In this document: one piece after another, positions 1 to 64,000 of the stretch
Layout: the number at the start of each line of letters is the position of its first letter
How positions within the stretch are numbered: position 1 is the first letter of the stretch
Assembly (NCBI GenBank): GCA_964551735.1
Contig: CAZKEF010000017.1
Coordinates: 31,007 to 95,006, forward strand
Length of the DNA: 64,000 bases
DNA from: an uncultured Anaerolineales bacterium
GTDB taxonomy: Bacteria; Chloroflexota; Anaerolineae; CG2-30-64-16
Direction: 5' to 3'
Position numbers and translations under genes: made by a program
The notes under the pieces: generated by a model
Told to the model about the DNA's origin: nothing
Databases searched by the model: none
Seen by the model: the letters and a program-made list of their open reading frames with translations, nothing else

Positions 1-462
1 ATGGTCTTCGGCCGACGGGGGGTCTTCGGCCAGGCGTTCGCGCCGCTGGGCATCGCGTTCACCGACACGGTCTGGGGCATCACGGTCGCGATGGCGTTTG
101 TCGGCCTGCCGTTCCTGGTGAACGCGGCCCGCGAGGCGTTCGACGGGGTGGATCGGGAGTATGAGCTGGCCGCGCTGGCCGACGGCGCGTCGCCGTGGCA
201 GGCGTTCTGGCACGTGACGCTGCCGCAGGCGGGGCGCGGGGTGCTCAGCGGCGCGTTGATGATGTGGGCGCGCGGGGTCAGCGAGTTCGGCGCAGTGGTG
301 ATCCTGGCCTACCACCCCAAGGTGGCCCCGGTGCTGGTGTATCAGCGCTTCGAGGGGTTCGGCCTGGCCGCCGCGCAGGGGGTGGCGACCGTGCTGATCG
401 TCAGCGCGCTGCTGGTGTTCGTGCTGCTCAACCTGGTCGGCCGGCGCCAGGGTTCAGGTTAA
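1..462 (+). CDS. ABC transporter inner-membrane permease, C-terminal part (5' end lies outside window); molybdate/tungstate/sulfate-type
   Basis: ORF open from window edge; multiple hydrophobic TM segments and permease-like cytoplasmic loop; immediately followed by a TOBE/Mop gene as in mod/wtp loci. Confidence 0.55.
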   Translation: MVFGRRGVFGQAFAPLGIAFTDTVWGITVAMAFVGLPFLVNAAREAFDGVDREYELAALADGASPWQAFWHVTLPQAGRGVLSGALMMWARGVSEFGAVVILAYHPKVAPVLVYQRFEGFGLAAAQGVATVLIVSALLVFVLLNLVGRRQGSG

Positions 463-568
463 GCGCAAAGTAATGCAGGTGTCAGAAATCGGGGCAAAAT
501 GTGCTATAGTGAGGGTCGTGATAGCCGGTGACCCGGCAATTTCTGATCTACACCACAAGGAGGGCAGT

Positions 569-772
569 ATGCTCAGCGCACGCAATCAGTTCGCAGGCAC
601 AGTCAAGTCAATCAAGCTCGGCAACGTGATGGCCGAGGTCGTCATTGTCGTCGGGGAGTTGGAGTTCGTGGCCGCGATTACGCGCGGTTCGGTGGAAAGC
701 ATGAATCTGCAGGTCGGCGACGAGGTGCGGGCGGTCGTCAAGGCGACCGAGATGATGGTGGCGAAGGACTGA
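569..772 (+). CDS. TOBE (Mop-like) molybdate/molybdopterin-binding domain protein
   Basis: Start ATG at 569 with AAGGAGGG RBS; sequence MLSARNQFAGTVKSIKLG...VKATEMMVA matches the classic Mop/TOBE single-domain pattern; upstream part of the track ORF (473..) is 5' UTR. Confidence 0.6.
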   Translation: MLSARNQFAGTVKSIKLGNVMAEVVIVVGELEFVAAITRGSVESMNLQVGDEVRAVVKATEMMVAKD

Positions 773-1037
773 GTCCGGCGCAATCCGGCGGATTGCGGTA
801 CTGCTCGACCAGGCGCTCTTTGTGCGCCCGGTCGAGTTTTTTTATAGCCCATTCGCGGCGCAGCGCGGCCGAGCGGTCGGGGACATCTTCGCAGTAGACC
901 AGCTCGACCGGACGGCGGGTGCGGGTGTATGCTGCGCCGCGGCCAGCGTTGTGCTGGGCCAGTCGTAACACCGCGTCGGTCGTCCAGCCGGTGTAGAGGG
1001 TGCCGTCGGCGCAGCGCACCATGTAAACGGTGGGCAC
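738..1037 (-). CDS. GIY-YIG nuclease superfamily protein (UPF0213/YhbQ-like)
   Basis: VYMVRCADGTLYTGWTTD...RL.QHN motif typical of short GIY-YIG proteins; convergent 35-nt overlap with TOBE gene. Confidence 0.5.
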   Translation of the reverse strand: MPTVYMVRCADGTLYTGWTTDAVLRLAQHNAGRGAAYTRTRRPVELVYCEDVPDRSAALRREWAIKKLDRAHKERLVEQYRNPPDCAGLSPSPPSSRSP

Positions 1038-1045
1038 GCGGCCCC

Positions 1046-2032
1046 CTACTTACGTTTGGATTTCTCGCCCGGCAAGCGCATGCGGCCCATGAACAGCTCG
1101 CGCATGGAGCGCCCCATCGTGGGGATCTCTGTCTCTGGCGCCTCATCCCAGACGCCGCGCTCGTAGGCTGAAACCCAACGGCGGCCGGTCACTAACCCGT
1201 CCTCGAGCCGGGCAGCCAACTCTGCTTCCTGGCCCGCCTGCAACTGCGCCTGCCAGACGCCCAACTCAGCGATCAGCGTCTCGATCCAACGGAGCAGCGG
1301 CTCGCGATTGGCGATCAACCCGGCTGCGGCGTCTTTGCCGGTACGGGCCATCACCTGGGTGCCCGCAAAAAACTGCATGCCGGCCAGTTTGCGCATGTCG
1401 TGCCAACTCGTGCTGTGGCTGGCCGCGGCCATCAGCGCTCCCGCCAGCACGGCCGGCAGATGCTCCACTGCGGCCGCCATGCCATCGTGCTCCACCGGGT
1501 CAAGGAAGAACGGCTGCGCGCCCAGCGCTTCCACCAGGTCGGCGGCCAGATGCACGGCCCCGTCGTGGGTGGTCGTGTCGGCAGTCAGGCAGAAGAGCTT
1601 GCGCTCGAATAGATCGGCGCGAGCAGCCTCGCTGCCTTCGGGGTCGGCCAGAACCACGGGGTGGCCGCCGACGAAGTGAACGCCCGGTGGCAGCAGCTCG
1701 GCCGCCCAAGCCATCACCGGCGCCTTGATGTCCGCGGTATCAACGATCACACAGCCGGGCTTCAGGTCCTGGGCGATGAACTTCAGGGTGTCCCGGATCT
1801 CGCTGGCCGGCAGCGCCAGCAGCACGCGGTCGGCGCCATTCACCGCGCCGACCAGGTTCCAGTCGGTGCGATCCACCGCGCCCAGCTTCTTGGCGTGCCC
1901 TGCCGCGCCCGGATCGCGATCGTGCCCCACCACGGTCACTTTGTCCTGGTAGCGCCGCAGCGCCAACCCGGCCGAGGTTCCGATCAGCCCCAGGCCCACG
2001 ATGGTCACTTGTAGTTTGTCGGTCATGGTCAT
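1046..2032 (-). CDS. tyrA: prephenate/arogenate dehydrogenase
   Basis: N-terminal Rossmann GxGxxG ([10 protein letters not shown]), PDH-family core and C-terminal dimerisation region. Confidence 0.7.
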
Positions 2033-2037
2033 CTCTT

Positions 2038-2628
2038 TCAGTTGTCGTCATCGGCCGCTTGCAGCGCGGCCAGGAGTGCGTTCAGGGATTGGAAATCCCC
2101 GTCTGAACGTGAGAAGCCCCCGCAGGGGCTAACGGATAAGGCTACCCGTTCCTGGTGTCGCCGGATCAGCAGCACAGCCAACGGATCGCAGCCCGCGGCG
2201 GCGGCCATGTCAGCCCCGGTCGTCGGATGATTGGCGTGCGCCCAGAACGGGTAGCGCAGATCGGCGCGCGGCGGGTGCGGCAGGGCCGCCCACGCCGCTA
2301 ACACCTGCGGCCGGAACGCCTTCAGCAGCACGATCGCGACCCGGTGCAGCAGCGTCAGGCCGGCGAAAGCTTTCGCGGCGTCGTGCAGCAGCGCGGCCTG
2401 CAGGAGGGCCGGCTCACCGTGGCCCGCGGCCCGCAGCGTCCGCAGCACCGCCAGGCTGTGGCGCTGATCGTTGCGCGGCATCGCGTCGAACAACGGCTGC
2501 GCCCCGGGGGGCAGGGCCGCGTGCGCCTCGGCCCGCTCGTCGTCGGTCAAGGGCGCCAGATAGGCGGCCACTGCCCGAAAGAACTGCCTGACCCGGTAGG
2601 CCGCGCGCACCGGCACGGTGGCGTTCAC
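2038..2628 (-). CDS. HD-domain phosphohydrolase-like protein
   Basis: H...HD motif (HSLAVL...LLHDAAK); GTG start overlapping stop of upstream M50 gene by GTGA; N-terminal part of longer track ORF is overlap artefact. Confidence 0.45.
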   Translation of the reverse strand: MNATVPVRAAYRVRQFFRAVAAYLAPLTDDERAEAHAALPPGAQPLFDAMPRNDQRHSLAVLRTLRAAGHGEPALLQAALLHDAAKAFAGLTLLHRVAIVLLKAFRPQVLAAWAALPHPPRADLRYPFWAHANHPTTGADMAAAAGCDPLAVLLIRRHQERVALSVSPCGGFSRSDGDFQSLNALLAALQAADDDN

Positions 2629-3260
2629 CCCATCCCCAGCAGCGCGCGCGTCAATGCCGTGATGCCCGTGCCCAGGAAGCGGCCCAGGATGTCCAGCCGG
2701 GGCGAAACGTAACCGATGAGGAACAGCCCCAACAGGATCATCGGGCCGTACATCTGTAGCGGTTGCAAAACCTGCGCGGCGCGCTCGCCTATCACGCCGC
2801 GCAACACGCTGTTGCCATCCAGCGGCGCCAACGGGATCAGGTTGAACAGGAACAGCGCCACGTTGATGGCGACGAACCTCCAGAAGAAATCGAGCACGTC
2901 GGACGGCATCCCGGCCAGCAGCCCCAGCCGCCACGGCACGGCCACCAACGCGGCCATCAGCAGGTTGCTGGCGGGGCCCGCGGCCGAGACCAGCGCATGG
3001 CCCACCCGCGGCCCGAAACGCAGCCGCCATGGGTTCACCGGCACCGGCTTGGCCCAGCCGATGAAGCTCGCCACGAGCAGCAGGGAGCCGACCGGGTCCA
3101 GGTGCGCCAGGGGGTTGAGCGTCAGCCGGCCCTGCCGCGCAGCCGTGTCATCGCCCAGGAGGTAGGCCGCGTAGGCGTGCGCGGCTTCATGGATCGGAAA
3201 GCCGACCAGGAGGATGACGAGCTTGGCGAGCAGGGAAGGGAGATCGAAGAAATCGAGCAA
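2625..3260 (-). CDS. site-2 protease family zinc metalloprotease (peptidase M50)
   Basis: HEAAH zinc motif inside TM helix, LDG motif, polytopic membrane profile. Confidence 0.65.
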   Translation of the reverse strand: MLDFFDLPSLLAKLVILLVGFPIHEAAHAYAAYLLGDDTAARQGRLTLNPLAHLDPVGSLLLVASFIGWAKPVPVNPWRLRFGPRVGHALVSAAGPASNLLMAALVAVPWRLGLLAGMPSDVLDFFWRFVAINVALFLFNLIPLAPLDGNSVLRGVIGERAAQVLQPLQMYGPMILLGLFLIGYVSPRLDILGRFLGTGITALTRALLGMG

Positions 3261-3395
3261 GAAAACCTCTTTGAAAACGGCTCAGCCTGTTCCTACCGTG
3301 GCAAGTATACGATGCGCATGAACCTATGTCAAACCCATCCCGCGCGGCCGCCCATCAGCTTACCTTTTTGCCCTTGCACGTGCTATCATCACACC

Positions 3396-6077
3396 ATGAC
3401 CCGCCGCACCCTTGACCTCAGCACCCTGCCCTGGCAGTTCGGCCCCGTCGAGCGCCAGCCGTTTACTGCGCAGCCGGCCGATGACCGCGCGGCCGCGGCC
3501 GAGTGGCTGCCTGCACGCGTGCCCGGCGACGTGCGCGCGGACCTGATCGCGGCCGGCCGCATCCCACCCCTCGACACGCCCGAAGGGATCGCCGCGGGCG
3601 CGTGGATTGATGACCGCGATTGGTGGTATCGCGTGACGCTGCCCGGCGGCCTTGCGCCGGATGAGGTTGCGATCCTGGAAGCGGACGGCATTGACTTCTA
3701 CAGCGCGATCTGGCTGGATGACCGCCTGCTCAGCACGCACGCGGGGATGTTCAGCCGGCAGACGGCCGTTTTGACACCCACCTTGAACGCTCCCGGCCCG
3801 CACGAGTTGGCGATCCGCATCTGGGGCGCGGGCGCGCTGCCGAGGGGGGCGAACCGGCCCTGGCGCCGGGCGATCCGTTGGCTGCTGGGTAAGGTCAGCC
3901 CGGCGGCCGAGTACTTCCCCGACCGGCTGCTGACCCCCAAAGCGCAGTTCAGCTTCGGGTGGGACTTCGCCCCGCAGGTGCTCAGCACGGGCATCTGGGA
4001 CGAGATCCGGTTGGTGGTGGCGCGGGGCGCGTATGTCGAGGATCTGTGGGTGGAGGCAGAGCCGGTAGTGGGAGAAGGTGAGCAGAGGGGCGGAGGAGCA
4101 GGGGCGCGGAGGAGCAGGGGGGCAGAGGAGAAAGGGAGCGGGGGAGAAGCAGAGACAGTCATGGCGCGCTTTCGCATGCACTTGCGTTTGCGACGCTGGC
4201 GGGCGCGGCCTTTGCGCGTTGATGTTTCAATCGTCCGCGCACACGACGCTTCATTGGCAACCGATGTCACACTCAGTTACTCATCCCACCGCGGCAACGT
4301 GCGCCCAGAACGACAGCTCTCTTATGTCATGCTGAACGGGTCCACAATTCAAGACACATTGCAGCGCACCACCAGTGAAGCATCTCCACAATGGGAGTTT
4401 CCTGCTGGCGTCACCGAAGAAGATCTCGCTTTAGAGTGCGACCTTCCCGCCGCGCGGCTCTGGTGGCCGTGGGATCAGGGCGAGCCGTGCTTGTACCGGG
4501 TGACCGTACGGCTGGTGGGCGATGACAGCGTGCTGGACGAGGTCAGCCGTGTGGTGGGCGTGCGTTCCGTGCGCCGGGAGCCGCTGCCGGAGGGCAACGG
4601 CTGGCGCTTCGTGATCAACGGCCGGCCCGTTTTCCTGCGCGGGGCCAATTGGGCGCCGGCCGACCTGCTGCCAGGGCGTGTGACCCAGGCTGACTACGAG
4701 CGGCTGCTGGCCCAGGCGCGCTCGGCCGGGATCAATTTCCTGCGCGTGTGGGGCGGCGGGGTGCGCGAAAAGCGCTCGTTCTGGGAGACGTGCGACCGGC
4801 TGGGGATCATGGCGTGGCAGGAGTTCCCGCTGGCCTGCACGTTCCTGGATCACTACCCACGGGATGGAACTGGTTCTGAGGATTGGACGCGGACGAGCGC
4901 GGATGAACGCGGACAGTTCAGATTTTCCGCGCTTGTCCGCGCTCGTCCGCGTCCACACCCAATCACATCCGGTGATGCGAGCAGCTACCTGGCGCTCCTG
5001 GCCTCGGAAGCGCGAGGGATGATCCGGGCGCTGCGCAACCATCCCAGCCTGATTGCCTGGTGCGGCGGCAACGAGATCAACCCCGGTCGCGAGCGCCTGC
5101 CCCTGGCCGCCATCCAGAACGTGCTGGCCGAGGAAGACCCCGACCGGCCGTGGCTGCCCGCGTCGCCGGCTGCGGGGGACGTACACCGCTGGGACGTGTG
5201 GCACGGCTTCGCGCCGTGGACAGCACTCCAACACGAAACCGCGGGGCTGGTGAGTGAGTTCGGCCTGCAGGCGTTGCCCGATCCGGCCACCGTGGCCGAG
5301 ATGTTCCCCGACGGCAACCCGACGGGCCTGACCGACCCGCGCTGGGCCGGCCGCAAGGCCCAGGTCGCCAAGCTGCTGCACTACGCCGGCCCCGAAGCTG
5401 CCAGCCCCCTCGACCGCGCCATCGCCGCCACCCAACGCGCGCAAGCGGCCGGGCTGCAGGCGGGCATCGAAGCGTGTCGCCTGCGCAGGACGACAGAAAA
5501 CGGGACGCGGATGAACGCGGACGGACGCGAAAGACTCCCAGAAGACAGTTTCCGCGCTTGTCCGCGCTCGTCCGCGTCCCATTCGCTGCCAGGCTGCGCG
5601 GGGGTGGTCTTCTGGCAGTTTAGCGAGCCGTGGCCTGCGGTGAGCTGGGCCGTGATTGACCGCGCGGGTCGGCCCAAAGCGGCCTACGCCATGCTCCAGC
5701 GCTGCTTCCAGCCCGTCCTGATCGCCGCGCGTTTCCCCTGGCGTCGCTACGCCGTAGGCGACACCTTCGCCGCCGAAATCTGGCTGGTGAACGATGGGCC
5801 GCTGGCCCGCGCAGGCTGCCGCGCTGAAGCCGCGCTGGATGGCCAGGCGGTTTGGGCAGAGGAAGGGATCGCGCTGCCCGCGGCCGGCAGCGTCCAGGCC
5901 GGCGAGTTGACGGTCAAGCTGGAGGCCGCGCCGCGCGCCCTGGCCCTGCGCCTGCTCTGCGCGGGTGAGGTGCTGGCGACCAACATCTACGACCTGGCGG
6001 TCCACCTGCCCGGCCGGCAGCCGTTGCGCCCGCGCATCCTCCAATGGATCGCTGAACTGCTTTTGATGTCCCGTTGA
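3396..6077 (+). CDS. glycoside hydrolase family 2 (beta-mannosidase-like) with three in-frame repeat insertions
   Basis: ATG at 3396 (residue 212 of track ORF; upstream part overlaps M50 gene on other strand). GH2 N-terminal sugar-binding region (LPWQFGPV...WLPARVPGDV...WWYRVT), TIM-barrel region (INFLRVWGGG...WQEFPLAC... CGGNEI). Reading frame stays open across a G-rich minisatellite (4072-4155) and two palindromic elements (4885-4954, 5501-5579). Confidence 0.65.
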   Translation: MTRRTLDLSTLPWQFGPVERQPFTAQPADDRAAAAEWLPARVPGDVRADLIAAGRIPPLDTPEGIAAGAWIDDRDWWYRVTLPGGLAPDEVAILEADGIDFYSAIWLDDRLLSTHAGMFSRQTAVLTPTLNAPGPHELAIRIWGAGALPRGANRPWRRAIRWLLGKVSPAAEYFPDRLLTPKAQFSFGWDFAPQVLSTGIWDEIRLVVARGAYVEDLWVEAEPVVGEGEQRGGGAGARRSRGAEEKGSGGEAETVMARFRMHLRLRRWRARPLRVDVSIVRAHDASLATDVTLSYSSHRGNVRPERQLSYVMLNGSTIQDTLQRTTSEASPQWEFPAGVTEEDLALECDLPAARLWWPWDQGEPCLYRVTVRLVGDDSVLDEVSRVVGVRSVRREPLPEGNGWRFVINGRPVFLRGANWAPADLLPGRVTQADYERLLAQARSAGINFLRVWGGGVREKRSFWETCDRLGIMAWQEFPLACTFLDHYPRDGTGSEDWTRTSADERGQFRFSALVRARPRPHPITSGDASSYLALLASEARGMIRALRNHPSLIAWCGGNEINPGRERLPLAAIQNVLAEEDPDRPWLPASPAAGDVHRWDVWHGFAPWTALQHETAGLVSEFGLQALPDPATVAEMFPDGNPTGLTDPRWAGRKAQVAKLLHYAGPEAASPLDRAIAATQRAQAAGLQAGIEACRLRRTTENGTRMNADGRERLPEDSFRACPRSSASHSLPGCAGVVFWQFSEPWPAVSWAVIDRAGRPKAAYAMLQRCFQPVLIAARFPWRRYAVGDTFAAEIWLVNDGPLARAGCRAEAALDGQAVWAEEGIALPAAGSVQAGELTVKLEAAPRALALRLLCAGEVLATNIYDLAVHLPGRQPLRPRILQWIAELLLMSR
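4072..4155. repeat. G-rich octamer minisatellite (GGAGCAGG/GGGGAGCA-type units), in-frame inside GH2 gene
   Basis: Tandem 8-nt units readable directly; encodes GEGEQRGGGAGARRSRGAEEKGSGGE; related arrays at 6241-6300, 6908-6960, 11778-11820. Confidence 0.6.
4885..4954. repeat. palindromic MITE/RPE-like element copy 1 (arms GGACGCGGACGAGCGCGGA / TCCGCGCTCGTCCGCGTCC), in-frame in GH2 gene
   Basis: Left arm ggacgcggacgagcgcggatgaacgcggac, right arm ttccgcgcttgtccgcgctcgtccgcgtcc are reverse complements; encodes WTRTSADERGQFRFSALVRARPRPH. Confidence 0.7.
5501..5579. repeat. palindromic MITE/RPE-like element copy 2, in-frame in GH2 gene
   Basis: gggacgcggatgaacgcggacggacgcg ... ttccgcgcttgtccgcgctcgtccgcgtccc; same arms as copy 1; encodes NGTRMNADGRERLPEDSFRACPRSSAS. 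Confidence 0.7.
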
Positions 6078-6112
6078 CATATCGCACGGTTTGGGCTATC
6101 CTACAACTTGTC

Positions 6113-7201
6113 ATGCGCATCGTCATCAACGGCTGGTTTCACGATCAACTTGCCACCGGCAGTGGCCAATACCTCGCCGCCCTGGCCGAGTGGCTGCCGC
6201 GCGTTGGGCAGGAGCATGAGTTTGTGGTGGTGCAACCGGGCGGGGGAGCAGAGGGGCGGAGGAGCAGGGGAGCAGGGGAGCAGGGGGGCAGGGGGGCACC
6301 TGAGTACGGCGAATCGGTGAATCAGCGAATCAGCGAGTCAGCGAGTCAGCGAATCGGCGAATCTCGAAAGACACCATCCGCCATTCGCCATTCGCTATTT
6401 GCTATTCGAACCCCCTTCGACCGCCTCGACCCGAATCTGGCCAAGCTCTGGTTCGAACAGGTCGGGTTCCCCCTGGCGTGCCGGCGGCTGCGGGCCGATG
6501 TGGCGTTCGTGCCCTATTGGGGCTCGCCGTGGTGGTCCCCCTGCCCGGTCATCGTTACGATCCATGACCTGATCCCGCTGCTGCTGCCGCAGTACCGGGG
6601 CGGGCCGCTGCAGCGCGCGTACACGGGGCTGGTGGGCCGGGCCGCGCGCCGCGCGGCCTCGGTGCTCACCGATTCCGAGGCCAGCAAGCGTGACATCATG
6701 GCGCACCTCCGCATCCCGGCCGAGCGCGTCCACGCGATCCACCTGGCGGCCGACCCGCGTTATCGCCCCGTGACCGATCCCGCGACGCTGGCAACCGTGG
6801 ACACAAAGTACAACTTATCGGACAGGCCGTTCGTATTGTATTTGGGCGGTTTCGACGCGCGGAAGAATGTGGTGCGGATGGTGGAGGCGTATGCGCGGCT
6901 GGTGGAACAGGAGCCAGGAGGCAGGAGGCAGGGGGCAGGGGGTGGGGGGCAGGGGACCGGGGTCAGGTTGGTGATCGCCGGGAAGTTGCCGGAGGTGGAC
7001 AGCGCGTTCGCGCCTGACCCGCGGCCGGTGGTGGCGCGGCTGGGGCTGGCGGAGCGGGTGCATTTCACCGGCTGGGTGGACGAGGCGGACAAGCCGGCCC
7101 TCTATTCGCTGGCGGCCGCGACGGTGTTCGTGAGTGAGTACGAGGGGTTCGGCCTGCCGGTGTTGGAGGCCATGGCGTGTGAATCTCCTCCCGAAATGTA
7201 G
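6113..7201 (+). CDS. GT4 family glycosyltransferase, apparently truncated shortly after the EX7E motif; carries in-frame minisatellite insertions
   Basis: ATG at 6113; GT4 N-domain then ...YEGFGLPVLEAMACESPPEM* stops about 12 aa after EAMA where GT4 enzymes normally continue about 90 aa; stop is immediately followed by MITE-like element E1; possible pseudogene/disrupted gene. Confidence 0.5.
   Translation: MRIVINGWFHDQLATGSGQYLAALAEWLPRVGQEHEFVVVQPGGGAEGRRSRGAGEQGGRGAPEYGESVNQRISESASQRIGESRKTPSAIRHSLFAIRTPFDRLDPNLAKLWFEQVGFPLACRRLRADVAFVPYWGSPWWSPCPVIVTIHDLIPLLLPQYRGGPLQRAYTGLVGRAARRAASVLTDSEASKRDIMAHLRIPAERVHAIHLAADPRYRPVTDPATLATVDTKYNLSDRPFVLYLGGFDARKNVVRMVEAYARLVEQEPGGRRQGAGGGGQGTGVRLVIAGKLPEVDSAFAPDPRPVVARLGLAERVHFTGWVDEADKPALYSLAAATVFVSEYEGFGLPVLEAMACESPPEM
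6241..6410. repeat. composite minisatellite: GGGGAGCA octamers x~6, then GAATCAGC octamers x~6, then CCATTCG heptamers x~5 (in-frame in GT4 gene)
   Basis: Direct reading of tandem units; same composite organisation (G-rich octamers followed by A/T-richer units) recurs at 11778-11878. Confidence 0.6.
6908..6960. repeat. G-rich tandem repeat (GGAGGCAG / GGGGGCAG units) in-frame in GT4 gene
   Basis: ggagccaggaggcaggaggcagggggcagggggtggggggcagggg; encodes EPGGRRQGAGGGGQG. Confidence 0.5.
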
Positions 7202-7340
7202 CGGAGCACCCTGAGCGGAGCCGGGTAGGGCTCCGGCGGAGTCGAAGGGTGCAGAGCGGTCGTCGCGCAAGGCCGCATCCTTCGACTGGTGATCATTTGT
7301 CAAGTAGGTTAGTTCGTAGACCCGCTCAGGATGCTTGCTC
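7202..7340. repeat. MITE-like element E1 with terminal inverted repeats containing CCGCTCAGG(A/G)TGCT core and an internal hairpin (gtcgaagggtgc...gcatccttcgac)
   Basis: Left end gagcaccctgagcgg is inverted copy of right end ccgctcaggatgcttgctc; reverse complement of E1 aligns along its length with element E2 at 8850-9050. Confidence 0.45.
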
Positions 7341-7388
7341 CTTTTCCAAACAAGCTGCTTGTCGCTTTGGATTCTAGTCGGAGTTCTA

Positions 7389-8828
7389 ATGCCCAACCAG
7401 GACAGCCTGAACCGGGCCGTAAGCAACATCTTGGGGCGCACTTTTAACCTGCGCCGCGACCAAAACCTGCTGGTCTTCGTCGAGGCAGGCGCCCTGGAGG
7501 TCGTGGAGGCGCTGGCGCGGGGCGGTCGCGAGCTGGGGATCTCCGTAACTGCTTTCTTCGTGCCGCGCGTCTTACAAACCGAGAGCCGACAGGGGAAGGG
7601 GCTGCCGCTGCCGGTCGAGGCGGCCATCCGTGAGGCCGACGCCATCCTGAGCTGCCTGTCGGACCAGCCGGAGCTGCGTGATTATGGGCTGCGGGTGCTG
7701 CACACGAGCTGGAGCCGCCGCGCCAAGGTGGCCCACGCGCCAAACCTCACCCTGGAGGGCTTGCGCCTGGCCGATGTGGACTACAACCCGCTGGCGGAAC
7801 AGGCCCGGGTTCTGGCGCTGACGCTGATCCTGGGCAAGCGCATCGAGATCGCCACCACCGACAGCCGCAAGCAGGAGCACCGGCTGAGCCTGCGTATCAG
7901 CGGATGGAGCAACCCGCCCGGCATCAACGACGGCGTGCTGCGCGACGGCTCGTGGGGCGACCTGCTGCCCGGCCAGGTCTACATCGTGCCGCGCACCGGC
8001 GAGGGCCAGATCGTGGTCAACGGCGCCCTGCCGGGCCGGGTGCTCGGCGCCAACGAGGAGCTGATCCTCACGTTCCGCGATGGCCGGCTGGCCGGCATCG
8101 AGCCGGAAGACAGCCCGGCGGCCCGGCATCTGCGCGACACGCAGTTTGCTTATGCCGAGCGTCGCGGGGACCCCAATTGGGGCAGCCTGGCCGAGATCGG
8201 CTTCGGCCTCAACCCTGCCGTGCAAGACCTCTGCGGGGTCAGCGCGATGGACAACAAAAAAGCGCACACCATCCACATCGGCCTGGGCCAGAACACCACC
8301 ATCGGCGGCGACATCGAGTCCCTGATCCATTGCGACCTGGTCATCCGGCGGCCCACGGTCTTCGTGAACGGCCGCCTGATCATGAAGCGCGGGGACTGGC
8401 GGATCAACGAGGCCGACTGGCGCCTGGATCATCGCACGGCCGCCGCGCCGGCCGGCTGGTGGGATCAGTTGGCCCTCTTCGGCCGGAGCGGGGTGCGCAC
8501 CGAGCGCGAGGGTGGGCGGCTGATGTGCGCGTGGAACGCGGGCCGAGGCCGGTGGGACAGCGCGGCGGTCGGCGTCGAGGGGACCGCGCGGCTGGCGGCA
8601 CGGCTCTATGACCTGCTGCCGGAGACCGGCGCCCTGGTGCCTCGTGACCGGCTCCTGGCCGACGCCACAGATGCCAGCATCCCGGAGGGGGTCTTGCCGG
8701 GGCTGTTCTGGGTATTGCAGCAGTTCGACCTGGTGCGGCTGGTGGCCGGCGGCGAAGCCGCGGCCGGCGCCCCGCGACCGGCGGGGAGCGGGAATCCTGT
8801 CTTGCGCCGGCACGTGGGGCCGGTGTAA
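7389..8828 (+). CDS. M29-family aminopeptidase (AmpS / aminopeptidase T-like) with about 130-aa C-terminal extension
   Basis: ATG at 7389; C-terminal signature AHTIHIGLGQNTTIGGDIESLIHCDLV matches M29 HIAxG...GGN.S.IHxD motif region. Confidence 0.55.
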   Translation: MPNQDSLNRAVSNILGRTFNLRRDQNLLVFVEAGALEVVEALARGGRELGISVTAFFVPRVLQTESRQGKGLPLPVEAAIREADAILSCLSDQPELRDYGLRVLHTSWSRRAKVAHAPNLTLEGLRLADVDYNPLAEQARVLALTLILGKRIEIATTDSRKQEHRLSLRISGWSNPPGINDGVLRDGSWGDLLPGQVYIVPRTGEGQIVVNGALPGRVLGANEELILTFRDGRLAGIEPEDSPAARHLRDTQFAYAERRGDPNWGSLAEIGFGLNPAVQDLCGVSAMDNKKAHTIHIGLGQNTTIGGDIESLIHCDLVIRRPTVFVNGRLIMKRGDWRINEADWRLDHRTAAAPAGWWDQLALFGRSGVRTEREGGRLMCAWNAGRGRWDSAAVGVEGTARLAARLYDLLPETGALVPRDRLLADATDASIPEGVLPGLFWVLQQFDLVRLVAGGEAAAGAPRPAGSGNPVLRRHVGPV

Positions 8829-8849
8829 GTTGCCTTACAGCAAGGAACT

Positions 8850-9050
8850 CCCTTATGTCACGGCTTTGCCGTGAGCGGGTTAACGACTCAAAGCTCATTA
8901 CGGCAAATGTCCAGCGAAGCATCTATCAGGCCGAAGCTTCTCTTGCACTGCGACGAGACCCTTCGCTGGAATCGCGCCGCAACGCACCTCACGGGACGGA
9001 CCCGCTCAGGGTGACAGAAGCAAGTTTCGCGGTATTGCGTTGTCTTTGCT
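8850..9050. repeat. MITE-like element E2, inverted relative to E1, in 5' UTR of ATPase operon
   Basis: cgtgagcgggttaacgactcaa ... ccagcgaag...cttcgctgg hairpin ... gacccgctcagggtgacagaagcaag aligns with reverse complement of E1. Confidence 0.4.
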
Positions 9051-9063
9051 AAGGAGCGTCATC

Positions 9064-10602
9064 ATGTTTGCCACCAAGACGCCGTGGCGCCAGCAGATGC
9101 CGGAGTTCCTCCAGTTCCTGGAGGCCGACCTCGGGCATCCCGTCCGCCTGCACGAAGAGGTGCTGGGCTACCACCTCTACTTCCTTGACCTGTCCGATTG
9201 GAAGCTGCGCTTCTCCGATCGCACCCCGGTGATCTGGGTGACAGCCAACGACCTGGCGGCCATGTCGGTCCGCGAGCTGGCCCAGAGCCTGGCCGACGTG
9301 GTGCGCGCCCGCAGCCTGGCCGAGCGCAACCCCATCGTCGCGCTGCCGGGGCCGGGCGTGGAGCTGCACACGCTGATCAGGACCGCGTACCTGCCGCTGC
9401 TGATCCTCGACCAGGACGCGCAGCGGGCGGTGCGCGAGTCGCGGCGCCCCTCCGGCGAGCTGCTGGATCGGCTGAGCGCCCAGCTCGACCTGTCGCTGCT
9501 GACCCCTTACGAGACCAGCAAGCCCGTCACCGGCTCGCGCTTCTTCGGCCGCGAGTTCGAGATCCGGCGCATCCTCCAGTCCAACGACACCAACTTCGCC
9601 ATCATGGGCATCCGGCGCATCGGCAAGACCTCGCTCATGCGGGAGATCGAGCGCCAGCTCCGCAACCAGGCGCAGGATGGCGGCGACGAGAACGCGCAGG
9701 AGCGCATCCTTTTCATGGATTGCAGCGCGCTGAGCTCGCCCGCCGGCTTCGTCCAAGAGATCGTGCGCAAGCTGCGGCCGCAAGAGCTCACCCGGTTGTC
9801 CAGCAAGCAGTATCCCATCTTCTTCCCCGACTTCCTGGAGCGCATGGCGCAGCGCTACGGCGGGCCGGTGGTGTTCTTCCTGGACGAGTTCGACAAGGTG
9901 CTCACCTGGCACTACGAAGATGACACCCTGCTGAACGCGCTGCGCGCGTCCAGCAACCAGGGGCACTCCCGCTACATCGTCGGCGGATTCCGCGAAGTGA
10001 TGCGCGCGTTCTCGGACCTGGAATCGCCGCTGTACAACTTCGCCCGGCCCATCCGCCTGAAGGAGTTCAGCCGCGAGCAGGCGGCCGGCCTGATCTTGGG
10101 CCCGCTGGAGCGGTTGGGGGTGCGCTTCGAACGGCGCAACGATGTGGTCAACCGCATCTTCGACGAGACCGCGGGCCAGCCCAACCTGGTGCAGTTCTAT
10201 TGCAGCATCCTGGTGGAGCGGCTGGATCGGGAGGGCGTGCGCGTTGTTGCGCCGGAGAGCCTGTTCGACGTCTACACCAACGACGACTTCCGCGCGTTCG
10301 TGCTCAGCACCTTCATGGACAACACCACCCATCTGGAAAAGGCCATCGTCTTCGCGGTCATGGCCGACATGGACGCGGAGATGCCGTTCAGCGTCAAGGC
10401 GATTGACGACGCGTTGGAGCGCCGTGGCGTCGAGGTGCCGCTTTCGGACCTGGACCTGGCGTGCCGCAACCTGGAGCTGGCCGGCACCCTCACCGCCCGC
10501 GGCCCGCTCTACCGCTTCGCCACCCCCGTCTTCCCGCGCATGTTGAACGAGAACTATGATGTGGGGTATTTGTTCAAGAAGGTGGTGCAGGAGGGGATTT
10601 GA
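9064..10602 (+). CDS. AAA+ ATPase of the Arch_ATPase (PF01637-like) type with C-terminal winged-helix-like region
   Basis: ATG at 9064 preceded by AAGGAG; FFGREFEIRRIL then Walker A GIRRIGKTS, Walker B VVFFLDEFD; TTGA stop/start overlap with next gene. Confidence 0.6.
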   Translation: MFATKTPWRQQMPEFLQFLEADLGHPVRLHEEVLGYHLYFLDLSDWKLRFSDRTPVIWVTANDLAAMSVRELAQSLADVVRARSLAERNPIVALPGPGVELHTLIRTAYLPLLILDQDAQRAVRESRRPSGELLDRLSAQLDLSLLTPYETSKPVTGSRFFGREFEIRRILQSNDTNFAIMGIRRIGKTSLMREIERQLRNQAQDGGDENAQERILFMDCSALSSPAGFVQEIVRKLRPQELTRLSSKQYPIFFPDFLERMAQRYGGPVVFFLDEFDKVLTWHYEDDTLLNALRASSNQGHSRYIVGGFREVMRAFSDLESPLYNFARPIRLKEFSREQAAGLILGPLERLGVRFERRNDVVNRIFDETAGQPNLVQFYCSILVERLDREGVRVVAPESLFDVYTNDDFRAFVLSTFMDNTTHLEKAIVFAVMADMDAEMPFSVKAIDDALERRGVEVPLSDLDLACRNLELAGTLTARGPLYRFATPVFPRMLNENYDVGYLFKKVVQEGI

Positions 10603-13600
10603 GCAATAGTGTCTCTTCCTGGCAGATTATTTCCTGCACAGACACCGCGTCCTTCAAACGCGTGCGCGTCCGCGACGACGCGCGCATCCAGGCCGTGGTG
10701 CGCCACCTGCAGGCGGATGAGTGCGTGGCGCTGTTGGGGCCGCCTCTCAGCGAGAAAAGCCACCTGCTGCACGACATCGCGGACGCGCTGCGGGCCACCG
10801 AGCGCTTCCTGCCGCTCTACCTGGACCTCTGGCGCGCCAACTCGGAGGACGAGGCGGTCTTCTTCACCAGCGTGGCCCGGCTGATCGCGGACGCGCTGGC
10901 CGCGGATCCGCTGCGCCGGGGTGCGGTGGCGCCGGTGGAAGGGGTGGCCGACCCGCGCGACTTTCAACGTTTTCTGACGGAACGCGCCGGCCGCAATGGC
11001 GCGTCCCCGCCGGCCGGCGGCCTGAACCTGGCGCTGCTGATTGACCACCTGCAGGCGCTGCCGCATGACCTGGTCCACAGCCTGCTGCTGGCGCTCCGTT
11101 CCACCTACATGGAGCGCGAGGCGGACGCGCCGCATCAGGTGGTGGCCGTGGTGGCCGGCGGCATGAACCTGGTCGGCCTCTCCACCGGGCCCACCTCCCC
11201 CTTCAACATCGCCAAACCGGTGGTGGCCGCGCCGCTCACCGAGGCCCAGAGCCGCGCGCTGGCCGAGGCCAGCCTGGCGGCCGCAGGCTGCCACGCCTCG
11301 GCCCAGGGGCTGGCGCGGCTGCTCGCCTGGGCTGGGGGCGACCGCTACCTGCTGCCCCGCCTGTGCGCGTGGAGCGCCGCGCTGGTGCAAGACTATCGCC
11401 GCCCGGTGGTCACCTGCCCCGTGGTCGAGCGCGCGGCCGAGCAGGTCTGGCGCGCAGCCGAGATCTTGCCCCCCGTCCGCGAAGCCATCCGCATGATCGA
11501 AGAAGATCCGGACAGCATGCTGGACATCCTGCACCTGCTGGATCACGGCGCGCTGCCCCGCGCCCGGGCCCGGCAGATGATCACCCGCACCGGCGCCGAC
11601 CGGCTCCAGCTCTCCGGCGCGGTCACGCTGGCCGAGGGGTGCTACCTGCTGATCAACCAGGCGTACCGGCTGGCGCTGGCCGAGCACTTCACCACCGAGC
11701 GCGTCGGCCACGTCCTGCGCATTGCCGGCCGCTGGGAGGAGGCGATCCAGTACCTGGCGCCGAGGTTGGCGGTCGAGCAGGGGAGCAGGGGAGAGGGGGA
11801 GCAGGGGAGAGGGGGAACGGGCGACGCAGCACGCAGCGTTCAATCCGAAATTCGCAATTCACAATCCGCAATCCATTCCGCCCGCCCCCAACTCCTCGAA
11901 GCCATCGTCCAGTCGCTGTATGCAACCGATTCGGTCGAGCAGGGATGCGAGACCCTGGCGAACGGCCTGCGGCTGGGTTTCGGGCTGGCGCAGGTCTCGA
12001 TCTACCTGGCGAACCCCGCACAGGGCCGCCTGGACCTGGCTTACCCGCCCGCGCGCGCCACCGGCCCCATCGGCCACCAATCTACCAATCCCCAATCTAC
12101 CAATCCCCAATCTACCGCCTCCGTTGACCTGAACGACCCGGCCTGCGTCGAGGCGCAGACGTACCATTACGGCAACTATGCGCTGCGCGGCACGGCCGAC
12201 GACGCGCGGCTGGTGGCGGCCCTGGCCTCGCAGAACCGGCCGCTGGGCGTGGTCACGGTGGAACACTACATCCAGGCCCGCGACCCGCACACCCTCCCCG
12301 ATGAGCTGCCCGACCTGCTGGGCTTCCTGCACCACGCGGCCGGCGCGCTGGAGAACGTGATCTTCCGGGCCGCGTACCGCGCCATCGGCCAGGCTGTGCT
12401 GGACGCCCGCGCGCTGCAGCCCACGGTCGAACGCGTGCTGAGCGCGGTCTGCGATGCCCTGGGCAGCCACTATGCCGTCCTCTACCTGGTGGACGACACG
12501 GGGCGGACGCTGGAGATGGCGGCCGGCGTGGGCCGGCCGGTCACGCCGGCGTGGCAGGCGGCGGCCCGGTTCTCGCTGGCGGGCCGGCACCCGGCCGCGG
12601 CCGCGCTGCGCGACCAGCGCCTGCAATCCGTGCGCGGCACTGCGGACGGGCCGGACGCGCCCCTGATGGAGCGATTGGGGCTGCACAAGCACACCCGCGT
12701 CTTCCTGCCGTTGGCCGCGGCCAGCGAGGCGCTGGGCACGCTGGAGCTCGGTTACGCGGCCGGCGCGCGGCTCCGCCTGACCGAAGCGGCCCGGCGCACC
12801 TACACCGCGTTCGCCAACCAGGTCGCCATCGGCGTCCACAACATGCAGCTCCTGCGCCGCACCGACGAAGCGCTGACCCGCAAGATGGCCGAGATCTCCG
12901 TGGGCCGCGAGATCCAGCTCAGCCTGCTGCCGAGGTCATGCCCGGCCGTGCCCGGCTGGGACTTCGCCGCGCTCTACCAGGCCGCGCGCATCGTCGGCGG
13001 CGACTTCTACGATTTTTGCGAATTACCCGGCCAGCCCCAGCGGCTGGGCATCGTGATCGCGGACGTCGCGGACAAGGGGGTGCCCGCGGCGCTGTTCATG
13101 GCCCTCAGCCGCACGGTGATCCGCACGGTGGCGCTGAGCGGCCGCGGCCCGGCCGCCGCGCTGATGCGGGCCAACGACGTGATCATGAACGACAGCCAGG
13201 CCGAGCTGTTCCTGAGCGCGATCTACGCGGTGCTGGAGCCCGAAACCGGCCGGCTGACCTACGCCAACGCGGGCCACAACCGGCCGCTGTGGGTTCACGC
13301 CGGGGACGGCACGGTGACCGAGCTGGATCAGCCCGGCATCGTGCTGGGCGCGTTCGAGCACATCGCGCTGACGGAAGGGCAGATCGATCTGGCGGCCGGG
13401 GACGTGGTGGTGTTCTACACCGACGGCATCAACGAGGCGATCAACGCGGACGGCGAGCAGTTCGGCGACGACCGGTTGCGCGACGCCGTGGCTGCGGCCG
13501 CAGCGGGGGGTACGGCGCAGGACGTGCTGACCGCCATCACTGCCGCGCTGGCCGCGTTCGTCGGGGAGACGGAGCAGGCGGATGATGTGACGGGGGTGGT

Positions 13601-13616
13601 GGTGAGGCGGGGGTAG
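10599..13616 (+). CDS. multidomain signalling phosphatase: degenerate P-loop NTPase-like N-domain + GAF + PP2C/SpoIIE serine phosphatase
   Basis: Probable TTG start overlapping upstream stop; N-domain has degenerate Walker A (GPPLSEKSH) and Walker B-like LALLIDH; C-terminus has SpoIIE/PP2C motifs (GIVIADVADKGVPAALFMA ... FYTDGINEA); carries in-frame repeat insertions at 11778-11878 and 12077-12116. Confidence 0.6.
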   Translation: MSNSVSSWQIISCTDTASFKRVRVRDDARIQAVVRHLQADECVALLGPPLSEKSHLLHDIADALRATERFLPLYLDLWRANSEDEAVFFTSVARLIADALAADPLRRGAVAPVEGVADPRDFQRFLTERAGRNGASPPAGGLNLALLIDHLQALPHDLVHSLLLALRSTYMEREADAPHQVVAVVAGGMNLVGLSTGPTSPFNIAKPVVAAPLTEAQSRALAEASLAAAGCHASAQGLARLLAWAGGDRYLLPRLCAWSAALVQDYRRPVVTCPVVERAAEQVWRAAEILPPVREAIRMIEEDPDSMLDILHLLDHGALPRARARQMITRTGADRLQLSGAVTLAEGCYLLINQAYRLALAEHFTTERVGHVLRIAGRWEEAIQYLAPRLAVEQGSRGEGEQGRGGTGDAARSVQSEIRNSQSAIHSARPQLLEAIVQSLYATDSVEQGCETLANGLRLGFGLAQVSIYLANPAQGRLDLAYPPARATGPIGHQSTNPQSTNPQSTASVDLNDPACVEAQTYHYGNYALRGTADDARLVAALASQNRPLGVVTVEHYIQARDPHTLPDELPDLLGFLHHAAGALENVIFRAAYRAIGQAVLDARALQPTVERVLSAVCDALGSHYAVLYLVDDTGRTLEMAAGVGRPVTPAWQAAARFSLAGRHPAAAALRDQRLQSVRGTADGPDAPLMERLGLHKHTRVFLPLAAASEALGTLELGYAAGARLRLTEAARRTYTAFANQVAIGVHNMQLLRRTDEALTRKMAEISVGREIQLSLLPRSCPAVPGWDFAALYQAARIVGGDFYDFCELPGQPQRLGIVIADVADKGVPAALFMALSRTVIRTVALSGRGPAAALMRANDVIMNDSQAELFLSAIYAVLEPETGRLTYANAGHNRPLWVHAGDGTVTELDQPGIVLGAFEHIALTEGQIDLAAGDVVVFYTDGINEAINADGEQFGDDRLRDAVAAAAAGGTAQDVLTAITAALAAFVGETEQADDVTGVVVRRG
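11778..11878. repeat. composite minisatellite (GGGGAGCA/GGGGAGAG octamers then CGCAATYC-type units) in-frame in PP2C gene
   Basis: gcaggggagcaggggagagggggagcaggggagaggggga...caatccgaaattcgcaattcacaatccgcaatccattcc; encodes QGSRGEGEQGRGGTGD...QSEIRNSQSAIHS. Confidence 0.55.
12077..12116. repeat. tandem repeat CCAATCTACCAATCCC x2.5, in-frame in PP2C gene
   Basis: caccaatctaccaatccccaatctaccaatccccaatctacc; encodes HQSTNPQSTNPQST. Confidence 0.55.
13565..13616. repeat. direct repeat copy 1 (3' end of PP2C gene)
   Basis: gggagacggagcaggcggatgatgtgacgggggtggtggtgaggcggggg; near-identical copy at 15207-15258. Confidence 0.55.
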
Positions 13617-13706
13617 GGCGGTCGCCGGATCTGCGGTTTGACAGCGCCGAAGATCTGGTTACAGTATAAGCAGCTTAGACTAAGCTACTTAGGCGAAAGA
13701 GATACG

Positions 13707-15158
13707 ATGCCTCATAAGTTTGTCGGCCGGGGGCGCGATGTTGCCGAGCTGAACGCGATTTTGGCTCGTCCAGGCGCGCAGCTCGTCCTGGTTTACGGCC
13801 GCCGGCGGGTGGGCAAAACCACGCTGCTCCTGGAATGGGCCGCGCAAACCGGCCGGCCCCTCATCTACTGGGTCGCGGCTCGCGATACGCCCGCGCTGCT
13901 CCGCCAGGGCTTCATGCGGAGCGTGTGGCAATGGGCGCACCCCGGCAGCCAGGCGGTCCCCCGCTTCGAGTCCTGGCGTGAGGTCTTCGCGGCAACAGCC
14001 GACCTGATCGGGGATCGGGCTGCGATCCTGATCCTGGACGAGTTCTCCTACGCCGCCGAATCCGACCCTGCCCTGCCCTCGCACTTACAGGCAGCCTGGG
14101 ATCATCTGTTCAAAGCGCGCAACCTCGCCATTGTGCTGGCCGGCTCGCACATCGGCTTGATGGTGGAGCAAATGAGCTACAACGCGCCGCTGTATGGCCG
14201 ATTCACCGCGCAGCTTCCCGTGGGGCCGCTGGCCTTCCCCGCCCTGGCTGACTTCTTGCCCCATTACACCGCGGCGGAACGCGTTGCCGCCTACGCCGTT
14301 GTCGGCGGCATCCCGGCCTACCTGGAGCAGTTCGACCCGGCCCAAAGCTTGAGCGCCAATCTGAAGGGCCTCTTCATGCGGCGCACCGGCCTCTTCCGCA
14401 GCGAGCCGTTCATCCTGATCGGCGATGTGATCCGGCGCGAAACCCAAACCTACGAAGCGATCCTCAAGGCCATCGCCGCGGGCCAGCGCACCCCCAGCGA
14501 CATCGGCGCCATGGTGGATCGCACCAGCGGGTATCTCAGCCCCTACCTGAAGAACCTGGAGGCGCTGCACCTGGTGGAACGCCGCGTCCCGGCCACGGTG
14601 CCGCGCGACCAGCGCCAAGCCAGCCGCAACAGCCGGTACCACCTGGCGGATCCCTATTTGCGCTTCTATTTCCGCTTCATCGCGCCCAACCTCGACCTGG
14701 TGGAGCAAGAGCTATCCGACATGTTGTGGGAGCGCATCGGCGAGCAATTCCGCGCGTTCGTCGGCGCCACCGCGTTCGAAGGCCTGTGCCGTGAGTGGGT
14801 TCGTGTCCAGGCGCGAGCCCGGCGACTGCCCCTGACCCCGGAAGCGATCGGCAGCCACTGGTCGGCCAATGCGCAAGTGGATGTGGTCGCGATCAACTGG
14901 CACGACCGGGCGATCCTGCTGGGCGAGTGCAAGTGGGGGGAGCAACCGGCCGACCGGGGCGTGATCCGGGAATTGGTGGCCAAGGCGCCGAAGGTCGTGC
15001 CGGCCGCGGGCGAGGGCGAGACCGCATGGCAGGTACACTACGCCTTCTTTGCGCGCGCCGGCTTCACCGATGCCGCCCGCGCTGAGGCGGTGGGGCTGGG
15101 CGCGCGGTTGGTGGATCTGGAGAGGTTGGATGGGGATTTGCGGCGCAGAGTAGGGTGA
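13707..15158 (+). CDS. AAA+ ATPase (Arch_ATPase N-domain) with C-terminal DUF234
   Basis: ATG at 13707 after GAAAGAG RBS; Walker A VYGRRRVGKTT, Walker B ILILDEFS; C-terminal region resembles DUF234 of archaeal-type ATPases. Confidence 0.6.
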   Translation: MPHKFVGRGRDVAELNAILARPGAQLVLVYGRRRVGKTTLLLEWAAQTGRPLIYWVAARDTPALLRQGFMRSVWQWAHPGSQAVPRFESWREVFAATADLIGDRAAILILDEFSYAAESDPALPSHLQAAWDHLFKARNLAIVLAGSHIGLMVEQMSYNAPLYGRFTAQLPVGPLAFPALADFLPHYTAAERVAAYAVVGGIPAYLEQFDPAQSLSANLKGLFMRRTGLFRSEPFILIGDVIRRETQTYEAILKAIAAGQRTPSDIGAMVDRTSGYLSPYLKNLEALHLVERRVPATVPRDQRQASRNSRYHLADPYLRFYFRFIAPNLDLVEQELSDMLWERIGEQFRAFVGATAFEGLCREWVRVQARARRLPLTPEAIGSHWSANAQVDVVAINWHDRAILLGECKWGEQPADRGVIRELVAKAPKVVPAAGEGETAWQVHYAFFARAGFTDAARAEAVGLGARLVDLERLDGDLRRRVG

Positions 15159-15206
15159 GGCTGGCGCGAGTTGCTATCCCTCGCTGATACGCTGGCCGGG
15201 TTCGCA

Positions 15207-15258
15207 GAGGCGAGACGGAGCAGGCGGATAATGTGACGGGGGTGGTGGTGGGGAGACG
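15207..15258. repeat. direct repeat copy 2 (intergenic, at left edge of low-GC island)
   Basis: ggcgagacggagcaggcggataatgtgacgggggtggtggtggggagacgggg, about 90% identical to 13565-13616. Confidence 0.55.
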
Positions 15259-15308
15259 GGGAAATCAGTGATCCTGACCTGACTCTCAACACCTCAACCG
15301 TCGGCCAG

Positions 15309-16064
15309 TCAAGGATAGCATTGAGCGATAAAAGCTTTGTCTGTTTCGGACAGTTCGCTGTTCCATGCTATCTCTGTCCCGTCAAGCGTCCAGCGCTTGG
15401 GTATTGGATACACCATAATCGACTTCGGGTCAAACTGAGTGAATTGAGTCTGAGTAAACATATACCTGGCAAGCACGTTCTCACGAATAGTATACTCATC
15501 CCAGTTGTTCGGTGGGCCAGACAGGTCTTTTATCACAGCTTCTTCATTCCATTTCATACCAGAAGCAGGACTCTGGTGTTCATGAATTAAGCCCAGAGCA
15601 TGACCGAACTCATGCAGCACCACCCGCGAAAACTGTGCATCCACAGAGTCAGGTTTCAACCCACTAAGGTTCATTGTAGGTTGACTAAGCGGGACATCAA
15701 CAACCTCCATACCAACATAGGATGACGAAGGCTGATCGGACCTAAACGAGATGCGGATGTCCGCATTTGGGTAATAATCGTAACGGAATTCGAATCTGAG
15801 GTTCGCGTACTGAAGCCACTGCCTGGCGCAGACTTCTACCTGCTTTCGGACGCTCATGCTGCCGCCAATGAAGGTCACTCTTAGAAGTCGCCCAGGCTTC
15901 CAAAACCAGTTTTCGAGCCCGGCAGCCTGCAGAGGTGAAAGCATATTTCGCGGGTTTTCCGAAATCGCAAGTTGGCGTGCAAGGACATAGTCCGCATGAT
16001 GCACTGAGCGGTCAATACAAATGGACATTGATAACCTAGACATAGCACTTCTCACTTCCCCCAT
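15309..16064 (-). CDS. astacin-like metzincin zinc metalloprotease, no signal peptide
   Basis: HEFGHALGLIHEH (HExxHxxGxxHE astacin-type zinc site) and downstream Met-turn SIMVYP (astacin SxMHY); N-terminus hydrophilic, so predicted cytoplasmic. Confidence 0.55.
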   Translation of the reverse strand: MGEVRSAMSRLSMSICIDRSVHHADYVLARQLAISENPRNMLSPLQAAGLENWFWKPGRLLRVTFIGGSMSVRKQVEVCARQWLQYANLRFEFRYDYYPNADIRISFRSDQPSSSYVGMEVVDVPLSQPTMNLSGLKPDSVDAQFSRVVLHEFGHALGLIHEHQSPASGMKWNEEAVIKDLSGPPNNWDEYTIRENVLARYMFTQTQFTQFDPKSIMVYPIPKRWTLDGTEIAWNSELSETDKAFIAQCYP

Positions 16065-16121
16065 CCCATCGAATGTCGTGCCGAGAATGAGCTTCTTCTT
16101 CTGTGTATCTGGGTCTTCACA

Positions 16122-17297
16122 TCAACGATAGGGTAAGTCATCCCTGATTCGAGTTAGGATTGCTGTGATTGGAATACCTTCATTGCCCCTGATATAGGGT
16201 AGCAATGAAGGGCTAGGTGCTTCCGTTTCGCCATGATGCAGCGCAATAATGTCGCCATCCTTATCAAATACAGGTGCGCCGGAAGCGCCGTGCTCAGTAT
16301 GAGTCAAGTACTGCATCCGTCTCCTAGTAGTATCTATGATCAAGTTGTGGAATAAGGCGATCTTCTGGGGCTTGTATCCAGGGTACTGGACAACGAAAGC
16401 CACGCCATACAGTTTGGGAGTCTTCGGGACGAGTCGCACATATCCTATCTCCGGCATGTCTCCAGGTCGTCCCTCGATTCTTAGTAATGAAAAGTCAAGG
16501 TTCTCAGTATCACTTGAACGTACCACATGCTCAACCCAATACTCATACCCCTGCTCGAGAACTCCCTTGCTGCTATATCTGAACCTAAAGCGAACGCGAT
16601 ATGCACGCTGTTTAGCGTTCTTTGGCACAACATGGTTGCAGGTCAAGACTAGATCGGGAGCAACGGCGAATCCTGTCCCAACTGACCTTCCGTCGGGTTC
16701 TTCGATGCGGCAAGTGGCACTGCTGATTCGGCCTACCGACTCTGAAAAGGCAACTTCTAGGAGGTTGACCGTCTGTTGCCATTGACTAAGCATCGTATCT
16801 GGGGCCAATGAGCCATACCACGGGTAAGGAGCACGAGGTTGGTGCCAACCCAGATCAAAGAGCCTATCAGTGGGAGAGATCACTGGAAGAGGGAGTTTGA
16901 CTAGATTGGCAACCTTCTCTCTGAACCGAATCTCGCTGAAATCCTCTTTGAATATCACATCGCCATGATAATCTATCCTGACAGCAGTAGTTAGTTCGTA
17001 ATCTTCGCGCCGCGGGCAAAGACGTGCTCCGTCGGTCACAACCACAACCTTGATACCCCGGTTCACCGCTTTATCAATCATTTCGATGCAGTCTTGACGA
17101 ATCCGCGTATGATTATCTTCCCGATCGTTCAATTGTACATTAAGTACGGCAAGGTCAAGGTGCTCGGAGCGAATCAGACTAATGGCCTGAGATCGCTCGC
17201 TTTCACACAGGATTTCATGACCTAACGGCTCAAGAGCGTCATGAAGCTTATCCATGCGCCATTGTTGGTCATTATCAATGATTAGAATACGCGCCAT
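16122..17297 (-). CDS. response-regulator receiver domain fused to trypsin-like (S1-family) serine protease
   Basis: REC features: IIDND acidic pocket, D in HLDLAVLNV, VVVVTDG, K in IFKEDF. Protease triad: LTCNHVV (His), NLDFSLLRI (Asp), GASGAPVF (GDSGGP-like Ser). Confidence 0.6.
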   Translation of the reverse strand: MARILIIDNDQQWRMDKLHDALEPLGHEILCESERSQAISLIRSEHLDLAVLNVQLNDREDNHTRIRQDCIEMIDKAVNRGIKVVVVTDGARLCPRREDYELTTAVRIDYHGDVIFKEDFSEIRFREKVANLVKLPLPVISPTDRLFDLGWHQPRAPYPWYGSLAPDTMLSQWQQTVNLLEVAFSESVGRISSATCRIEEPDGRSVGTGFAVAPDLVLTCNHVVPKNAKQRAYRVRFRFRYSSKGVLEQGYEYWVEHVVRSSDTENLDFSLLRIEGRPGDMPEIGYVRLVPKTPKLYGVAFVVQYPGYKPQKIALFHNLIIDTTRRRMQYLTHTEHGASGAPVFDKDGDIIALHHGETEAPSPSLLPYIRGNEGIPITAILTRIRDDLPYR

Positions 17298-17330
17298 ATC
17301 AATCTCCGTCAGTTGTTGTCACAAAAAACG

Positions 17331-18152
17331 CTATGATACGACGCGGAGGCCGCTGAGTGCATTCCGTATTGCATCCCGATATCTAACTGGGGAGAACTTA
17401 TGCTTATCCACATAGTAGCACGCCCCATAGTTTCGATATGACTCGCGTATATGCACTGGCGTACCATGTCCGGAGCTAACAATAACCTGAGTAAACCTTC
17501 CCCGTGCATGGTCCAATTCTCTAAGTAGACTCATCAAATACAACCCTTCATAATTCGACTCATCATTTTCAGCTAATCTCAGATCACAAATAACCAGATC
17601 GTAACTTTGCTCCGTAAGGCTCTTCTCCGCTGCAGTGCGACTCGTAGCCGTGTCTATCCTAGCCATTGTTGGTAACGAATCCACCAAGGTCTTAAGCCAG
17701 GTTGGATCATCATCAATTACCAAGACAGTGCCGCTAGAAGTCACTAGAAGTTCACGTCTGTTTGTAACAAGGCGCACAGCGGCGAAAGACTGATCGACCA
17801 GAGCTACGAGTTGATCCTCGTCGTATGGTTTGCCTACACAGTCAAAGGCGCCTTGCTGAAAGACAGATCCCAACTCCTCCAGAGGAGGGTCAACGGCATA
17901 CAGTACAACAGCAGGTATACAGCGATCGGATAACGCGCTCAAGAACCAACGATCCTGAGTTAATGTGTCAAAGTCAACCAGTGTTATAAGATGCTGCAGT
18001 GCGTCGCCTAGGGCATTGAGAATTGCTCGGGCGCTATCTGGCGACGAGGCTGTGGCAACTTGATAGTCTGCCTCGCGCAGTGTAGTGCTGGCGAAATCCA
18101 GCCAATCCTTCTCAGAGTCAACGATCAGCACTTGACTGGCTTCCGTGTTCAT
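17331..18152 (-). CDS. tandem receiver-domain (REC-REC) response regulator without output domain
   Basis: Two REC units: VLIVDSEKD...LVDFD...K and VLVIDDDP...DLVICDLRL...VIVSSG...K. Confidence 0.6.
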   Translation of the reverse strand: MNTEASQVLIVDSEKDWLDFASTTLREADYQVATASSPDSARAILNALGDALQHLITLVDFDTLTQDRWFLSALSDRCIPAVVLYAVDPPLEELGSVFQQGAFDCVGKPYDEDQLVALVDQSFAAVRLVTNRRELLVTSSGTVLVIDDDPTWLKTLVDSLPTMARIDTATSRTAAEKSLTEQSYDLVICDLRLAENDESNYEGLYLMSLLRELDHARGRFTQVIVSSGHGTPVHIRESYRNYGACYYVDKHKFSPVRYRDAIRNALSGLRVVS

Positions 18153-18154
18153 AT

Positions 18155-26220: not shown

Positions 26221-28648
26221 CCTTCTCCTGTTTCGCGCAAGGCAGCTTCACCACGAAGGCAGTCCCGATGAACATCAGGCTTGCTGCCAGGCTCAGGCTC
26301 CCGCCCGTCATCTCGACCAGGTTCCGGCTAATATAAAGACCCAGACCGGCGCCATCGGGGCGTGTGGTGTATCCCATTTCGAATACCCGTTCGTGAAGTT
26401 GTCCGTGAATTCCGGGGCCACTGTCCATCACGGCAATTTCCAGGGGACGTCCTGTGAAACCCTCGATACGTCGTGTTTGAACTATGACCTGCCGAACACG
26501 CGCCAAATCAGCCTGTTCGCCCTGTTCTGCATGGAGTTGTCCAAAGAACTGCATCTTCAATTCGATCTGTTGGATGGAGTTAAGTATCAAATTGGTCAGT
26601 ATTTGCTCAAGTTGCGGCCGGATGGCCAATGCCTTTGGGAGTCCAGCGGAAAGATCTGTGGCAAACATGATTCCTGCAGCGCGCGCCCTGTGTTCCAATT
26701 GACGCAGCACGCCGGTAACCGCTTCATTGACATTCACCAGATCGAGCTCGTGTCGAGCCAGGCGTGTATAACCCTTCACCAAATCCGAAAGACTTCCTTG
26801 CTGTTGTGCAAGCCTATGAACTGAGTCTGCGATCTTTTGTCCCCGTGCCTGATCTGGAGCGGCCTGTGCCTTGTCGCAATATCCCTGTAAGAGCTTTGTC
26901 TCCCAGTTGAGGCCATCGAGCTTGTGGTTCAATTCATGCACCAGGTTCGCCAAGAGTTCACCTCGAGAACAGTGTTCCTGATAACCGCGCATGTGATCGA
27001 GGAGTATCGCGTTCTCAATTGTAGTTGCAAGAAGCCCTGCCCCCAATCGTGCCCGATCGACCTGTTCACGCCCCTCCCTGCTTTTTGTGGAGAAGCCCAG
27101 GATGCGTTCGTCAAAGAGAAAGAGGGCGTGTCGAGTCAGCCGTCCAGGAATCAGGAGCGGCAACCCAAAACAGGAGCGATAACGCAAGTCTGGAAACAGA
27201 TTGCGAAGGCGTGCTTCCTCATAACGAAGCGCCTCAGTGAACCGAAATTCCTGTTCTTCCTCGATCACATTACGTGCCGGACTGTGATATAGGGTGCCCA
27301 CTGCCCTTTCCGCTATCCCCGGAGGTACTGGCGGATCCGCGGCCAGAATCGAAACGATCTTGCTGGCTGTATCCAACTCCAACACCATCGCCTGGCTGAT
27401 CTGGATGGTCTCCCGTAATGTCATCAACGCGTCCAACAAACGCTCATGCAGCGACCGTTTCGCCAGGGATTTAAGGCCAACTCGTTCCAAGAACCCAGAT
27501 TGACTGCCACCAGGCGACGAGCGCGATGCTATGACTCTGGTCCAATAACCCGTACATAACCTGTGCACCCAATCAACGATTTCTTCGTCGGTCTTATCTA
27601 TCAAAGGATCCGTGGGCTTTTCGATCTCCGCAACAACAGGCAACTCAGACCCGTTGATGATGACCGGTGCTTCTGCTCTGTTGAGTTCCGGGTCGTGCGA
27701 TGGCGGGGCGAAATCCAAATCCAGCTTTTCGACGCGCATCCTGCTGACAAACAGCACTGGTAGACCAGGCCTGGCAGTACGCAGCCGAGTGGCCACAGCC
27801 GGTCCAAGCTCACCATCCAAATACACATCAACGATAGCTAATCCGTAGGAATGGCCCCCTCTAACTAGCTCTAGGGCCTGATCCCCGGAACTCAAACCAT
27901 CGACCTCAACGCCGAACTCTCTCTTCAGGGCCTCACAGATACGTTCTCGATCCTGCACATCATCATCCACCACCAAGAAACGATGAGGCCGTGGAATAGG
28001 AGGCAAAAACCGATACGTTTCGGTTAGCCCTTCTTGGTCAGATGAACCGTCCTGATGAGGCAAAGAGGTTGGCTGGGGTTCGGGAGTACGGAGCAAATCT
28101 GCCAGCGCGTGACTCTGCTCCTGAACGCTGGCGAGGCGCCTAAGCTCACCCCACAGGCTGAGGTCAATTTGCCTCAGCGTGGGACTCATCTTCGTTACGA
28201 GGCCGCGCACCCGGTCCCCGATCCAGAGCAGATCCTCCACCCCCAAATCGCGCAAGATGGGGAGATCATCTCGCCAAACTACCGCATCAATCCCCGGTTC
28301 CAACTGGACAAAAGCGCGATCATGTTGGACGTTTACCACCTCGCCTTCAACGCTTTGACCAATTCGATAGCGATACCTCACACCAACATCGTCCCAAGGG
28401 TCAGCGGCCTGGCGCAGGCTCAGAAACACCAACCCACGCTGCGGATCATCTTCCAAGACAATTGCATCGAATTCCGAGCCTACCTGGGGCATTGTTGGCA
28501 TAACGCCGATGCGCCGATCCCACGACAATTCTTTCCGCCGGATGAAACCGGCGCGATTGCTCTTGAGAATCTTGACCCAGACACCCGTGTCTCGGATTTG
28601 GGCAACAGCAACTCGCACGCGAGTTGATGGTAACATAAATGACGCCAT
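26198..28648 (-). CDS. hybrid sensor histidine kinase: two N-terminal S1-like RNA-binding domains + REC + GAF + HisKA + HATPase_c
   Basis: S1-like OB folds: VRVAVAQIRDTGVWVKILKSNRAGFIRRKELSW... and IGQSVEGEVVNVQHDRAFVQLEPGIDAVVWRDDL...IGDRVRGLVTKM; REC (FLVVDDDV...LAIVDVYL); H-box HELNHKL; ATP lid VMDSGPGI...GLGLYISRNLVEMTGGSL. Confidence 0.6.
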   Translation of the reverse strand: MASFMLPSTRVRVAVAQIRDTGVWVKILKSNRAGFIRRKELSWDRRIGVMPTMPQVGSEFDAIVLEDDPQRGLVFLSLRQAADPWDDVGVRYRYRIGQSVEGEVVNVQHDRAFVQLEPGIDAVVWRDDLPILRDLGVEDLLWIGDRVRGLVTKMSPTLRQIDLSLWGELRRLASVQEQSHALADLLRTPEPQPTSLPHQDGSSDQEGLTETYRFLPPIPRPHRFLVVDDDVQDRERICEALKREFGVEVDGLSSGDQALELVRGGHSYGLAIVDVYLDGELGPAVATRLRTARPGLPVLFVSRMRVEKLDLDFAPPSHDPELNRAEAPVIINGSELPVVAEIEKPTDPLIDKTDEEIVDWVHRLCTGYWTRVIASRSSPGGSQSGFLERVGLKSLAKRSLHERLLDALMTLRETIQISQAMVLELDTASKIVSILAADPPVPPGIAERAVGTLYHSPARNVIEEEQEFRFTEALRYEEARLRNLFPDLRYRSCFGLPLLIPGRLTRHALFLFDERILGFSTKSREGREQVDRARLGAGLLATTIENAILLDHMRGYQEHCSRGELLANLVHELNHKLDGLNWETKLLQGYCDKAQAAPDQARGQKIADSVHRLAQQQGSLSDLVKGYTRLARHELDLVNVNEAVTGVLRQLEHRARAAGIMFATDLSAGLPKALAIRPQLEQILTNLILNSIQQIELKMQFFGQLHAEQGEQADLARVRQVIVQTRRIEGFTGRPLEIAVMDSGPGIHGQLHERVFEMGYTTRPDGAGLGLYISRNLVEMTGGSLSLAASLMFIGTAFVVKLPCAKQEKDEHHEQD

Positions 28649-28819
28649 TAATACAGGACCTCTTAAGTCATTTGAATCCCCATGCGGTGGAGAACCACTC
28701 GAAACGCCGAGAAAAAATCTCAGGTCAGAACCCGAATTTCAGAAGTTGCATAAACAGAACACATGTGCTAACCTTGGCTCTAGATCCATCCTGCCACGCC
28801 CGACACTTGGAGGTACAAA

Positions 28820-29062
28820 ATGGCACTAGACATGTGGTTCAAGGAAGATATCAGAAACGTACTCCTATCACTCAACCTGGTTTCAGCAGCCACAAGTCGG
28901 TGGGTTCAAGACGCACGCTTGGATGCCTATCGTCACGGTTATGAAGAGGCGATCGCTGCGGTGGCGCTGGCTTTTGGCCTACCGCCACGTTCGGTGCTCG
29001 GAAAAGATAGAGAGCAAGGCAGCGAATACGACGTGTCTTGGGACCTCAAACTACTGCCCTGA
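28820..29062 (+). CDS. small hypothetical protein (80 aa), divergent from island operon
   Basis: Good RBS GGAGG 7 nt upstream of ATG; no recognisable motif. Confidence 0.3.
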   Translation: MALDMWFKEDIRNVLLSLNLVSAATSRWVQDARLDAYRHGYEEAIAAVALAFGLPPRSVLGKDREQGSEYDVSWDLKLLP

Positions 29063-29077
29063 CATGTGGCTTGCCAG

Positions 29078-29914
29078 TCAGGGAGCGGTCTCAGGTATCA
29101 CGCCGCTGTCAAAGCGCAGGCTGTTCATGACTGTTAGCAGGCTCGGCCACAGTTGATCCCATGCGGCGCTATCGCACATCGCTTCAATAGCGTAAAGACG
29201 CCCTTCATAGCCAACCACTGCTTGATACCACCGCATTTCTTTCTGGCTTAGGCTATCCCTACCCTGTATGTAACGTTCGAGGCAAGCCAGCTTTTCCTTT
29301 CCAACAGTACATGCTTTTGGAAGCCCGACGTCAGCGCCGGAATGAAGACCACTCAGGATGACTTCTTTTCGCTGATCGAGTTGTTTCAGCAACGCTTCGG
29401 CATCAACAGCCGATACTGTATTCAAATAGCAAATGCGATACTGCGCGCGGCTCCACTGCACATCTTCTTGGTCATTGGCAATGTTCGAGAAGACCGTGCC
29501 CCGACAGTCACTGGCTCTTTCCTCCACTTGAAAGGACTGGGCAAGCTGGTCTCTGCCAATGCTGAAGTAATAGAGCTTGTTGACATACGACTGGTTCGCG
29601 ACCTCTGGTGTAGGCGTCTTCAGGGCTGTTGTCACAGGGGTGTTCTCTACAGGCAGTCTGTCCTGGCAACCCCAGGCTGTCAATAAGAGAATACCAAGGG
29701 CCACCACCGTAAGCAAGGCCATGATGAGCGAGGGACTCGACAGACGATCGAGGTTCTTGCCCGACGCCAGGGCTAACTGTCTTAGGTATTCTTTTCTTGA
29801 GGTAGTCACGGTTTCCTCCTTACGACGAATACTCGGCTGCTGCACTAGGTGACATATGGTTGCTGGGGACGCCGTTACGAGGTCGTAATCATGTTTTGCC
29901 TTGGCGGGCCTCAA
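29078..29914 (-). CDS. hypothetical exported protein / putative lipoprotein (alternative start about 29722 giving signal peptide MALLTVVALGILLLTAWGC)
   Basis: Single hydrophobic segment followed by Cys, then a Cys-containing soluble domain with no recognised motifs. Confidence 0.4.
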   Translation of the reverse strand: MRPAKAKHDYDLVTASPATICHLVQQPSIRRKEETVTTSRKEYLRQLALASGKNLDRLSSPSLIMALLTVVALGILLLTAWGCQDRLPVENTPVTTALKTPTPEVANQSYVNKLYYFSIGRDQLAQSFQVEERASDCRGTVFSNIANDQEDVQWSRAQYRICYLNTVSAVDAEALLKQLDQRKEVILSGLHSGADVGLPKACTVGKEKLACLERYIQGRDSLSQKEMRWYQAVVGYEGRLYAIEAMCDSAAWDQLWPSLLTVMNSLRFDSGVIPETAP

Positions 29915-31235
29915 CTATTCTGACCTCGATCACATTTATGCCCCATTGCTGAGAACGCCGATCAAGGTTCGTTTGTAGTTCCTGACAGACCGTACTGACT
30001 TTTGTCGTTTTATCACAGAAGAGATTCTTGAACTCATAGCTCGGTAGTACGTCATATAGTGCCATCGAAATGTCTTCTTTGAGCCGCTTTTCCCATGCAC
30101 GCTTCAATTCGGGAGGCTCAAGAGGGTTGTCCCCTTTCTTATCATGTTCTCTGGACTTCGGAGCCATTATCTCTTGTGCCATGCTAACCGCTTTTCTTAT
30201 GGCCTCTGCCATCAGTTCCTTATCAGTGGTTTCTTGGATTCCGTAGGAGAACGATACTTGGATTTCTACATAAGTACTTGGTCCAGTTGCAACCTTCTGC
30301 TTTTGTGATTGGGTGTAATGATAGCAACTTGGAACAAAAGCCGCGATTTTATCAAATGGACGGCGAGCAAATGGAGTACGACTGAACGAAGGCAGGAGGT
30401 CTCCCCTTCTTTGTAAGACAGTGTAACAGCCAGGACGCACCGGCACTCGAAGCAGCCTATCGAAAACTAGATATAGAACCCATGTGGAAAAACCTAGAGT
30501 AAGTATCATTACCAATCGATCGATGCTCAAACCCATAAGGCTTACAACGACTAGTCCAAAGAGGATAAGTGTAAGGAACAGACTTCCAACGCGAACAACC
30601 CAGGGCAATGTAAGCCCAGCTTTTGGAACTTGCGTGGAAGTACCGTTTGCATTTGATCCATCCGTAGCGGAAGTTACCCCTGGCGCTGATATATCTTCAG
30701 TTGACCCAGGTTTGTCTGAAGATGGTGTCTCTGCCGGCATCTGTTCGATCTCCAAATTATGCCTGATTAGCTTGTCAGATAGTATCTGCCCCCGAAATCC
30801 TGCGCACAATTCCTGCGCGACATCACCTACCTTGGCCTCCTGTCTCTGCCATGCATAAATCAGCCCACAGGCGTAGAGTGCCACATTAGAGTTATAGCCA
30901 TCGAAACCAGTTGAAAATGCCTCCTTTGCGTCAAGATAGTGAAGTAAAGCACCTGCGAAATCTCCCATGGCATGGTGACAAATGGCAAGATACATGGTAA
31001 TGAGACCGCGCGCAGACTGGCTTGCCCCATTAAATCCTTGGTAACCGTACGTACGCTGCAACGCCTTAATAAGCAACTCCTGTGCCGTGAGGTAATCCCC
31101 TTCTTCGATTTTTTCCTTGCCTTCCTTAAGATACTGTGCCAACATTCCATATCCAGATAGGGAAACGACGGATAACAGGCTCAAGATATCCTGCACATCG
31201 GTTTTGTATGCTAGTATCCTCTCGTTTGTCACCAT
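29889..31235 (-). CDS. TPR-like N-domain, two TM helices, C-terminal SPFH/band-7 domain protein
   Basis: C-terminal ...WGINVIEVRIVEA resembles SPFH terminal GIEV..V.I motif; middle hydrophobic stretch LFLTLILFGLVVVSLMGL. Confidence 0.45.
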   Translation of the reverse strand: MVTNERILAYKTDVQDILSLLSVVSLSGYGMLAQYLKEGKEKIEEGDYLTAQELLIKALQRTYGYQGFNGASQSARGLITMYLAICHHAMGDFAGALLHYLDAKEAFSTGFDGYNSNVALYACGLIYAWQRQEAKVGDVAQELCAGFRGQILSDKLIRHNLEIEQMPAETPSSDKPGSTEDISAPGVTSATDGSNANGTSTQVPKAGLTLPWVVRVGSLFLTLILFGLVVVSLMGLSIDRLVMILTLGFSTWVLYLVFDRLLRVPVRPGCYTVLQRRGDLLPSFSRTPFARRPFDKIAAFVPSCYHYTQSQKQKVATGPSTYVEIQVSFSYGIQETTDKELMAEAIRKAVSMAQEIMAPKSREHDKKGDNPLEPPELKRAWEKRLKEDISMALYDVLPSYEFKNLFCDKTTKVSTVCQELQTNLDRRSQQWGINVIEVRIVEARQGKT

Positions 31236-31289
31236 GAAGCAACCTCATCTCGCTAAGTCATCACGCAAAAGATAAGACCCACACAAGGC

Positions 31290-32711
31290 CTAACTGATGG
31301 CATTGCCCACGATTGACTCTTTTGTCTTCTGGATTAGGGCAAGAGAATCGTTCGGCAACAAAATCTTGGTTGCCGGATCACTAGCCATCTTCTCCAATGT
31401 CTCCAAGAAGCGGAGCGACAATAAATACGCAGCAGTATCTCGGCCAGACAAATTCAAAGTTCTGAAGGTAGCTGCCATTTGCTCAACAAGCTGTTTCTGG
31501 GCCTGTGCCCAAGCAACCTCTTTGAGCTTGAGAATCACAGCTTCAGCCTCACCTTTACGGATCATTGCTTCGCGCTGATTCTGAGCTACGCGCACATTCC
31601 ATTCAGCCAGCCAAGTTTCCAGAAGACGATCTTCAGACTCCTTAGGGATTTTGATGCGATTGATATCTACGGAACCGACAACCACCCCCATGAGTTGTTT
31701 AGTAACCTTGTTCATCTCATCAGCCAATATCTTTTTTAGATTAGTCCGAAACGCATCCGAGACAGGAATTATCTCGTCCAGGTCATAGCGCCCTATGACA
31801 TCGCGCGTTGATGTCTCGGCAACTGAGCGAACACCGCCACGCCAATCCGCGCCACTTGGACTCCAGATATTCTTTCGAATAACATCTTCGTTGTATAAAA
31901 ACTGGCCGTCTTCAATGCACTCATCCTTTGGCTCAGAATCAACCTTATGAAAGACCAAGATCTCGAACTCGTCAATCAGGATCTTGTCTTTAGTAGCCAC
32001 CTTTTCTACAATCAGTTTTTCAGTTCGCGTATACAACGGCACCACCATACTGATCCGCTCAAACGGCCTCAGCATCGTGATCCCCCGTCCCACCACACGC
32101 GAGAGCCTGCCGCTGACCTCTAGAATGACCGCATGCCCTTCCTGAACGAGCAAGATCCCCGGCCCGCCAAACCGCGCCAGGCTGCTCCCGCTCTCCCCGC
32201 GCACCTCGGCCTGGCCGTTGCTCACGATCCACGTGCCGCGGTTGATGCCCAGCAGGATGCTGACGGCGCTCATCGCGGCTTCCCACTCGTGTCCTTTGTA
32301 GTTTTCGTACTGGCTGTACAACCCCGGGCCGGCCACGAGACCGTAGGGCAGCAGCAGTACGACAGCAACCAGAACCGCGACCAAGATCCCGCCGATCAAC
32401 GACCAAAACAGGATCAGGCTGGGGCTACCGAACAGGAACCCAAGCACTGTGTTGGCCCCGGCTTCACCTTGGGGTGCCAGCCCGGCAAGCAACGTGCCGA
32501 TAACCCAACGCATGAGGAGCGCAAAGGTCAGGAACACGGCCAGTAAGAAGATGAATCGCGGTGTCACCTGGACGCGTCGCGAAAGGAACGGCAGCTTGAA
32601 TGAGAACGCGACCAGGTACAGCACCACGAACAAGATCGCGCCCATCCAGCCCAGCTTGACGGCCAGGAAAGCGAAGGCGAGGGTGAGGACTATCTCGATC
32701 AGCGTGCGCAT
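31290..32711 (-). CDS. polytopic membrane protein with SPFH/band-7 (flotillin/HflK-like) domain and C-terminal coiled coil
   Basis: About 4 N-terminal TM helices; SPFH-like block GPGILLVQEGHAVILEVSGRLSRVVGRGITML...; Ala/Glu/Lys-rich C-terminal helix. Confidence 0.45.
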   Translation of the reverse strand: MRTLIEIVLTLAFAFLAVKLGWMGAILFVVLYLVAFSFKLPFLSRRVQVTPRFIFLLAVFLTFALLMRWVIGTLLAGLAPQGEAGANTVLGFLFGSPSLILFWSLIGGILVAVLVAVVLLLPYGLVAGPGLYSQYENYKGHEWEAAMSAVSILLGINRGTWIVSNGQAEVRGESGSSLARFGGPGILLVQEGHAVILEVSGRLSRVVGRGITMLRPFERISMVVPLYTRTEKLIVEKVATKDKILIDEFEILVFHKVDSEPKDECIEDGQFLYNEDVIRKNIWSPSGADWRGGVRSVAETSTRDVIGRYDLDEIIPVSDAFRTNLKKILADEMNKVTKQLMGVVVGSVDINRIKIPKESEDRLLETWLAEWNVRVAQNQREAMIRKGEAEAVILKLKEVAWAQAQKQLVEQMAATFRTLNLSGRDTAAYLLSLRFLETLEKMASDPATKILLPNDSLALIQKTKESIVGNAIS

Positions 32712-32811
32712 CGCCGCCCTTTCCGAGATGAGATGGCCGGGATCGGCCGCGAGGACTACCGGGGCGCACGGAAACGGCAGGGGCTTGCTTGGTCACAGGC
32801 TATCCCGGCCC

Positions 32812-32857
32812 GCAATAAGAAACGCGGCTACAGGAACCGGAGTTTACTGTAGCCGCG
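32812..32857 (-). terminator. rho-independent terminator downstream of LTD-protein gene (minus strand)
   Basis: Hairpin cgcggctacag-N13-ctgtagccgcg followed on minus strand by TTTCTTATT. Confidence 0.5.
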
Positions 32858-33071
32858 CGCAAGCCGCGATGCGATCAACGATCAGGTGATAGGATAAGCA
32901 CAACGATAACGGATGCTCCATAGATAGCCTTCCGTTTCCTGTGAGCGCCCAAAGCAATAGAACATGTGTTCTTGTATCTACAATTACATATCATATCACA
33001 AGGTTTTTCGGTATGCAAAAAACTCCAAACGCCATGTATCTTTCCCTCCGGAGTTGTCGCGCGGCGCGAAG

Positions 33072-36000
33072 TCAAAAAGGGGACCCCGTCACCGGCAGCC
33101 ACGCAGGCGGCGGGCTGACGTCGGCCCGGAAGCGCGGGAGCAACCGGTAGCCGCCGACCCACGGCGGGCCATCGAACGCGTACTGCCCCACCACCCCCTG
33201 CGCAACCCAGAATTCACCGAGGTTGACATACGGCCGCCGCCAGGGCAGGTCGCCGGGGAAGTAGATGCGCGCGGGGCCGCTGCCATCGTCCAACACCAGC
33301 GCCTGGCGCTCGAACTTCGTAACGCGGCCGACGATCAGCACGAGTTGGCCCTGGTGCGCCTCGCCCATGTCGCCGGTGGCGATGCGGGCAGCGATCGGGA
33401 GTTGGCCGGCGCCCAGGCGGGTCAGGTAGCCGGGGTTGGGGACCGAAAGCTCGGCCTCGCCGCGGAAGTCGCGCGTCCAGCCGGTGGCCTGCACCACGTC
33501 ACCCACTGCCAGGGCCGGGTAATCGCCGCTCCGTAGGTAGACCTTGATGCCGCCGGTCGCATCCTGGAGGTAGATGGTGCGCGGGATCAGGCCGGGCGGG
33601 TAGACCACCGCGCCGGTCACCGTGACGCGCGTGTCGTCCGGCGCGGCCAGGGCCGCGGCAATGGCGGCAGCACCGGACATGGGCGGTGCGCCGCCGCCTG
33701 CGCCTGGCACAGGGGTTGGCCGCAGACGGTTGGGCTGCCCCACGGTCACGTCGCACTCCGTGGTCCAATAGCCGCCGCCGTCCACGCTGCGGCAGAAGCT
33801 GCGATCCTCGCCCGGGCCATTGGTGTACGCGAACTCGTCGGCGGTGACCCCGTCGGGCCGGCGCAGGATGACGTGGTCACGCCGGTCGCCCAGGGACAGG
33901 CCGGTGGCGCGGCGGAAGAGGAGCAGGAAGCTGCGCGGCCAGATCACGGTGCCCTGGGGGATGGTGTACGTCTTGGTGTCGTCCAGCACGGCCCACCCGC
34001 CCAGGTTGGCCGGCGCCGTGCCCGCGTGGTACAGCTCAATCCACTCGTCGTTGAAGCTGGCCTGGCCGTTGCCATCCCAGTCTCCGGCGACCGGGTCCGG
34101 CAGAATCTCGTTCAGCGTGATGCCGGCCGGGATGGGCGTGGCCGTGGCCGTCGCGGTGGGCGTGGGGGTTGGGGTGGGCGCGATGTTCGGGCCTCCCGGC
34201 GACGGCGCGTAGGTGTCGGTCCACGCGCCGGCGCCGTCCACCGTCCGGCTGTACGAGCGGTCGGGCTGCGTCTTGCTGTAGGCGAACGCATCCACCTCGA
34301 CGACATCCGGGCCCAGCAGGCGCACCGTGTCGCTGGTGTTGTTCAGTACGAGGCCGCTTTGTGCCTGAAACACCAGCAGGAACGCGCCCGGCGCCAGGGT
34401 CACGCCTGCCGGGAAGACGTAGGGGGTGCTGCCGCCGTCGGCGCTGTCGTCCAGCAGCCAGCCGGCCAGGTCTACCGCCGCCGCGCTCCGATTGTAGACC
34501 TCGATCCATTCGTCGCCAGCATCGGCTGTGCCATCCCCGTTCCAGTCCACCGCGCTGGGGGCGGGCAGGAACTCGTTCAGCCGGAGCGCATCGGGGTCGT
34601 AGATGACCGGCGTCGCGGTGGGCGTCGGCGTCGGCGCCAGGTTGGGGCCGCCCGGCGACGGTGGGTAGCTGTCCGTCCACGCGCCCGTCCCATCCACGGC
34701 CCGGCTGTAGCTGCCGTCAGGCCGCGTGGTGGTGTAGGAGAAGTCATCCACCTCCGCCCCGTCCGGGCCGAGCAGGCGGACGGTATCGGTGTCGTTGTTC
34801 AGCGCCAGGCCGCTCTGAGTGCGGTAGATGACCAGGAAGCCGCCGGGAGCCAGGGATGCGCTGGCCGGGAAGACAAACGGCTTGCTGCCGCCGTCGGCGA
34901 TATCGTCCAGCGCCCAGCCGGCCAGGTTGACCGGGGTCAGGCCCAGGTTGTACAGCTCGATCCACTCATCGGCCGCGTCCGCCGTGCCGTCGCCGTCCCA
35001 GTCCACCGCGCCTGGCGCGGGCAGGAACTCGTTGAGGCGGATCGCGTCAGGGTCGTAGATGACCGGTGTCGCGGTAGGCGTCGGGGTCGGCGGGACGGTC
35101 CAGGTGGGCGTCGTGGTGGGTGTGCGCGTCGACGTCGCGGTGCGAGTCGCGGTGGGCGTGCGCGTCAGCGTCGGGGTGCGGGTCGCGGTGGGCGTGCGCG
35201 TCAGCGTCGGGGTGTAAGTCAGTGTCGGCGTGAATGTGGGTGTCGGCGCGGGAGCGATGTTTGGGCCGCCCGGTGACGGCGGGTAGGCGTCAGTCCATAC
35301 GCCGGCGCCATCCACGGTCCGGCTGTAGCTGGTGTCCCGCTTGGGGCCGCTGTACGCGAAGGTGTCCACCGCGCTGCCGTCCGGGGCCAAAAGCCGCGCG
35401 GTGTCCGCGTCCTGGTTCAGCGCGACCTTGGTCTGCGAGCGGTAGAAGACCCGGAAGCCGCCCGGCGCCAGCCAGGTGTCCGCGGGAAAGACGTAGGGCT
35501 TGCTGCCGCCTTCGATGTCATCCAGCGCCCAGCCGCCCAGGTCCATCGCTTCGGCGCCCAGGTTATAGATCTCGATCCACTCATCTTCCGCATCCAGGGT
35601 CCCGTTCCCGTCCCAGTCCACGTCATAGGGGTAGGGCAAGACCTCGTTGAGGCGCACAGCGGACAGCGGGGTGGGTGGGGCCGTCGCTGCGGGTGTGCCG
35701 GTCGGCGTGGGGGTGCCCGTCACCGGCAGGACAGTCGGCGTGTGCGACAGCGTAGCCGTCGGCAAGCCGGTGGGCGTGGCGGTGTCGGTGGCCGCGGGTG
35801 TGCCGGATGGCGTGGCCGTGCCGGTCGCGGTGGGGATCGGGGTCAGGCTCGCGGTCGCCGTCGGCGTGACGGTGGGCGTGCCGGGGTGGGGAGCTGTGGG
35901 TGTATGGGTGTGTGTGGATGTCGGTGTTGGGGTCAACATTGTGCCCGGCGCGCCCGGGTTGGGTATCGCCTGCGCCAGCCAATCGTCGCGCGTGTCGGTG

Positions 36001-37301
36001 TCCCGGTCGGGCGGCACGCGGGCCAGCGATTGGCCGGGTGCGACCGTGGGGCACGCGGGCGCAAAGGCGCTGGTGTCGCTGCCGTAGCTCATCGCGTCCA
36101 CGAGCACGGCGTCGGGGGCGTATAGCCGCAGCGCATCGCCGGTGTTGCTCAGCCCGGCGCCGATGGGCCCATTCAGGTCGAGCAGGTGGCCGGTGAAGCC
36201 GGGATGGTTTTCCCGAAAGCTGGTTTCGTCCGCCACGACGACCACATACCCGCCCGGCCCCAGGGTGAATGCGGGCAGCGCGTCCTGTGCGCCGGCGTCG
36301 CCTACGGCCCAGCCCGCGAGATCGACGGCTGCCCCTGTGGGGTTGTGGATCTCGATCCATTCCCAGTTGCTGTCCACGCCGCTCTGCACGGCGTCGTACA
36401 ATACTTCGCTCAGCAGCAGACCGGGCGCCGGCGACGGAGGCAAGGTGGGGGTGGGCGTCCATGTTGGCGTGGGTGACCCGGACAGCGTCGCTGAAGGGGT
36501 CACACTGGGCGCCGCAGCAGATGTGGCCGTAGGGGTTGCGGTCGCCGATGGCGTGGGTGTGACCGGCGCTGTCGCGAGGGGAGTAAGGCTTGCCGTCGCG
36601 GTTGGCGTGGCCGTGGTGACCGCGGTCGCGGTGGGTGTCGGGGTGTGTGCAGGTGTGCGCGTGTGCGTAGATGTAGGCGCCGGCTCAGCGCCAGGCCCGC
36701 CGGGGTTGGGCGCTGCCTGGGCCGCCCAGTCGGCCGCGCTATCGGCGTCCTGGTCCACCGGCACGCGCACCAGCGATTGGCCTTCGGGGACATCGGGACA
36801 TGCGGGAGCGAAGACGGTGGCGTCCGTGCCATAGCTCATGGCGTCGATCTCCGCGCCGGCAGCATCGAGCAGCCGGACGCGATCGCCGGTGTTGCTTAGC
36901 CCGTTGCCGATGGGGCTTTCCAGGCCGACGAGGTTGCCCGTGAAGCCCGGATAGGTCTCCAGAAAGGCCGACTGAGACGAGGCGATCACCAGGAAGGCGC
37001 CCGGATTCAGGCTGAAAGCGGGGATTGTGTCGGTCGAGCCGTTGTCGCGCAGCTGCCAGCCGGACAGCGCGACGGCAGCTGCGGTCGGGTTGTGAAGCTC
37101 CACCCACTCTGCGCCGGGTTCCGTCCCGACCGGATCATACATGACTTCGCTGATCACCACGTGGCCCGCGGGCTGGGCGCGACCGAGGGCAGGAAGAAGC
37201 GCAATGATAAACGCACTGATGAGGACGAGCCTGATGAACAGGTGAAACCGAGAAATGGTCATGGTTCTCCCTCCTTCCGCGACAAAGCAGATGGCCCACA
37301 C
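33072..37301 (-). CDS. large secreted lamin-tail-domain (LTD) repeat protein: signal peptide, five LTD modules separated by Pro/Thr-rich linkers, C-terminal OB-fold-like domain
   Basis: N-terminal hydrophobic signal; five repeats of (V/L)xxEVMYDPVG...WxELxNP...LxGWxLxD; long TPTPTATAT linkers; C-terminal TVTGAVVYPPGL...YLQDATGGIKVY...GDVVQATGW..FRGEAEL resembles OB-fold domains of extracellular nucleases. Confidence 0.7.
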   Translation of the reverse strand: MWAICFVAEGGRTMTISRFHLFIRLVLISAFIIALLPALGRAQPAGHVVISEVMYDPVGTEPGAEWVELHNPTAAAVALSGWQLRDNGSTDTIPAFSLNPGAFLVIASSQSAFLETYPGFTGNLVGLESPIGNGLSNTGDRVRLLDAAGAEIDAMSYGTDATVFAPACPDVPEGQSLVRVPVDQDADSAADWAAQAAPNPGGPGAEPAPTSTHTRTPAHTPTPTATAVTTATPTATASLTPLATAPVTPTPSATATPTATSAAAPSVTPSATLSGSPTPTWTPTPTLPPSPAPGLLLSEVLYDAVQSGVDSNWEWIEIHNPTGAAVDLAGWAVGDAGAQDALPAFTLGPGGYVVVVADETSFRENHPGFTGHLLDLNGPIGAGLSNTGDALRLYAPDAVLVDAMSYGSDTSAFAPACPTVAPGQSLARVPPDRDTDTRDDWLAQAIPNPGAPGTMLTPTPTSTHTHTPTAPHPGTPTVTPTATASLTPIPTATGTATPSGTPAATDTATPTGLPTATLSHTPTVLPVTGTPTPTGTPAATAPPTPLSAVRLNEVLPYPYDVDWDGNGTLDAEDEWIEIYNLGAEAMDLGGWALDDIEGGSKPYVFPADTWLAPGGFRVFYRSQTKVALNQDADTARLLAPDGSAVDTFAYSGPKRDTSYSRTVDGAGVWTDAYPPSPGGPNIAPAPTPTFTPTLTYTPTLTRTPTATRTPTLTRTPTATRTATSTRTPTTTPTWTVPPTPTPTATPVIYDPDAIRLNEFLPAPGAVDWDGDGTADAADEWIELYNLGLTPVNLAGWALDDIADGGSKPFVFPASASLAPGGFLVIYRTQSGLALNNDTDTVRLLGPDGAEVDDFSYTTTRPDGSYSRAVDGTGAWTDSYPPSPGGPNLAPTPTPTATPVIYDPDALRLNEFLPAPSAVDWNGDGTADAGDEWIEVYNRSAAAVDLAGWLLDDSADGGSTPYVFPAGVTLAPGAFLLVFQAQSGLVLNNTSDTVRLLGPDVVEVDAFAYSKTQPDRSYSRTVDGAGAWTDTYAPSPGGPNIAPTPTPTPTATATATPIPAGITLNEILPDPVAGDWDGNGQASFNDEWIELYHAGTAPANLGGWAVLDDTKTYTIPQGTVIWPRSFLLLFRRATGLSLGDRRDHVILRRPDGVTADEFAYTNGPGEDRSFCRSVDGGGYWTTECDVTVGQPNRLRPTPVPGAGGGAPPMSGAAAIAAALAAPDDTRVTVTGAVVYPPGLIPRTIYLQDATGGIKVYLRSGDYPALAVGDVVQATGWTRDFRGEAELSVPNPGYLTRLGAGQLPIAARIATGDMGEAHQGQLVLIVGRVTKFERQALVLDDGSGPARIYFPGDLPWRRPYVNLGEFWVAQGVVGQYAFDGPPWVGGYRLLPRFRADVSPPPAWLPVTGSPF

Positions 37302-37412
37302 CGGGACGGAAGGGGGGAACTTCCGGGTAGATTATATGCGAAGGGTCAAATCTCTGTCAAGAAGACATTTTTCGGCCTGGCCTCTCAATTTGCGCCCTTT
37401 CACTGTCTGCCC

Positions 37413-37445
37413 GATCAAAAAGAGCCCGCCCATGCGGGCGAGCTC
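37413..37445 (-). terminator. rho-independent terminator of rpoD
   Basis: Minus strand reads gagctcgcccgcatgggcgggctc then TTTTTG. Confidence 0.5.
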
Positions 37446-37469
37446 TCTGTATCCACAAGAATGTCCGGT

Positions 37470-38687
37470 TCAGCTCAGGTAATCGCGCAGCTTGCGGCTG
37501 CGGCTGGGGTGACGCAGCCGTCCCAACGCCTGGGCCTCGATCTGGCGGATGCGCTCGCGCGTGACCCCGAACTTCTTGCCCACCTCTTCCAGGGTGTACG
37601 AGTAGCCGTCCACCAGGCCGAAGCGGAGCTGCAGGATGCGCACCTCGCGCGGGGTCAGCGACTCGAAGATCTCGTCAATCACCTGGCGCAGCATGGTCTG
37701 TGAGGCGGAGTCGGTCGGGCTTTCGGCTTCATCGTCCTCGATGAAGTCACCCAAATAGCTATCCTCTTCCTCGCCCACCGGCATCTCCAGCGAGAGGGGC
37801 CGCTGCGACACGCGGATGATCTGCTCGACCTTGCGCGGGGGCACGCCCAGCCGGTCGGCGATCTCCTCGGTGGTGGGGTCGCGGCCCAGCTCCTGCACTA
37901 ACTGGCGGCTGGTGCGGGTCAGTCGGTTGATCTGTTCGTACATATGGACCGGCACGCGGATGGTGCGGCCCTGGTCAGCGATGGCGCGCGTGACGGCCTG
38001 GCGGATCCACCAGGTGGCGTAGGTGCTGAACTTGTAGCCCCGCCGATAATCGAACTTCTTGACCGCGCGGATCAGCCCGATGTTGCCCTCCTGGATCAGG
38101 TCTAGAAACGGCACGCCGCGGCCCACGTATTTCTTGGCCACGCTCACCACCAGGCGGGAGTTGGCCTTGATCAGGTGCTCTTGCGCTGCCTGGCCATCAC
38201 GCACTGCGGCCAACAGGCGGTCGCGTTCGTTCAGGTCATCTATGCCCAGGGTCAGCCGCTGGCGGGCTTCACGGCCCCGCTCCATGCGCTTCGCGAGGCT
38301 GACCTCTTCGTCCGCGGTCAGCAGCGGCACCCGGCCGATCTCTTTCAGGTAGAGGCTGATGGAGTCATCAATGTCGATGAGGTCCAGGTCAATGGTGGTC
38401 TCCGTCGATTCGCCACCGCTGTCTTCGGACCCTTGTTCGCCCTCATCTTCTTCCCGAAACGCGCTGACCTCGATGCCCTGTTCGAAGAGATTCGCGAACA
38501 GGTCCTCGAGTTGTTCCATGTTGGCCTCGGCTTCGGGGAAGGCGCTGAGGACGTCATCGTAGGTCACGAACCCCTGGTCGCGGCCCAGAATAACGAGTTG
38601 TTGGGTCACCTCAGTCGAGCGCCGGGCGGTCTCATCTTGAGGATCGTCGTCTAGCTGGAAGTCCAAATCGTCGTCTTGTGCGTTCAT
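37470..38687 (-). CDS. rpoD: primary sigma-70 factor
   Basis: Acidic region 1.1; region 2 [40 protein letters not shown]; region 4 C-terminus; start at MNAQDDD (residue 26 of track ORF). Confidence 0.8.
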
Positions 38688-38836
38688 GCGCACGCACTCC
38701 TCTGCGCAAAAAGCCGGCGCAATGCCATGCCCTGGCTTGACCGTCCACACCCTGCCGCACACAAGGTGATAAGCGTATCAAGCGATGTTATCTCGGCCAT
38801 TTTATTGTAACTTTGTTAACGACATAATTACGTGGG

Positions 38837-39787
38837 CTAAGTTACCAGTTCTTGATTAATGTGCCGGCCTGCCGTTATGGGCGTCTTGAAGTCATAAATC
38901 CCATCGTCAATGCCCCACGCAGCATCGCAACCCCTGCAAAGCAGCACCGCGGGCCCGTCCTCTGCCAGTCGGCCGCCACAGGTGGGGCAGCAAAAGAGCG
39001 GGCCCTCGGTGGCTGCGCCGGAGCCGGCGGCTTGAGCCTGCAGAAAGATGCTGGGTGTCAGTTTCCATGTCGCGCCCACGCGTTGGATTGCTCCGTCCAG
39101 CGCGGCCAGCGTTCGCGCTGGCGCCGCTCGCTTGAACACATCGGCGCGGAAGTGTGAGACCGCCAGCCCGGCCCGGATCACGAATCCGGCGCGCTGCACC
39201 TCGGCCGTCATCCAGGCGGGATGAAAATTGAAGTTCAGGGATGCGAATTCGTAGGGCTCCAGTGCAAACGGCGACCATGTTTGCCGGTGCAGCAGGTAAC
39301 GGGCGATCGCTTTGAGGTTGCGTTTGTTGGCATACTCAAGAAGATAAACGCCTCCCGGCTTGAGCGCAGTGGCCACCTGTTGTAGGGCAGCCGGCACATC
39401 CACCATGTGGTGCAGCACGCGCACGGTGATCACAGTATCGCATGTGGCAGGACACAGGGGCAGGCGATACAAATCGGCGGCAACATAGGTGAAGCGCCCT
39501 GCCGCGCCCAGGCGCGCCTGGGCCTCGCGCAAGCCTGACTTGGCGTAATCCAACAGCACGACCTGCTCATAGCCCGCATACAGGTCGGCCAGGCGGCCAA
39601 ACCCGGCGCCGATCTCGATCAGCCGGCGGCCGCGCGGGGGCAACAGCTTGCGTATTGCAATACGCTCGGCCAGGTCCTCATAGTCTCGCCCCTGGCCTTC
39701 CCAAAATCGAGCTCGATAGCTCGTGCCTTCATAATCACAGACCGCGTGGTCTTGCTCCAAAACGCGCTCCGTCCCTGGTTGATGCAT
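38837..39787 (-). CDS. class I SAM-dependent methyltransferase with C-terminal Cys4 zinc-ribbon
   Basis: SAM-binding motif I LIEIGAGFGRL, motif post-I VVLLDYA; C-terminal CPTCGG...CRGCD. Confidence 0.55.
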   Translation of the reverse strand: MHQPGTERVLEQDHAVCDYEGTSYRARFWEGQGRDYEDLAERIAIRKLLPPRGRRLIEIGAGFGRLADLYAGYEQVVLLDYAKSGLREAQARLGAAGRFTYVAADLYRLPLCPATCDTVITVRVLHHMVDVPAALQQVATALKPGGVYLLEYANKRNLKAIARYLLHRQTWSPFALEPYEFASLNFNFHPAWMTAEVQRAGFVIRAGLAVSHFRADVFKRAAPARTLAALDGAIQRVGATWKLTPSIFLQAQAAGSGAATEGPLFCCPTCGGRLAEDGPAVLLCRGCDAAWGIDDGIYDFKTPITAGRHINQELVT

Positions 39788-39833
39788 GTTTCACGTGAAA
39801 CATCCGGCAGGCGCAAGGCCTTCCTTAAATTAA

Positions 39834-39861
39834 GCCAAAAGGCGGTGGCTAACCCACCGCC
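39834..39861 (-). terminator. rho-independent terminator downstream of infA
   Basis: ggcggtgg-ctaac-ccaccgcc hairpin followed on minus strand by TTTTGGCTTAATTT. Confidence 0.5.
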
Positions 39862-39992
39862 CTCTCAGGCTTGCGCTGCTGCGCCATTATTATAACACGC
39901 CCTGTCAACCCCTGGCGCGATGAAAGCAACAAAAGACGCCGCGCGATCTTCCTGCATCGGGAAGCTGCACGAAGCGCGCCCCGGCAACCGTC

Positions 39993-40232
39993 TTATGCCG
40001 GACTGCTCGGATTACGATGGCGGTAGACGATGCGCCCCTTGGTTAAGTCGTAGGGCGATAGCTCCACCCGAACCCGATCGCCAAGCAGGACGCGAATGTA
40101 ATACTTGCGCATCTTGCCGGACAGGTACGCCAGGACCTCATAATCATTTTCCAGCTTCACCCGGAACGTTGTGTTAGGTAGCGCTTCAACGACCTTACCG
40201 TCCAGGGTCAGCTTATCTTCTTGCTTTGCCAT
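39993..40232 (-). CDS. infA: translation initiation factor IF-1
   Basis: [71 protein letters not shown] is near-canonical IF-1. Confidence 0.85.
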
Positions 40233-40366
40233 GCACACTCACCTTCCTGCCGGCGGAGAACTGACCGATTCGACACGATTTACATCAAGGATGTGGAGAC
40301 AGTTCGTTTGCTGCCCAACTGTCTCCACATGCATTTACACATCGATTTCCCAAAGAGGCCGCGCTT

Positions 40367-40588
40367 CTAGCGCATGCTGTCGCGTCCCTCGCGACGACGC
40401 TGAGCCTGGCGGGCCTTGCGGATCGCCTTCTGTTTCTTCAACCGGCGCAACTCGCTCGGCGGCGTGAACCAGCGCTTCTTGCGGACGGTCGGCAGGATGC
40501 GCTCCTTCATCACCTCCTTGCGGAAGCGCTTCAGCAACGAATCCTGGGATTCGCCTGCACGTAGTGTTACGGTAGCCATCTGTTTCAC
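40367..40588 (-). CDS. rpsU: 30S ribosomal protein S21
   Basis: MATVTLRAGESQDSLLKRFRKEVMKERIL...KAIRKARQ matches bS21. Confidence 0.85.
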   Translation of the reverse strand: MKQMATVTLRAGESQDSLLKRFRKEVMKERILPTVRKKRWFTPPSELRRLKKQKAIRKARQAQRRREGRDSMR

Positions 40589-40898
40589 CCCCTTCCCGCC
40601 AACGATTAGATGTCACACGTTTGCTTCTTAACAACAGCAAACCTCACCTTGCGGTGAGGCCCAAACGCTGCACTTGCCTGCCACAACCCATGACGCATCG
40701 GACGGGAAGCTCACCTGCCGTGCTTCGCCGGACCGGCGTCGTTACCGTATGATCGTTTCATTCAGGCCATGCGCGCTCCTGTCTCAGGAAACGTGTTTGT
40801 TCCTAGGGCCATGTGAAGTATAGCGTAAACTGAGATGGCTGTCAAAAAGCCTCGTCCAGGTGCTTTGACGTGGCCGGCCGCCACGCTCGAGGCGGAGG

Positions 40899-42536
40899 TT
40901 ATGACCTCTCAGCGCCGGCATGACGGCGCAGCGCCCGCATCACCCGGCGCCAAATGTCGTGCGCCGTGTGCAACTGCCCGGCCTCGACCGGTTGGTTGGC
41001 GTAGCGCGCAGCTATGAATGCCTCGGTGAGCGCCTGGGTGTCCGCTTCGGCCTCCGGCCACGCCGAGGCAAGGTCGTCCAGGAACTCCTGTGGCGTCTTG
41101 TGGGGCGGCCGCACGAGGCCCCGCTCGGCCGCGCGGCGCACCGCCAGCAAGTAGAAATAGCGCACCCGTTCTTGTGGGGAAAGCGCCCGGATCCGCAGGA
41201 CGTTCCCCGGCAGCCGCAGGGTGGACGGTCGGGTGGACGGCAGGCGTAACCGCGCCAGCCCGCCGCGCACCGCCGCCCCGAATCGCCAATGGCGTGATCG
41301 CCAATAGCCTCGCCAGCGCGCCAGCAAGGCGGGCCAACCGGTCAATAACCCATTGGCCTGCAGGAAGTTCCACAATAGGTAGCCGGCAACCAGCGCCACG
41401 AGGCTCCACACCAGGACGCCGCCCAACCAGTCGGGGAGATGGCTGGCTGCCTCGGCCTGCGTTGGCATGACCAGGGCAGGCGGTTCGGGCGGCAATCCTG
41501 GGGCTGTGTCCTGTCCGATGAGCCGGCTCAGGGGGGCGAGCAACAGCATCAACAACCGGTTCAGCAGGTAATAGAGCAACATGCCGATCCAGGCCAACAG
41601 CCCGAGAAACCATAACAGCGCCTTGGTCAGCCCGCCCAACGAGCCAAGCGGCAGGGTGAGCGCCAGCAGCGCGCCCAGGCCCACCAGGAGCGCGCTGTTG
41701 ATCCGCCAACGCTTCAACACCGGCGGCGTTACCGTTATCTGCTGCGTGAACCATTGTGCGCGCAGCACTGCCAGCCGGGCCTCGCTGATTAGCAGCAGGC
41801 CGGACAGGAAGTAGGCCAGCAACCCGCCCAGCACCACCGGCGGCAGGCCCAGGTTGCGCAGCCCTACCCGGAACAACCCGACTGAACTGACCTGCACATC
41901 CAGTCGCACCAGGCCTGCCATTACAATCAGCGTCACCCCGCCCCAGAGCCACCGCCGGGCGAATCGGCCCAAGATATCGCTCCTGGCCAGGGGCCGGACC
42001 GCACGCCGATCGCTCAGGCTCTCACCGTAGCCCAGTGGCTGCTGCGCCGCGATCTCATCCGGCTGCAGCGCCAGGTCGAGGAAATCGCTGGCTGAGTTGA
42101 TGGCGGTCACCCAAACGATGAGCAACGTGACCGTCGTGAACAGGAACGGGCCGTCCAGGAAAGACAAAGGTGCCCGGAGCCACGCGCCCAGATCCGTAGG
42201 GGTCGGCCAACCGCCGTCAAGAGCCCACGTGGCGATCCGTGCCAGCAGCAACAGGCCCACCGCTTCCCCCAGGCGGTAGGCCAGGCCGCGGTGCTGACGC
42301 CAGGACGGCCGGCCCAGGCGCTCGGTCGTGGCGGTGCCCAGGGCCGCCGCCGCCGCTGCCAAGGCCAGCACGTACGCGGAGGAGCGTCCACTCAACGCCT
42401 GCCACAGCACCAACGGGCCGGATGCTATGCTGGCGGCCAACACCACCAACGCTAAGCTGCGGTAGCGGCTGCCCTGCCACGCATGATCCTGGAGGTCGGC
42501 CAGGGCGGGGCGCTCCGGCGGCACAGGCGGCGTCAT
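40899..42536 (-). CDS. polytopic membrane protein with C-terminal DUF4129-like domain
   Basis: Many TM helices; C-terminal RALSPQERVRYFYLLAVRRAAERGLVRPPHKTPQEFLDDL typical of DUF4129; genomic partner of DUF58 and MoxR. Confidence 0.5.
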   Translation of the reverse strand: MTPPVPPERPALADLQDHAWQGSRYRSLALVVLAASIASGPLVLWQALSGRSSAYVLALAAAAAALGTATTERLGRPSWRQHRGLAYRLGEAVGLLLLARIATWALDGGWPTPTDLGAWLRAPLSFLDGPFLFTTVTLLIVWVTAINSASDFLDLALQPDEIAAQQPLGYGESLSDRRAVRPLARSDILGRFARRWLWGGVTLIVMAGLVRLDVQVSSVGLFRVGLRNLGLPPVVLGGLLAYFLSGLLLISEARLAVLRAQWFTQQITVTPPVLKRWRINSALLVGLGALLALTLPLGSLGGLTKALLWFLGLLAWIGMLLYYLLNRLLMLLLAPLSRLIGQDTAPGLPPEPPALVMPTQAEAASHLPDWLGGVLVWSLVALVAGYLLWNFLQANGLLTGWPALLARWRGYWRSRHWRFGAAVRGGLARLRLPSTRPSTLRLPGNVLRIRALSPQERVRYFYLLAVRRAAERGLVRPPHKTPQEFLDDLASAWPEAEADTQALTEAFIAARYANQPVEAGQLHTAHDIWRRVMRALRRHAGAERS

Positions 42537-43810
42537 CGGCGTCCGCCTCCTGCCGCGAGCAGGGCGTGACCCTGGCGTCCGGTTTGCCAGCGCACCAGGT
42601 CGGCCTCGCTCCAGGCGGGATGCGCGGCTACGCCCAGCCGCCGCGCGCGCTCCTGCACAGCCCCGAAGCGCGCATATGGCTCAACGACCAGCAGCACAGG
42701 GTTGAGCCCCGCGCGGCGCAGCCGATGCAGCGCGCGGCACATCTCTTCGTCGCCGGTAGGGGTCACCGCGACCACCGTGGCGCCCCACGGTAGATCCGCG
42801 GTAGCGGTAGCCAGCCAGCCGGTCAGCGGGCTGACCTCGGCCAACTGCACGCGCGCCAGCCACTCCAGCACTTTCATCAGGTGCGCTCGGCCGGTGTGCG
42901 AGGCGATGCGCCACCCCGTCGCACCGCTCAACGAGTCGGCGCCGTTGGACGCCAGGCCCACAGCCTGGCGTTGGCTGCTCAGATAATTGGCTACTGAAGC
43001 CGCCACCACCACGGCCCACTCACTGGCGCTGGCCTGCAGCGCACGGGTATATGCTGTCCTGTTCATTTCGAGAAAAATGACCGTGGTCAGCGATACAGCA
43101 GGTTCGTACTTCTTGACTTGCAGGCTGCCGGCGCGGGCGCTGGTCTTCCAATCTATGCTGCGGAGCGGATCGCCGGGAGAATAGTCTCGGGTGCCGCTGA
43201 TCCGGGTCGGATCAGCGAAAATGGGGTGGGCGCTCTTGATGACGCCGTGGGGCGCCTGTGAGGTCAGGCCGGGATGGGCCAACGGTATGACGCGGGGGTA
43301 AACGGTGAGATGGCGCGGCTCTTCGTATAGACCTTCGGCCTGGGCGAACCCGAAAAGATCGCCCGTGATGAGCCGGCCGGGTCCGATGGGGTAATAGCCC
43401 CGCTGTTGACCCACCACATCATAGCTGAAACGCCAGCGCTGCTTGGGCCGCAGCGCGATCACCTGGCGCAGCGCGGTGCTGGAGGCCAGTTGGCCCGGCG
43501 GCGCTTCTTCGTAGCGGAGCCAGGGCACCGGCCACCATTCGCTGTTGACCACCTCGACCTCGATCTGGGCCGTCTCGCCGTGGAAAATATGGTCGGTGAA
43601 ACGCCGGCTGACCCGCAACCTGGGGAGGATGCGCCGCGTCCGCCAGCGCGCCAGCAGATACGTGCCGGTCAGCACGTAGACCACATAGTAGATGAAGTCT
43701 ACCTGCAACAGGATCGCGACGGCCAACAGGATCAGCAGGATCAGGGGCAGATCGGACATGGCTCGTTGCCTGCGCGGGGTGCTATTGGCCGGCTCCTGCC
43801 ACCACCACAA
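42533..43810 (-). CDS. DUF58 domain protein (vWA-like; MoxR-associated)
   Basis: [34 protein letters not shown] block characteristic of DUF58; 4-nt overlap with downstream gene. Confidence 0.6.
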
Positions 43811-44450
43811 CGTACTCGCCCTTGGGCGGCGTTGCCCGCACGGCGGCCAGCAGTTCCGACAGCGGGCCGCGCTGGACCGACTCGTGGAACTTGGTCAACT
43901 CGTGGGCCAGGGCGGCCTGCCGGTCGCCGTAGACGGCCAGCGCATCGGCCAGCAGCGCCTCCAGGCGGTAGGGACTTTCGTAGAACACCAGGGTGTGCGG
44001 TGAATCGCGATCAACCTCCAGGAAGCGGCGCCGCGGCCCAGCCTTGTGCGGTGGGAAACCTCGATAGGTGAAGCTGTGGACCGGCAGGCCGGAGAGCACG
44101 ACCGCCATGATCACCGCGGCAGGGCCGGGGATCATGGTCACCTCTTCACCGGCCGCGATGGCGCGCCGCACGATGGAGTAGCCGGGGTCGGAGATGCCCG
44201 GGGTGCCGGCCTCGGTGACCACGGCAACCGATTTGCCTTCCGCCAGAACCGCCATGATGCGCTCACCGGCCCGGTCTTCGTTGTGCTCGTGAAAAGCCAT
44301 CTGCGGCTTGCGGATGTCGAAGTGCTTCAGCAGCAGGCCCGTCTTACGCGTGTCTTCGCTGGCGATCAAGTCCACGCTGCGCAGCACCTCTAACGCCCGC
44401 AGGGTAATGTCGCCAAGATTGCCGATAGGGGTCGCGACCAGGTACAGCAT
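43782..44450 (-). CDS. rsmI: 16S rRNA (cytidine1402-2'-O)-methyltransferase
   Basis: [35 protein letters not shown]... tetrapyrrole-methylase fold typical of RsmI. Confidence 0.65.
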
Positions 44451-44451
44451 C

Positions 44452-45396
44452 TCACACCTTGCCGATATCGAGAGGCGTCTGGTCGAGCAGCTCGGCCACG
44501 ATGGCGTCGGCCGACCGGCCGCGGAGGGCGCTTTCCGGGTGCACCAGGCAGCGGTGCGCCAGGGCCACCGGCGCGAAGCGTTTCACGTCGTCGGGCAAGA
44601 CGTAGTCGCGGCCGTGGAGCGCGGCCCAGGCCTGGCAGGCCTTGTACAGGGCCAGGCTGCCGCGCGGGCTGGCCCCCAGCAGCAGGTCGGGATGTGTGCG
44701 CGTGGCGTTGACGAGGCGCACGATGTAGTCACGCACGGTATCATCCACGTGCACTTCCCAGGCCAGTCGGGCCAACTCAGGGACTTGGCCGCCGTCGGCC
44801 ACGGCTTGCAACGTCTCGATGGGGTGCTGCCGGCGCAGGTTGAGCAGCATCTGGCCCTCGGCCGCAGGCGGCAGATAGCCGAGCTGGAGCTTCAGCAGGA
44901 ACCGGTCCAGTTGGGCCTCCGGCAGCGGAAAGGTACCCTCGAACTCGATGGGGTTCTGTGTGGCCAGCACGATGAACGGCCGCGCCAGGGGCCGCGTCAC
45001 CCCGTCCACGGTCACCTGGTGCTCGCCCATGCACTCCAGCAGGGCCGCCTGGGTGCGCGGGGTCGCCCGGTTGATCTCGTCGGCCAGGAGCACGTTGGCG
45101 AAAACAGGGCCGGGCACGAATTCGAAGCGCGCTGACTGTTGGTTATAGACCGAGACGCCGGTCACGTCGTTGGGCAGCAGGTCGGGGGTGCATTGCAGGC
45201 GCCGAAACGCGCCGCCCAGCGAGATAGCCAGCGCGCGGGCCAACATGGTTTTGCCCACGCCCGGCACGTCCTCGATCAACACGTGGCCTGCGCACAGCAG
45301 CGCAGTCAGGAGCAGTTCGATGGCCTCTCGCTGGCCCACGATGACCTGCTCGACGTTGGCGATGACCTTTTCGGCGAAGGTGCGGAGATCGTCCAA
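44452..45396 (-). CDS. MoxR-family AAA+ ATPase (start uncertain: TTG about 45396 or ATG 45603)
   Basis: [33 protein letters not shown] Walker A, Walker [13 protein letters not shown], sensor regions; N-terminal 100 aa of track ORF has no MoxR homology. Confidence 0.65.
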
Positions 45397-45690
45397 AGTA
45401 ACGGCCTTTCGTATCGTGTCCTCGAAGGAACTCCCCCGATTTGCTGCCCCACTATAGCACAGTTGCGGCCACGCGCAAGGCGGCACGCGTTTGTCACCCC
45501 GAACGGGTCTGCCAGCCACGGTGCGTAACGGCAAGACACCGATGAAGGGACTGTCTGATCGTGCGCCACGAGATGCTTCGGGCCACACGACGGAACCCAG
45601 CATGACACATTGGGCGGCGCGCTCTAGCGCTGAACCGCGGCGCGGCTTTGGGTTATCACCACGAGTTTTGGAATTCTTGCGATATCCCTC

Positions 45691-45719
45691 TTGACAAACG
45701 AACAAGTGTTCGCTATAAT
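45691..45719 (+). promoter_or_regulatory. sigma-70 promoter (TTGACA-17-TATAAT) with embedded LexA/Cheo-type SOS box CGAACAAGTGTTCG
   Basis: ttgacaaacgaacaagtgttcgctataat read directly; GAAC-N4-GTTC palindrome lies in spacer; 50 nt upstream of lexA start. Confidence 0.65.
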
Positions 45720-45768
45720 AGAGTCATCAGAACAAACATTCGACTCAGGAGATCACAGGAGGCCTGCG

Positions 45769-46422
45769 ATGACTCTCTCCGATCGACAAGTACGCATCCT
45801 AGCGTTCATCCGCCGTTACCTGGCGGAGCACAACTACCCGCCCACCATCCGCGAGATCGGTAAGGACGTGGGCATCCCCTCGACTTCGGTGGTGAAGTAC
45901 AACCTGGAGCGCCTGCAGGACAAGGGTTACATCGAACGCAGCGAGGAAGTATCGCGAGGTTTACGCCTGAAGGATGGCCCGTCGCTGGCTGCGGCCCTGG
46001 GCAGCCTCGCGCCGCGGCTGGTCGAGATCCCGAAGCTAGGCATCATTTCAGCCGGCACCCCCATCGCAGCCTACGGCCAACAGGAAGACCCCTTCGCAGG
46101 CGACACGCTGACCTTGACCGCTGAGCTGGTCCCTGAGGGCAGAAGCCTATACACGTTGCAGGTCAAGGGCGACTCGATGATCGACGCGCTGGTCTACGAC
46201 GGCGACTGGGTGATCATCCAGCACCAGCAGACGGCCGAGCGCGGGGAAATGGTCGTGGCCTGGCTGAGGGATCGGGAAGAGACGACGCTCAAGTATTATT
46301 ACCCTGACGGCGAAACGGTCGAGCTCCGGCCTGCCAACCCGGCCTATCAGCCGATCCCGGTGCCGGCGGATCAGCTCGAGATCCAGGGCAAGGTTGTCGC
46401 TGTCGTGCGGCAGTTGAACTGA
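45769..46422 (+). CDS. lexA: LexA repressor
   Basis: ATG 45769 after CAGGAGG; N-terminal wHTH, Ala-Gly cleavage region, S24 peptidase Ser (GDSM) and Lys (VAWL) signature. Confidence 0.85.
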   Translation: MTLSDRQVRILAFIRRYLAEHNYPPTIREIGKDVGIPSTSVVKYNLERLQDKGYIERSEEVSRGLRLKDGPSLAAALGSLAPRLVEIPKLGIISAGTPIAAYGQQEDPFAGDTLTLTAELVPEGRSLYTLQVKGDSMIDALVYDGDWVIIQHQQTAERGEMVVAWLRDREETTLKYYYPDGETVELRPANPAYQPIPVPADQLEIQGKVVAVVRQLN

Positions 46423-46459
46423 GCAGCCCTAGCGCCACAGCCCAGAGAAAACCCTGGTT

Positions 46460-47056
46460 ATGCTCTGCGCCATGCCAACTTCGTTCTCCGGCCAACGGCT
46501 GCCGGCTGAATTCTACGCACGCGACACCATAGCGGTGGCGCGCGATCTGCTGGGCCAGCGGCTGGTGCGCGTACTGGGCGGCGTGCGCCTGAGCGGGTTG
46601 ATTTGCGAGACGGAAGCCTACGGCGGGCCGGACGATATGGCCTCCCACGCGTACCGGCGTACGCCGCGCAGCGCGATCATGTATGGTCCGCCCGGCCACG
46701 CTTACATCTACTTCATTTACGGGATGCACTACTGCCTGAACGCCGTGACCGCGGCCGACGGCTGCCCCGGCGCGGCCCTGATCCGCGCCATTGCGCCGGA
46801 TGAAGGGGTAGACGTGCTCCGCCAACGCCGGGCCGGCGTGGCCGAGCGCGGCCTGACCGACGGGCCAGGCAAGCTGTGCGCCGCGCTGGCGATCACGACC
46901 GCGCTCAACGGCCGCTATCTGCCGACCGATGCCGAATTGTTCATCGAGGCCGGCATCACCGTGCCCGACGCCGAGATCATCGCCACGCCCCGCTGCGGGG
47001 TGCGCGGGGATGAAACCGCGCTCACGCGGCCCTGGCGCTTGGTGTGGCAAAAGTAA
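46460..47056 (+). CDS. mpg: DNA-3-methyladenine glycosylase (Mpg/AAG family)
   Basis: ARDLLG..L......G.I.ETEAY.G..D.ASH...R.T.R...M.GPPGH.Y.Y..YGMH.C.N matches AAG fold family. Confidence 0.75.
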   Translation: MLCAMPTSFSGQRLPAEFYARDTIAVARDLLGQRLVRVLGGVRLSGLICETEAYGGPDDMASHAYRRTPRSAIMYGPPGHAYIYFIYGMHYCLNAVTAADGCPGAALIRAIAPDEGVDVLRQRRAGVAERGLTDGPGKLCAALAITTALNGRYLPTDAELFIEAGITVPDAEIIATPRCGVRGDETALTRPWRLVWQK

Positions 47057-47118
47057 CGCAATCCGCTGGATTGCGGCTTCGTATGACGAAAAGAACGCAA
47101 TCCGCCGGATTCCGTTAC
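47057..47118. terminator. pair of related hairpins (CGCAATCCG-N-CGGATTGCG) between convergent mpg and murJ; probable bidirectional terminators
   Basis: cgcaatccgctggattgcg and aacgcaatccgccggattccgtt; second followed on minus strand by CTTTTCG. Confidence 0.4.
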
Positions 47119-47119
47119 A

Positions 47120-48772
47120 TCAGCGCCGCGGCGCCAACCGGCGCAAGATCGCCAGCTCCGGCATGCGCAGGAGGACGGCTACGGCCAGAAAGATGAGCAC
47201 ACCGGCAGCCAGGCCGGCCGGGGCAACGAGCAAGACAGGCACCCCGGCCCAGCGGCCGGCCGCCCAGGCCAGCACCACGGCCATCGCTGCCGCGGCCGCG
47301 CCGGCCTTGAGGATCGTGCCCCACAGTTGTGGCCATTCCAGCCCGCCCAGCCGGCGCGAAAGCAGCCACAGCAGCAGGATCATTTCCGCGGTGGTCGCCA
47401 ACGTGTTGGCCAGCGCCAGCCCTGCATGGGCCAACGGACCTCGCAACAGCAGGCTGAGGACCACGTTGGCTGCCATTGCGCCCACGCCGACCGCCACGGG
47501 GGTGCGCGTGTCGTGCAGCGCATAGAACGCGCGGGCCAGGATCTCCACCGCGGAGTGGCCGATCAGCCCGAAGGCGTAGAACGCCAGCGCCGCGGCGGTC
47601 AGCTCGGTGGAGCGGGCCGTGAACTCCCCCCGCTCCAGCAGCAGCCGGATCAACGGCACGCGCCAGGCGAAGAGCCCTGCGGCCGCGGGGATCGCCAGGA
47701 ACAACACCCCGCGCAACGCACCGCTGAGCGCGCGGCGCAGCTCGGCCCGTCGGCCCTGGGCCTCCAGCGCGGCGAAGGTGGGGAAAGCTGCGGTGGCCAC
47801 CCCCTGGGCGACGATGCCCTGGGGCAGCAACATCAGCAGCCAGGCGTAATTCAGCGCCGACAGGCTGCCGGCCGGCAGGGCTGACGCCAACAGGGTGTTC
47901 ACCCAAAAGTTGATCTGCACGACCGCCAGGCCGAGCACGCGCGGGGCCATCAGCCGGCCGACCTCCCGCACGTGCGGGTCACGCAAGCCCAGGGCCGGCA
48001 CGTAGCCGGCACGGTAGCGCCATAAACCGAAGACCTGCGTTTCCAGGTGCAGCCCGGCGCCGACCACGACGCCGATGACCAGCCCGTAGACGCCCAGGGT
48101 TGGGGCCAGGAACCAGGCGCCGGCGATGATGCTCAGGTTATAGAGCACGGGCGCCAGCGCGGGGAGCAGGAAGTGCTGGAAGCTGTTCAGCACGCCCATC
48201 GCGATGCCGCTGACCCCGAACAGGACGGTGCTGACCAGCATCCACCGCATCAGCTCGGCGGTGAGGGCCTGCTGATCCGGGGTGAAGCCGGGCGCCAGCA
48301 CGGTGCGCACCAGCCAGGGCGCGGCCAGCGCGGCCAGGCCCGCCAGGATGGTCATGACGATCACGACCAGGTTGGCGACCGCGCTGAACAGCCGCCAGGC
48401 GCCGGTCAGGTCACGCCGGGCCAGGCAGCCGGTGAACACGGGGATGAACGCGGAACCCAACGCGCCACCCGCCACAAGCTGGAACAGCAGGTCGGGCACG
48501 CGGAACGCGGCCAGGTAGGCGTCCAGCTCGGCGCCGGTGCCGAACCGCGCGCCGATGATCATCTCGCGCGCCAGGCCGGCCACGCGGCTGAGCAGGAACA
48601 GGGCCATCACCAGCGCCGCTGCGCGCGCGATCTGGCGGGTGGAGGAGGCAGGGGTAGTCGTCATGGGGGCGATTATAGCACCGGGGATGGACGGAGGCGC
48701 AATTGAAAGAAAGGCCGCATCCCCTTCGGCTCCGCTCAGGATGCTCGCGCTTTTCAGATCAGGAGGATTCAT
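47120..48772 (-). CDS. murJ: lipid II flippase MurJ/MviN
   Basis: About 14 TM helices, conserved Arg-rich N-terminal helices typical of MurJ. Confidence 0.7.
   Translation of the reverse strand: MNPPDLKSASILSGAEGDAAFLSIAPPSIPGAIIAPMTTTPASSTRQIARAAALVMALFLLSRVAGLAREMIIGARFGTGAELDAYLAAFRVPDLLFQLVAGGALGSAFIPVFTGCLARRDLTGAWRLFSAVANLVVIVMTILAGLAALAAPWLVRTVLAPGFTPDQQALTAELMRWMLVSTVLFGVSGIAMGVLNSFQHFLLPALAPVLYNLSIIAGAWFLAPTLGVYGLVIGVVVGAGLHLETQVFGLWRYRAGYVPALGLRDPHVREVGRLMAPRVLGLAVVQINFWVNTLLASALPAGSLSALNYAWLLMLLPQGIVAQGVATAAFPTFAALEAQGRRAELRRALSGALRGVLFLAIPAAAGLFAWRVPLIRLLLERGEFTARSTELTAAALAFYAFGLIGHSAVEILARAFYALHDTRTPVAVGVGAMAANVVLSLLLRGPLAHAGLALANTLATTAEMILLLWLLSRRLGGLEWPQLWGTILKAGAAAAAMAVVLAWAAGRWAGVPVLLVAPAGLAAGVLIFLAVAVLLRMPELAILRRLAPRR
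48721..48750. repeat. solo copy of CCCTTCG...CCGCTCAGGATGCT core (same core as E1/E2 ends) 20 nt upstream of NUDIX start
   Basis: ccccttcggctccgctcaggatgctcgcgc. Confidence 0.4.
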
Positions 48773-49283
48773 GGGTCGAGAAGATCAAGGTGTGGCAGTG
48801 AGCCGCCAACGCTACCAGGTGATCCCGCGCACGCTGTGCTTCGTGAGGCACGGCAACGACGTCTTGCTGCTGCTGGGCGGGCCGCACAAGCGGATCTGGG
48901 CGGGCCGCTACAACGGCGTGGGCGGCCACATCGAACCGGGGGAGGACGTCTACGCGGCGACGCTGCGCGAAGTCGCGGAGGAGACCGGGCTGGCGGTGCG
49001 CGAGGTGCGGCTGCGCGGGGTGGTGCACGCGGACGCAGGCGATCCGGCGGTCGGGATCCTCTTCTTCGTCTTCACCGCAGCGGCCGATAGCGGGGAAACA
49101 GCCCCCTGTCCCGATGGCACACTGGAGTGGTGGCCGGTTGACCAGTTGCCCATCGAGAGACTGGTCGAGGATCTGCCGGCCCTGCTGCCCAGGGTGCTGG
49201 CCATGGGGCCGGCCGCCCCGCCCTTTTTCGCCGCGTACAGCTATGACCAGGACGACCGGCTGGTTATCCGGTTCGCGGGATGA
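48771..49283 (+). CDS. NUDIX hydrolase
   Basis: ATG 48771 after AGGAGG; Nudix box GGHIEPGEDVYAATLREVAEETGL. Confidence 0.65.
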   Translation: MGREDQGVAVSRQRYQVIPRTLCFVRHGNDVLLLLGGPHKRIWAGRYNGVGGHIEPGEDVYAATLREVAEETGLAVREVRLRGVVHADAGDPAVGILFFVFTAAADSGETAPCPDGTLEWWPVDQLPIERLVEDLPALLPRVLAMGPAAPPFFAAYSYDQDDRLVIRFAG

Positions 49284-49424
49284 TCGCCTATACGAACCCG
49301 CGCCTTCATAAGAGAGCAAAGCTGTCCGTCCGGAATCGAGGCTTCAGCCGGTTTGATGCTCAATGCAAGAGACCGGCTAAAGTTTCGACTCCAGAATGGG
49401 GCGATGAGTGGCGCCGAGCGAAAG

Positions 49425-50219
49425 TCACCTCGCAAACCGGATTAAGCCTCGCAAGGCCGCGTTCACCGCGCGCGGGTTTTCCATGGGACTGAGATGCCCC
49501 GCCCCAGGGATCGTCACCAGCCGCGCGCCGGGGATGCCGGCTGCCATCGCCGCGGCATCGGCCGGGGGTGTGATCGCGTCGTGCTCACCGACCACGACCA
49601 ACGCCGGCACGGTGATGGTGGGCAAGGTGGGTCGGCTGTCCTCCCGGTCGCGCAGGCCGGCCAGTGCGCCGACGATGCCTTCAACAGGCTGCTCGACCAG
49701 CATGCGCCGCGCAGCGCCCGCGAGTTTAGGGGCCGCCAGGTTAGCAGGGGCCAGCAGCCGGGGCAACATCTCATCGGCGATGGCGGCGGCGCCGGCCTGC
49801 CACACCCGGACCGCGGCCGCGTCCCGGTTGGCGCGCGCGATGACACTGTCCGCCTCGGCCCGGGTGTCCAGCAGCGCCAGCGCCTGCACCCGGTCACGAT
49901 GCCGCCGCCAGAACGCGAACGCCACGTAGCCGCCCATGCTCAGGCCGGCAACGATCGCCTGCCGGATGCCCAGGTGATCCAGCAGCGCGGCCAAGTCGTC
50001 GGCGTGCCCCGCCATGGTGAGCGGCCCCGGCGTCAACTCGGACTGGCCGAAGCCGCGCAGATCGGGCGCCAGCACGCGCACCTCGGTTGACAGCCCTCGC
50101 AACTGCGCCTCCCACAGCCGGTGGTCCAGCGGGAAGCCGTGGATCAGCAGCAGGGTCGTGCCGTGCGCTTTGCCTCGCTCGAAATATGCCATGTGAATGT
50201 TGTTGATATGGGCGTACAT
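49425..50219 (-). CDS. alpha/beta-fold hydrolase
   Basis: HGFPLD, nucleophile elbow GLSMGG, C-terminal His. Confidence 0.6.
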   Translation of the reverse strand: MYAHINNIHMAYFERGKAHGTTLLLIHGFPLDHRLWEAQLRGLSTEVRVLAPDLRGFGQSELTPGPLTMAGHADDLAALLDHLGIRQAIVAGLSMGGYVAFAFWRRHRDRVQALALLDTRAEADSVIARANRDAAAVRVWQAGAAAIADEMLPRLLAPANLAAPKLAGAARRMLVEQPVEGIVGALAGLRDREDSRPTLPTITVPALVVVGEHDAITPPADAAAMAAGIPGARLVTIPGAGHLSPMENPRAVNAALRGLIRFAR

Positions 50220-50239
50220 TGTTCCTCCCGATTTGAGTT

Positions 50240-50274
50240 GCGGACGCGGACGAGCGCGGATAAACGCGGATAGG
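50240..50274. repeat. truncated copy (left arm only) of the palindromic MITE/RPE-like element, intergenic
   Basis: gcggacgcggacgagcgcggataaacgcggatagg matches left arm of copies at 4885, 5501, 62214. Confidence 0.5.
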
Positions 50275-50278
50275 TGCT

Positions 50279-51220
50279 TCAGCCGAGAATAACCGGCTGC
50301 CGCCTGGACGCCACTCGGGTTGTTAGCCCTTCGGCCAGCGCATCCAGCGCCGCGGCGGTGAGGAAGCCTGCGGACGCGGATGCCTCGCCGATCTTGTACG
50401 AGGCAAAGACGATGGCCTTGCGCAGCGCGGCGTAAGGGTCGCCGGTGGCGGCATAACCGTGCGCGAAGGCCGAGAACAGGGCATCGCCCGCGCCGATGGT
50501 GCTCACCACCGGCCGCGTGCGCACGGCCGGCAGCCGCTCCATGAAGTTATCGCGGCGCACCGCCAGCAGCGCGCCCGCCGCGCCCAGGCCGACGACCACC
50601 ACTGCCGCGCCGTAGCGGTTCATCAAGCGCCGGGTCCATGCCTCCGGGGGTTCCGGCAGGCGCTCATGGCTCAAAAAGAGCACGTCGGCCGCATCCATGA
50701 AGTCGCGGTTGTAGTCGTCCTCCAGGTCGGCGATGGCGTGGACGTCGGTGGCGACCGGCACGCCCAGGCTGCGCGCCTGCGCCAGGAACGGCCGCGAGAA
50801 GTTGATGTTGCAAAGCACAGCCAGCGCACAGCCGGCAATGGCTTCCTCGAATTGCTCCGCCGGATAACCACGATCCTGGACATCCTTCAGATCAACGTGG
50901 ATCTGCCGCCGGCCTGTGCCATCATATAGGATGACCGATTGGGCTGTTTGTGCCAGGAGGGGGAGGACAAAACGGTCCGAGATGCCGTCTCGCGCCAACG
51001 CCTGGGCCGCCAATATCCCGGCTGCGTCCTGGCCGATCAGCGACAGGAACCGGACATCGTCGTCCAGGGCCGTCAACGCCGCAGTGATGTTGTAGCCCAC
51101 GCCCGATACGCTGCTGCCGATGCCGAAAAACGGGTAGCGGACAGGGAAATGGGGAATGGGGAAATCGTCGACGCGCAGTGTTGTCTCGATGTTAATCAGC
51201 CCCGAAACCAGAATTCGCAT
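50279..51220 (-). CDS. PfkB-family carbohydrate/nucleoside kinase
   Basis: Ribokinase-like fold; C-terminal TIGAGDALFSAF anion-hole motif. Confidence 0.6.
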   Translation of the reverse strand: MRILVSGLINIETTLRVDDFPIPHFPVRYPFFGIGSSVSGVGYNITAALTALDDDVRFLSLIGQDAAGILAAQALARDGISDRFVLPLLAQTAQSVILYDGTGRRQIHVDLKDVQDRGYPAEQFEEAIAGCALAVLCNINFSRPFLAQARSLGVPVATDVHAIADLEDDYNRDFMDAADVLFLSHERLPEPPEAWTRRLMNRYGAAVVVVGLGAAGALLAVRRDNFMERLPAVRTRPVVSTIGAGDALFSAFAHGYAATGDPYAALRKAIVFASYKIGEASASAGFLTAAALDALAEGLTTRVASRRQPVILG

Positions 51221-51315
51221 CAAAATGCCCTCCGAGAACACTTCAAGCCTGGAACCATTTGCCCGCGGCCGGCGTCCGGTTAGCGTACTGATTCTCACGC
51301 TGAAAGGATTATGCT

Positions 51316-51459
51316 ATGGACATCCCATTGCTGATCGCATTGATGGCCCTGCTGGCCTGGACACTGCTGCCGCAATTGGACCGCTACGTTGAGACCGAGC
51401 TGCCGGTAGAGACCAAACCTTCGCCCCTGCAACGCCTGGCACGCTGGATCAATGAGTGA
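51316..51459 (+). CDS. possible small membrane peptide (47 aa)
   Basis: AAAGGA RBS-like; hydrophobic N-terminus MDIPLLIALMALLAWTLL; below ORF-track threshold; weak. Confidence 0.2.
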   Translation: MDIPLLIALMALLAWTLLPQLDRYVETELPVETKPSPLQRLARWINE

Positions 51460-51709
51460 TCGCTGAAACAACAAGTATCCAGTTGCGCCGCAACGGATGA
51501 ACCAAGTTTATCACGTTGCGGCGCACGCGCAAACGCCCAGACAAATCTGCAGCATCCCAAAACCCCGCCCCTTTACCCTCATGCTGAACACAAACACCAC
51601 TCAAACAAAGATTGGACAAAGCCTTACAGAAGAAAAGCGCCCCTGCCCCAAATAATGTAACCGTCCGCCAAAGTACAACGAAGTCACGGTTGAAAGCGAG
51701 GATGTGAAG

Positions 51710-52414
51710 ATGTTTGGGTTTGAAAGTTGGGGACTCTATTTGTTGTTCAGCCTGCCGGCCCTGGCTTTGGGGCTGTGGGCGCAGTGGAAGACACAATCGG
51801 CGTTTCGGAAGAACGCGCAAATCCGCACCGCGCGCGGATTGACCGGCGCGCAGGTGGCGCGCACGGTGTTGGATGGCAACGGCCTATACGACGTGCAGGT
51901 GGAACGCGTCGGGGGTTTTCTCAGCGATCACTATGACCCCAGCAAGCGGGTGCTGCGGCTGAGCCCGGATGTGTACGACGGCCAGAGCCTCTCGGCGGCC
52001 GGTGTGGCGGCGCACGAGGCTGGCCACGCGATCCAGCACAAGCTGGCTTACGCGCCGCTGCAACTGCGCAGCATGATGGTGCCGACGGTGCAGGTCGGTA
52101 GCTGGATCGGGCCGATCATCTTTATCGTCGGGTTCCTGATGGCCGGTGCACTGGGCACGACGCTGGCCTGGGTGGGCGTGGGCCTGTTCGCTGCCATCGC
52201 GTTGTTCGCGCTGGTCACGCTGCCGGTGGAGTTCGACGCCAGCCGTCGGGCTAAGCAGCAGCTTGTCGCCAGCGGTGTGGTGATCGGCAACGAGATGCGG
52301 GGGGTCAACGCGGTGCTGGACGCGGCCGCCATGACCTATGTGGCCGGCGCGGTGCAGGCGATCTCCACGCTGTTCTACTATGTGTTCCTGTTGATGGGCC
52401 GGGGGGACGAGTAG
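51710..52414 (+). CDS. YugP-like putative zinc metallopeptidase (membrane-anchored)
   Basis: ATG 51710 with GAGGA RBS; HEAGHAIQH zinc motif; N- and C-terminal TM segments. Confidence 0.6.
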   Translation: MFGFESWGLYLLFSLPALALGLWAQWKTQSAFRKNAQIRTARGLTGAQVARTVLDGNGLYDVQVERVGGFLSDHYDPSKRVLRLSPDVYDGQSLSAAGVAAHEAGHAIQHKLAYAPLQLRSMMVPTVQVGSWIGPIIFIVGFLMAGALGTTLAWVGVGLFAAIALFALVTLPVEFDASRRAKQQLVASGVVIGNEMRGVNAVLDAAAMTYVAGAVQAISTLFYYVFLLMGRGDE

Positions 52415-52537
52415 GGGTGAGCCTTGCGGCTGCCAGATGTAGGCAGGCGCAAGGCCATGCCCCTGCGGCATGAGAAATGAGGGGCAGTTCAGCGCAAGCA
52501 CTGGCTGCCCCCTTTTGTTGGCAAAGGGGGAAACTTC

Positions 52538-55252
<2,715 letters not shown>

Positions 55253-55296
55253 GGCCACGGCAGCCTGGACGCCCATTGGGATGATAGGAGCAGCGT

Positions 55297-55644
55297 ATGG
55301 ATCCGAAAGTGACCGTTGGCATGCGCCGGCCGGCCGCGAACGTAGCGACGCTGGCGATCCACGGTGAGCTGACCCGCCTGGCTGAGAGGCCGTTGGACGC
55401 GGCTGTAGCGGAGGCGGTTGCCGGGGGCGCGCAGGGGATCCTCCTCGATTTCGGCGGCCTGACCTACATGAACAACAAGGGGATCGGCCTCCTGGTGCGG
55501 CTGGAGGCCAGCCTGCGCGGCCAGGGACGGCGGCTGGCCGTCATCGGCCTGAACGATCACTACCGCCGCGTCTTCCGCACGACCGGTCTGGATGAGGGCA
55601 TCCGGGTCTACGGGACCGAGGTAGAGGCAGTCGAGGCCCTGTAG
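55297..55644 (+). CDS. STAS-domain anti-sigma-factor antagonist-like protein
   Basis: SpoIIAA-like profile (...ILLDFGGLTYMNNKGIGLLV...). Confidence 0.6.
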   Translation: MDPKVTVGMRRPAANVATLAIHGELTRLAERPLDAAVAEAVAGGAQGILLDFGGLTYMNNKGIGLLVRLEASLRGQGRRLAVIGLNDHYRRVFRTTGLDEGIRVYGTEVEAVEAL

Positions 55645-55671
55645 GGCAAGATAGCATCTTGCCCTACAGGG
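55637..55671. repeat. 35-nt perfect palindrome CCCTGTAGGGCAAGAT-AGC-ATCTTGCCCTACAGGG overlapping STAS stop codon
   Basis: Read directly; second partial copy TGTAGGGCAAGATAGAATCTTGCCC at 58405-58429 inside a CDS. Confidence 0.55.
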
Positions 55672-55692
55672 TTGAATAAACAAGGAGATGCT

Positions 55693-56466
55693 ATGCCTGA
55701 CGCCAACCGGGAGTCCTCCCAGTCCAAATCCTCCCACCCCTACTGGGCGCAGCGTGTGGACGAGCTCAAAGCGCCCGACGCGCCGCCTGAGGCGCTTAAC
55801 CTGAACGTGGCGGGCCGCCGCGCGGTGGGGCCGCTCCAGGGCTTCGGCCAGCTCTGGCAAAAGACCTTTCGCATCCGGCTCGAGGGCGCGTCCGTGACCC
55901 CGGCCGAGGTGATCGCCGAGTGGAAGGATGAGCTGCCCCGCTTCAAGCCGGCTGAGAATCGCTTCTACCCCTCGAAGGGTGGCATCGCGCCGGGCGAGGT
56001 GGTGCTGATCAACGCGTGGACGCCGGGCGGGCCCCTCGCCACCGGCGTCGTGGTGCTCTACGCCGACGACGAGTCGTTTACCCTGATGACGCCGGAAGGC
56101 CACCCGGAGGCGGGTTGGGTGACCATGAGCGCGTACACCGAGGACGGCGTCACCGTGGCGCAGGTGCAAGGCCTGGCGCGCGCCAGCGACCCGATCTACG
56201 AGCTGGCGTTCCGGGTCATGGGTTCGCGGCTGCAGGACTACATCTGGGAGCACGTGTTGACCGAGCTGGCCGCGCATTTCGGGGTCAGGGGGCAGGCGGT
56301 GGAGGTGGATCGCTGGCTGCTGGACCCGAAGGTGCAATGGCGCCGCGCGGGCAACGTCTGGCACAACGCGCAAATCCGGACGATCCTGTATCAGCTCGCG
56401 GCACCGGCGCGGTGGGTGGGACGGGTATTGACCCGTAGGAAGCCGGCCGGCGCATCACGCGGTTAG
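55693..56466 (+). CDS. conserved hypothetical protein (possibly DUF1990-like)
   Basis: ATG 55693 after AAGGAG; no catalytic motif recognised; family assignment tentative. Confidence 0.4.
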   Translation: MPDANRESSQSKSSHPYWAQRVDELKAPDAPPEALNLNVAGRRAVGPLQGFGQLWQKTFRIRLEGASVTPAEVIAEWKDELPRFKPAENRFYPSKGGIAPGEVVLINAWTPGGPLATGVVVLYADDESFTLMTPEGHPEAGWVTMSAYTEDGVTVAQVQGLARASDPIYELAFRVMGSRLQDYIWEHVLTELAAHFGVRGQAVEVDRWLLDPKVQWRRAGNVWHNAQIRTILYQLAAPARWVGRVLTRRKPAGASRG

Positions 56467-56617
56467 CAGATTACCGACACAACTCTCGCCTTGTTGCATC
56501 ATCTTGCCGGCGTTATAATAAAAGACAGACAGGCCCTGAGCGCATAAGCTTTTCTCCTTCAGCAAGTTGCATATCAAAGATGTGAAGCGCCAGGCCCCAC
56601 ACCCAGGGAGACCTATC

Positions 56618-56851
56618 ATGAGTACAATAGAGATGCTTGAGTCGGTGCAGTTTGTTGTAACCCCTGATGGCCGGCCAGCGGCGGTACAGATGAGCATGGG
56701 GGCGTGGAGAGACTTGCTAGATTGGCTCGAAGATGTCGAGGATCGAGCAACGGTGAAGGCCCTTCTTCCCAAGCTGCGCGAGGGGCCCCACAGCAGCGGG
56801 GCATTGCGTTGGGACGACATTGAGAGCGAGTGGGATGTCTCGGCCAAGTAA
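56618..56851 (+). CDS. type II antitoxin (Phd/YefM-like or related)
   Basis: ATG 56618 after AGGGAG; small acidic protein; overlaps downstream RelE/ParE-like gene. Confidence 0.45.
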   Translation: MSTIEMLESVQFVVTPDGRPAAVQMSMGAWRDLLDWLEDVEDRATVKALLPKLREGPHSSGALRWDDIESEWDVSAK

Positions 56852-57170
56852 ACCGCGATCGCGTTATGAGCTACTTATCGAGCCGGAAGCACACGAGGCC
56901 CGCGCCCACTTACCAGGACACATCCGGCAACGGATAAGACGAGCGATTGCCGATCTGGCCATCACCCCGCGACCCTCGGATAGTCGCGATCTGGATGTTT
57001 CAGGGGTGGACATCCCACCTGGCATCGAGTTGCGCCGGCTGCGCATGGATCCCTGGCGCGTCGTCTATGCTGTAAACGATGAAGATGGCTGGGTTTGGGT
57101 GTTGGCGATCCATCGTCGGCCGCCGTATGATTACGAGGATCTGGCAGAGTTGACTGGCAGATTCCGGTAA
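56835..57170 (+). CDS. type II toxin, RelE/ParE superfamily
   Basis: C-terminal LRRLRMDPWRVVYAVNDEDGWVWVLAIHRRP resembles RelE/ParE core (R.RvG.yRviY.i.d....v.vl.v.hR). Confidence 0.55.
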   Translation: MSRPSKPRSRYELLIEPEAHEARAHLPGHIRQRIRRAIADLAITPRPSDSRDLDVSGVDIPPGIELRRLRMDPWRVVYAVNDEDGWVWVLAIHRRPPYDYEDLAELTGRFR

Positions 57171-57197
57171 TCTCAGTAGATCACAGATTCAAGCTCG

Positions 57198-57245
57198 CAG
57201 GGGGTCTGTGACCCCCGACAGCCGGTCACAGACCGGCTTGGAGCA
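57198..57245 (+). promoter_or_regulatory. hairpin-containing repeat (GGTCTGTGACC...GGTCACAGACCGGCTTGGAGC) immediately upstream of oxidoreductase gene
   Basis: gcagggggtctgtgacccccgacagccggtcacagaccggcttggagc; second copy at 58763-58810 upstream of next gene. Confidence 0.45.
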
Positions 57246-57253
57246 TCAAATTT

Positions 57254-58774
57254 GTGTCTGCTGAATCTGAATCACAAGGACGACATCACGTGCCACACAG
57301 CCAACCCTACGACGCCATCATCATCGGCGCGGGGCCAAACGGGCTGGCCGCGGCGGTGATGCTGGCGCGTGCGGGACGGTCGGTGCGGGTCATCGAGGCC
57401 GCGGCTACCGTGGGCGGGGGGACCCGTACGGCTGAGCTGACGCGGCCCGGCTTCCGCCACGACATCTGCTCCGCAGTGCATCCGTTGGCCCTCTCGTCGG
57501 CCTTCTTCCGCGACCTGCCCCTGGACCGCTACGGCCTGCGCTGGATCCACCCGCCCCTACCGTTGGCCCACCCCCTGGACGATGGCACCGCGGTTGTGTT
57601 GGAACGATCGGTGGACGCCACCGCCGCGGGGTTGGGCCAGGACACGGCCGCGTATCGCCGGCTGATGGGACCGCTGGTAAAGCGTTGGGACGCGGTAACC
57701 GAGGATCTGCTCGGTCCGCTGCCGCTGCCGCCGCGCCATCCGCTGGCGCTCATCGGATTTGGGATCGGGGCGCTGCTGCCCGCGTCCCTACTGGCCCGGC
57801 TGTGGTTCCGAGGAGAGCGGGCGCGGGCGCTCTTTGCCGGCATGGCTGCGCACTCCGTTTTGCCATTGGAACGACCCGGCAGCGCCGCCTTCGGCCTCAT
57901 CCTGGGCATGGCCGGGCACGCGGTCGGCTGGCCCATCGCGCAGGGCGGCTCGCAAGCCATCGCCGACGCGCTGGCCGCGTATCTGCGCGAGCTGGGCGGC
58001 GAGATCGTCACCGGCCAGCCCGTGGCGTTGCTGGCCGAGCTGCCGCCCGCCAGGGCACTCCTGTTCGACGTCAGCCCGGTCAACCTGCTGCGCATCGCCG
58101 GCGACCGGCTGCCCGCGGCCTACCGGCGCCGGCTGGCGCGCTACCGCCACGGCCCGGCCGCGTTCAAGCTCGACTGGGCGCTGGATGGGCCGATCCCGTG
58201 GGCCGCCGACGCGTGCCGCCGCGCGGGTACGGTGCATCTCGGCGGCACGCTGGCCGAGATCGCCGCTTCGGAGCGGGCCGGCTGGCAGGGGCAGCATCCG
58301 CAGCAGCCCTACATCATCCTGGCGCAGCCCAGCCTCTTCGACCCGACCCGCGCGCCGGCTGGCAAGCACACGGCCTGGGCCTATTGCCATGTGCCGAACC
58401 TCCATGTAGGGCAAGATAGAATCTTGCCCCACCAAATGATCGACCGCATCGAGGCGCAGGTCGAGCGCTTCGCGCCCGGCTTCGGGGCGCGCATCCTGGC
58501 GCGCCACGTCATGACCCCGGCCGACTTCGAGGCGTACAACCCCAACTACGTGGGCGGCGACATCGTCGGCGGCGCGCAAGACCTGCCGCAGTTTTTCGCC
58601 CGACCGGTGCTCAGCCGCAATCCGTATGCCACGCCTGCCGAGGGCATCTACCTGTGCTCGTCGTCTACCCCGCCCGGCGGCGGCGTCCACGGCATGTGCG
58701 GCTACCACGCGGCGAGGGCGGTGTTGAAACAAGCCTCAGCAGGTCGCGATTCCAAGCTCAAAGAGGGTCTGTGA
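57254..58774 (+). CDS. FAD-dependent oxidoreductase of the phytoene desaturase (CrtI)-like family
   Basis: N-terminal dinucleotide-binding IIGAGPNGLAAAVMLARAG...E; CrtI-like length; contains palindrome insertion encoding HVGQDRILPH. Confidence 0.55.
   Translation: MSAESESQGRHHVPHSQPYDAIIIGAGPNGLAAAVMLARAGRSVRVIEAAATVGGGTRTAELTRPGFRHDICSAVHPLALSSAFFRDLPLDRYGLRWIHPPLPLAHPLDDGTAVVLERSVDATAAGLGQDTAAYRRLMGPLVKRWDAVTEDLLGPLPLPPRHPLALIGFGIGALLPASLLARLWFRGERARALFAGMAAHSVLPLERPGSAAFGLILGMAGHAVGWPIAQGGSQAIADALAAYLRELGGEIVTGQPVALLAELPPARALLFDVSPVNLLRIAGDRLPAAYRRRLARYRHGPAAFKLDWALDGPIPWAADACRRAGTVHLGGTLAEIAASERAGWQGQHPQQPYIILAQPSLFDPTRAPAGKHTAWAYCHVPNLHVGQDRILPHQMIDRIEAQVERFAPGFGARILARHVMTPADFEAYNPNYVGGDIVGGAQDLPQFFARPVLSRNPYATPAEGIYLCSSSTPPGGGVHGMCGYHAARAVLKQASAGRDSKLKEGL
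58405..58429. repeat. second copy of GGGCAAGAT-N3-ATCTTGCCC palindrome, inside oxidoreductase CDS
   Basis: tgtagggcaagatagaatcttgccc. Confidence 0.5.
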
Positions 58775-58810
58775 CCCTCGACCGCCGGTCACAGACCGGC
58801 TAGGAGCCTC
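58763..58810 (+). promoter_or_regulatory. second copy of GGTCTGTGACC...GGTCACAGACCGGCTAGGAGC repeat, overlapping oxidoreductase stop and just upstream of NOX-like gene
   Basis: agagggtctgtgaccctcgaccgccggtcacagaccggctaggagcctcaag. Confidence 0.45.
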
Positions 58811-58819
58811 AAGAATACC

Positions 58820-60163
58820 ATGAGCCAGACCACAAAACGCACCTTTCAGGGCATTCTCTGGATCGCCCTTTACCTGCTCCTGACGCTTGCGCCGCTGTTC
58901 CTGCTGCTGGTCGGACCGACGCCAGCAGGGCGGGGCTTCTGGCGCGAGTTCTCGGTGGCGCTGGGCTTCGCCGGGCTGGCGATGATGTGCCTCCAGTTCG
59001 TGCTGACCGCGCGGTTTCGCTGGCTGAAGGCGCCCTACGGCAGCGACATCGTTTACACCTTCCACCGGCAAATCTCCCTGGTGGCGTTCGTCATCGTGCT
59101 GGCCCACCCGCTAATCCTGTTCATCGAGGACCCGGCGCGGCTGGGCCTGCTGAACCTCGTCGCTGCGCCCTGGCGGGCCCGCTTCGGGGTCACGGCGGCG
59201 CTGGCGCTGATCGCGCTGGTGACGATCTCCCTCTGGCGGCAGCGCTTCAGGATCCACTACGACGCGTGGCGCATCTGGCACGGCATCCTGGCGACCGCAG
59301 CCGTAGCGTTGGCGCTGGGACACATCGTGCTGGTGGGCTACTACGTGGCCGCGCCCTGGAAGCAGGCGTTTTGGATCGCCTACAGCGCCTTTTGGGTGGG
59401 GCTGTTGGCCTACGTGCGAGTGCTCAAGCCGTGGCTGGAGCTGCGCCGGCCCTACGTGGTGACGCAGGTGAAGCCGGAGCGTGGGGACGCGTGGACGGTG
59501 ACGCTGCGGCCGGAAAGCCATGCCGGGATGACGTTCCACCCCGGCCAGTTCGCCTGGCTCACGCTGCGCAGCTCCCCCTTCGCCGACCGGGAGCACCCCT
59601 TCTCGTTCTCCTCCAGCGCGGCCCGGCCCGGCGAGCTGGCGTTCACCATCAAAGCGCGCGGGGATTTCACGCGGCAGATCGGGCAGGTGCGGCCCGGCGA
59701 GCGCGCGTACCTGGACGGCCCCCACGGCAGCTTCACCACAGACCGCCACCACCACGCGGCCGGCTTCGTCTTCATCGCGGGCGGCGTCGGCATCACCCCC
59801 GTCATGAGTATGCTGCGCACCCTGACCGACCGCAGCGACCGGCGGCCGCTCCTCCTGATCTACGCCAACCGGGACTGGGAGGGCGTCACCTTCCGGGAGG
59901 AGATCGAGGCGTTGCAGGCGAGCGGCCGGCTCGACCTGCGCGTGGTTCATGTGCTAGAGCGGCCACCGAAGGGCTGGGATGGCGAGACCGGCTATGTCAC
60001 CGCCGAGATCCTGCGGCGCCACCTGCCCCCCATGGAAGGGCGCAACGTCCACGAGGTCTTCATCTGCGGCCCGCAGCCGATGATGGATGCGGTAGAGCGC
60101 GCGCTACTTGGCCTCGGGGTCGCCGGGGGTGACATCCATACCGAACGGTTCGACCTGGTGTAA
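58820..60163 (+). CDS. NOX/ferric-reductase-like membrane oxidoreductase (6-TM heme domain + FAD- and NAD(P)H-binding FNR-like domain)
   Basis: N-terminal TM helices with conserved His pairs; FAD motif HPFSFSS; NAD motif FIAGGVGITP; CG motif near C-terminus. Confidence 0.6.
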   Translation: MSQTTKRTFQGILWIALYLLLTLAPLFLLLVGPTPAGRGFWREFSVALGFAGLAMMCLQFVLTARFRWLKAPYGSDIVYTFHRQISLVAFVIVLAHPLILFIEDPARLGLLNLVAAPWRARFGVTAALALIALVTISLWRQRFRIHYDAWRIWHGILATAAVALALGHIVLVGYYVAAPWKQAFWIAYSAFWVGLLAYVRVLKPWLELRRPYVVTQVKPERGDAWTVTLRPESHAGMTFHPGQFAWLTLRSSPFADREHPFSFSSSAARPGELAFTIKARGDFTRQIGQVRPGERAYLDGPHGSFTTDRHHHAAGFVFIAGGVGITPVMSMLRTLTDRSDRRPLLLIYANRDWEGVTFREEIEALQASGRLDLRVVHVLERPPKGWDGETGYVTAEILRRHLPPMEGRNVHEVFICGPQPMMDAVERALLGLGVAGGDIHTERFDLV

Positions 60164-60173
60164 GGAGGCAGAT

Positions 60174-60266
60174 ATGCGACAACGGCTTTCGACGGCGCTG
60201 GCCCTGGGCATTGGCACCCTGATCCTGGCGCTGTCGGCGATCTTCGCCTTCTTGCAGAACCGCTAG
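60174..60266 (+). CDS. possible 30-aa hydrophobic peptide
   Basis: AAGGAGG RBS 6 nt upstream; MRQRLSTALALGIGTLILALSAIFAFLQNR; below track threshold. Confidence 0.25.
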   Translation: MRQRLSTALALGIGTLILALSAIFAFLQNR

Positions 60267-60287
60267 ATCACAAAGGATAAGTAAACG

Positions 60288-61763
60288 GTGGTGCTTCAAA
60301 TCTCTCTGGAAACCCTCTTACTCGGCGCCGCGGTCCTGCTGCTGGTCAGCATCGTCGCCAGCAAGGCGTCAGGGCGGCTGGGTGTGCCCGCGCTGGCGCT
60401 GTTCCTGGTGGTCGGCATGTTGGCCGGCTCCGATGGGCCGGGGGGCATCTACTTTGACAACCCGCGTCTGGCGCAGTGGTTGGGCGTGGTCGCCCTGGTC
60501 TTCATCCTCTACGCCGGCGGTCTGGACACCGATTGGGCGCGCATCCGGCCGGTGCTGGGCCACGGCCTGGCGCTCTCCACACTGGGCGTGCTGTTGACCG
60601 CCGCTCTGATGGGGCTGTTTGCGGTCCTCGCGCTCGGGTTCTCACCGCTGCAAGGGTTGCTGTTGGGCGCCATCGTCTCGTCCACCGATGCGGCGGCGGT
60701 ATTCACCGTACTGCGCGCCCGCAGCGTGCGCCTGCGCGAGCCGTTGGAGCCGCTGCTCGAGCTGGAATCGGGCAGCAACGACCCCATGGCGGTCTTCCTC
60801 ACGGTCGCGCTCACCGGGCTGCTGACCAGTCCCGAGGCCAACCTGCTGCGCCTTGTACCCGCGTTTTTCCAGCAGATGCTGCTGGGCGCCCTCTTCGGTT
60901 ACGGGATGGGCAGGGCGATGGCCTGGATCGTCAACCGCGTGCGGCTGCACGTCGAAGGGCTCTATCCCGTCTTGACGGTGGCGCTGACGCTGTTGACCTA
61001 CGCCAGCACGGCCGTCCTGGGTGGCAACGGCTTCCTGGCGGTCTACCTGGCCGGCCTGATCATGGCCCGCGGCGATTTCATCCACAAGCGCAGCCTGCTG
61101 CGTTTCCACGACGGTCTGGCGTGGCTGATGCAGATCGCCATGTTCCTCGTGCTCGGCCTGCTGGTTTTTCCCTCGCGGCTGCCTGCGGTGGCCGGCGTGT
61201 CCTTGCTGGCCGCCCTGTTCCTGATCTTCGTTGCCCGGCCCATCGGCGTTTTCCTGACCCTGCTGCCGTTTAGGCTGCCCCTGCGCGATCAGACGATGGT
61301 GGCCTGGGTGGGGCTGCGCGGCGCCGTGCCGATCATCCTGGCGACCTTCCCGCGGCTGGCCGGGCTGCCCCAGGCGGAGTTGATTTTCAATATCGTCTTC
61401 TTTGTCGTCCTGACTTCGGTGTTGATCCAGGGGACAACGATCACGCTGATGGCCCGCTGGCTGGGCGTCACGGCCAGGCCGGCGCTTCCCCCGCGCGCCC
61501 CTCTTGAGGTGACAGCGAGCGACCTCAAAGGCGATTTGTTGGAGCTGGTCGTGCCCGCGGGTTCGGCAGCGGTCGGCCGGCAGATTCTCGAGCTGGGCCT
61601 GCCCAAGGGCGCGCTGATTGTATTAATCGGCCGGGGCAAGGAGCACATCGTGCCCGATGGCAACACCGTGTTGGCGCCGGGCGACCACCTGCTGATCATG
61701 TCGGATCAGGCTGCGCTGGAGACAACGCGGCAGGTTTTCACGCAAAGGCCCAAGGCGACGTAA
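60288..61763 (+). CDS. K+/H+ (cation/proton) antiporter, CPA1 NhaP2-type with C-terminal TrkA-C domain
   Basis: GTG start; about 12 TM Na_H_Exchanger fold; C-terminal RCK_C region [33 protein letters not shown]...GDHLLIM. Confidence 0.7.
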
Positions 61764-61863
61764 CGCAACGGGTCAAGCCGCCATTGTTAACCCGCAACTT
61801 CAGATTGCACAAGAGAATCATTCTTCTTGCACTCATCTGGTATCCTATTGTATCATTCATAAC

Positions 61864-64000
<2,137 letters not shown>

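Follow-up and report, generated by a model that had tools for sequence, protein, structure and literature searches.

Three hairpins of 70–79 nt found in the 64-kb stretch of Chloroflexota DNA analysed here (hereafter the window) are confirmed, on comparison with orthologous sequences, as in-frame insertions in two intact genes, one encoding a GH2 family glycosidase and the other an antiporter subunit. By analogy with the relationship of REPINs to RAYTs, these hairpins are probably gene-less, non-autonomous derivatives of a cassette that carries a GxxExxY nuclease gene. Repeats and enzyme would possibly form a system that is apparently undescribed.

The first two hairpins lie in a gene of the plus strand (positions 3396–6077) whose intact ORF encodes an 893 aa protein resembling beta-mannosidases or exo-glucosaminidases. 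Copy 1 (4885–4954, plus strand, 70 nt) has the ends GGAC...GTCC and corresponds, in frame, to residues 497–520 of this GH2 protein, while copy 2 (5502–5580, plus strand, 79 nt) has the ends GGGAC...GTCCC and corresponds, also in frame, to residues about 702–727. Copy 3 (62216–62285, plus strand, 70 nt), whose palindrome stretches further, to about 62209–62291, is found in frame in the TM3–TM4 loop of an MrpA/NuoL-like antiporter subunit. The gene of the latter (61864–64000, plus strand), identified from its translation, start and homologs, runs past the end of the window. In addition, a lone left arm made of three units without any partner (50242–50273, plus strand), 94% identical to the left arm of copy 1, occupies a 59-nt spacer between two co-directional genes of the minus strand, a sugar-kinase-like gene (stop at 50279) and an alpha/beta-hydrolase gene (start at 50219). 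A preliminary description of the window had already recognized palindromic elements with shared arms inside ORFs as well as this intergenic left arm. It delimited copy 1 exactly, whereas the limits that it gave for copy 2, copy 3 and the lone arm (5501–5579, 62214–62286 and 50240–50274, respectively) are replaced by those indicated above.

The arms of the window (GGACGCGGAcgagCGCGGAtgaaCGCGGA / TCCGCGcttgTCCGCGctcgTCCGCGTCC) are each made of about three direct 10-nt units with a CGCGGA core, the third left unit of copy 2 being decayed (GCGAAA). When up to 2 mismatches are tolerated, the 18-mer GACGCGGAYRARCGCGGA has 13 matches in the window versus 0.08 expected from shuffles, and all of them are confined to the three hairpins and the lone arm, save one weak match at 48437. 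The predicted RNA folding energies of the hairpins range from -43 to -62 kcal/mol (z from -5.8 to -11), that of copy 1 being -62.3 kcal/mol; sense and antisense RNAs fold equally and G-U pairs give no strand preference. No Rfam family matches at the gathering threshold, either in the whole window or in a sensitive scan of the GH2 region; below this threshold, there are only generic miRNA-hairpin matches. A terminator or promoter role of the GH2 copies was rejected, as no such features are found at these copies. No intrinsic terminator is predicted at 4700–5800, and the bases located 3' of the hairpins (ACACCC, CATTCG and GATTTC) do not include any T run.

The residues contributed by the three copies are TRTSADERGQFRFSALVRARPRP, GTRMNADGRERLPEDSFRACPRSSAS and GTRINADERGEEKQSAPVRARPRP. 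The frame is open in all three full copies, as initially proposed, and the idea that their lengths are multiples of three holds for the whole insertions but not for the hairpin cores (70, 79 and 70 nt). A 2-nt duplication that would turn 70 and 79 nt into multiples of three is not claimed here, as the length of copy 2 is 77 or 79 nt depending on the choice of its ends. Stop codons are present in two of the three frames of GATGAA-type left arms, so that the in-frame copies share the G-T-R-x-N-A-D-E-R-G frame; the right arm of copy 2 is translated in another frame than those of copies 1 and 3.

The GH2 product is identical to the NCBI protein P0001 and has about 700 homologs carrying PF02836, PF00703 and PF22666. 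It aligns over its full length and its catalytic motifs are kept, including the invariant glutamates of GGNE and SEFG. The MrpA-like protein, whose homologs carry PF00662, PF00361 and PF13244, also aligns over its full length with conserved motifs kept, so that the alternative of two pseudogenes fails. At site 1 of GH2, almost every ortholog reads HYPRDxA-YL and lacks the insert. The 147 nt found at site 2 of the window correspond to 39 nt in the close relatives P0002 and P0003, and no copy occupies this site in L118 and L120. Another relative, L117, carries copy 2 at the same site, with 92% identity and one compensatory arm change (GGAC/GTCC to GGAT/ATCC). Likewise, 102 of the 112 MrpA orthologs that cover the site of copy 3, including the closest ones (78–80% identity), have the minimal loop YYFK-GDN-SAWRF, while a metagenome relative, L136, shows the same insertion with 97% identity. 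Orthologs thus lack the residues that the preliminary description had taken to be inserted, and the occurrence of the same insertions in independent assemblies (L117 and L136) rules out an assembly artefact. The GH2 insertion points were mapped, as had been suggested, on an AlphaFold (AF2) model (pTM 0.79). Copy 1 falls within a segment with pLDDT<50 (residues 490–528), between the helices 478–486 and 528–546, and copy 2 within another one (701–730); the model therefore places both inserts in predicted disordered loops. A different loop insert is found in the ortholog P0007.

The repeat family to which these hairpins belong was found in Chloroflexota, Acidobacteriota, Planctomycetota, Verrucomicrobiota and other phyla; host loci contain about 18 additional clusters per Mb, and identical 29-nt arms occur at 23 unrelated metagenome loci. 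It is mainly intergenic and its genic copies are a minority of survivors: 22 of 102 arm matches (22%) are located in ORFs of at least 200 aa, versus 74% of random positions. Other in-frame hosts are a PTPS-related membrane protein in two Ardenticatenaceae (L065 and L088), a chorismate-binding enzyme (L091) and TilS (L057). Two other candidates, L010 and L102, were dropped as they probably correspond to an antisense ORF and to a read-through between two genes. A profile of the hairpin-encoded peptide, a query too short for a census, gave 8 weak matches among 1.84 billion proteins. The arm cores show conservation and complementarity of 0.9 or more, versus 0.22–0.66 for the 4-nt spacers; the conservation of the cores of one arm is partly built in, since the loci L001–L143 were retrieved by arm motif. 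Such conserved cores with free spacers would be expected if phased sites are recognized, more than if the stability of the hairpin alone mattered. No direct repeat that could be a target-site duplication lies beside any of 41 unique full hairpins, and hairpin flanks often prolong the palindrome (aatg on the left, catt on the right). All ORFs located up to 2 kb from the arms at 116 loci were clustered, and no recurrent transposase emerged; the only large clusters correspond to a conserved actinobacterial gene with a chance motif match, whose 7 loci were discarded.

Small GxxExxY genes (TIGR04256/PF13366) of related bacteria are bracketed by the same arms, placed as inverted repeats on either side, an association that the preliminary description had missed. 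Arm-flanked GxxExxY genes were found in L002, L003, L085 (Prosthecobacter), L123 and L131, and the arms of the window match those flanking such genes in L002, L003, L123, L131 and L148–L155. This cassette of roughly 520 bp is the only longer unit found with the same ends. When homologs were picked by protein similarity alone, six out of six were bracketed by arms or located within hairpin arrays, and they occupy three different syntenic sites. Among eight GxxExxY genes from cultured bacteria belonging to six phyla, six are accompanied by periodic inverted repeats that are comparable but differ in sequence, and the GxxExxY subfamily of L136 has yet another periodic inverted repeat. The GxxExxY protein has a PD-(D/E)XK nuclease fold with invariant E36, D75 and E85-x-K87. 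Only marginal nuclease matches were obtained in PADLOC and PHROGs, and the only sequence match in the PDB, to a repeat protein, was spurious. Some genomes contain many GxxExxY paralogs. The family includes thousands of members and its function is listed as "Unknown" (PMC3424549); a tie to repeats was not found in the searched literature naming the family.

The likeness to Rickettsia palindromic elements (RPEs) put forward in the preliminary description holds for the in-frame behaviour but apparently not for membership of the families RPE-1 to RPE-10. According to the summaries given in PMC10969869 and PMC3733652 of the work of Ogata et al. (2000/2002), RPEs are, as the hairpins described here, dispersed palindromes found in frame in unrelated and apparently functional genes, to which they add a fold-compatible peptide, the remaining copies being intergenic. 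However, the present hairpins are shorter (70–79 nt versus about 100–150 bp in these summaries), and about a fifth or fewer of the copies are genic, unlike RPEs. The present family also differs by its host phylum and base composition, its phased 10-nt arm units and its presence in many phyla, and it is set apart from RPEs by the origin of the closest homologs of the host genes and of the elements, whose named sources are Chloroflexota/Anaerolineae MAGs, and by the G+C content of the window (66–68% outside one island). Furthermore, it is tied to a nuclease gene, whereas none is reported for RPEs in the two summaries.

The closest parallel to the association with a gene is provided by REPINs and RAYTs (Nunvar 2010; Bertels and Rainey 2011, PMC3116915; Di Nocera 2013, PMC3733652). 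Both families are made of short, multi-copy, hairpin-forming repeats that are mostly extragenic, with tens to hundreds of copies; in both cases, copies of the repeats lie in inverted orientation on either side of a small gene that keeps its place in the chromosome, and the repeat sequence co-varies with the gene subfamily. By contrast, this gene codes here for a GxxExxY protein with a PD-(D/E)XK fold (TIGR04256/PF13366) instead of the HUH/Y1 tyrosine transposase of RAYTs, and the arms are arrays of direct 10-nt units, whereas REPs are small palindromes tagged by GTAG or CGTC. A REP unit is a 20–40-nt imperfect palindrome, two inverted units making up a REPIN, and CGTC REPs have 8–9-bp stems (PMC3733652). 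The present arms (about 30 nt, non-palindromic and devoid of GTAG tag) are not REPs and, although they end in CGTCC, the stem and loop geometry excludes a CGTC-tagged REP. Like bacterial MITEs (Correia/NEMIS, ERIC, RUP and Nezha; reviewed in PMC10969869), the hairpins are non-coding, have terminal inverted repeats, are co-transcribed with genes and occasionally lead to in-frame ORF fusions. However, they differ from MITEs as neither a target-site duplication (at the 41 copies mentioned above) nor a related IS with a DDE transposase was found; the sole coding relative found shares their arms and encodes a nuclease-fold protein. Intervening sequences of 23S rRNA that carry small ORFs resemble the GxxExxY cassette, as a small gene is inserted in a transcribed host unit and its flanks pair into a long stem around it. 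They belong to rRNA and are excised by RNase III, whereas the present hairpins, devoid of any gene, are found in protein-coding frames and seem to be translated.

Taken together, the life of these repeats could be pictured as follows. The GxxExxY nuclease would recognize the periodic arms and would spread or maintain the hairpins, whose copies would settle mostly between genes. Within a gene, a copy would survive only if the total insertion is a multiple of three, does not contain any stop codon and falls in a tolerant surface or inter-helix loop able to take about 25–40 extra residues. Such copies would then be transcribed and translated within the host protein, as with Rickettsia RPEs, the hairpin in the mRNA being presumably read through. 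Several data count against this derivation from the cassette. GxxExxY genes are located at conserved syntenic sites, which means that the gene itself is not visibly mobile, and stand-alone PD-(D/E)XK proteins are not known to transpose DNA unaided. Neither a clean empty/filled boundary nor a transposition event was found, and there is no GxxExxY gene within the 64-kb window, a matching cassette in the source organism being assumed from its relatives. Lastly, conservation is slightly higher in the in-gene copies (92% and 97%) than in the coding DNA around them (72–92%), and a purely neutral passenger would not obviously show this conservation and the compensatory change.

The latter two features would be more easily understood if the host kept the hairpins because their RNA or DNA structure serves a purpose inside the gene, whether by pausing translation, by offering a site for RNase III or for mRNA stability, or by forming a cruciform or a site for a nucleoid protein. 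The high stability of the hairpins and the lone arm arrays found directly upstream of ribosome-binding sites at several loci also agree with such a function. This explanation nevertheless seems unlikely: the closest orthologs manage without hairpins, unrelated inserts are present in the same loops of other lineages, terminator or promoter features are absent, sense and antisense RNAs fold alike, spacer positions are often non-complementary, and concerted evolution among copies could mimic constraint. Lone arms upstream of genes would also suit CGCGGA arrays that are binding sites of a host protein, operator- or iteron-like, spread by local duplication and recombination, their link with GxxExxY being incidental (for example if the gene inserts into hairpin loops). 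This proposal, slightly less credible still, would account for units that recur once per helical turn (10 nt) and keep their cores while their spacers vary, and for the tandem arrays of L144 and L157, whose period is about 108 nt. However, unrelated genes would not be expected to carry regulatory sites in their coding loops, the neighbourhood does not contain any recurrent regulator gene, and arm sequences differ among GxxExxY subfamilies, which suggests co-variation with the gene and not with a host factor.

The hairpins might also be cut out of the mRNA like rRNA intervening sequences and the ends rejoined, giving proteins without the extra residues. Given the preference of RNase III, the stems of about 30 bp formed here would be its substrates, and GxxExxY cassettes occur within operons with arms able to pair across the gene. 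Yet excision needs neither an open frame nor a length multiple of three, and both are found in all copies and in the orthologous ones (the chance is roughly 0.25 for one such copy and about 0.015 for three); as we know of no bacterial mRNA rejoining system of this kind, this scenario is very improbable. The last explanation, a negligible one, invokes no insertion at all: the segments would be coding sequence that is ancestral or palindromic by chance, or would result from an error of assembly. Chance repeats are plentiful in GC-rich genomes and the window probably derives from a metagenome-assembled genome, but this explanation is already refuted by the excess of motif matches over shuffles, the orthologs devoid of the segments, the identical arms at unrelated metagenome loci and the shared insertions in independent assemblies.

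The derivation of the hairpins from the cassette can be extended, much more tentatively, to a proposal that we regard as rather less than even in its chances: GxxExxY proteins may be the dedicated enzymes of cross-phylum hairpin repeats with phased arms, each subfamily recognizing its own arms of roughly 10-nt periodicity and copying or maintaining gene-less hairpins. If this is true, GxxExxY proteins and their hairpins would be a second, non-HUH counterpart of the REPIN-RAYT partnership, mechanistically different from it, and their in-frame insertions would continually supply Chloroflexota and other phyla with new protein loops. The arm link provides a testable hypothesis for GxxExxY proteins, i.e., the binding or cleavage of their own phased inverted repeats. 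In practice, gene calls pick up spurious peptides from the repeats, as well as false extensions at the N- or C-terminus (GTRMNADERG, MGRGRAQINAE and PRSSAS), and protein lengths are inflated by the repeats; the latter also mark insertion-tolerant loops in enzymes and membrane proteins. In-frame palindromic repeats, a classic oddity of Rickettsia, are now found in free-living, GC-rich Chloroflexota, and the retention of orthologous copies across lineages indicates that this in-frame behaviour is not peculiar to reduced intracellular genomes.

The palindromic element of the preliminary description lies where it had been placed, and each full copy is a hairpin. The left arm of the full copies reads GGACGCGGA-yrar-CGCGGA-tgaa-CGCGGA and the right arm TCCGCG-cytg-TCCGCG-ctcg-TCCGCGTCC, each arm being made of three 10-nt units with a CGCGGA core in each. 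Copies 1 and 3 are 70 nt long (4885–4954 and 62216–62285) and copy 2 is 79 nt long (5502–5580; third left unit decayed). A lone left-type arm (50242–50273), the intergenic copy already recognized, falls within the 59 nt that separate two genes of the minus strand. An 18-nt arm motif (at most 2 mismatches) occurs 13 times in the window whereas 0.08 occurrences are expected, and the copies grouped by the repeat finder share 64–94% identity. Folding of the hairpins as RNA gives −43 to −62 kcal/mol (z-scores −5.8 to −11), with equal strength on both strands. An Rfam search of these hairpins matched no family, and no terminator or promoter signature was found at them.

Copies 1 and 2 belong to a GH2 glycosidase gene (3396–6077, plus strand; 893 aa, with an identical NCBI protein and ~700 homologs) and copy 3 to a gene encoding an MrpA/NuoL-type antiporter subunit (61864 to beyond 64000, plus strand). 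Both genes remain intact and, as had been claimed, every hairpin continues the reading frame. By itself, an open frame is unremarkable because 4, 5 and 4 of the six frames of copies 1, 2 and 3 are stop-free; the chance of an open frame together with a whole insertion of 3n nt is roughly one in four per copy. The expected multiples of three hold for the extra segments of both genes, which are whole codons, but not for the hairpin cores (70, 79 and 70 nt). Left arms with a GATGAA-type spacer contain TGA in two of three frames, and therefore the in-frame survivors share the reading G-T-R-x-N-A-D-E-R-G.

Judging from the sequences of orthologs, a comparison proposed in the preliminary description, the hairpin segments of both genes are insertions, absent from nearly all GH2 proteins and most MrpA proteins. 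At GH2 site 1, the window has ~39 extra codons relative to the HYPRDxA-YL of nearly all orthologs; the two closest relatives (loci L117 and L120) carry a different hairpin, TCGAGGCTTyAGCCGG...CCGGCTAAAGCCTCGA, and a third (L118) only a short remnant. GH2 site 2 comprises 147 nt in the window and L117 versus 39 nt in L118 and L120 (a difference of 36 codons), and the filled copies of the window and L117 differ at 6 of 79 positions, including a compensatory pair (GGAC/GTCC to GGAT/ATCC). In the TM3–TM4 loop of MrpA, 102 of the 112 covering orthologs, including the closest ones (78–80% identity), have the minimal form YYFK-GDN-SAWRF; the loop of the window is 37 residues longer, and the insertion is also found in a metagenome relative, L136 (97% identical). 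As the filled sites are common to the window and L117 or L136, the insertions are consistent across independent assemblies and were passed on together with their genes. The GH2 ortholog of L117 (3001–4833; relative GCA_037441915.1) has an unrelated N-terminus and a called length of only 610 aa, perhaps through an interruption or a wrong gene call in the upstream region.

Mapped onto the AlphaFold model of the GH2 protein (pTM 0.79), as had also been suggested, both inserts fall within predicted segments of pLDDT <50 (490–528 and 701–730) flanked by well-predicted helices and strands. Unrelated inserts occupy the same GH2 and MrpA loops in other lineages, so these sites are insertion-tolerant.

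The window contains other repeats. A second hairpin family, CGAGGCTTCAGCCGG...CCGGCTAAAG(C/T)(C/T)TCG, is intergenic in the window (49337–49387) and in frame in L117 and L120 (peptide ..RGFSR...PAKAS..), precisely where GH2 site 1 of the window holds the CGCGGA hairpin; different repeat families have thus settled in one loop. An 8-nt unit (GGAGCAGG and variants) is repeated in runs at 4048–4170, 6222–6320 and 11751–11833. The first two runs, within the frames of the GH2 gene and of the downstream glycosyltransferase-like gene, encode Gly/Glu/Arg-rich segments (..GEGEQRGGGAGARRSRGAEEKGSGGEAE..) and represent a second type of repeat inserted in frame; that of GH2 corresponds to a segment of pLDDT <50 whose length varies among orthologs. 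A perfect small palindrome, (CCCT)GTAGGGCAAGATAGCATCTTGCCCTAC(AGGG), present twice (55641–55671 and 58402–58432), starts with GTAG as do GTAG-tagged REPs. A 78-nt repeat (57172–57249 and 58735–58812; 82% identical) comprises two short hairpins, GGGGGTCTGTGACCCCC and GCCGGTCACAGACCGGC. The region 34000–36700, with dense nested repeats of 6–18-nt period (GTGGGCGTG..) and 300-nt units spaced 456–618 nt, is probably a gene for a repetitive protein, and the 49–53% G+C block at 16000–32000 may be a horizontally acquired island (64–68% G+C in the rest of the window).

Beyond the window, a scan with a 19-nt arm motif in one genome per species detected at least 116 loci. In seven of them the motif occurs by chance within a conserved gene of actinobacteria; the others, among the matches listed, are phased units or full hairpins from Chloroflexota (majority), Acidobacteriota, Planctomycetota, Verrucomicrobiota, Deltaproteobacteria, Bacteroidota, Gemmatimonadota and others. 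Arm matches lie in ORFs of ≥200 aa in 22 of 102 cases among the matches listed, versus 74% for positions drawn at random from these loci. The window's 29-nt right arm recurs exactly in 23 metagenome loci, mostly intergenic, as full hairpins or lone arms. In-frame insertions are convincing elsewhere too, for example in a PTPS-related membrane protein (two Ardenticatenaceae), in a chorismate-binding enzyme and in TilS. The 41 unique full hairpins (49–125 nt) show neither a bias towards lengths that are multiples of three nor target-site duplications. The cores are both conserved and complementary (≥0.9), a conservation partly built in by the manner of fetching loci; the 4-nt spacers vary, and only 22–66% of copies are complementary there. 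Further arm clusters occur in host loci at about 18 per Mb. In predicted viral contigs (IMG/VR), CGCGGAT arrays of 3–5 units directly precede the RBS and start codon of several genes (L160 at 8238 and 9016, L168 at 492, and L169), and L172 carries a full hairpin.

Clustering of the ORFs adjoining arms revealed no transposase but, directly beside arms in three loci, a ~140-aa protein of the TIGR04256 "GxxExxY"/PF13366 PDDEXK_3 family. In L002, L003 and L085 (a Prosthecobacter), its gene is exactly enclosed by a left and a right arm, and the apparent lone right arms of L123 and L131 are ends of GxxExxY cassettes. Circularity was avoided by picking homologs of the L002 protein by protein similarity alone: in all six contigs fetched, the gene is arm-bracketed or within tandem hairpin arrays, and the genes occupy three conserved syntenic sites (SurE/aldo-keto reductase, epimerase/TPP enzyme, PMT/GT2). 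In L144–L147 and L157 (about 1275–1500 and 1915–2230), tandem arrays in which complete CGCGGA hairpins and a conserved spacer recur with a ~108-nt period flank the gene on both sides between the epimerase and TPP-enzyme genes. A gene of another subfamily, located between mrp genes in L136 (9284–9667), has phased hairpins of another family (CACAAAGRCA type) on its flanks. Among eight GxxExxY genes examined on replicons from cultured members of six bacterial phyla, six (Bacteroides, Bernardetia, Prevotella, Sphingomonas, Treponema and Gemmatirosa) are bracketed by or next to inverted repeats of 8–10-nt units with lineage-specific sequence, Gemmatirosa having a hairpin of CGCGGAT type; the other two have direct repeats as flanks. 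Some cassettes are co-directional inside operons or tight gene pairs (fabD–fabG in Sphingomonas, L179; radA and its downstream gene in Bacteroides, L177; the mrpB-like/mrpC-like pair of L136), and in the transcript the arms on either side of the gene could base-pair. Gene callers extend some GxxExxY proteins into the arms (P0295, P0299, P0347, P0354 and P0358 in the protein alignment A2), giving false N-terminal (MGRGRAQINAE) or C-terminal (..NPRFPRSSAS..) extensions. The 64-kb window itself contains no GxxExxY gene. The function of the family is listed as unknown (PMC3424549), and no connection with repeats was found in the searchable literature naming it.

The hairpins had been likened to Rickettsia palindromic elements. 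Their in-frame behaviour is indeed the same (PMC10969869), but membership in this family was rejected. The modest extra conservation of the in-gene copies and their one compensatory change would also be compatible with a host-level role or with concerted evolution. Taken as a whole, the observed facts fit a system working like REPIN/RAYT, which likewise associates a small, stably placed gene with inverted-repeat flanks (here GxxExxY), many gene-less hairpins sharing the arms of the gene, and arms that vary between gene subfamilies. Membership in REPIN/RAYT itself was rejected, as the enzyme has another fold and the arms consist of direct units in arrays, not of tagged palindromes. In such a REPIN/RAYT-like system, the GxxExxY nuclease would recognise phased CGCGGA sites and spread the hairpins, which, very stable in mRNA, would be translated through.

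Follow-up and report, generated by a model that had tools for sequence, protein, structure and literature searches.

In-frame arrays of 7-8-nt tandem repeats inside genes of a Chloroflexota contig, proposed to be slippage-made loop insertions

Tandem repeats with units of 7-8 nt are acknowledged yet unexplained in some bacterial genomes and have been treated as intergenic until now. The heptamers of heterocystous cyanobacteria, named STRR (short tandemly repeated repetitive) sequences, were reportedly described by Mazel et al. in 1990. In the Chloroflexota DNA analyzed here, a stretch of 64 kb that we call the window, repeats of this kind lie within three unrelated genes, which raises the question of how such arrays come to reside in frame inside genes and what they do there. 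We hypothesize, with a probability of roughly 0.6, that they are intragenic SSR arrays of the STRR/GGGNATC class, made by slippage and filtered by selection, and that they represent near-neutral loop insertions and no phase-variation switches. New here are the location inside genes, the sense strand, the occurrence of several arrays per gene and the inclusion of murD and mutS of relatives.

Every array that the earlier note had named in the three genes was recovered by TRF inside an uninterrupted ORF, and the composite make-up that it had claimed, in which a G-rich array comes first and different 7-8-nt arrays come after it, was borne out. The host genes and their arrays are as follows.

3393..6077, plus strand: host gene 1, a GH2-family glycoside hydrolase (Pfam Glyco_hydro_2_N2, Glyco_hydro_2, Glyco_hydro_2_C)
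4070..4146, plus strand: G-rich octamer array of the GGGAGCAG type, periods 8/16/32 nt (TRF)
6113..7201, plus strand: host gene 2, a GT4-family glycosyltransferase (Pfam Glyco_transf_4, Glycos_transf_1)
6238/6243..6298, plus strand: GGGGAGCA x7.0, left G-rich arm of GT4 insert 1 (TRF; G4 motif 6267-6296)
6309..6363, plus strand: GCGAATCA x6.9, GT4 insert 1 (TRF)
6374..6408, plus strand: CCATTCG x5.0, C-skewed right arm of GT4 insert 1 (TRF)
6908..6967, plus strand: heptamer CAGGAGG/CAGGGGG x7.6, GT4 insert 2 (TRF; G4 motif 6931-6962)
10599..13616, plus strand: host gene 3, a GAF-SpoIIE (PP2C-type) phosphatase (Pfam SpoIIE, GAF)
11775..11816, plus strand: GGGGAGCA/GGGGAGAG array, left arm of PP2C insert 1 (TRF unit GGGGAGCAGGGGAGAG x2.3; G4 motif 11780-11821)
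11841..11874, plus strand: CAATCCG x4.9, C-skewed right arm of PP2C insert 1 (TRF)
12077..12116, plus strand: 15-nt unit CCAATCTACCAATCC x2.7, an 8-mer plus a 7-mer (CCAATCTA+CCAATCC) (TRF, 100% matches)

Arrays were counted at a period of 7-10, at least 2.8 copies and a TRF score of at least 40, with 30 block-wise dinucleotide shuffles as the control. The window holds nine arrays with 7-10-nt units against a mean of 0.03 in the shuffles, which excludes a chance origin, and eight of the nine lie in the GH2, GT4 and GAF-SpoIIE/PP2C genes. A wider count gives 11 arrays of at least seven unit types, 10 of them intragenic. Head-to-tail 7-8-nt units in at least three copies, far above chance, are what characterizes STRR-type arrays, and the window has them; the original STRR definition (heterocystous cyanobacteria, mainly intergenic) does not cover these arrays. 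We assign them to the class of the cyanobacterial STRRs and the G-quadruplex-forming GGGNATC repeats of Xanthomonas and Nostoc.

The host ORFs are open across eight arrays and two hairpins described below (2763/3393-6077, 6113-7201 and 10599-13616, the GH2 ORF being open from 2763 already), and the stop-codon table gives no stop in the three sense frames of any unit. As delimited by TRF, the arrays measure 77, 56, 55, 35, 53, 40, 34 and 40 nt. None of these lengths is a multiple of 3, and neither are the copy numbers multiples of three, so the earlier explanation of frame keeping, by an 8-nt unit repeated a multiple of three times, was wrong, as was the 8-nt period given for the array at 6908, for which TRF returns 7 nt. 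Frame is preserved by the total insert and not by single arrays. The host ORFs remain intact, and the low-complexity loops foreseen in the earlier note were supported, being rich in Gly/Glu/Gln/Ser/Arg/Ala/Asn. Because the total insert keeps the frame, it would be translated as a hydrophilic, disordered loop, a reading that follows from frame conservation.

That the arrays are insertions was likewise confirmed against orthologs and homologs of all three proteins. Matches of GH2 to its homologs are interrupted at query residues 226-343, 492-530 and 700-733, which correspond to three repeat inserts. The first array reads as the peptide VGEGEQRGGGAGARRSRGAEEKGSGGEAE, about 26 aa of which are missing from homolog P0224. 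The other two inserts are hairpins, and a further copy lies elsewhere in the window.

4884..4955, plus strand: in-frame hairpin of 10-nt units (ACGCGGACGA... / ...TCCGCGCTCG), a related class, with 30-nt arms that are 90% complementary
5505..5579, plus strand: second 10-nt-unit hairpin, in frame (fold z -5.9; alignment gap in homologs)
62218..62286, plus strand: third complete 10-nt-unit hairpin, again in frame (self-BLAST; fold z -4.1)

The first hairpin has a predicted RNA fold of -63.6 kcal/mol (z -10) and coincides with an alignment gap in nine of nine homologs, which marks it as an insertion. The right arm of the second has 31 nt identical to 4924-4954, and the third is hosted by an Mrp/Nuo-type antiporter subunit gene (Pfam Proton_antipo_M, spanning ORF).

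Orthologs of GT4 (297-398 aa) differ in length mainly at two loops, the sites of the two inserts, and in a hypervariable C-terminal tail. Insert 1 is absent or nearly so in P0036, P0068, P0077 and P0113; in L001 (73% aa identity) and L124, array order is kept and copy numbers have changed, the array matching 6309-6363 having 8.4 copies of GCGAATCA in L001 and 5 in L124. This array encodes ...NQRISESASQRIGES..., and its antisense strand has TGA in every frame. The CCATTCG unit is close to a reverse complement of the left arm's GCGAAT core, region 6300-6415 forms a long imperfect hairpin (z -3.25), and right arms at this site among orthologs include AATCGCA, ACGCAAC and CCATTCG. At the insert 2 loop, orthologs carry the homologous arrays CAGAGGT, TCAGGAG, GGTCAGG and GGGGTCA. 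About 20 orthologs, with identities down to ~57%, have related units at both loops, and none of the more distant ones does; unit sequences drift. In the AlphaFold model pLDDT falls below 50 at residues 46-91 (insert 1) and 270-280 (insert 2), the latter lying between helix 249-265 and strand 285-290, and both inserts are accordingly modeled as disordered loops between core strands and helices.

In PP2C (orthologs of 900-1011 aa), the site YLAPR/.../ARPQLLEA is empty in seven orthologs and is filled in the remaining ones by 5-60 aa of different peptides that derive from repeats; in L124 it carries GAGAGCGG x5 followed directly by CGCACCA x8.4. The 15-nt array encodes HQSTNPQSTNPQST, and its approximately 14 extra residues are unique to the window's protein among the aligned orthologs. 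These alignments show that the arrays of GT4 and PP2C are of orthologous origin and old rather than recent arrivals, and that each array or array pair was inserted, in a lineage-specific manner, into a loop variable among orthologs. An assembler that created or collapsed repeats could in principle mimic such inserts, the window being a metagenome-type assembly. However, the host ORFs are intact, and homologous arrays stand at matching codons in independent assemblies, namely L001-L003, the ENA contig L124 and about 20 JGI/ENA metagenome contigs, so we give an artefact virtually no weight.

Slippage in such arrays could also toggle GH2, GT4 and PP2C or vary linker length, as at contingency loci, and thereby yield population-level variation of surface polysaccharides. 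A one-unit change would shift the frame, since 7-8-nt units are not multiples of 3; two of the three hosts are carbohydrate-active enzymes, a typical phase-variable gene class; and the PP2C orthologs P0150 and P0153 are locally frame-shifted beside the insert site. Insert-site lengths do differ between sequences about 81-97% identical, the only range in which array-site indels were seen, and the length variability that the earlier note had expected was in this respect upheld between related species. However, sequencing error is likely behind the frameshifts of P0150 and P0153, because their contig name suggests a long-read assembly and GH2 is split there too. The arrays are identical, with no copy-number change, in MAGs L001, L002 and L003 (three GCA assemblies that differ by 12-15 substitutions per 11-21 kb and that, as consensus assemblies, hide minority variants), and no length change occurs within five 90%-identity clusters, each of 4-8 distinct full-length sequences (90-99.9% identical), so that the contingency-like variation proposed earlier was seen in neither set. 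The arrays are furthermore mostly imperfect (65-87% matches by TRF, with 100% for the 15-nt array 12077-12116), and they lie mid-gene (GT4 residues 43-103 and 264-282; PP2C residues about 390-430) rather than in the 5' part of the ORF or in a promoter. Similar arrays occur in the non-surface housekeeping genes murD and mutS, in the antiporter gene and in a kinase gene, and Rehm et al. were likewise negative for related repeats (PMC4692102). We consider the switching explanation very unlikely. Insert columns make up about 5% of protein length yet receive 16-24% of substitutions, in keeping with evolution in place, and old inserts decay. The arrays appear to change over species-level time and not as fast on/off switches.

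Arrays of the same class extend well beyond the window. GGGGAGCA arrays were found at at least 120 loci, mostly in Nostocales and also in Chloroflexota, Planctomycetota and Acidobacteriota; the identical octamer recurs in genomes of 41-74% GC and in phage contigs. The TRF periods of these loci have their maximum at 7 and 8 nt, and the Nostocales loci combine GGGGAGCA arrays with known STRR units. A partner array lies downstream of 56 of 105 arrays and upstream of six, G-rich arrays precede C-rich ones in 91 pairs against two in the reverse order, and paired arms resemble each other's reverse complement (p ~1e-9). The typical organization is a convergent pair, in which a G-skewed array and a short spacer are followed by a C-skewed, approximately reverse-complementary array. 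In 13 other Chloroflexota loci, which contain 1-11 arrays per 4-23 kb, the units are locus-specific (for example TGACGAA/TCGTCAT, CAAGTAA/CACTTGC and AAGATTG/AATCTTT), and 48 of 69 Chloroflexota arrays (~70%) lie inside long ORFs. Of 41 ORF-spanned arrays, 37 have their G-rich strand in the sense orientation, and all G-rich arrays of the window are intragenic and on the coding strand. Array-bearing ORFs elsewhere include an rRNA-methyltransferase-like gene, an O-antigen-ligase gene and a kinase gene, and the class also reaches core enzymes, namely MurD and, in one Phycisphaerales MAG, MutS. In the window and its relatives, then, Chloroflexota arrays of this class appear to be intragenic and translated.

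Could these inserts instead be copies of a miniature mobile element, MITE- or RPE-like, with tandem-repeat arms, of which in-frame copies alone survive? Positions 4080-4125 of GH2 and 6246-6291 of GT4 are 93.5% identical over 46 nt and include a 25-nt exact match, for which the chance expectation is none. By self-BLAST in the window, the 10-nt-unit hairpin is present in 3.5 copies at non-orthologous sites, with arms of 29-31 nt that are 93-100% identical. These two observations indicate that some copy-and-paste process exists. Inter-array spacers are also shared: in Nostoc elements, GGGGAGCA and CCCCTCTG arrays are separated by AGTAAGTTTTT, a semi-conserved spacer, and three Acidobacteriota loci have the common core GACRCG..CCTTATCA between arrays. 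The GGGGAGCA octamer spans phyla and phage contigs, as noted, and RPEs are documented in-frame palindromic insertions (PMC10969869). Against a mobile origin, Chloroflexota units differ locus by locus, the arrays of GT4 and PP2C are, as noted, of orthologous origin and old, and the PP2C composite has neither a middle array nor a fold (z +0.6). On reading, the array flanks in the window showed neither a target-site duplication nor a fixed terminal sequence, the hairpin flanks showed no target-site duplication, and self-BLAST of the window returned no dispersed copies of the GCGAATCA, CCATTCG, CAATCCG or 15-nt arrays. We therefore regard this origin as unlikely, and the earlier statement that the repeats invade coding regions is too strong, given that a clade shares the GT4 arrays as orthologs down to about 57% protein identity and that these arrays change in place.

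Selection might alternatively act on nucleic acid structure, with sense-strand G-quadruplexes or long hairpins of the mRNA or DNA regulating transcription, mRNA stability or ribosome speed at domain boundaries and with the peptide incidental. Three of the five putative plus-strand G4 motifs found in the 64 kb by regular expression (at least four G3+ tracts with 1-7-nt spacing) are these arrays, at 6267-6296, 6931-6962 and 11780-11821; array 4070-4146 does not reach four perfect G tracts under this expression. The sense-strand bias of the G-rich strand, hairpin folds of -46 to -64 kcal/mol, the placement of inserts between domains or secondary-structure elements, and the in vitro G4 formation and four-unit preference of related repeats (PMC4692102) point in the same direction. 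However, arrays are wholly missing from many orthologs, so a conserved function is not required; units drift and old inserts decay; neither the full composite of GT4 nor that of PP2C folds better than shuffles; and Rehm et al. did not find a regulatory role (PMC4692102). Selected structure is in our judgment improbable.

Under the favored slippage reading, arrays would arise and stay periodic through local reiterative copying, that is, replication slippage; fold-back or template switching would yield the second arm; and copying between nearby arrays may occur occasionally, with no transposition of a fixed element. Purifying selection would remove any version with a shifted frame, with stops or with a site in structured parts, and the surviving near-neutral loop insertions would later decay into ordinary low-complexity linkers. 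Rehm et al. 2015 cite a polymerase-slippage hypothesis for heptamer excess (PMC4692102). Since slippage by one unit (7/8 nt) breaks the frame, pure arrays in essential genes would need multi-unit or compensated steps in order to persist. Slippage alone accounts neither for the 91:2 G-then-C polarity nor for the recurrence of the octamer. A different view, which we rate as quite unlikely, is that a dedicated DNA-synthesis process, and not ordinary slippage, left the convergent pairs as scars: where the DNA breaks or a fork stalls, reiterative synthesis of a G-rich 7-8-nt unit, by telomerase-like or fold-back priming, would lengthen the two 3' ends, which would then be joined. If true, this would account for the 91:2 polarity, for units that differ from locus to locus, and for the clustering of arrays and the copying between neighbors; the process would be common to filamentous cyanobacteria, Chloroflexota, Xanthomonas and others, and would be a major source of disordered protein segments in Chloroflexota, even in housekeeping enzymes. 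Strict pair polarity over several phyla provides a concrete handle on array formation.

Across the clade the arrays persist at fixed protein loops and are still periodic. This persistence, together with residence in genes, makes them a source of new disordered loops and linkers in bacterial proteins that can be seen and dated. For annotators, odd peptides such as ESANQRI, GEQGSRGA and IRNPQSA in these phyla should be read as repeat-derived.

Among known systems, the SSRs of Rehm et al. 2015 (PMC4692102), G-quadruplex-forming GGGAATC in Xanthomonas and GGGGA(C/T)T in Nostoc, share with the window arrays G-rich 7-8-nt units with a G3-4 tract each in about four or more copies, frequent convergent inverted pairs, unrelated host gene classes, and conserved sites whose length varies between related species with no sign of phase variation. 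The GGGAATC/GGGGAYT repeats are described as convergent pairs with a four-unit G4 bias and sites near stop codons on the sense strand (PMC4692102). They show a non-coding bias and are under-represented on the coding strand of ORFs, whereas the window arrays are the opposite, being nearly all intra-ORF, sense-strand and putatively translated, in the phylum Chloroflexota, with the octamer GGGGAGCA partnered with non-G4 GCGAATCA and CCATTCG arrays. With STRRs they have in common tandem heptamers of many unit types that are dispersed and lineage-enriched, but STRRs are intergenic or in an RNA gene of cyanobacteria and the window arrays are intragenic in Anaerolineae-type Chloroflexota. Vioque 1997 reportedly found that a functional RNase P RNA gene tolerates STRRs, and neither their in-frame residence in protein-coding genes nor their occurrence in Chloroflexota was found in the searchable literature.

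The TAACTGA heptamers of Beggiatoaceae, Cyanobacteria and Bacteroidetes (MacGregor 2015, PMC4679880) resemble GGGGAGCA in that one specific unit forms arrays in distant phyla with no known mechanism of transfer. A minority fall within ORFs, where they map to the periphery of the protein (MacGregor 2015, PMC4679880); most stand just upstream of start codons and contain forward stop codons, whereas the window arrays are mid-ORF and stop-free. The four-unit GGGACCG heptanucleotide elements of Geobacter metallireducens (PMC2700814) form a single fixed family that was read as regulatory RNA, with no in-frame analysis or ortholog comparison reported (PMC2700814). Contingency loci of Haemophilus, Neisseria and Campylobacter are similarly intragenic, with units that are not multiples of 3 and carbohydrate-active enzyme hosts, but they are perfect 1-5-nt repeats, usually near the 5' end, that vary between sibling cells; the window's 7-8-nt units are imperfect, mid-gene and stable between near-identical genomes.

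Rickettsia palindromic elements (PMC10969869) likewise place short palindromes in frame in unrelated metabolic genes. They form families of ~150 bp with conserved sequence and encoded peptide (PMC10969869), unlike most window arrays, which have locus-specific units, change in place and are built from tandem repeats instead of one unique palindrome. The likeness, a tolerated extra surface peptide, is strongest for the hairpins 4884-4955, 5505-5579 and 62218-62286. Both strong 10-nt-unit hairpins in GH2 were absent from the earlier note.

The existence of the arrays is confirmed: every one named by the earlier note was recovered by Tandem Repeats Finder (TRF). Their locations stand; two periods do not, being 7 nt at 6908-6967 and 15 nt at 12077-12116, and the interpretation attached to the arrays is partly supported. 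The array-bearing region has a GC content of 66-71% and holds five ORFs, all in the same direction. The source names on homologs indicate that the host organism is a member of the Anaerolineae (Chloroflexota). The genes and TRF arrays are as follows.

3393-6077, GH2 glycoside hydrolase (ORF open from 2763)
6113-7201, GT4 glycosyltransferase
7389-8828, 479-aa ORF without a Pfam family; counterpart conserved after GT4 in the syntenic ENA contig L124
9064-10602, STAND-type NTPase
10599-13616, GAF-SpoIIE/PP2C phosphatase
4070-4146, GH2 array
6238-6298, 6309-6363, 6374-6408 and 6908-6967, GT4 arrays
11775-11816, 11841-11874 and 12077-12116, PP2C arrays
51144-51163, plus strand, GGGGAAT x2.9, in frame within a minus-strand PfkB kinase gene (TRF, Pfam)

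The 15-nt unit at 12077-12116 consists of an 8-mer and a 7-mer, both with a CCAATC core. With thresholds of a period of 7-10 nt, at least 2.8 copies and a TRF score of at least 40, the window contains 9 arrays, against a mean of 0.03 in 30 block-wise dinucleotide shuffles.

The GH2, GT4 and PP2C ORFs are uninterrupted through all eight arrays. The earlier note had named pseudogene hosts as the outcome that would overturn its proposal; the three ORFs stay open and the inserts keep the frame. Its rule that units repeated a multiple of three times preserve the frame fails, as none of the TRF array lengths (77, 56, 55, 35, 53, 40, 34 and 40 nt) is divisible by 3. The frame is preserved by each whole insert, not by single arrays. 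Approximately nine independent inserts occur in the window, including two GH2 hairpins, a copy in an antiporter gene and the PfkB GGGGAAT run, and all are frame-preserving. Were frame irrelevant, this would have a probability of ~(1/3)^9, which argues that the host genes are probably functional and the inserts probably translated. Predicted peptides across the insert junctions include ...VVVQPGGGAEGR... and ...NQRISESASQR.... All repeat units have zero stop codons in the three sense frames. Stop codons occur on the antisense strand of GCGAATCA and of the 15-mer, which are therefore viable solely in the observed orientation. The PfkB run translates as ...DDFPIPHFPV..., and here the G-rich strand is antisense.

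The proposal that composite in-frame arrays make variable loops is borne out by open ORFs and by inserts located at ortholog-variable loops. GT4 orthologs are 297-398 aa long, and besides a hypervariable C-terminal tail their length differences in the GT4 alignment (A1) fall mainly at two sites:

GT4 site 1, after the beta-strand HEFVVV and before TPFD
GT4 site 2, between ...EAYARL and LVIAGK

In different orthologs these sites hold different repeat-derived peptides (ESANRRI, IRNPQSA, TQYPIPN, GVRGQES, PDSCPLT), and in P0036, P0068, P0077 and P0113 the insert is small or absent. In an AlphaFold model based on A1, two stretches have pLDDT below 50: residues 46-91, which separate strand 36-42 from strand 93-98, and residues 270-280, which separate helix 249-265 from strand 285-290. 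No insert occupies the PP2C site YLAPR...ARPQLLEA in seven orthologs, and the remaining ones have 5-60 aa there; among the aligned orthologs only the window protein has the HQSTNPQSTNPQST segment. Exhaustive HMMER matches to GH2 are split at residues 226-343, 492-530 and 700-733, and in the GH2 alignment (A2) the G-rich array and two hairpin elements correspond to gaps in all homologs.

GT4 and all 18 aligned orthologs stop directly after the EX7E motif (...EYEGFGLPVLEAMAC; window 7160-7201) and are without the usual ~70-aa GT4 C-terminal region, the few residues past EX7E being hypervariable. An intron behind this truncated 3' end was considered and is argued against by the absence of an Rfam intron match in the window; a search of the whole window returned no Rfam family at gathering thresholds, and the matches with E up to 1 were all generic hairpin look-alikes. 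In L001, one of three near-identical MAGs (L001-L003), the gene following GT4 sits on the opposite strand. In L124 the syntenic GH2 gene (3228-5618) is broken into two ORFs, and the PP2C ortholog (10001-12928; P0150, P0153) is out of frame for ~35-70 codons from the array site, regaining the frame near the second array site. Either the repeat lengths changed in compensating steps or the sequence contains errors, possibly from a long-read assembly.

The arrays of GT4 are shared with its relatives. At site 1 of the L001 GT4 gene (73% identity), a degenerate G-rich block, GCGAATCR x8.4, a similar spacer and YATTCGC units follow one another in the same order as in the window. The L124 gene has GCGAATCA x5, CCGAATCA x3 and CGCAAYA x6 at this site; the G-rich block is absent. 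TRF was run on 27 GT4 genes, 24 of them from metagenome loci: arrays occur in both loops of most orthologs down to ~57% identity and in none of the more distant ones. Across orthologs, the left arms at site 1 are G-skewed (CGGCGAAT, GAGGAGCC, GGGAGCGG) and the right arms C-skewed (CCATTCG, AATCGCA, ACGCAAC, TCACGCA). The units at site 2 vary one theme (CAGGGGG, CAGAGGT, TCAGGAG, GGTCAGG, GGGGTCA), and several orthologs add a complementary right arm, e.g., TCAGGAG x9.7 followed by CCTGATC x4.6. Because the ortholog loops share array positions, the arrays descend from old inserts that have kept their periodicity while their units drifted. Active invasion of coding regions, as first proposed, thus gives way to old inserts at orthologous loops evolving in place. 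Older inserts appear to decay. The PP2C insert, at ~50 aa, makes up 5% of the protein, yet contributes 16-24% of the variable columns in clusters of equal-length sequences.

Copying between positions has left traces in the window. GH2 4080-4125 aligns in register with GT4 6246-6291 at 93.5% identity and shares with it a 25-nt run without mismatch, of which chance would give none. A related class of inverted repeats with 10-nt units (GGACGCGGAYRAACGCGGA ... TCCGCGCYYGTCCGCGCTCGTCCGCGTCC) is present in 3.5 near-identical copies:

4884-4955 and 5505-5579, hairpin elements in frame in GH2
62218-62286, hairpin element in frame in an Mrp/Nuo antiporter subunit gene
50242-50272, half copy directly upstream of the Shine-Dalgarno sequence of a minus-strand gene starting at 50219

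Folded as RNA, these elements give -46 to -64 kcal/mol (z -4 to -10). Together, the GH2/GT4 match and the hairpin copies show that a copy-and-paste process of some kind exists.

A metagenome scan with the GT4 protein for same-species relatives gave full-length matches of at most 69% identity, and strain-level stability was judged on the three near-identical MAGs of the 73% ortholog and on clusters at 90% identity. Over 11-21 kb the three assemblies are separated by 12-15 substitutions plus a few 1-nt indels, with zero differences inside arrays. No length change was found within five 90%-identity clusters (4-8 distinct full-length sequences each, 90.5-99.9% identical). The suggestion of contingency-like variation is supported by neither comparison. 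That of length-variable linkers holds in part, since lengths differ between sequences ~81-97% identical, but no fast switching was seen. In the GT4 and PP2C clusters, the places where length differs are the insert sites, the GT4 C-terminal tail and N-termini whose starts were called differently. The linkers thus vary in length over species-level time, as judged from consensus assemblies, which could hide minority variants.

With one genome taken for each species, a scan for GGAGCAGGGGAGCAGGGGAGCA gave at least 120 loci, and ~80% of those listed belong to Nostocales or other filamentous cyanobacteria. The matches listed also include Chloroflexota (Anaerolineales, Promineifilum, Caldilineaceae, Ardenticatenaceae, Chloroflexia), Phycisphaerales, Acidobacteriota, Methylomirabilota, a Trueperaceae MAG, three actinomycetes and one Ottowia genome. 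In the listed loci the commonest TRF periods are 7 nt (375 rows) and 8 nt (229 rows), and the units include classical STRR ones. Read 5' to 3' on the G-rich strand, a second array (6-10-nt period, within 120 nt) lies downstream in 56 of 105 and upstream in 6 among the matches listed; the downstream partners are mostly pyrimidine-rich. Among 135 unoriented adjacent pairs in these matches, 91 have a left array with positive and a right array with negative GC skew, and 2 the reverse. The left unit matches the reverse complement of the right unit better than it matches that unit in direct orientation or after shuffling of the partner (p ~1e-9). Chloroflexota units are locus-specific (TGACGAA/TCGTCAT, CAAGTAA/CACTTGC, AAGATTG/AATCTTT, TGGAAGGT/CAGCCTTC). 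The A/T-richer arrays at 6300-6415 of the window form such a convergent pair (RNA fold z -3.25), and the G-rich blocks are additional left-hand arrays. A hairpin spanning the whole GT4 composite was rejected, the DNA fold of 6230-6420 being no better than shuffles (z -0.92), as was one of the PP2C composite (z +0.6).

Five Nostocales loci (L007, L015, L059, L079, L111) share a recurrent arrangement of (GGGGAGCA)n, a spacer AGTAAGTTTTT semi-conserved between genomes, (CCCCTCTG)n and (TGCCCAA)n. In Acidobacteriota (Sulfomarinibacteraceae and relatives; L010, L092, L123), (GGGGAGCA)n, a conserved core GACRCGMYCCTTATCAYG, other arrays and (CCTTTCCC)n make a composite that resembles a genuine family of dispersed elements whose arms are tandem repeats. 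GGGGAGCA arrays also occur in 48 viral contigs (L125-L172), mostly of one family (~57 kb, with members of ~54-61 kb; 61% GC), and GCGAATCR arrays in only 4. The family carries (GGGGAACA)3(GGGGAGCA)3 at a conserved position, and other viral contigs hold longer arrays, such as L132 with 11 matches followed by (GGGTTGGGT)n. Phages as vectors were set aside, the viral occurrences giving no established link to Chloroflexota.

Intragenic location is the distinguishing feature of these arrays. Among the matches listed, 48 of 69 arrays (~70%) of Chloroflexota loci lie within ORFs with at least 60 codons on either side, an approximate count since high GC inflates chance ORFs. Pfam-confirmed hosts encode MurD, a PUA-SAM methyltransferase, an O-antigen ligase-TPR protein and a YfhO-type membrane protein. 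A Phycisphaerales mutS gene (L116 5110-5230) carries a 30-aa in-frame G-then-C composite (GGEQGSRGAAEQRKNDDPCPPPPLLPSSPSLS) just before the Walker A motif LITGPNMAGKST. Of 41 ORF-spanned arrays among the matches listed, 37 have GGGGAGCA on the sense strand; the antisense strand of GGGGAGCA is likewise stop-free, so this bias is not due to stop codons.

It is established that the arrays are insertions at loops, have sequences compatible with translation, persist at orthologous sites while their units drift, and show convergent polarity. They probably originated by local reiterative copying, in which slippage would produce an array and fold-back or template switching the second arm. Further changes, either compensated or spanning several units, would maintain periodicity; where an 8-nt array adjoins a 7-nt one, a step of 15 nt would be frame-neutral, as in the super-unit at 12077-12116. 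Selection would spare only in-frame, stop-free, hydrophilic versions located in loops. Plain slippage leaves unexplained the 91:2 polarity among the pairs listed, the same octamer across phyla, the tolerated intra-ORF G4 motifs and the hairpins of -46 to -64 kcal/mol. These features leave room for a less likely reading, in which array pairs would be scars of dedicated reiterative DNA synthesis at breaks or stalled forks.

Abundant G4-forming heptamer arrays have been described in Xanthomonas (GGGAATC) and Nostoc (GGGGAYT), with a four-unit preference and 70-75 convergent pairs in each Xanthomonas genome; the arrays lie close to stop codons, on the sense strand, and vary in length between species at conserved sites, and phase variation was not indicated (Rehm et al. 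2015, PMC4692102). Among the matches listed, 14 of 49 intergenic cyanobacterial arrays begin no more than 120 nt downstream of a stop codon on their own strand, which is compatible with that gene-end association and not decisive. A single heptamer common to distant phyla has a few of its copies at the periphery of ORFs (MacGregor 2015, PMC4679880), four-unit GGGACCG elements lie inside and between genes of Geobacter metallireducens (PMC2700814), and the palindromic RPEs of Rickettsia are inserted in frame (PMC10969869). Our literature search, with incomplete coverage of cyanobacterial work, found neither such arrays in Chloroflexota nor systematic in-frame residence described.

Non-coding spacers of ~200 nt (7190-7390 and 8830-9060) lie on either side of the 479-aa ORF. 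Both contain GACCCGCTCAGG (7319, 8999), a weak signal whose count was equalled in 5 of 100 shuffles, and an inverted repeat (7205-7218 / 7322-7335) lies downstream of GT4. A low-GC island on the minus strand (~15300-32700; 47-55% GC vs 66-71% in the flanks) encodes multi-GAF histidine kinases, response regulators, a trypsin-like protease, a truncated AlaRS-like protein and an SPFH protein. It contains zero 7-10-nt census arrays, and TRF shows just three weak short repeats there. One further gene is repetitive:

33072-37301, minus strand, 1409-aa protein with six lamin-tail domains; repeats at 34162-35092 and 35103-35214

Its 456-nt tandem duplication and 12/18/36-nt arrays are an ordinary in-frame domain repeat with no relation to the 7-8-nt arrays.

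Follow-up and report, generated by a model that had tools for sequence, protein, structure and literature searches.

Background

Homology-facilitated illegitimate recombination has been described in Acinetobacter, Pseudomonas stutzeri and Streptococcus pneumoniae, all of which are naturally transformable. Replacement flexible genomic islands, a concept defined among strains of one species, are exchanged through homologous recombination of flanking sequence, and clusters for giant proteins are named as typical of them (Lopez-Perez, Martin-Cuadrado and Rodriguez-Valera 2014, PMC4033161). We compared these systems and classical genomic islands with a locus in a 64-kb stretch of a Chloroflexota (probably Anaerolineae) chromosome of ~67% GC, henceforth the window. 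Here, a low-GC block (15272-33071) lies between two convergent genes, one encoding a PP2C/SpoIIE phosphatase (PP2C) and the other a giant secreted protein with lamin-tail domains (LTD) (Table 1). Related loci in other genomes are given L numbers.

The block resembles classical genomic islands in that its GC, codon usage and oligonucleotide signature are atypical, its edges are sharp, its cargo is accessory and a relative has an empty site. Unlike them, it is not beside a tRNA gene, lacks an integrase or transposase and flanking direct repeats of its own, and is composed of two units that are arranged variably among genomes. It shares with replacement flexible genomic islands the lack of hallmarks of illegitimate mobile-element insertion, a position adjoining a giant exposed protein gene (LTD), great divergence between genomes of the LTD-adjacent versions, and mosaic identity, in which lineages that otherwise diverge share a near-identical tract. 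However, the present comparison rests on cross-genus metagenomic relatives, the empty site in one relative represents additive and not replacement behaviour, and the cargo consists mostly of predicted cytoplasmic signalling proteins and not of surface glycosylation genes. By analogy with the bacteria named above, homology-facilitated illegitimate recombination may have operated in this organism. The likeness lies in a putative one-sided homologous anchor, the lack of repeats for the island and the partial duplication of an anchor gene end, as around the ATPase gene next to PP2C; the difference is that the anchor crossovers here are deduced from identity patterns alone.

Table 1 Features of the locus, with positions in the window
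Feature	Position	Strand	Remarks
PP2C/SpoIIE phosphatase with STAND-like N-terminus and GAF (left flank)	10599..13616	+	Pfam SpoIIE 2.4e-48, GAF; GC3 0.90, host composition
Direct repeat, copy 1	13546..13612	+	Functional PP2C 3' end (...AFVGETEQADDVTGVVVRRG*)
DUF234/ATPase_2 gene	13638..15158	+	Pfam DUF234 5.6e-20, ATPase_2 1e-18; GC3 0.83, host-like
Direct repeat, copy 2	15190..15271	+	Frameshifted relic of original PP2C 3' end; alignment with 2-nt indel
Left junction of low-GC block	15272..15308	.	Between relic stop codon and stop codon of first island gene; ML change-point 15262
Astacin/matrixin-like zinc metallopeptidase (unit B, last gene)	15309..16064	-	HEFGHALGLIHEH motif, SIMVY Met-turn; Pfam Peptidase_M10 9e-8, Astacin 1e-4
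Receiver-like N-terminus fused to trypsin-like serine protease	16122..17297	-	Pfam Trypsin_2 3e-19
Double receiver-domain protein	17331..18152	-	Pfam Response_reg, 2 stretches
Cytoplasmic histidine kinase, five GAF domains	18155..21382	-	Pfam GAF_2 x5, HATPase_c
Mini-AlaRS paralogue, catalytic and tRNA-recognition part only	21445..22863	-	Pfam tRNA-synt_2c 1.2e-57, covers 2-436 of 552
Receiver domain followed by six GAF domains	22894..26220	-	Pfam
Recombination tract (3.3 kb)	25400..28690	.	82-94% nucleotide identity to L001, ~60% either side; starts at unit A/B border
Hybrid kinase: two S1 RNA-binding domains, receiver, histidine kinase (unit B, first gene)	26198..28648	-	Pfam S1, Response_reg, HATPase_c
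Small 80-aa gene (MALDMWFKEDIRN...)	28820..29062	+	Conserved; sole plus-strand gene of the island
Putative lipoprotein/secreted protein (unit A, gene 3)	29078..29914	-	
Membrane protein, weak SPFH-like C-terminus (unit A, gene 2)	29889..31235	-	Pfam Band_7 0.0045
SPFH/Band-7 membrane protein (unit A, gene 1)	31290..32711	-	Pfam Band_7 3.7e-13
Predicted LexA (SOS) box GAACATGTGTTC	32960..32971	.	SPFH promoter region; exact match
Candidate promoter TTTGCA-18-TG-TATGAT	32990..33019	-	AT-rich patch beside LTD stop; consensus match only
Giant secreted protein, six LTD domains, PT-rich linkers (right flank)	33072..37301	-	Pfam LTD x6; GC3 0.86
Second LexA box	45700..45711	.	Upstream of host lexA gene (~45.77-46.42 kb)

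Base composition and edges of the block

The drop in GC content that an earlier note had read from this DNA is real. In 1-kb windows, GC ranges from 0.58 to 0.73 in the flanks (mean 0.669, sd 0.035, n=46) and from 0.466 to 0.556 between 16 and 32 kb (mean 0.513, n=16), the difference between the means being 4.5 host sd. A maximum-likelihood two-breakpoint fit delimited the low-GC segment to 15262-32063 (GC 0.512 vs 0.668 elsewhere, log-likelihood gain 638). Codon usage and tetranucleotide signature differ as well: GC at the three codon positions is 0.607/0.408/0.521 in the island vs 0.687/0.500/0.856 in the host, and the tetranucleotide correlation r with the host reference is 0.50-0.73 inside vs 0.82-0.91 outside. 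GARP amino acids make up 0.267 of the island proteins vs 0.353 in the host. The codon-position values of the island fit a genome of ~50-54% GC at equilibrium, and its GC3 has no excess of the kind that would signal amelioration.

At the left edge, GC shifts within ~200 nt, and the change-point is 3 nt from position 15259, where the earlier note had put it. The right edge, which had been placed at the LTD stop, is less simple. An AT-rich promoter patch (32.88-33.04 kb, GC 0.48) does abut that stop at 33072, but a 0.8-kb GC-rich stretch (GC 0.58-0.67, GC3 0.82) intervenes between the patch and ~32.06 kb. This stretch consists of the SPFH 5'UTR and the initial ~215 codons of that gene, in which GC3 is 0.82 for codons 1-215 and 0.51 for the remainder. 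As described before, all the large genes of the block (10 out of 10) are on the minus strand and one small ORF is not.

Two units and their mosaic relationship to other genomes

The low-GC block is composite. Unit A comprises the genes for the SPFH protein, an SPFH-like protein and a putative lipoprotein together with the small divergent gene, and unit B is a seven-gene operon that begins with the S1-domain hybrid kinase and ends with the astacin-like metallopeptidase. In the nearest relative, L001, the genes from SPFH through the GAF kinase are arranged as in the window; the units are convergent in L020 and L005, and unit A occurs without unit B in L040 and L004. Both the position and the orientation of unit B vary between genomes, and the SPFH end of the block follows LTD in L020, L022 and L040. 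This corrects the earlier view of the island as a single unit.

We computed nucleotide identity to L001 in 300-nt blocks. It is 0.52-0.75 over unit A; along unit B, it is 0.82-0.94 (28.69-25.4 kb), then 0.62-0.69, 0.86-0.88 and finally 0.63-0.66. The protein identities are 62/50/50% for unit A vs 90/78/77% for unit B. Recombination is indicated because identity to L001 jumps from ~0.6 to 0.82-0.94 at the border of the two units. In each of the seven genomes with visible flanks (the window, L004, L005, L006, L020, L030 and L040), the cluster has a lower GC than its host, and low GC alone is thus no clock for recent transfer. In L001, the closest relative for unit B, the 5' part of the SPFH gene is GC-rich too, which suggests that its host is probably GC-rich as well. 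No donor is identifiable among the matches, the best of which reach 50-62% amino-acid identity for unit A.

An empty site in a relative

The metagenomic contig L042 (JGI 3300076802), whose RpoD is 91% identical to that of the window, is collinear with the window on either side (right, ~11 kb; left, ~7 kb). The earlier note had considered whether the PP2C and LTD genes adjoin each other in relatives; in L042 they are direct convergent neighbours, 91 nt apart, with no ATPase gene between them, and its PP2C protein is 62% identical to that of the window. The segment 13617-33071 is therefore an insertion/deletion difference, with two parts: the GC-rich DUF234 ATPase gene and the low-GC block. The same picture would result from a gain in the window and from an exact deletion in the lineage of L042.

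The RpoD-LTD-SPFH synteny is common to the window and L040 (RpoD 87%), and the LTD-SPFH adjacency is found in three other genomes (L020, L022 and L040). This recurrence indicates that the linkage is old, and the LTD/SPFH junction was therefore probably either imported with the island or present before the island arrived. In a comparison weakened by repeat paralogy and by the fast evolution of giant LTD proteins, the C-terminal part of the window's LTD is 61-70% identical to the SPFH-linked LTDs of L020 and L040 and 49-57% to that of L042, a ranking that runs against closeness by RpoD (91% for L042 vs 87% for L040); in the N-terminal 300 aa, by contrast, L042 (54%) and L041 (58%) rank above L040 (43%).

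The left edge had also been tied to a 52-nt direct repeat. The repeat is real (13566-13604 and 15212-15250, with none expected by chance), its similarity spans ~67 nt with one 2-nt indel, and copy 2 touches the edge. However, these are the only copies within the window, with no third one at or near the right island end, and they bracket the ATPase gene, not the island. Copy 2 marks the former PP2C end beside the LTD-PP2C spacer. Flanked on both sides by the duplicated PP2C 3' end and missing in L042, the DUF234 ATPase gene is an insertion of its own.

Origin of the block

We consider it probable that the block is foreign accessory DNA, in two units, that was brought by recombination into the LTD-PP2C spacer, and that the ATPase gene came separately. 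Horizontal acquisition, as proposed in the earlier note, is supported by the empty site in L042, by the atypical composition, codons and tetranucleotides, and by the tract of 82-94% identity in surroundings of ~60%; the polarity would be a gain here rather than a loss in L042. Entry would have occurred by recombination without an element-encoded integrase, most likely through a homologous anchor in the LTD gene on the right side and an illegitimate join beside the PP2C stop on the left. The switch in the ranking of LTD identities and the conserved promoter/LexA-box motif of the LTD-SPFH spacer speak for the LTD anchor. A one-sided event of the same kind, anchored in PP2C, may have brought the ATPase gene and left the duplicated PP2C 3' end behind. 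The source of the cargo could be a pool of GC-poorer alleles (0.50-0.56) that recombine among Chloroflexota lineages and in which units A and B co-occur.

It is possible, with a distinctly smaller likelihood, that the cluster is an old, vertically inherited resident (RpoD-LTD-SPFH...), which L042 would have deleted and other relatives would have lost or moved elsewhere. A local process would then keep its GC low, the candidates being divergence too high for homologous recombination, so that GC-biased gene conversion does not occur, and weak codon-usage selection in rarely expressed, SOS-repressed genes. The synteny with L040, the LTD/SPFH adjacency and conserved promoter in L020 and L022 too, and the GC deficit in all seven genomes despite 41-62% amino-acid divergence are consistent with long residence, as is the association of recombination with raised GC3 that one paper reportedly describes for bacteria. 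Yet the GC3 gap of 0.34, together with shifted GC1, GC2 and amino acids, is far above the usual within-genome spread, and the genomes closest by RpoD (L016/L017, 95%, and L042, 91%) do not have the cluster beside rpoD. The jump from 60% to 94% identity to L001 points to a recent inter-lineage move of at least part of unit B, and the differing position and orientation of this unit also speak against a resident.

Integration into a gene classically leaves the 3' end of that gene as a direct repeat, and the left island edge touches copy 2. The block might accordingly be read as an integrative island, ICE/IME or prophage, or as the remnant of such a self-mobile integrative element, with the PP2C 3' end as its target and the 52-nt repeats as attachment sites, but we regard this as very improbable. 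The copies enclose only the 1.6-kb ATPase gene. Domain searches detected no integrase, transposase, relaxase, phage or conjugation domain in any protein of the island or the ATPase segment; we found no tRNA gene in the block, no repeat common to both of its ends, no relatives among viral contigs and only generic domain matches on plasmids, and the cluster flanks in L005, L020 and L040 contain no recombinases. The best reading is that the module is not a self-mobile element. An assembly or binning artefact, in which DNA of a ~51% GC organism was misjoined into a 67% GC contig, is hardly credible. The source is indeed a metagenome-assembled contig (NCBI, 120,344 bp) and the change in composition is abrupt, but two independent chimeric joins would be needed exactly in the 91-nt LTD-PP2C spacer. 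The junction of high-GC LTD and low-GC SPFH also exists in L020, a separate assembly of divergent sequence, the LTD-SPFH adjacency in two further assemblies (L022 and L040), and the promoter/LexA-box motif of the LTD-SPFH spacer is conserved in the window and all three. With the LTD/SPFH junction seen independently in three assemblies and with each flank unbroken in L042, an artefact is disfavoured.

A predicted SOS-controlled cassette in unit A

An SPFH cassette is not known to belong to any SOS regulon described so far. The motif GAAC-N4-GTTC is the LexA operator in Firmicutes and Actinobacteria, with variants in Chloroflexi (PMC4951493, citing Fernandez de Henestrosa et al. 2002, PMC135389). 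As in a LexA regulon, the window has the exact palindrome in the SPFH promoter region and the same motif before its own lexA; these are the only two exact matches in the 64 kb (32960 and 45700), and the second calibrates the motif because it precedes the host's own lexA. The lexA-linked box is at the same position in L018, L019, L041 and L042. The motif is kept before SPFH orthologues in many genomes, with an exact box at 11 out of 21 homologue loci vs a background of 0.025. These sequence patterns suggest that unit A is a membrane cassette under SOS (LexA-box) control and thereby a predicted member of the regulon.

The SPFH protein has 75 homologues (best 62% identity). The product of gene 2 is 50% identical to its L001 counterpart and 22-28% to others. 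That of gene 3 has no Pfam match, and its homologues lie behind the SPFH pair in L001, L004, L005, L020, L025, L027, L031 and L040. Judged by its conservation, the plus-strand ORF is a real gene, with orthologues in L001, L004 and L020 and a counterpart of matching size and position in L040. A LexA box with one mismatch accompanies it (28757), and boxes lie upstream of this gene in L004, L020 and L040.

Signalling and protease genes of unit B

The content of signalling, protease and SPFH genes is as described in the earlier note, with an AlaRS catalytic-domain paralogue in addition. Unit B may form a cytoplasmic phosphorelay with two proteases, the receiver-trypsin protein and the astacin-like metallopeptidase, as its outputs. 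The S1-domain hybrid kinase is 90% and the receiver-GAF protein 78% identical to L001.

The mini-AlaRS of Tupanvirus and the N-terminal fragment of E. coli AlaRS served as comparison systems (PMC10036535; PDB 3HXU family). The window's paralogue differs from them in its alanine-pocket residues, with E at E. coli D235 and V at G237 (PDB alignment) and a 4-residue deletion after R69; it is also embedded in a two-component operon and belongs to a distinct ~450-aa family, which scores well above canonical AlaRS. Because of these three features, it is probably not a housekeeping synthetase. Its score against TIGR00344 is 195 bits (cutoff 457).

The N-terminal region of the receiver-trypsin protein has no significant Pfam match and appears receiver-like on reading its sequence. 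This protein is 52% identical to its L020 counterpart, and the astacin-like metallopeptidase 70%.

Base composition and edges of the island

The low-GC block between the PP2C and LTD genes is a real genomic island. In 1-kb windows, GC content is 0.58–0.73 outside it and 0.466–0.556 from 16 to 32 kb. The island mean of 0.513 is 4.5 host standard deviations lower than the host mean (0.669, sd 0.035, n = 46 windows), and the drop is sustained through 16 consecutive windows. A maximum-likelihood two-breakpoint segmentation placed the low-GC segment at 15262–32063 (GC 0.512 vs 0.668 outside; log-likelihood gain 638). The tetranucleotide correlation with the host reference is 0.82–0.91 in the flanks and 0.50–0.73 inside the island. 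GC at codon positions 1/2/3 is 0.607/0.408/0.521 in island genes vs 0.687/0.500/0.856 in host genes, and the fraction of GARP amino acids is 0.267 vs 0.353. In base composition and codon usage the block departs from its host, as genomic islands do, and the compositional step described in the earlier note is borne out by windowed GC, segmentation, codon usage and tetranucleotide signature alike. By the regression coefficients reportedly given in the amelioration work of Lawrence and Ochman, which we used for the codon-position equilibrium, the island values are at equilibrium for a genome of ~50–54% GC. Because GC3 shows no excess, the island carries no amelioration signal.

On the left, the transition is sharp and lies where the earlier note had placed it. 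The right edge, which had been placed at the LTD stop codon, is less simple: an AT-rich patch (GC 0.48) does abut the stop at 33072, yet 32.06–32.88 kb is GC-rich. This stretch (32063–32880) consists of the 5'UTR and codons 1 to ~215 of the SPFH gene, which have host-like GC3 (~0.82), whereas the remainder of the gene has 0.51. For codons 1–200 the observed GC3 is 0.817, against 0.525 predicted by the amino-acid-specific codon usage of the island and 0.870 by that of the host, and amino-acid composition therefore fails as an explanation. Hydrophobic composition is not the cause either, because GC3 is 0.35 in the transmembrane segment that the next gene encodes. The N-high/C-low pattern is common to the related loci L001, L004 and L023 (L numbers denote related loci or contigs), with equivalent GC-rich stretches at 369–1000 in L001 and 3380–4000 in L004. 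It is weaker in L005, L006 and L030, missing in L022 and L025, and reversed in L027/L028. We considered a right insertion boundary within SPFH, as a recombination junction with host DNA, and rejected it, both because the pattern recurs in several homologues and because L042 (JGI 3300076802) places the whole gene and its promoter in the inserted DNA. The GC-rich stretch is thus a discontinuity within the inserted DNA and does not mark its boundary.

Elsewhere in the window, GC falls to 0.58–0.63 over the rpoD-methyltransferase-IF1-S21 stretch. Relatives L016–L019 and L040–L042 dip at the equivalent place. The decrease is mild and conserved, covers housekeeping genes and does not mark a second island. 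GC-rich palindromic REP/MITE-like elements (GGACGCGGACGAGCGCGGAT...ATCCGCGCTCGTCCGCGTCC) occur in host intergenic DNA at the four sites tabulated and nowhere inside the island.

Features of the window (start and end as positions in the window; genes of a unit in order of transcription)
Feature	Position	Strand	Description
G-rich repeats	4048-4170, 6222-6320, 11751-11833		8-nt period, GGAGCAGG-like; left flank, one within the PP2C low-complexity linker
REP/MITE-like elements	4882-4957, 5503-5582, 50239-50273, 62213-62288		GC-rich palindromes
PP2C gene	10599-13616	+	STAND-like/GAF/SpoIIE phosphatase
Direct repeat, copy 1	13566-13604		functional PP2C 3' end
Repeat-bracketed segment	13546-15271		holds the DUF234/ATPase_2 gene
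DUF234 ATPase gene	13638-15158	+	GC-rich, GC3 0.83
Direct repeat, copy 2	15212-15250		frameshifted relic of the PP2C C-terminal motif
Low-GC block	15272-33071		units A and B
Unit B	28648 down to 15309	-	seven genes: S1-S1-REC-histidine kinase; REC-6xGAF; 472-aa AlaRS catalytic-domain paralogue (21445-22863); 5xGAF histidine kinase; REC-REC; receiver-like N-terminus + trypsin; astacin/matrixin-like metallopeptidase
One-mismatch LexA site	28757		before the small gene
Small gene of unit A	28820-29062	+	divergent, 80 aa
Unit A	32711 down to 29078	-	SPFH/Band-7 membrane protein; membrane protein with weak SPFH-like C-terminus; probable lipoprotein
LexA box	32960-32971		SPFH promoter region
LTD gene	33072-37301	-	giant secreted protein, six lamin-tail domains
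Mild GC dip	37000-41000		rpoD-methyltransferase-IF1-S21
LexA box	45700-45711		~60 nt upstream of lexA
78-nt repeat	57172-57249, 58735-58812		internal hairpin

Gene content

The genes had been described as lying on the minus strand apart from one, and this stands: there are ten minus-strand genes, arranged in two tight operons, and a single plus-strand gene of 80 aa. The small gene is conserved in L001, L020 and L004, and L040 has a gene of the same size and position. Neighbouring genes of unit B overlap by up to 23 nt or lie at most 62 nt apart. No known anti-phage system was recognised among the island proteins with the PADLOC-DB 2.0 models. Weak matches were those of the trypsin domain to RT-Protease, LmuA and Avs1b and of the receiver protein to PDC-M60C; the other eight proteins gave none. 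At Rfam gathering thresholds, there are no RNA families in the window. An exact database look-up of the SPFH protein of the window returned no identical record. The six lamin-tail domains of the adjacent LTD protein are separated by PT-rich linkers, and its gene holds 300-nt internal DNA repeats that are 67–75% identical. Across relatives, LTD length ranges from 951 to 1627 aa and domain number varies widely.

The AlaRS-like protein of unit B aligns to N-terminal fragments of alanyl-tRNA synthetase in the PDB (E = 1.6e-39). It is not a canonical synthetase by the TIGR00344 model, of which it covers positions 1–420 of 847 with 195 bits vs a cutoff of 457. Residues corresponding to E. coli R69, W170 and N212 are kept, D235E and G237V substitutions (E. 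coli numbering) are present, and four residues are deleted after R69. Among 1.84 billion library representatives (50% clustering), the family comprises ~40 full-length proteins of ~420–480 aa that score ~200–430 bits, and canonical AlaRS proteins of 850–900 aa score ~150–185 bits. Some family members are tandem or fused (900–1500 aa). Tupanvirus has a mini-AlaRS that is functional (PMC10036535). That the pocket is altered in the protein of the window, and that its gene lies in this operon, speaks for a role outside housekeeping.

An empty site in a relative

The earlier note had proposed that synteny be compared in relatives for adjacency of PP2C and LTD. The right flank contains rpoD, and the nearest RpoD relatives are metagenome-assembled Chloroflexota, the few named ones being Anaerolineae or Chloroflexi. 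In L042 (RpoD 91%), RpoD and LTD are followed after 91 nt by genes on the opposite strand for PP2C, a STAND ATPase, a protein of 482 aa and a glycosyltransferase. By blastn, L042 is collinear with the right side of the window over 48646–37477 and 35194–33469 and with the left side over 13609–12126, 11762–9075, 8740–7437 and 7176–6433. LTD and PP2C are thus neighbours there, with both sides collinear, which is the empty site expected for a genomic island. This collinearity makes 13617–33071 an insertion/deletion difference relative to L042. The difference comprises the DUF234 ATPase gene as well as the low-GC block, since neither is present in L042. It may be a gain here or a precise loss in L042, and the sequences fit either.

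Other relatives differ in what they tell about the site. L016/L017 (RpoD 95%; GCA_034433275.1, GCA_037441915.1) and L018/L019 keep nucleotide synteny with the window between ~51 kb and 37470, the rpoD stop, where it ends; the cluster is missing beside rpoD in L016/L017. As neither LTD nor PP2C lies beyond the rpoD stop, L016–L019 are uninformative on the LTD-PP2C junction. L040 (RpoD 87%; ERZ25039459) has the order DUF4129-S21-IF1-methyltransferase-RpoD-LTD-SPFH-...-small ORF-LysM/PA14-Opp, which is the gene order of the window through unit A, without unit B.

The cargo in other genomes

We located related loci with the SPFH alignment as query; database homologues of the SPFH protein number 75, with a highest identity of 62%. 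The AlaRS-like protein as query gave no matches in scans of genome contigs and metagenome contigs. L001, the nearest unit B relative, has the gene order of the window from SPFH to the GAF kinase, with amino-acid identities of 62, 50 and 50% in unit A and 90, 78 and 77% in the first three unit B genes. In L020, LTD, SPFH, the SPFH-like gene, a hypothetical gene and the small ORF are followed by LysM/PA14 and amidohydrolase genes, and then by M12, receiver-trypsin, REC-REC and GAF kinase genes in convergent orientation. In L005, unit A is followed by a CHAT+PNP_UDP_1 protein, a GAF kinase and an AlaRS-like gene in convergent orientation, and the upstream flank has housekeeping genes and no recombinase. 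LTD lies directly upstream of SPFH in L022, and a DUF4143 ATPase takes its place in L004 and L038. Because arrangements vary among L001, L020, L005 and L040, units A and B are distinct blocks, often located together, and the island is not the single unit that had been assumed.

The nucleotide sequence is mosaic as well. In 300-nt blocks, window-L001 identity is 0.52–0.75 over 33.07–28.69 kb and 0.82–0.94 over 28.69–25.4 kb (peak 0.92–0.94 at 27.5–26.0 kb), so that the first jump falls on the unit A/B border. It is 0.62–0.69 at 24.5–23.6 kb, 0.86–0.88 at 22.7–22.1 kb and 0.63–0.66 at 22.1–21.5 kb. Within SPFH, the nearest relative switches by segment. Divergent SPFH cassettes (22–62% amino-acid identity) follow LTD in the window, L020, L022 and L040, and in L042 that site is empty; this comparison, of the kind used for replacement flexible genomic islands, is between lineages. 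The C-terminal two-thirds of the LTD protein is 58–70% identical to each of the SPFH-linked L020 and L040 proteins vs 49–57% to that of L042. In the N-terminal 300 aa the ranking is reversed (L040 43% vs L042 and L041 54–58%). This suggests that the 3' part of LTD may have moved together with the cassette, in a comparison limited by the repeat paralogy of LTD proteins.

In L005, a 1016-aa fusion of a CHAT protease and PNP_UDP_1 (13843–16893, minus strand) occupies the place of REC-REC, receiver-trypsin and metallopeptidase in the window and adjoins the GAF kinase and AlaRS-like genes as in unit B. This hints that the protease effectors are interchangeable.

A predicted SOS operator

The motif GAAC-N4-GTTC, which is the LexA operator in Firmicutes and Actinobacteria and has reported variants in Chloroflexi (PMC4951493), occurs at just two sites in the 64 kb, one in the SPFH promoter region and one upstream of lexA. 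Boxes are found at the position equivalent to the lexA-upstream site in L018, L019, L041 (GCA_034432655.1) and L042. The window, L020, L022 and L040 share a conserved motif in the LTD-SPFH spacer: a TG-extended -10-like element and, after it, AAGAAC-N4-GTTC. Among 21 homologue loci, 11 have an exact box within 400 nt upstream of SPFH and 5 more have a box with one mismatch (background 0.025 per 400 nt); the loci listed with a LexA operator upstream of SPFH are L004, L020, L023, L025–L028, L031 and L038–L040. The small gene, too, has boxes upstream in L004, L020 and L040 and a one-mismatch site in the window. A promoter and terminator scan gave no enrichment over shuffles, its sole noteworthy site adjoining the LexA box. 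Unit A therefore has an operator of the lineage type, validated on lexA itself and conserved before orthologues, and is predicted from these motifs to be an SOS (LexA)-regulated cassette. This would be an unreported member of the SOS regulon in Chloroflexota.

Proposed mode of entry

The left island edge had been noted to coincide with copy 2 of a 52-nt direct repeat. The repeat has two copies only in the window (~67 nt are similar, with a 2-nt indel), the second being a frameshifted relic of the PP2C C-terminal motif (ETEQADNVTGVVV...), and the pair brackets the ATPase gene and not the island, whose ends have no common repeat. Only chance 8–11-mers are shared between the island ends or found at the A/B border. 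ARAGORN detected no tRNA or tmRNA in the 64 kb, and insertion at a tRNA, as is usual for genomic islands, is thus not seen. Pfam and NCBIfam searches of the island proteins revealed no integrase, transposase, phage or conjugation domains. Viral contigs contained no relatives, and plasmids only generic kinase-domain matches. The island has neither the flanking direct repeats and mobility genes of many genomic islands nor the recombinase, att repeats at both ends and phage or conjugation genes of an integrative element or prophage. Since the PP2C-end duplication surrounds the ATPase gene alone, this gene represents an event separate from the low-GC block; it looks like a single-gene insertion of its own, anchored in PP2C.

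An assembly chimera, which could in principle juxtapose DNA of different composition, is very unlikely: both flanks are collinear in L042, where LTD and PP2C are adjacent, and the LTD-SPFH adjacency recurs in L020, L022 and L040. The data support the view that the island is of foreign origin and came in by recombination, with no machinery encoded by an element of its own. They also support the horizontally acquired accessory module of the earlier note, after three amendments: the repeat belongs with the ATPase gene, the right edge is less simple and the block is composite. We infer that the island would have entered through homologous recombination anchored on one side, in LTD, and an illegitimate join at the other end, and the ATPase gene by the same process anchored in PP2C. 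One-sided anchoring would account for the missing island repeats, the duplicated PP2C end and the LTD similarity pattern, and also for both insertions meeting in one 91-nt spacer.

Low GC is not peculiar to the window. GC3 in L020 is 0.85 for LTD and 0.49–0.56 for both units, with intermediate values for the genes between them; flank and cluster values are 0.77–0.84 vs 0.55–0.67 in L005 and mostly 0.72–0.86 vs 0.56–0.68 in L040, and the cluster is likewise GC-poorer in L004, L006 and L030. As the cluster is GC-poor wherever flanks are visible, although its proteins are 41–62% identical to those of the window, low GC is a persistent attribute of the gene set. Continual exchange from a pool of GC-poorer alleles would fit this, and so would a local process that holds GC low in the cluster. 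Composition alone would misdate the transfer, a caution for composition-based island finders.

The island is ordinary in kind, yet it is a clean case of gain without mobile-element machinery, with an empty site in hand, in a phylum that has received little study. Of more interest are the cargo and the GC-poverty that persists in it. We know of no described counterpart to the unit B architecture, in which a mini-AlaRS paralogue and an S1-domain kinase are linked to protease outputs. A speculative reading, which we consider improbable as a whole, is that the cargo is a new stress/conflict system of filamentous Chloroflexota, in which the SOS SPFH cassette is coupled to an RNA-/tRNA-sensing phosphorelay that drives interchangeable protease effectors. 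The relay would consist of the S1-domain hybrid kinase, the mini-AlaRS paralogue with its altered amino-acid pocket and the multi-GAF proteins; the effectors would be the receiver-trypsin and astacin-like proteins in the window and the CHAT-nucleosidase fusion in L005. Continual inter-lineage exchange would keep the cluster GC-poor and mosaic, like defence and surface loci, and would make it look newly acquired in every host.

Repeats elsewhere in the window

Two other repeat families were observed outside the island. The G-rich repeats with an 8-nt period are those of the left flank. The copies of the 78-nt repeat are 82% identical and lie directly upstream of two consecutive genes, for an FAD oxidoreductase and a ferric-reductase-like protein, and may be a shared regulatory leader.

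Follow-up and report, generated by a model that had tools for sequence, protein, structure and literature searches.

Among known systems, one of those closest to the locus analyzed here is Detocs, a two-component system with experimentally shown anti-phage activity that consists of the DtcA kinase, the stand-alone receiver DtcB, and the receiver-effector DtcC; it senses through a TPR region, and a PNP ATP nucleosidase is its chief effector (bioRxiv 10.1101/2023.01.24.525353). Kaur, Burroughs, Iyer, and Aravind (eLife 2020, 2021) described conflict systems of multicellular prokaryotes that employ effector-associated domains (EADs); these NTP-dependent systems centre on STAND, MoxR-vWA, or GTPase-type NTPases, and receivers are stated to occur in them without histidine kinases (PMC7159879, PMC8195603).

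Here we analyze a locus in a 64,000-nucleotide stretch of DNA (the window) from an uncultured Anaerolineales bacterium. In its gene content the system resembles Detocs: a sensor histidine kinase located in the cytoplasm is combined with a receiver that lacks an output domain and with a toxic enzyme fused to a receiver, and both systems exchange the effector domain from one operon to another. It differs from Detocs on the sensor side, which consists of an AlaRS-like protein and an array of 1–11 GAF domains, in the frequent presence of a second, S1-domain kinase with a REC-GAF protein, and in its effectors, which are proteases, CHAT, TIR, Schlafen, TCAD9 kinase, and others. With the NTP-dependent conflict systems it shares both the repertoire (trypsin-like, CHAT, caspase, TIR, TCAD9, EAD7, EAD8, and EAD11) and the bias toward filamentous or multicellular organisms, whereas its core is a His-Asp phosphorelay with an aminoacyl-tRNA synthetase (aaRS) paralog, in an operon without an NTPase. 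The seven genes of the locus are part of a widespread and apparently undescribed signaling system of mostly filamentous bacteria; we found no description of it in the searchable literature, in keeping with the first-pass annotation, which knew of no described system with this gene combination and had named it a candidate.

Results

Positions 15309–28648 of the window hold seven tightly packed ORFs, all on the minus strand (Table 1). The intergenic gaps are 2, 33, 57, 62, and 66 nt, the last counted from the ATG of the AlaRS-like gene (22827), and the S1 kinase and REC-GAF genes overlap by 23 nt (26198–26220); ORFs, strand, and spacing are thus as first annotated. The genes lie in a low-GC island of ~18 kb (about 15.3–33.0 kb; ~50% GC against 68% GC) together with four more: two for SPFH-type membrane proteins, one whose product has 278 aa, and a small divergent ORF, which occupies a 429-nt gap setting the upstream accessory genes apart. 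A promoter and terminator pattern scan of the locus gave no signal above chance, and a search for tRNA and Rfam RNA found none encoded in the systems. SPFH genes adjoin the system in 10 of 82 loci. A mid-protein hydrophobic segment is visible in the sequence of the 448-aa protein; the 278-aa protein has no match in Pfam, NCBIfam, or PADLOC. The 80-aa divergent ORF has no Pfam match, and the aligned DNA of its stretch is 78% identical by column overall between the window and a second contig (L001).

Table 1. Features of the low-GC island and the matches that identify them.
Coordinates	Strand	Feature	Evidence
15309..16064	-	Effector 2: metzincin metalloprotease, 251 aa, no signal peptide	Peptidase_M10 32.6 bits, 9e-8 (Pfam cut-off 24 bits); Astacin 22.3 bits, 1e-4 (just under cut-off of 22.5)
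16122..17297	-	Effector 1: receiver-like + trypsin-like serine protease, 391 aa	Trypsin_2 3e-19
17331..18152	-	Double receiver, 273 aa, without output domain	Pfam Response_reg 9e-19, two stretches
18155..21382	-	Kinase 2: five GAF, DHp, HATPase, 1075 aa; conserved core kinase	Pfam five GAF stretches; HATPase_c 4.4e-22
21445..22827	-	AlaRS-like paralog, 460 aa from ATG	Pfam tRNA-synt_2c 1e-57, profile positions 2-436 of 552
22894..26220	-	Receiver + six GAF protein (REC-GAF6), 1108 aa, without output domain	Pfam Response_reg 5e-16; six GAF stretches
26198..28648	-	Kinase 1: S1-S1-receiver-(about 250 aa uncalled)-DHp-HATPase, cytoplasmic histidine kinase with RNA-binding domains (S1)	Pfam S1 (two stretches) 1.7e-14; Response_reg 1.3e-9; HATPase_c 7e-14
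28820..29062	+	Small divergent ORF, 80 aa, between accessory genes and kinase operon	Similar ORF at the corresponding position of L001 (3749-3997, opposite strand)
29078..29914	-	278-aa accessory protein, one hydrophobic lipobox-like segment	L001 ortholog 52% identity
29889..31235	-	448-aa membrane protein, weak SPFH-like C-terminus, accessory	Band_7 E=0.0045, under cut-off; L001 ortholog 50% identity
31290..32711	-	SPFH/Band-7 membrane protein, 473 aa, accessory, upstream island end	Pfam Band_7 3.7e-13; L001 ortholog 62% identity

The L001 contig carries ten same-strand genes in an order identical to that of the window. Nine of the ten match at 42–90% protein identity, while the receiver genes (REC-REC in the window, a single 137-aa receiver in L001) gave no BLASTP match; the sensors are 77–90% identical, and GAF number and effector sequence differ. 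Among 82 loci in other species, 64 had a next gene after the AlaRS-like one, and in 61 of these it encodes a multi-GAF protein; 52 loci have a histidine-kinase ATPase domain no more than three genes away and 45 a receiver no more than five (in the rest, contig ends cut the locus short). These counts are approximate because they rest on our own simple ORF calling and on domain models built from these same loci. The seven genes therefore belong to one conserved functional neighborhood, as had been proposed.

A core is conserved in at least 60 species: the AlaRS-like gene, a histidine kinase with multiple GAF domains, and one or two receivers without output domain. Receiver proteins come next downstream, followed by receiver-fused effectors that vary by locus: REC-CHAT (14), REC-TCAD9 kinase (9), trypsin (8), REC-Schlafen (4), REC-Metallophos (calcineurin-like phosphoesterase; 3), REC-TIR (3), and REC-caspase (2), with EAD7, EAD8, and EAD11 as adaptor domains. 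Effector domains match PADLOC defense effectors (TIR to ThsB, 3e-19; caspase, 1e-15). No PADLOC defense model matches either kinase or the AlaRS-like protein, the likeness being limited to the receiver level (candidate system PDC-M60B/C), and no relatives were found on viral contigs.

Chloroflexota account for 53 of the 80 genome loci; the others fall in Moduliflexus, Phormidium/Spirulina/Leptolyngbyaceae, the Thiothrix group, Saprospiraceae, and Desulfobacteraceae. These lineages are largely filamentous, a bias that may merely mirror phylogeny. Multi-GAF kinases and orphan receivers are commonplace in the ordinary signaling of Chloroflexota and cyanobacteria. The GC content of the system is below that of its flanks in 41 of 45 loci (median −8 points), and its neighbors include toxin-antitoxin, NACHT, nSTAND1, and recombinase genes; together these features point to mobile, non-essential cargo. 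The island is probably a horizontally mobile, low-GC element in an Anaerolineae-class Chloroflexota genome.

Pfam bears out nearly all of the original domain calls, among them the S1, AlaRS-like (tRNA-synt_2c), and trypsin (Trypsin_2) assignments; the exceptions are kinase 1, where no GAF domain is called and HisKA only barely (E=0.12), and the protease, whose receiver is weak. Kinase 1 is the best-conserved gene of the island (90% identity to L001), shows an NCBIfam rpsA-type match over residues 8–165, and has H, N, G1, and G2 boxes that are kept in 8 relatives. Its partner is the REC-GAF6 protein, which matches the N-terminal part of single-chain REC-GAFn-kinase proteins in relatives and whose receiver has the acceptor Asp, with Arg at the CheY K109 position. 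A receiver-first gene follows the S1 kinase gene in 24 of 24 loci with a readable next gene; it encodes REC-GAFn in 21, including nine REC-GAFn-kinase proteins, and the equivalent of REC-GAF6 is a single REC-GAFn-HATPase protein in nine or more loci. At least nine loci (L092 and at least eight others) lack an AlaRS-like gene but have the S1 kinase, a REC-GAFn-kinase, and, further downstream, receiver proteins; the downstream receiver protein of L092 carries CHAT. The S1 kinase and REC-GAF pair is hence a separate upstream module that also exists alone, which makes the window a composite. The genes do co-occur elsewhere, and they make up two modules, each of which is also found by itself, so that the fixed seven-gene system first proposed gives way to a two-module composite in an island with four further genes.

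Kinase 2 keeps its H-box His and its N, G1, and G2 boxes in 59 homologs. Judged by these boxes both kinases are intact, which upholds the earlier proposal of a His-Asp phosphorelay. In the double receiver, the second domain has the full D-D-D-S-K signature, and for the first the alignment leaves the acceptor ambiguous. Nearly all loci have one or two output-less receivers at this position. The double receiver of the window may accept or buffer phosphate or act as an adaptor.

The His, Asp, and Ser motifs of effector 1 are visible as CNHVV, DFSLL, and GASGAP. Its N-terminal domain, weak in Pfam (E=0.024) and detected by our own receiver model, has Asn rather than Asp at the acceptor position, in the window and in the L001 ortholog alike; that ortholog bears an EAD8 adaptor domain. 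The domain is a predicted pseudo-receiver and, lacking the acceptor Asp, is probably not phosphorylated directly. Of the proposed receiver-controlled proteases, then, the receiver-like domain on the trypsin-like protease stands, but with Asn at the acceptor position. The protease domain matches RT-Protease_XI, LmuA, and Avs1b in PADLOC (E 5e-10 to 6e-5), resembling the protease domains of signal-activated effectors in defense systems (the DRT type XI RT-protease, LmuA of Lamassu, and Avs1b); in those systems its fusion partners are reverse transcriptase, SMC-type, or STAND modules, whereas effector 1 joins it to a receiver-like domain (EAD8 in L001) downstream of a phosphorelay. Effector 2 displays HEFGHALGLIHEH (HExxHxxGxxHE) and a SIMVY Met-turn in its sequence; among the loci examined it occurs only in the window and the L001 contig set and is specific to the window's sub-lineage.

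The AlaRS-like protein, whose gene has an alternative TTG start at 22863, comprises the aminoacylation and tRNA-recognition domains only, and scores 194.6 bits against the NCBIfam alaS cut-off of 457. Its AlphaFold model (pLDDT 89.5) has AlaRS catalytic fragments as best PDB matches (TM 0.75–0.82); the fold and domain pair are those of the canonical fragment (E. coli AlaRS 1–441, PDB 3HXU; Aquifex 1RIQ), at 27–28% identity. The motif-2 and motif-3 arginines, W170, E209, and N212 of canonical AlaRS are retained, but the editing and C-Ala domains are absent, a four-residue deletion takes out the AGGK loop with K73, and the substitutions V214L, D235E, and G237V are present, as are N303G and D400K (the latter two in UniProt numbering). 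Invariant in 66 of 66 species are R65 (E. coli R69), W162 (W170), E208 (E209), N211 (N212), E235 (D235), V237 (G237), and R242, and the family has a conserved, family-specific Cys-rich insert. The nucleotide-binding residues are thus kept, the amino-acid pocket is altered yet invariant, and the readers of the tRNA acceptor stem are altered, with G306 and K405 in place of the G3:U70 readers. Given this loss and the remodeled pocket, the earlier description of the paralog as tRNA-recognising is unproven.

Several organisms have the AlaRS-like domain as the N-terminal part of the GAF kinase itself: with five GAFs (L057/P0277), with five GAFs and HATPase (P0273), or as two AlaRS-like domains with GAFs and HATPase (P0260 and P0261). 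Fusion within one protein suggests that the AlaRS-like protein acts as the input module of kinase 2. The proposal of RNA-linked inputs on the sensor side is accordingly borne out by the two S1 domains and the AlaRS catalytic-fragment paralog, the fusions backing the placement of the latter.

A described protein of similar build is AcmF, the alanyl transferase of the ascamycin pathway and a truncated AlaRS-like enzyme. Its donor is Ala-tRNA-Ala, it has an essential Glu in place of Asp at the alpha-amino-binding position, and its gene shares an antibiotic cluster with that of a resistant AlaRS (PMC12945691). Read from architecture and residues, the likeness extends to the two-domain build, the Asp-to-Glu change, and the loss of the Asn/Asp pair that reads G3:U70. 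AcmF also has an Asn-to-Gln change, whereas our family retains the Asn (N211), invariably has a GAF kinase as its linked or fused partner, and carries the Cys-rich insert.

Discussion

Because the outputs are destructive enzymes and not transcription factors, we infer a role in defense or programmed death, and hold it moderately probable that the locus is a cytoplasmic two-kinase His-Asp system that serves as a conflict (anti-invader) or programmed-cell-death switch. The role first suggested, a switch in abortive infection, stress, or development, likewise stays hypothetical. Proteolysis, proposed earlier as the response, fits the two proteases here, but other loci put CHAT, caspase, TIR, Schlafen, phosphoesterase, or TCAD9 kinase in its place, so that it is just one of many exchangeable outputs.

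A possible but rather unlikely alternative is physiological or developmental signaling, in which the AlaRS-like protein and GAF domains monitor translation, aminoacylation status, or another metabolic cue and cells are remodeled or sacrificed in normal filament biology, e.g., in a starvation response, filament breakage, or differentiation. GAF-kinase signaling is a typical feature of developmental control in cyanobacteria and Chloroflexota; the distribution is strongly biased to filamentous lineages, self-monitoring would be a natural task for S1 domains and for sensors that arose from a housekeeping translation enzyme, and the core matches nothing in defense libraries and has no viral copies. 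These points must be set against effector modules that swap between close relatives and come from a conflict-type pool (TIR, CHAT, caspase, Schlafen, EADs, and TCAD9), the low GC relative to host flanks, the toxin-antitoxin, STAND, and recombinase neighbors, and the contrast between the window and L001, which differ in GAF number and effector sequence while their sensors remain highly similar.

It is more doubtful that the AlaRS-like protein generates a signal, an aminoacyl-nucleotide or dinucleotide-polyphosphate-type messenger that the GAF array reads, in a logic like that of the paired cyclases and receptors in CBASS or Thoeris; a possible route would be reverse transfer from aminoacyl-tRNA, as AcmF performs onto adenosine sulfamate. 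The strict invariance of the nucleotide-binding residues and remodeled pocket, which implies an active site under selection, would suit such an enzyme, as would the Glu that is essential in AcmF (PMC12945691), and GAF domains are classical binders of small molecules and cyclic nucleotides, tabulated among nucleotide-binding domains (PMC7159879). However, N211 is kept where AcmF has Gln, up to 11 mutually divergent GAF domains make an odd receptor for a single messenger, and fusion at the kinase N-terminus, the usual place of a sensor domain, suits a sensor at least equally well.

That the genes are chance neighbors (unrelated two-component genes and a stray aaRS fragment, or several independent operons, without common function) is highly improbable: the lack of a promoter or terminator signal to define a single transcript and the gap with a divergent ORF before the accessory genes would allow it, but the L001 gene order, the AlaRS-like/GAF adjacency across species, the short gaps and overlap, and the gene fusions all oppose it, synteny and fusions effectively refuting it. 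Least probable of all is an AcmF-type natural-product pathway in which the AlaRS-like gene helps make an aminoacyl nucleoside antibiotic, since its AcmF-like truncation and Asp-to-Glu change are outweighed by the absence of biosynthetic, resistance-AlaRS, or export genes beside the system in neighborhoods with Pfam gene tables and by the same signaling-type order at other loci, with kinase and receivers as invariant partners.

For the conflict or programmed-death switch that we favor, we propose that the AlaRS-like protein would bind a ligand, candidates being an RNA or tRNA-like molecule, an aminoacyl-tRNA, or an adenylate-type small molecule, and would then turn kinase 2 on via the GAF array. 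Kinase 1 would receive an RNA-dependent input via its S1 domains and phosphorylate the receiver of REC-GAF6, which may act jointly with kinase 2. Kinase 2 would pass phosphate to the double receiver, which at rest may buffer stray phosphate like DtcB in Detocs. Once loaded, the double receiver would engage the receiver-like domain of the trypsin-like protease, itself not phosphorylatable, and release proteolysis, a last step that is conjecture because this domain is weak and has no acceptor Asp; the metzincin may be a second protease in the output. As a result, the affected cell would stop growing or die, and the rest of the filament would be protected.

Gene content of the island

All seven minus-strand open reading frames that the first-pass annotation had proposed as a new seven-gene system are present, separated by gaps of 2, 33, 57, 62 and 66 nt (the last counted from the ATG at 22827 of the AlaRS-like gene) and by one 23-nt overlap. 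Most of its domain assignments are borne out by Pfam, with weaker support than claimed for two proteins: the N-terminal receiver of the trypsin-like protease is matched at E = 0.024 only, and the first kinase (the S1 kinase) matches HisKA at only E = 0.12, with no GAF domain called. The genes lie in a sharp-edged region of ~50% GC, compared to 68% in its flanks, which also encodes two SPFH/Band-7-type membrane proteins, a lipoprotein-like protein and a short divergent ORF that matches no Pfam family and begins MALDMWFKEDIRN. The last has a counterpart at the equivalent place (3749-3997) in L001, a contig from another sample. SPFH genes adjoin the system, on either side, in 10 of 82 related loci, suggesting that an accessory tie to the membrane recurs.

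Features of the low-GC island and its flanks (window positions)
Feature	Position	Strand	Assignment and basis
Flank gene group	9040-15158	+	nSTAND1 NTPase, GAF-SpoIIE (PP2C) phosphatase, ATPase_2/DUF234 protein
nSTAND1 NTPase gene	9040-10602	+	outside island, strand opposite to operon
60-nt element	15190-15253		just outside island end
Low-GC island	15300-33050 (~15.3-33.0 kb)
Metzincin	15309-16064	-	Peptidase_M10 above cut-off, Astacin 0.2 bits below (Pfam)
Trypsin-like protease	16122-17297	-	Trypsin_2 with His, Asp, Ser motifs (Pfam and sequence)
Double receiver (REC-REC)	17331-18152	-	Pfam
Kinase 2 (GAF kinase)	18155-21382	-	five GAF domains and HATPase_c (Pfam)
AlaRS-like	21445-22827	-	tRNA-synt_2c fragment, 1e-57 (Pfam)
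REC-GAF6	22894-26220	-	receiver and six GAF domains (Pfam)
Kinase 1 (S1 kinase)	26198-28648	-	S1-S1-receiver-HATPase (Pfam)
80-aa divergent ORF	28820-29062	+	between accessory genes and kinase operon
278-aa lipoprotein-like protein	29078-29914	-	no assigned family; within island
SPFH/Band-7-type membrane protein	29889-31235	-	within island
SPFH/Band-7-type membrane protein	31290-32711	-	within island
1409-aa repeat protein	33072-37301	-	several ~110-aa modules, long Pro/Thr-rich linkers between

ARAGORN found no tRNA gene in the window, and Rfam gave no match, whether in the window with gathering thresholds or in the island with E≤0.1 as the limit. Likewise, no tRNA lies inside the systems of 60 related loci, with an unrelated tRNA gene nearby in only five; thus, the system encodes no RNA partner. 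A pattern scan for promoters and terminators returned fewer sites than, or no more than, shuffled sequence. Looking up the window's proteins by exact sequence gave no record, and we therefore worked with homologs.

Conservation of the gene neighborhood

L001 carries the same ten same-strand genes in an order identical to that of the window. Protein identity between the two is 90% for the S1 kinase, 78% for REC-GAF6, 77% for the AlaRS-like protein, 57% for the GAF kinase (five versus three GAF domains), 55% for the metzincin and 42% for the trypsin domain, and the window's double receiver has no detectable match to the single receiver (137 aa) of L001. Thus, the sensors are conserved while the output end is divergent. 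After the AlaRS-like gene, all six further neighborhoods with precomputed Pfam annotation continue with a GAF kinase and small receivers, and then with an effector that differs.

We then took 80 loci from species-level genome representatives, annotated with our own ORF calls and with domain models derived from the domains of the window; because the calling was simple and the models home-made, the resulting counts are approximate. Among 82 non-redundant loci with an AlaRS-like gene, a same-strand downstream gene is present in 64, a kinase lies within three genes in 52 and a receiver within five genes in 45, the remainder being cut by contig ends. The first-pass annotation had named co-occurrence in other genomes as a check on its proposal, and AlaRS-like genes, GAF kinases, receivers and effectors do recur together, the gene after the AlaRS-like gene carrying GAF domains in 61 of those 64 loci. 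Typically the AlaRS-like gene comes first, then the GAFn kinase, one or two receivers without an output domain, and finally one or two receiver-effectors. Within the arrays the GAF domains are mutually divergent, mostly ≤35% identical, so the arrays are old and recent GAF duplication as an arms-race signal was rejected.

A remodeled AlaRS catalytic fragment

The AlaRS-like protein retains the class II aminoacylation and tRNA-recognition domains (PDB AlaRS fragments are matched at E ~1e-39) and lacks the editing and C-Ala domains, its 460 aa covering positions 2-436 of the 552-position tRNA-synt_2c profile. It scores 194.6 bits against TIGR00344 (NCBIfam alaS), for which the cut-off is 457, and PADLOC has no model for it. 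Its family is large, with members of 440-470 aa, and at 50% clustering resolves into some tens of clusters scoring roughly 300-1150 bits, with canonical AlaRS (~880 aa) at ~300 bits or less. An AlphaFold model computed from a 60-sequence alignment (pLDDT 89.5, pTM 0.88) finds its best PDB matches among AlaRS catalytic fragments (TM 0.75-0.82, 27-28% identity).

We aligned the family to E. coli AlaRS and read off the key residues across 66 species. Arg69, Trp170, Glu209 and Asn212 (E. coli numbering) and the motif-3 Arg are kept in every sequence, while the AGGK loop with Lys73 is deleted and the alanine pocket carries three substitutions that are invariant or nearly so across the 66 species (D235 to E235, G237 to V237, and V214 to L213). 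The residues that read G3:U70 in canonical AlaRS, N303 and D400 in UniProt numbering (established AlaRS knowledge and PMC12945691), are replaced by Gly (G306) in 65/66 and by Lys (K405) in 56/66. A family-specific Cys-rich insert (residues 177-203), in which C193, C197, C201 and C203 are kept in 64-65 of the 66 species, stands in for the corresponding E. coli loop and may form a zinc or redox site. That the site is altered yet strictly invariant suggests a pocket that still binds a ligand or catalyzes a reaction but has ceased to join alanine to tRNA-Ala.

As judged from these residues, the nearest precedent is AcmF, a truncated AlaRS-like enzyme that moves alanine from Ala-tRNA-Ala onto an adenosine sulfamate (PMC12945691). 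AcmF and the AlaRS-like family have in common the truncated architecture, the Asp-to-Glu change at the alpha-amino-binding position and the loss of the Asn/Asp readers, but AcmF has Gln at the N212-equivalent position, where the family keeps Asn (N211, 66/66). Furthermore, AcmF is encoded in a gene cluster for a nucleoside antibiotic, alongside a resistant AlaRS, whereas the neighbors here are kinases, receivers and effectors only; as no biosynthetic genes adjoin the system in these neighborhoods, we rejected an AcmF-type role in natural-product synthesis.

Probable coupling of the AlaRS-like domain to kinase 2

Fusion proteins in the relatives place the AlaRS-like domain on the same chain as the kinase modules. 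The AlaRS-like domain is joined to five GAF domains in P0277 (locus L057) and to five GAF domains and HATPase_c in P0273 (1718 aa), and P0260 and P0261 combine two AlaRS-like domains with GAF domains and HATPase_c. In the fusions it is N-terminal, the usual sensor position of kinases, and this is the strongest evidence that the AlaRS-like protein is an input module of kinase 2. A tandem AlaRS-like pair also forms P0259, and locus L061 has two adjacent AlaRS-like genes; such arrangements, including those of P0260 and P0261, hint at a dimeric or asymmetric sensor.

Kinases, receivers and the S1 module

HATPase_c is found in both kinases by Pfam, and the H-box His together with the N, G1 and G2 boxes is invariant in 59 kinase-2 and 8 kinase-1 homologs. 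We aligned the receivers to CheY and read the acceptor at the D57 position. Three of them carry the acceptor Asp, namely those of kinase 1 and REC-GAF6 and the second of the two in REC-REC, whose first receiver aligns ambiguously, with an Asp two residues off the aligned position. Both kinases are intact and, with the acceptor-Asp receivers, support the phosphorelay proposed at the outset as one of His-Asp type.

The proposal that the protease is receiver-controlled stands in part. A receiver-like domain is present, but it is weak in Pfam and has Asn, not Asp, at the acceptor position, as does its L001 ortholog. Asn occupies this position in 17 of 86 effector-fused receivers. Given the acceptor Asn, we infer that the trypsin-like protease is probably controlled via contact with a phosphorylated partner and not by its own phosphorylation. 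Among the stand-alone receivers, the first output-less one often has Ser or Asn for the acceptor Asp, and the next stand-alone receiver then has Asp; this conserved pseudo-receiver/receiver pair, taken from the first gene after the kinase, occurs in L021, L028-L030, L033, L036, L039, L044, L048, L054, L055, L060 and L088.

The S1-kinase family is rare (13 proteins at E≤1e-20). In a scan anchored on the S1 kinase, the next gene starts with a receiver in 24/24 readable loci and is of REC-GAFn type in 21. In at least nine S1-kinase loci, the next gene encodes a single REC-GAFn-HATPase protein, followed by receivers or receiver proteins, and the AlaRS-like gene is absent from these loci (for example L092, which has a CHAT protein). 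Eleven loci, including the window, have REC-GAFn followed by AlaRS-like and then GAFn kinase, such that the AlaRS-like gene sits at the split point of the single-chain REC-GAFn-HATPase protein. Since the S1-kinase module thus occurs with and without the AlaRS-like gene, the window is a composite, with two sensor-kinase modules feeding one effector set. The seven genes proposed as one system therefore do form a conserved neighborhood, but one made of two modules.

Receiver-coupled effectors

We clustered the downstream proteins of the relatives and ran Pfam on the representatives. The output proteins are REC-CHAT (14), REC-TCAD9, in which TCAD9 is an APH-like kinase (9), trypsin-type (8), REC-Schlafen/AlbA_2 (4), REC-Metallophos (3), REC-TIR (3) and REC-caspase (2), together with adaptors carrying EAD7, EAD8 or EAD11 and several unknowns. 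Individual loci have a REC-TIR effector (Moduliflexus), a CHAT/DUF900 effector (Desulfonema limicola), a Metallophos effector (Anaerolineae), REC-Schlafen and REC-CHAT effectors (L008), or an HD-CE/EAD7/REC effector (L010). These output domains resemble established defense effectors in PADLOC: the TIR domain matches ThsB (3e-19), the caspase domain is matched by a caspase model (1e-15), and the trypsin domain matches RT-Protease_XI, LmuA and Avs1b; neither kinase matches any model, with receiver-level similarity only (PDC-M60B/C).

Both proteases of the window have recognizable active-site motifs. The trypsin-like protease matches the full Trypsin_2 profile (3e-19), with CNHVV, DFSLL and GASGAP supplying His, Asp and Ser in canonical order (triad read by eye). 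The metzincin has the zinc site HEFGHALGLIHEH (HExxHxxGxxH) and the Met-turn SIMVY. Its best NCBIfam match is to the "beta-glucuronidase AbsR1" of Streptomyces coelicolor (AbsR1 = SCO6992; PMC9705864), a family name at odds with these clear zinc-protease motifs; the score of 113 bits (1e-32) is far under the cut-off of 650 and all metzincin motifs are present, and we therefore rejected that name and kept the protease reading. A protein of ~220 aa that ends the cluster in L014, L028, L033 and L048 was considered as a hidden metzincin and dismissed, as it has no HExxH; it is a multi-pass membrane protein, very similar across these loci, with no Pfam family.

Flanks, mobility and host range

One flank of the island carries the nSTAND1, GAF-SpoIIE and ATPase_2/DUF234 genes; the other encodes the giant repeat protein, whose modules have a lamin-tail-type look by eye, and an RpoD that is 88-89% identical to proteins labeled Anaerolineae or Chloroflexi bacterium, which makes the host an uncultured member of the Chloroflexota of Anaerolineae type. 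As beside the window island, nSTAND1 and GAF-SpoIIE genes lie just upstream of the AlaRS-like gene in L010 (4004-9425), a pairing that may be a recurring neighborhood or a second conflict system. The 60-nt element at the island end has two ~90%-identity copies in L001 (17717-17773 and 18467-18528), which bracket a BrnT/CopG toxin-antitoxin cassette absent from the window.

In 41 of 45 loci the system has a lower GC content than its flanking DNA (median difference -8 points), across hosts with flanking GC of 36% to 68%, and neighbors across loci include BrnT/CopG, HEPN/nucleotidyltransferase, NACHT, nSTAND1 and serine recombinase genes. At the island itself, no att-like direct repeats were found at the ends, and no recombinase family is among the Pfam matches of the island genes or the flanking ORFs scanned. 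A search of 2.9 million viral contigs found no relative of the AlaRS-like protein. The 80 genome loci belong to Chloroflexota (53), Moduliflexus (4), filamentous cyanobacteria (5), the Thiothrix group (5), Saprospiraceae (2), Desulfobacteraceae (1) and a few others. The taxa that carry the system are largely filamentous.

Relation to known systems

The first-pass annotation knew of no described system with this gene combination, and we likewise found no description in literature searches that paired AlaRS or tRNA synthetases with GAF domains, histidine kinases, receivers, CHAT or conflict systems; no paper combining AlaRS, histidine kinase and GAF domain was found in a search covering part of the subscription literature. 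One review lists an AlaRS-like domain in its table of cyanobacterial orthocaspase domain architectures, consistent with a link to death effectors.

The anti-phage two-component system Detocs has the same operon logic of sensor kinase, stand-alone receiver and swappable receiver-effector. However, its sensor, effectors and sequences are all different: Detocs has a TPR sensor and a PNP-type effector, and neither domain is among the Pfam matches here. With the conflict systems of Kaur et al., the relatives have in common an effector and adaptor pool (EAD8-Trypsin_2 in L001, and TCAD9, CHAT, TIR_2, Peptidase_C14, EAD7 and EAD11 elsewhere) and the same phyletic bias, although the proteins of the window itself gave no EAD match. 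The Kaur et al. systems have an NTPase at their core (STAND, MoxR-vWA or GTPase); Pfam found no such NTPase within the island, and the Kaur-Aravind papers explicitly describe receivers of conflict systems without histidine kinases. We class the present system as a conflict system of two-component type whose sensor is without precedent.

Proposed mechanism and implications

What these comparisons show is a phosphorelay whose core is conserved and whose kinases are intact, with an AlaRS-like input, receivers that resemble buffers, and toxic outputs that can be swapped. We propose that the ligand-bound AlaRS-like protein, together with the GAF array, would activate kinase 2, and that the S1 kinase would add an RNA-dependent input via REC-GAF6. 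The double receiver would buffer stray phosphate, as proposed for the receiver DtcB in Detocs, and once loaded would engage the pseudo-receiver of the trypsin-like protease, after which the two proteases would damage the cell. We regard this overall reading of mechanism and role as somewhat better than an even bet. Our confidence is much higher that the genes make up a single conserved system in which the AlaRS-like protein is a kinase input, and lower that its role is defense or programmed death.

More tentatively, the AlaRS catalytic-fragment paralog could serve innate immunity as a recruited sensor or signal generator, which either reads the state of tRNA, aminoacyl-tRNA or invader tRNA-like RNA or makes an aminoacyl-nucleotide messenger, and signals through the GAF-array kinase to receiver-coupled death effectors. 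If true, bacterial immunity or programmed cell death would gain a new class of sensor, one found mainly in multicellular (filamentous) bacteria.

If our reading is right, this is a second, far more elaborate family beside Detocs, the sole experimentally shown two-component defense, and the first in which a paralog of an aminoacyl-tRNA synthetase serves as the input module of a histidine kinase. It would tie the repertoire of death effectors described in multicellular bacteria by the Aravind group to a His-Asp phosphorelay, and would pose a testable question: which ligand the remodeled, strictly conserved AlaRS site binds, and how the kinase is switched. It would further shed light on the way in which filamentous bacteria of wastewater and sediment, such as Anaerolineae, Moduliflexus, Thiothrix and Phormidium, come to sacrifice cells.
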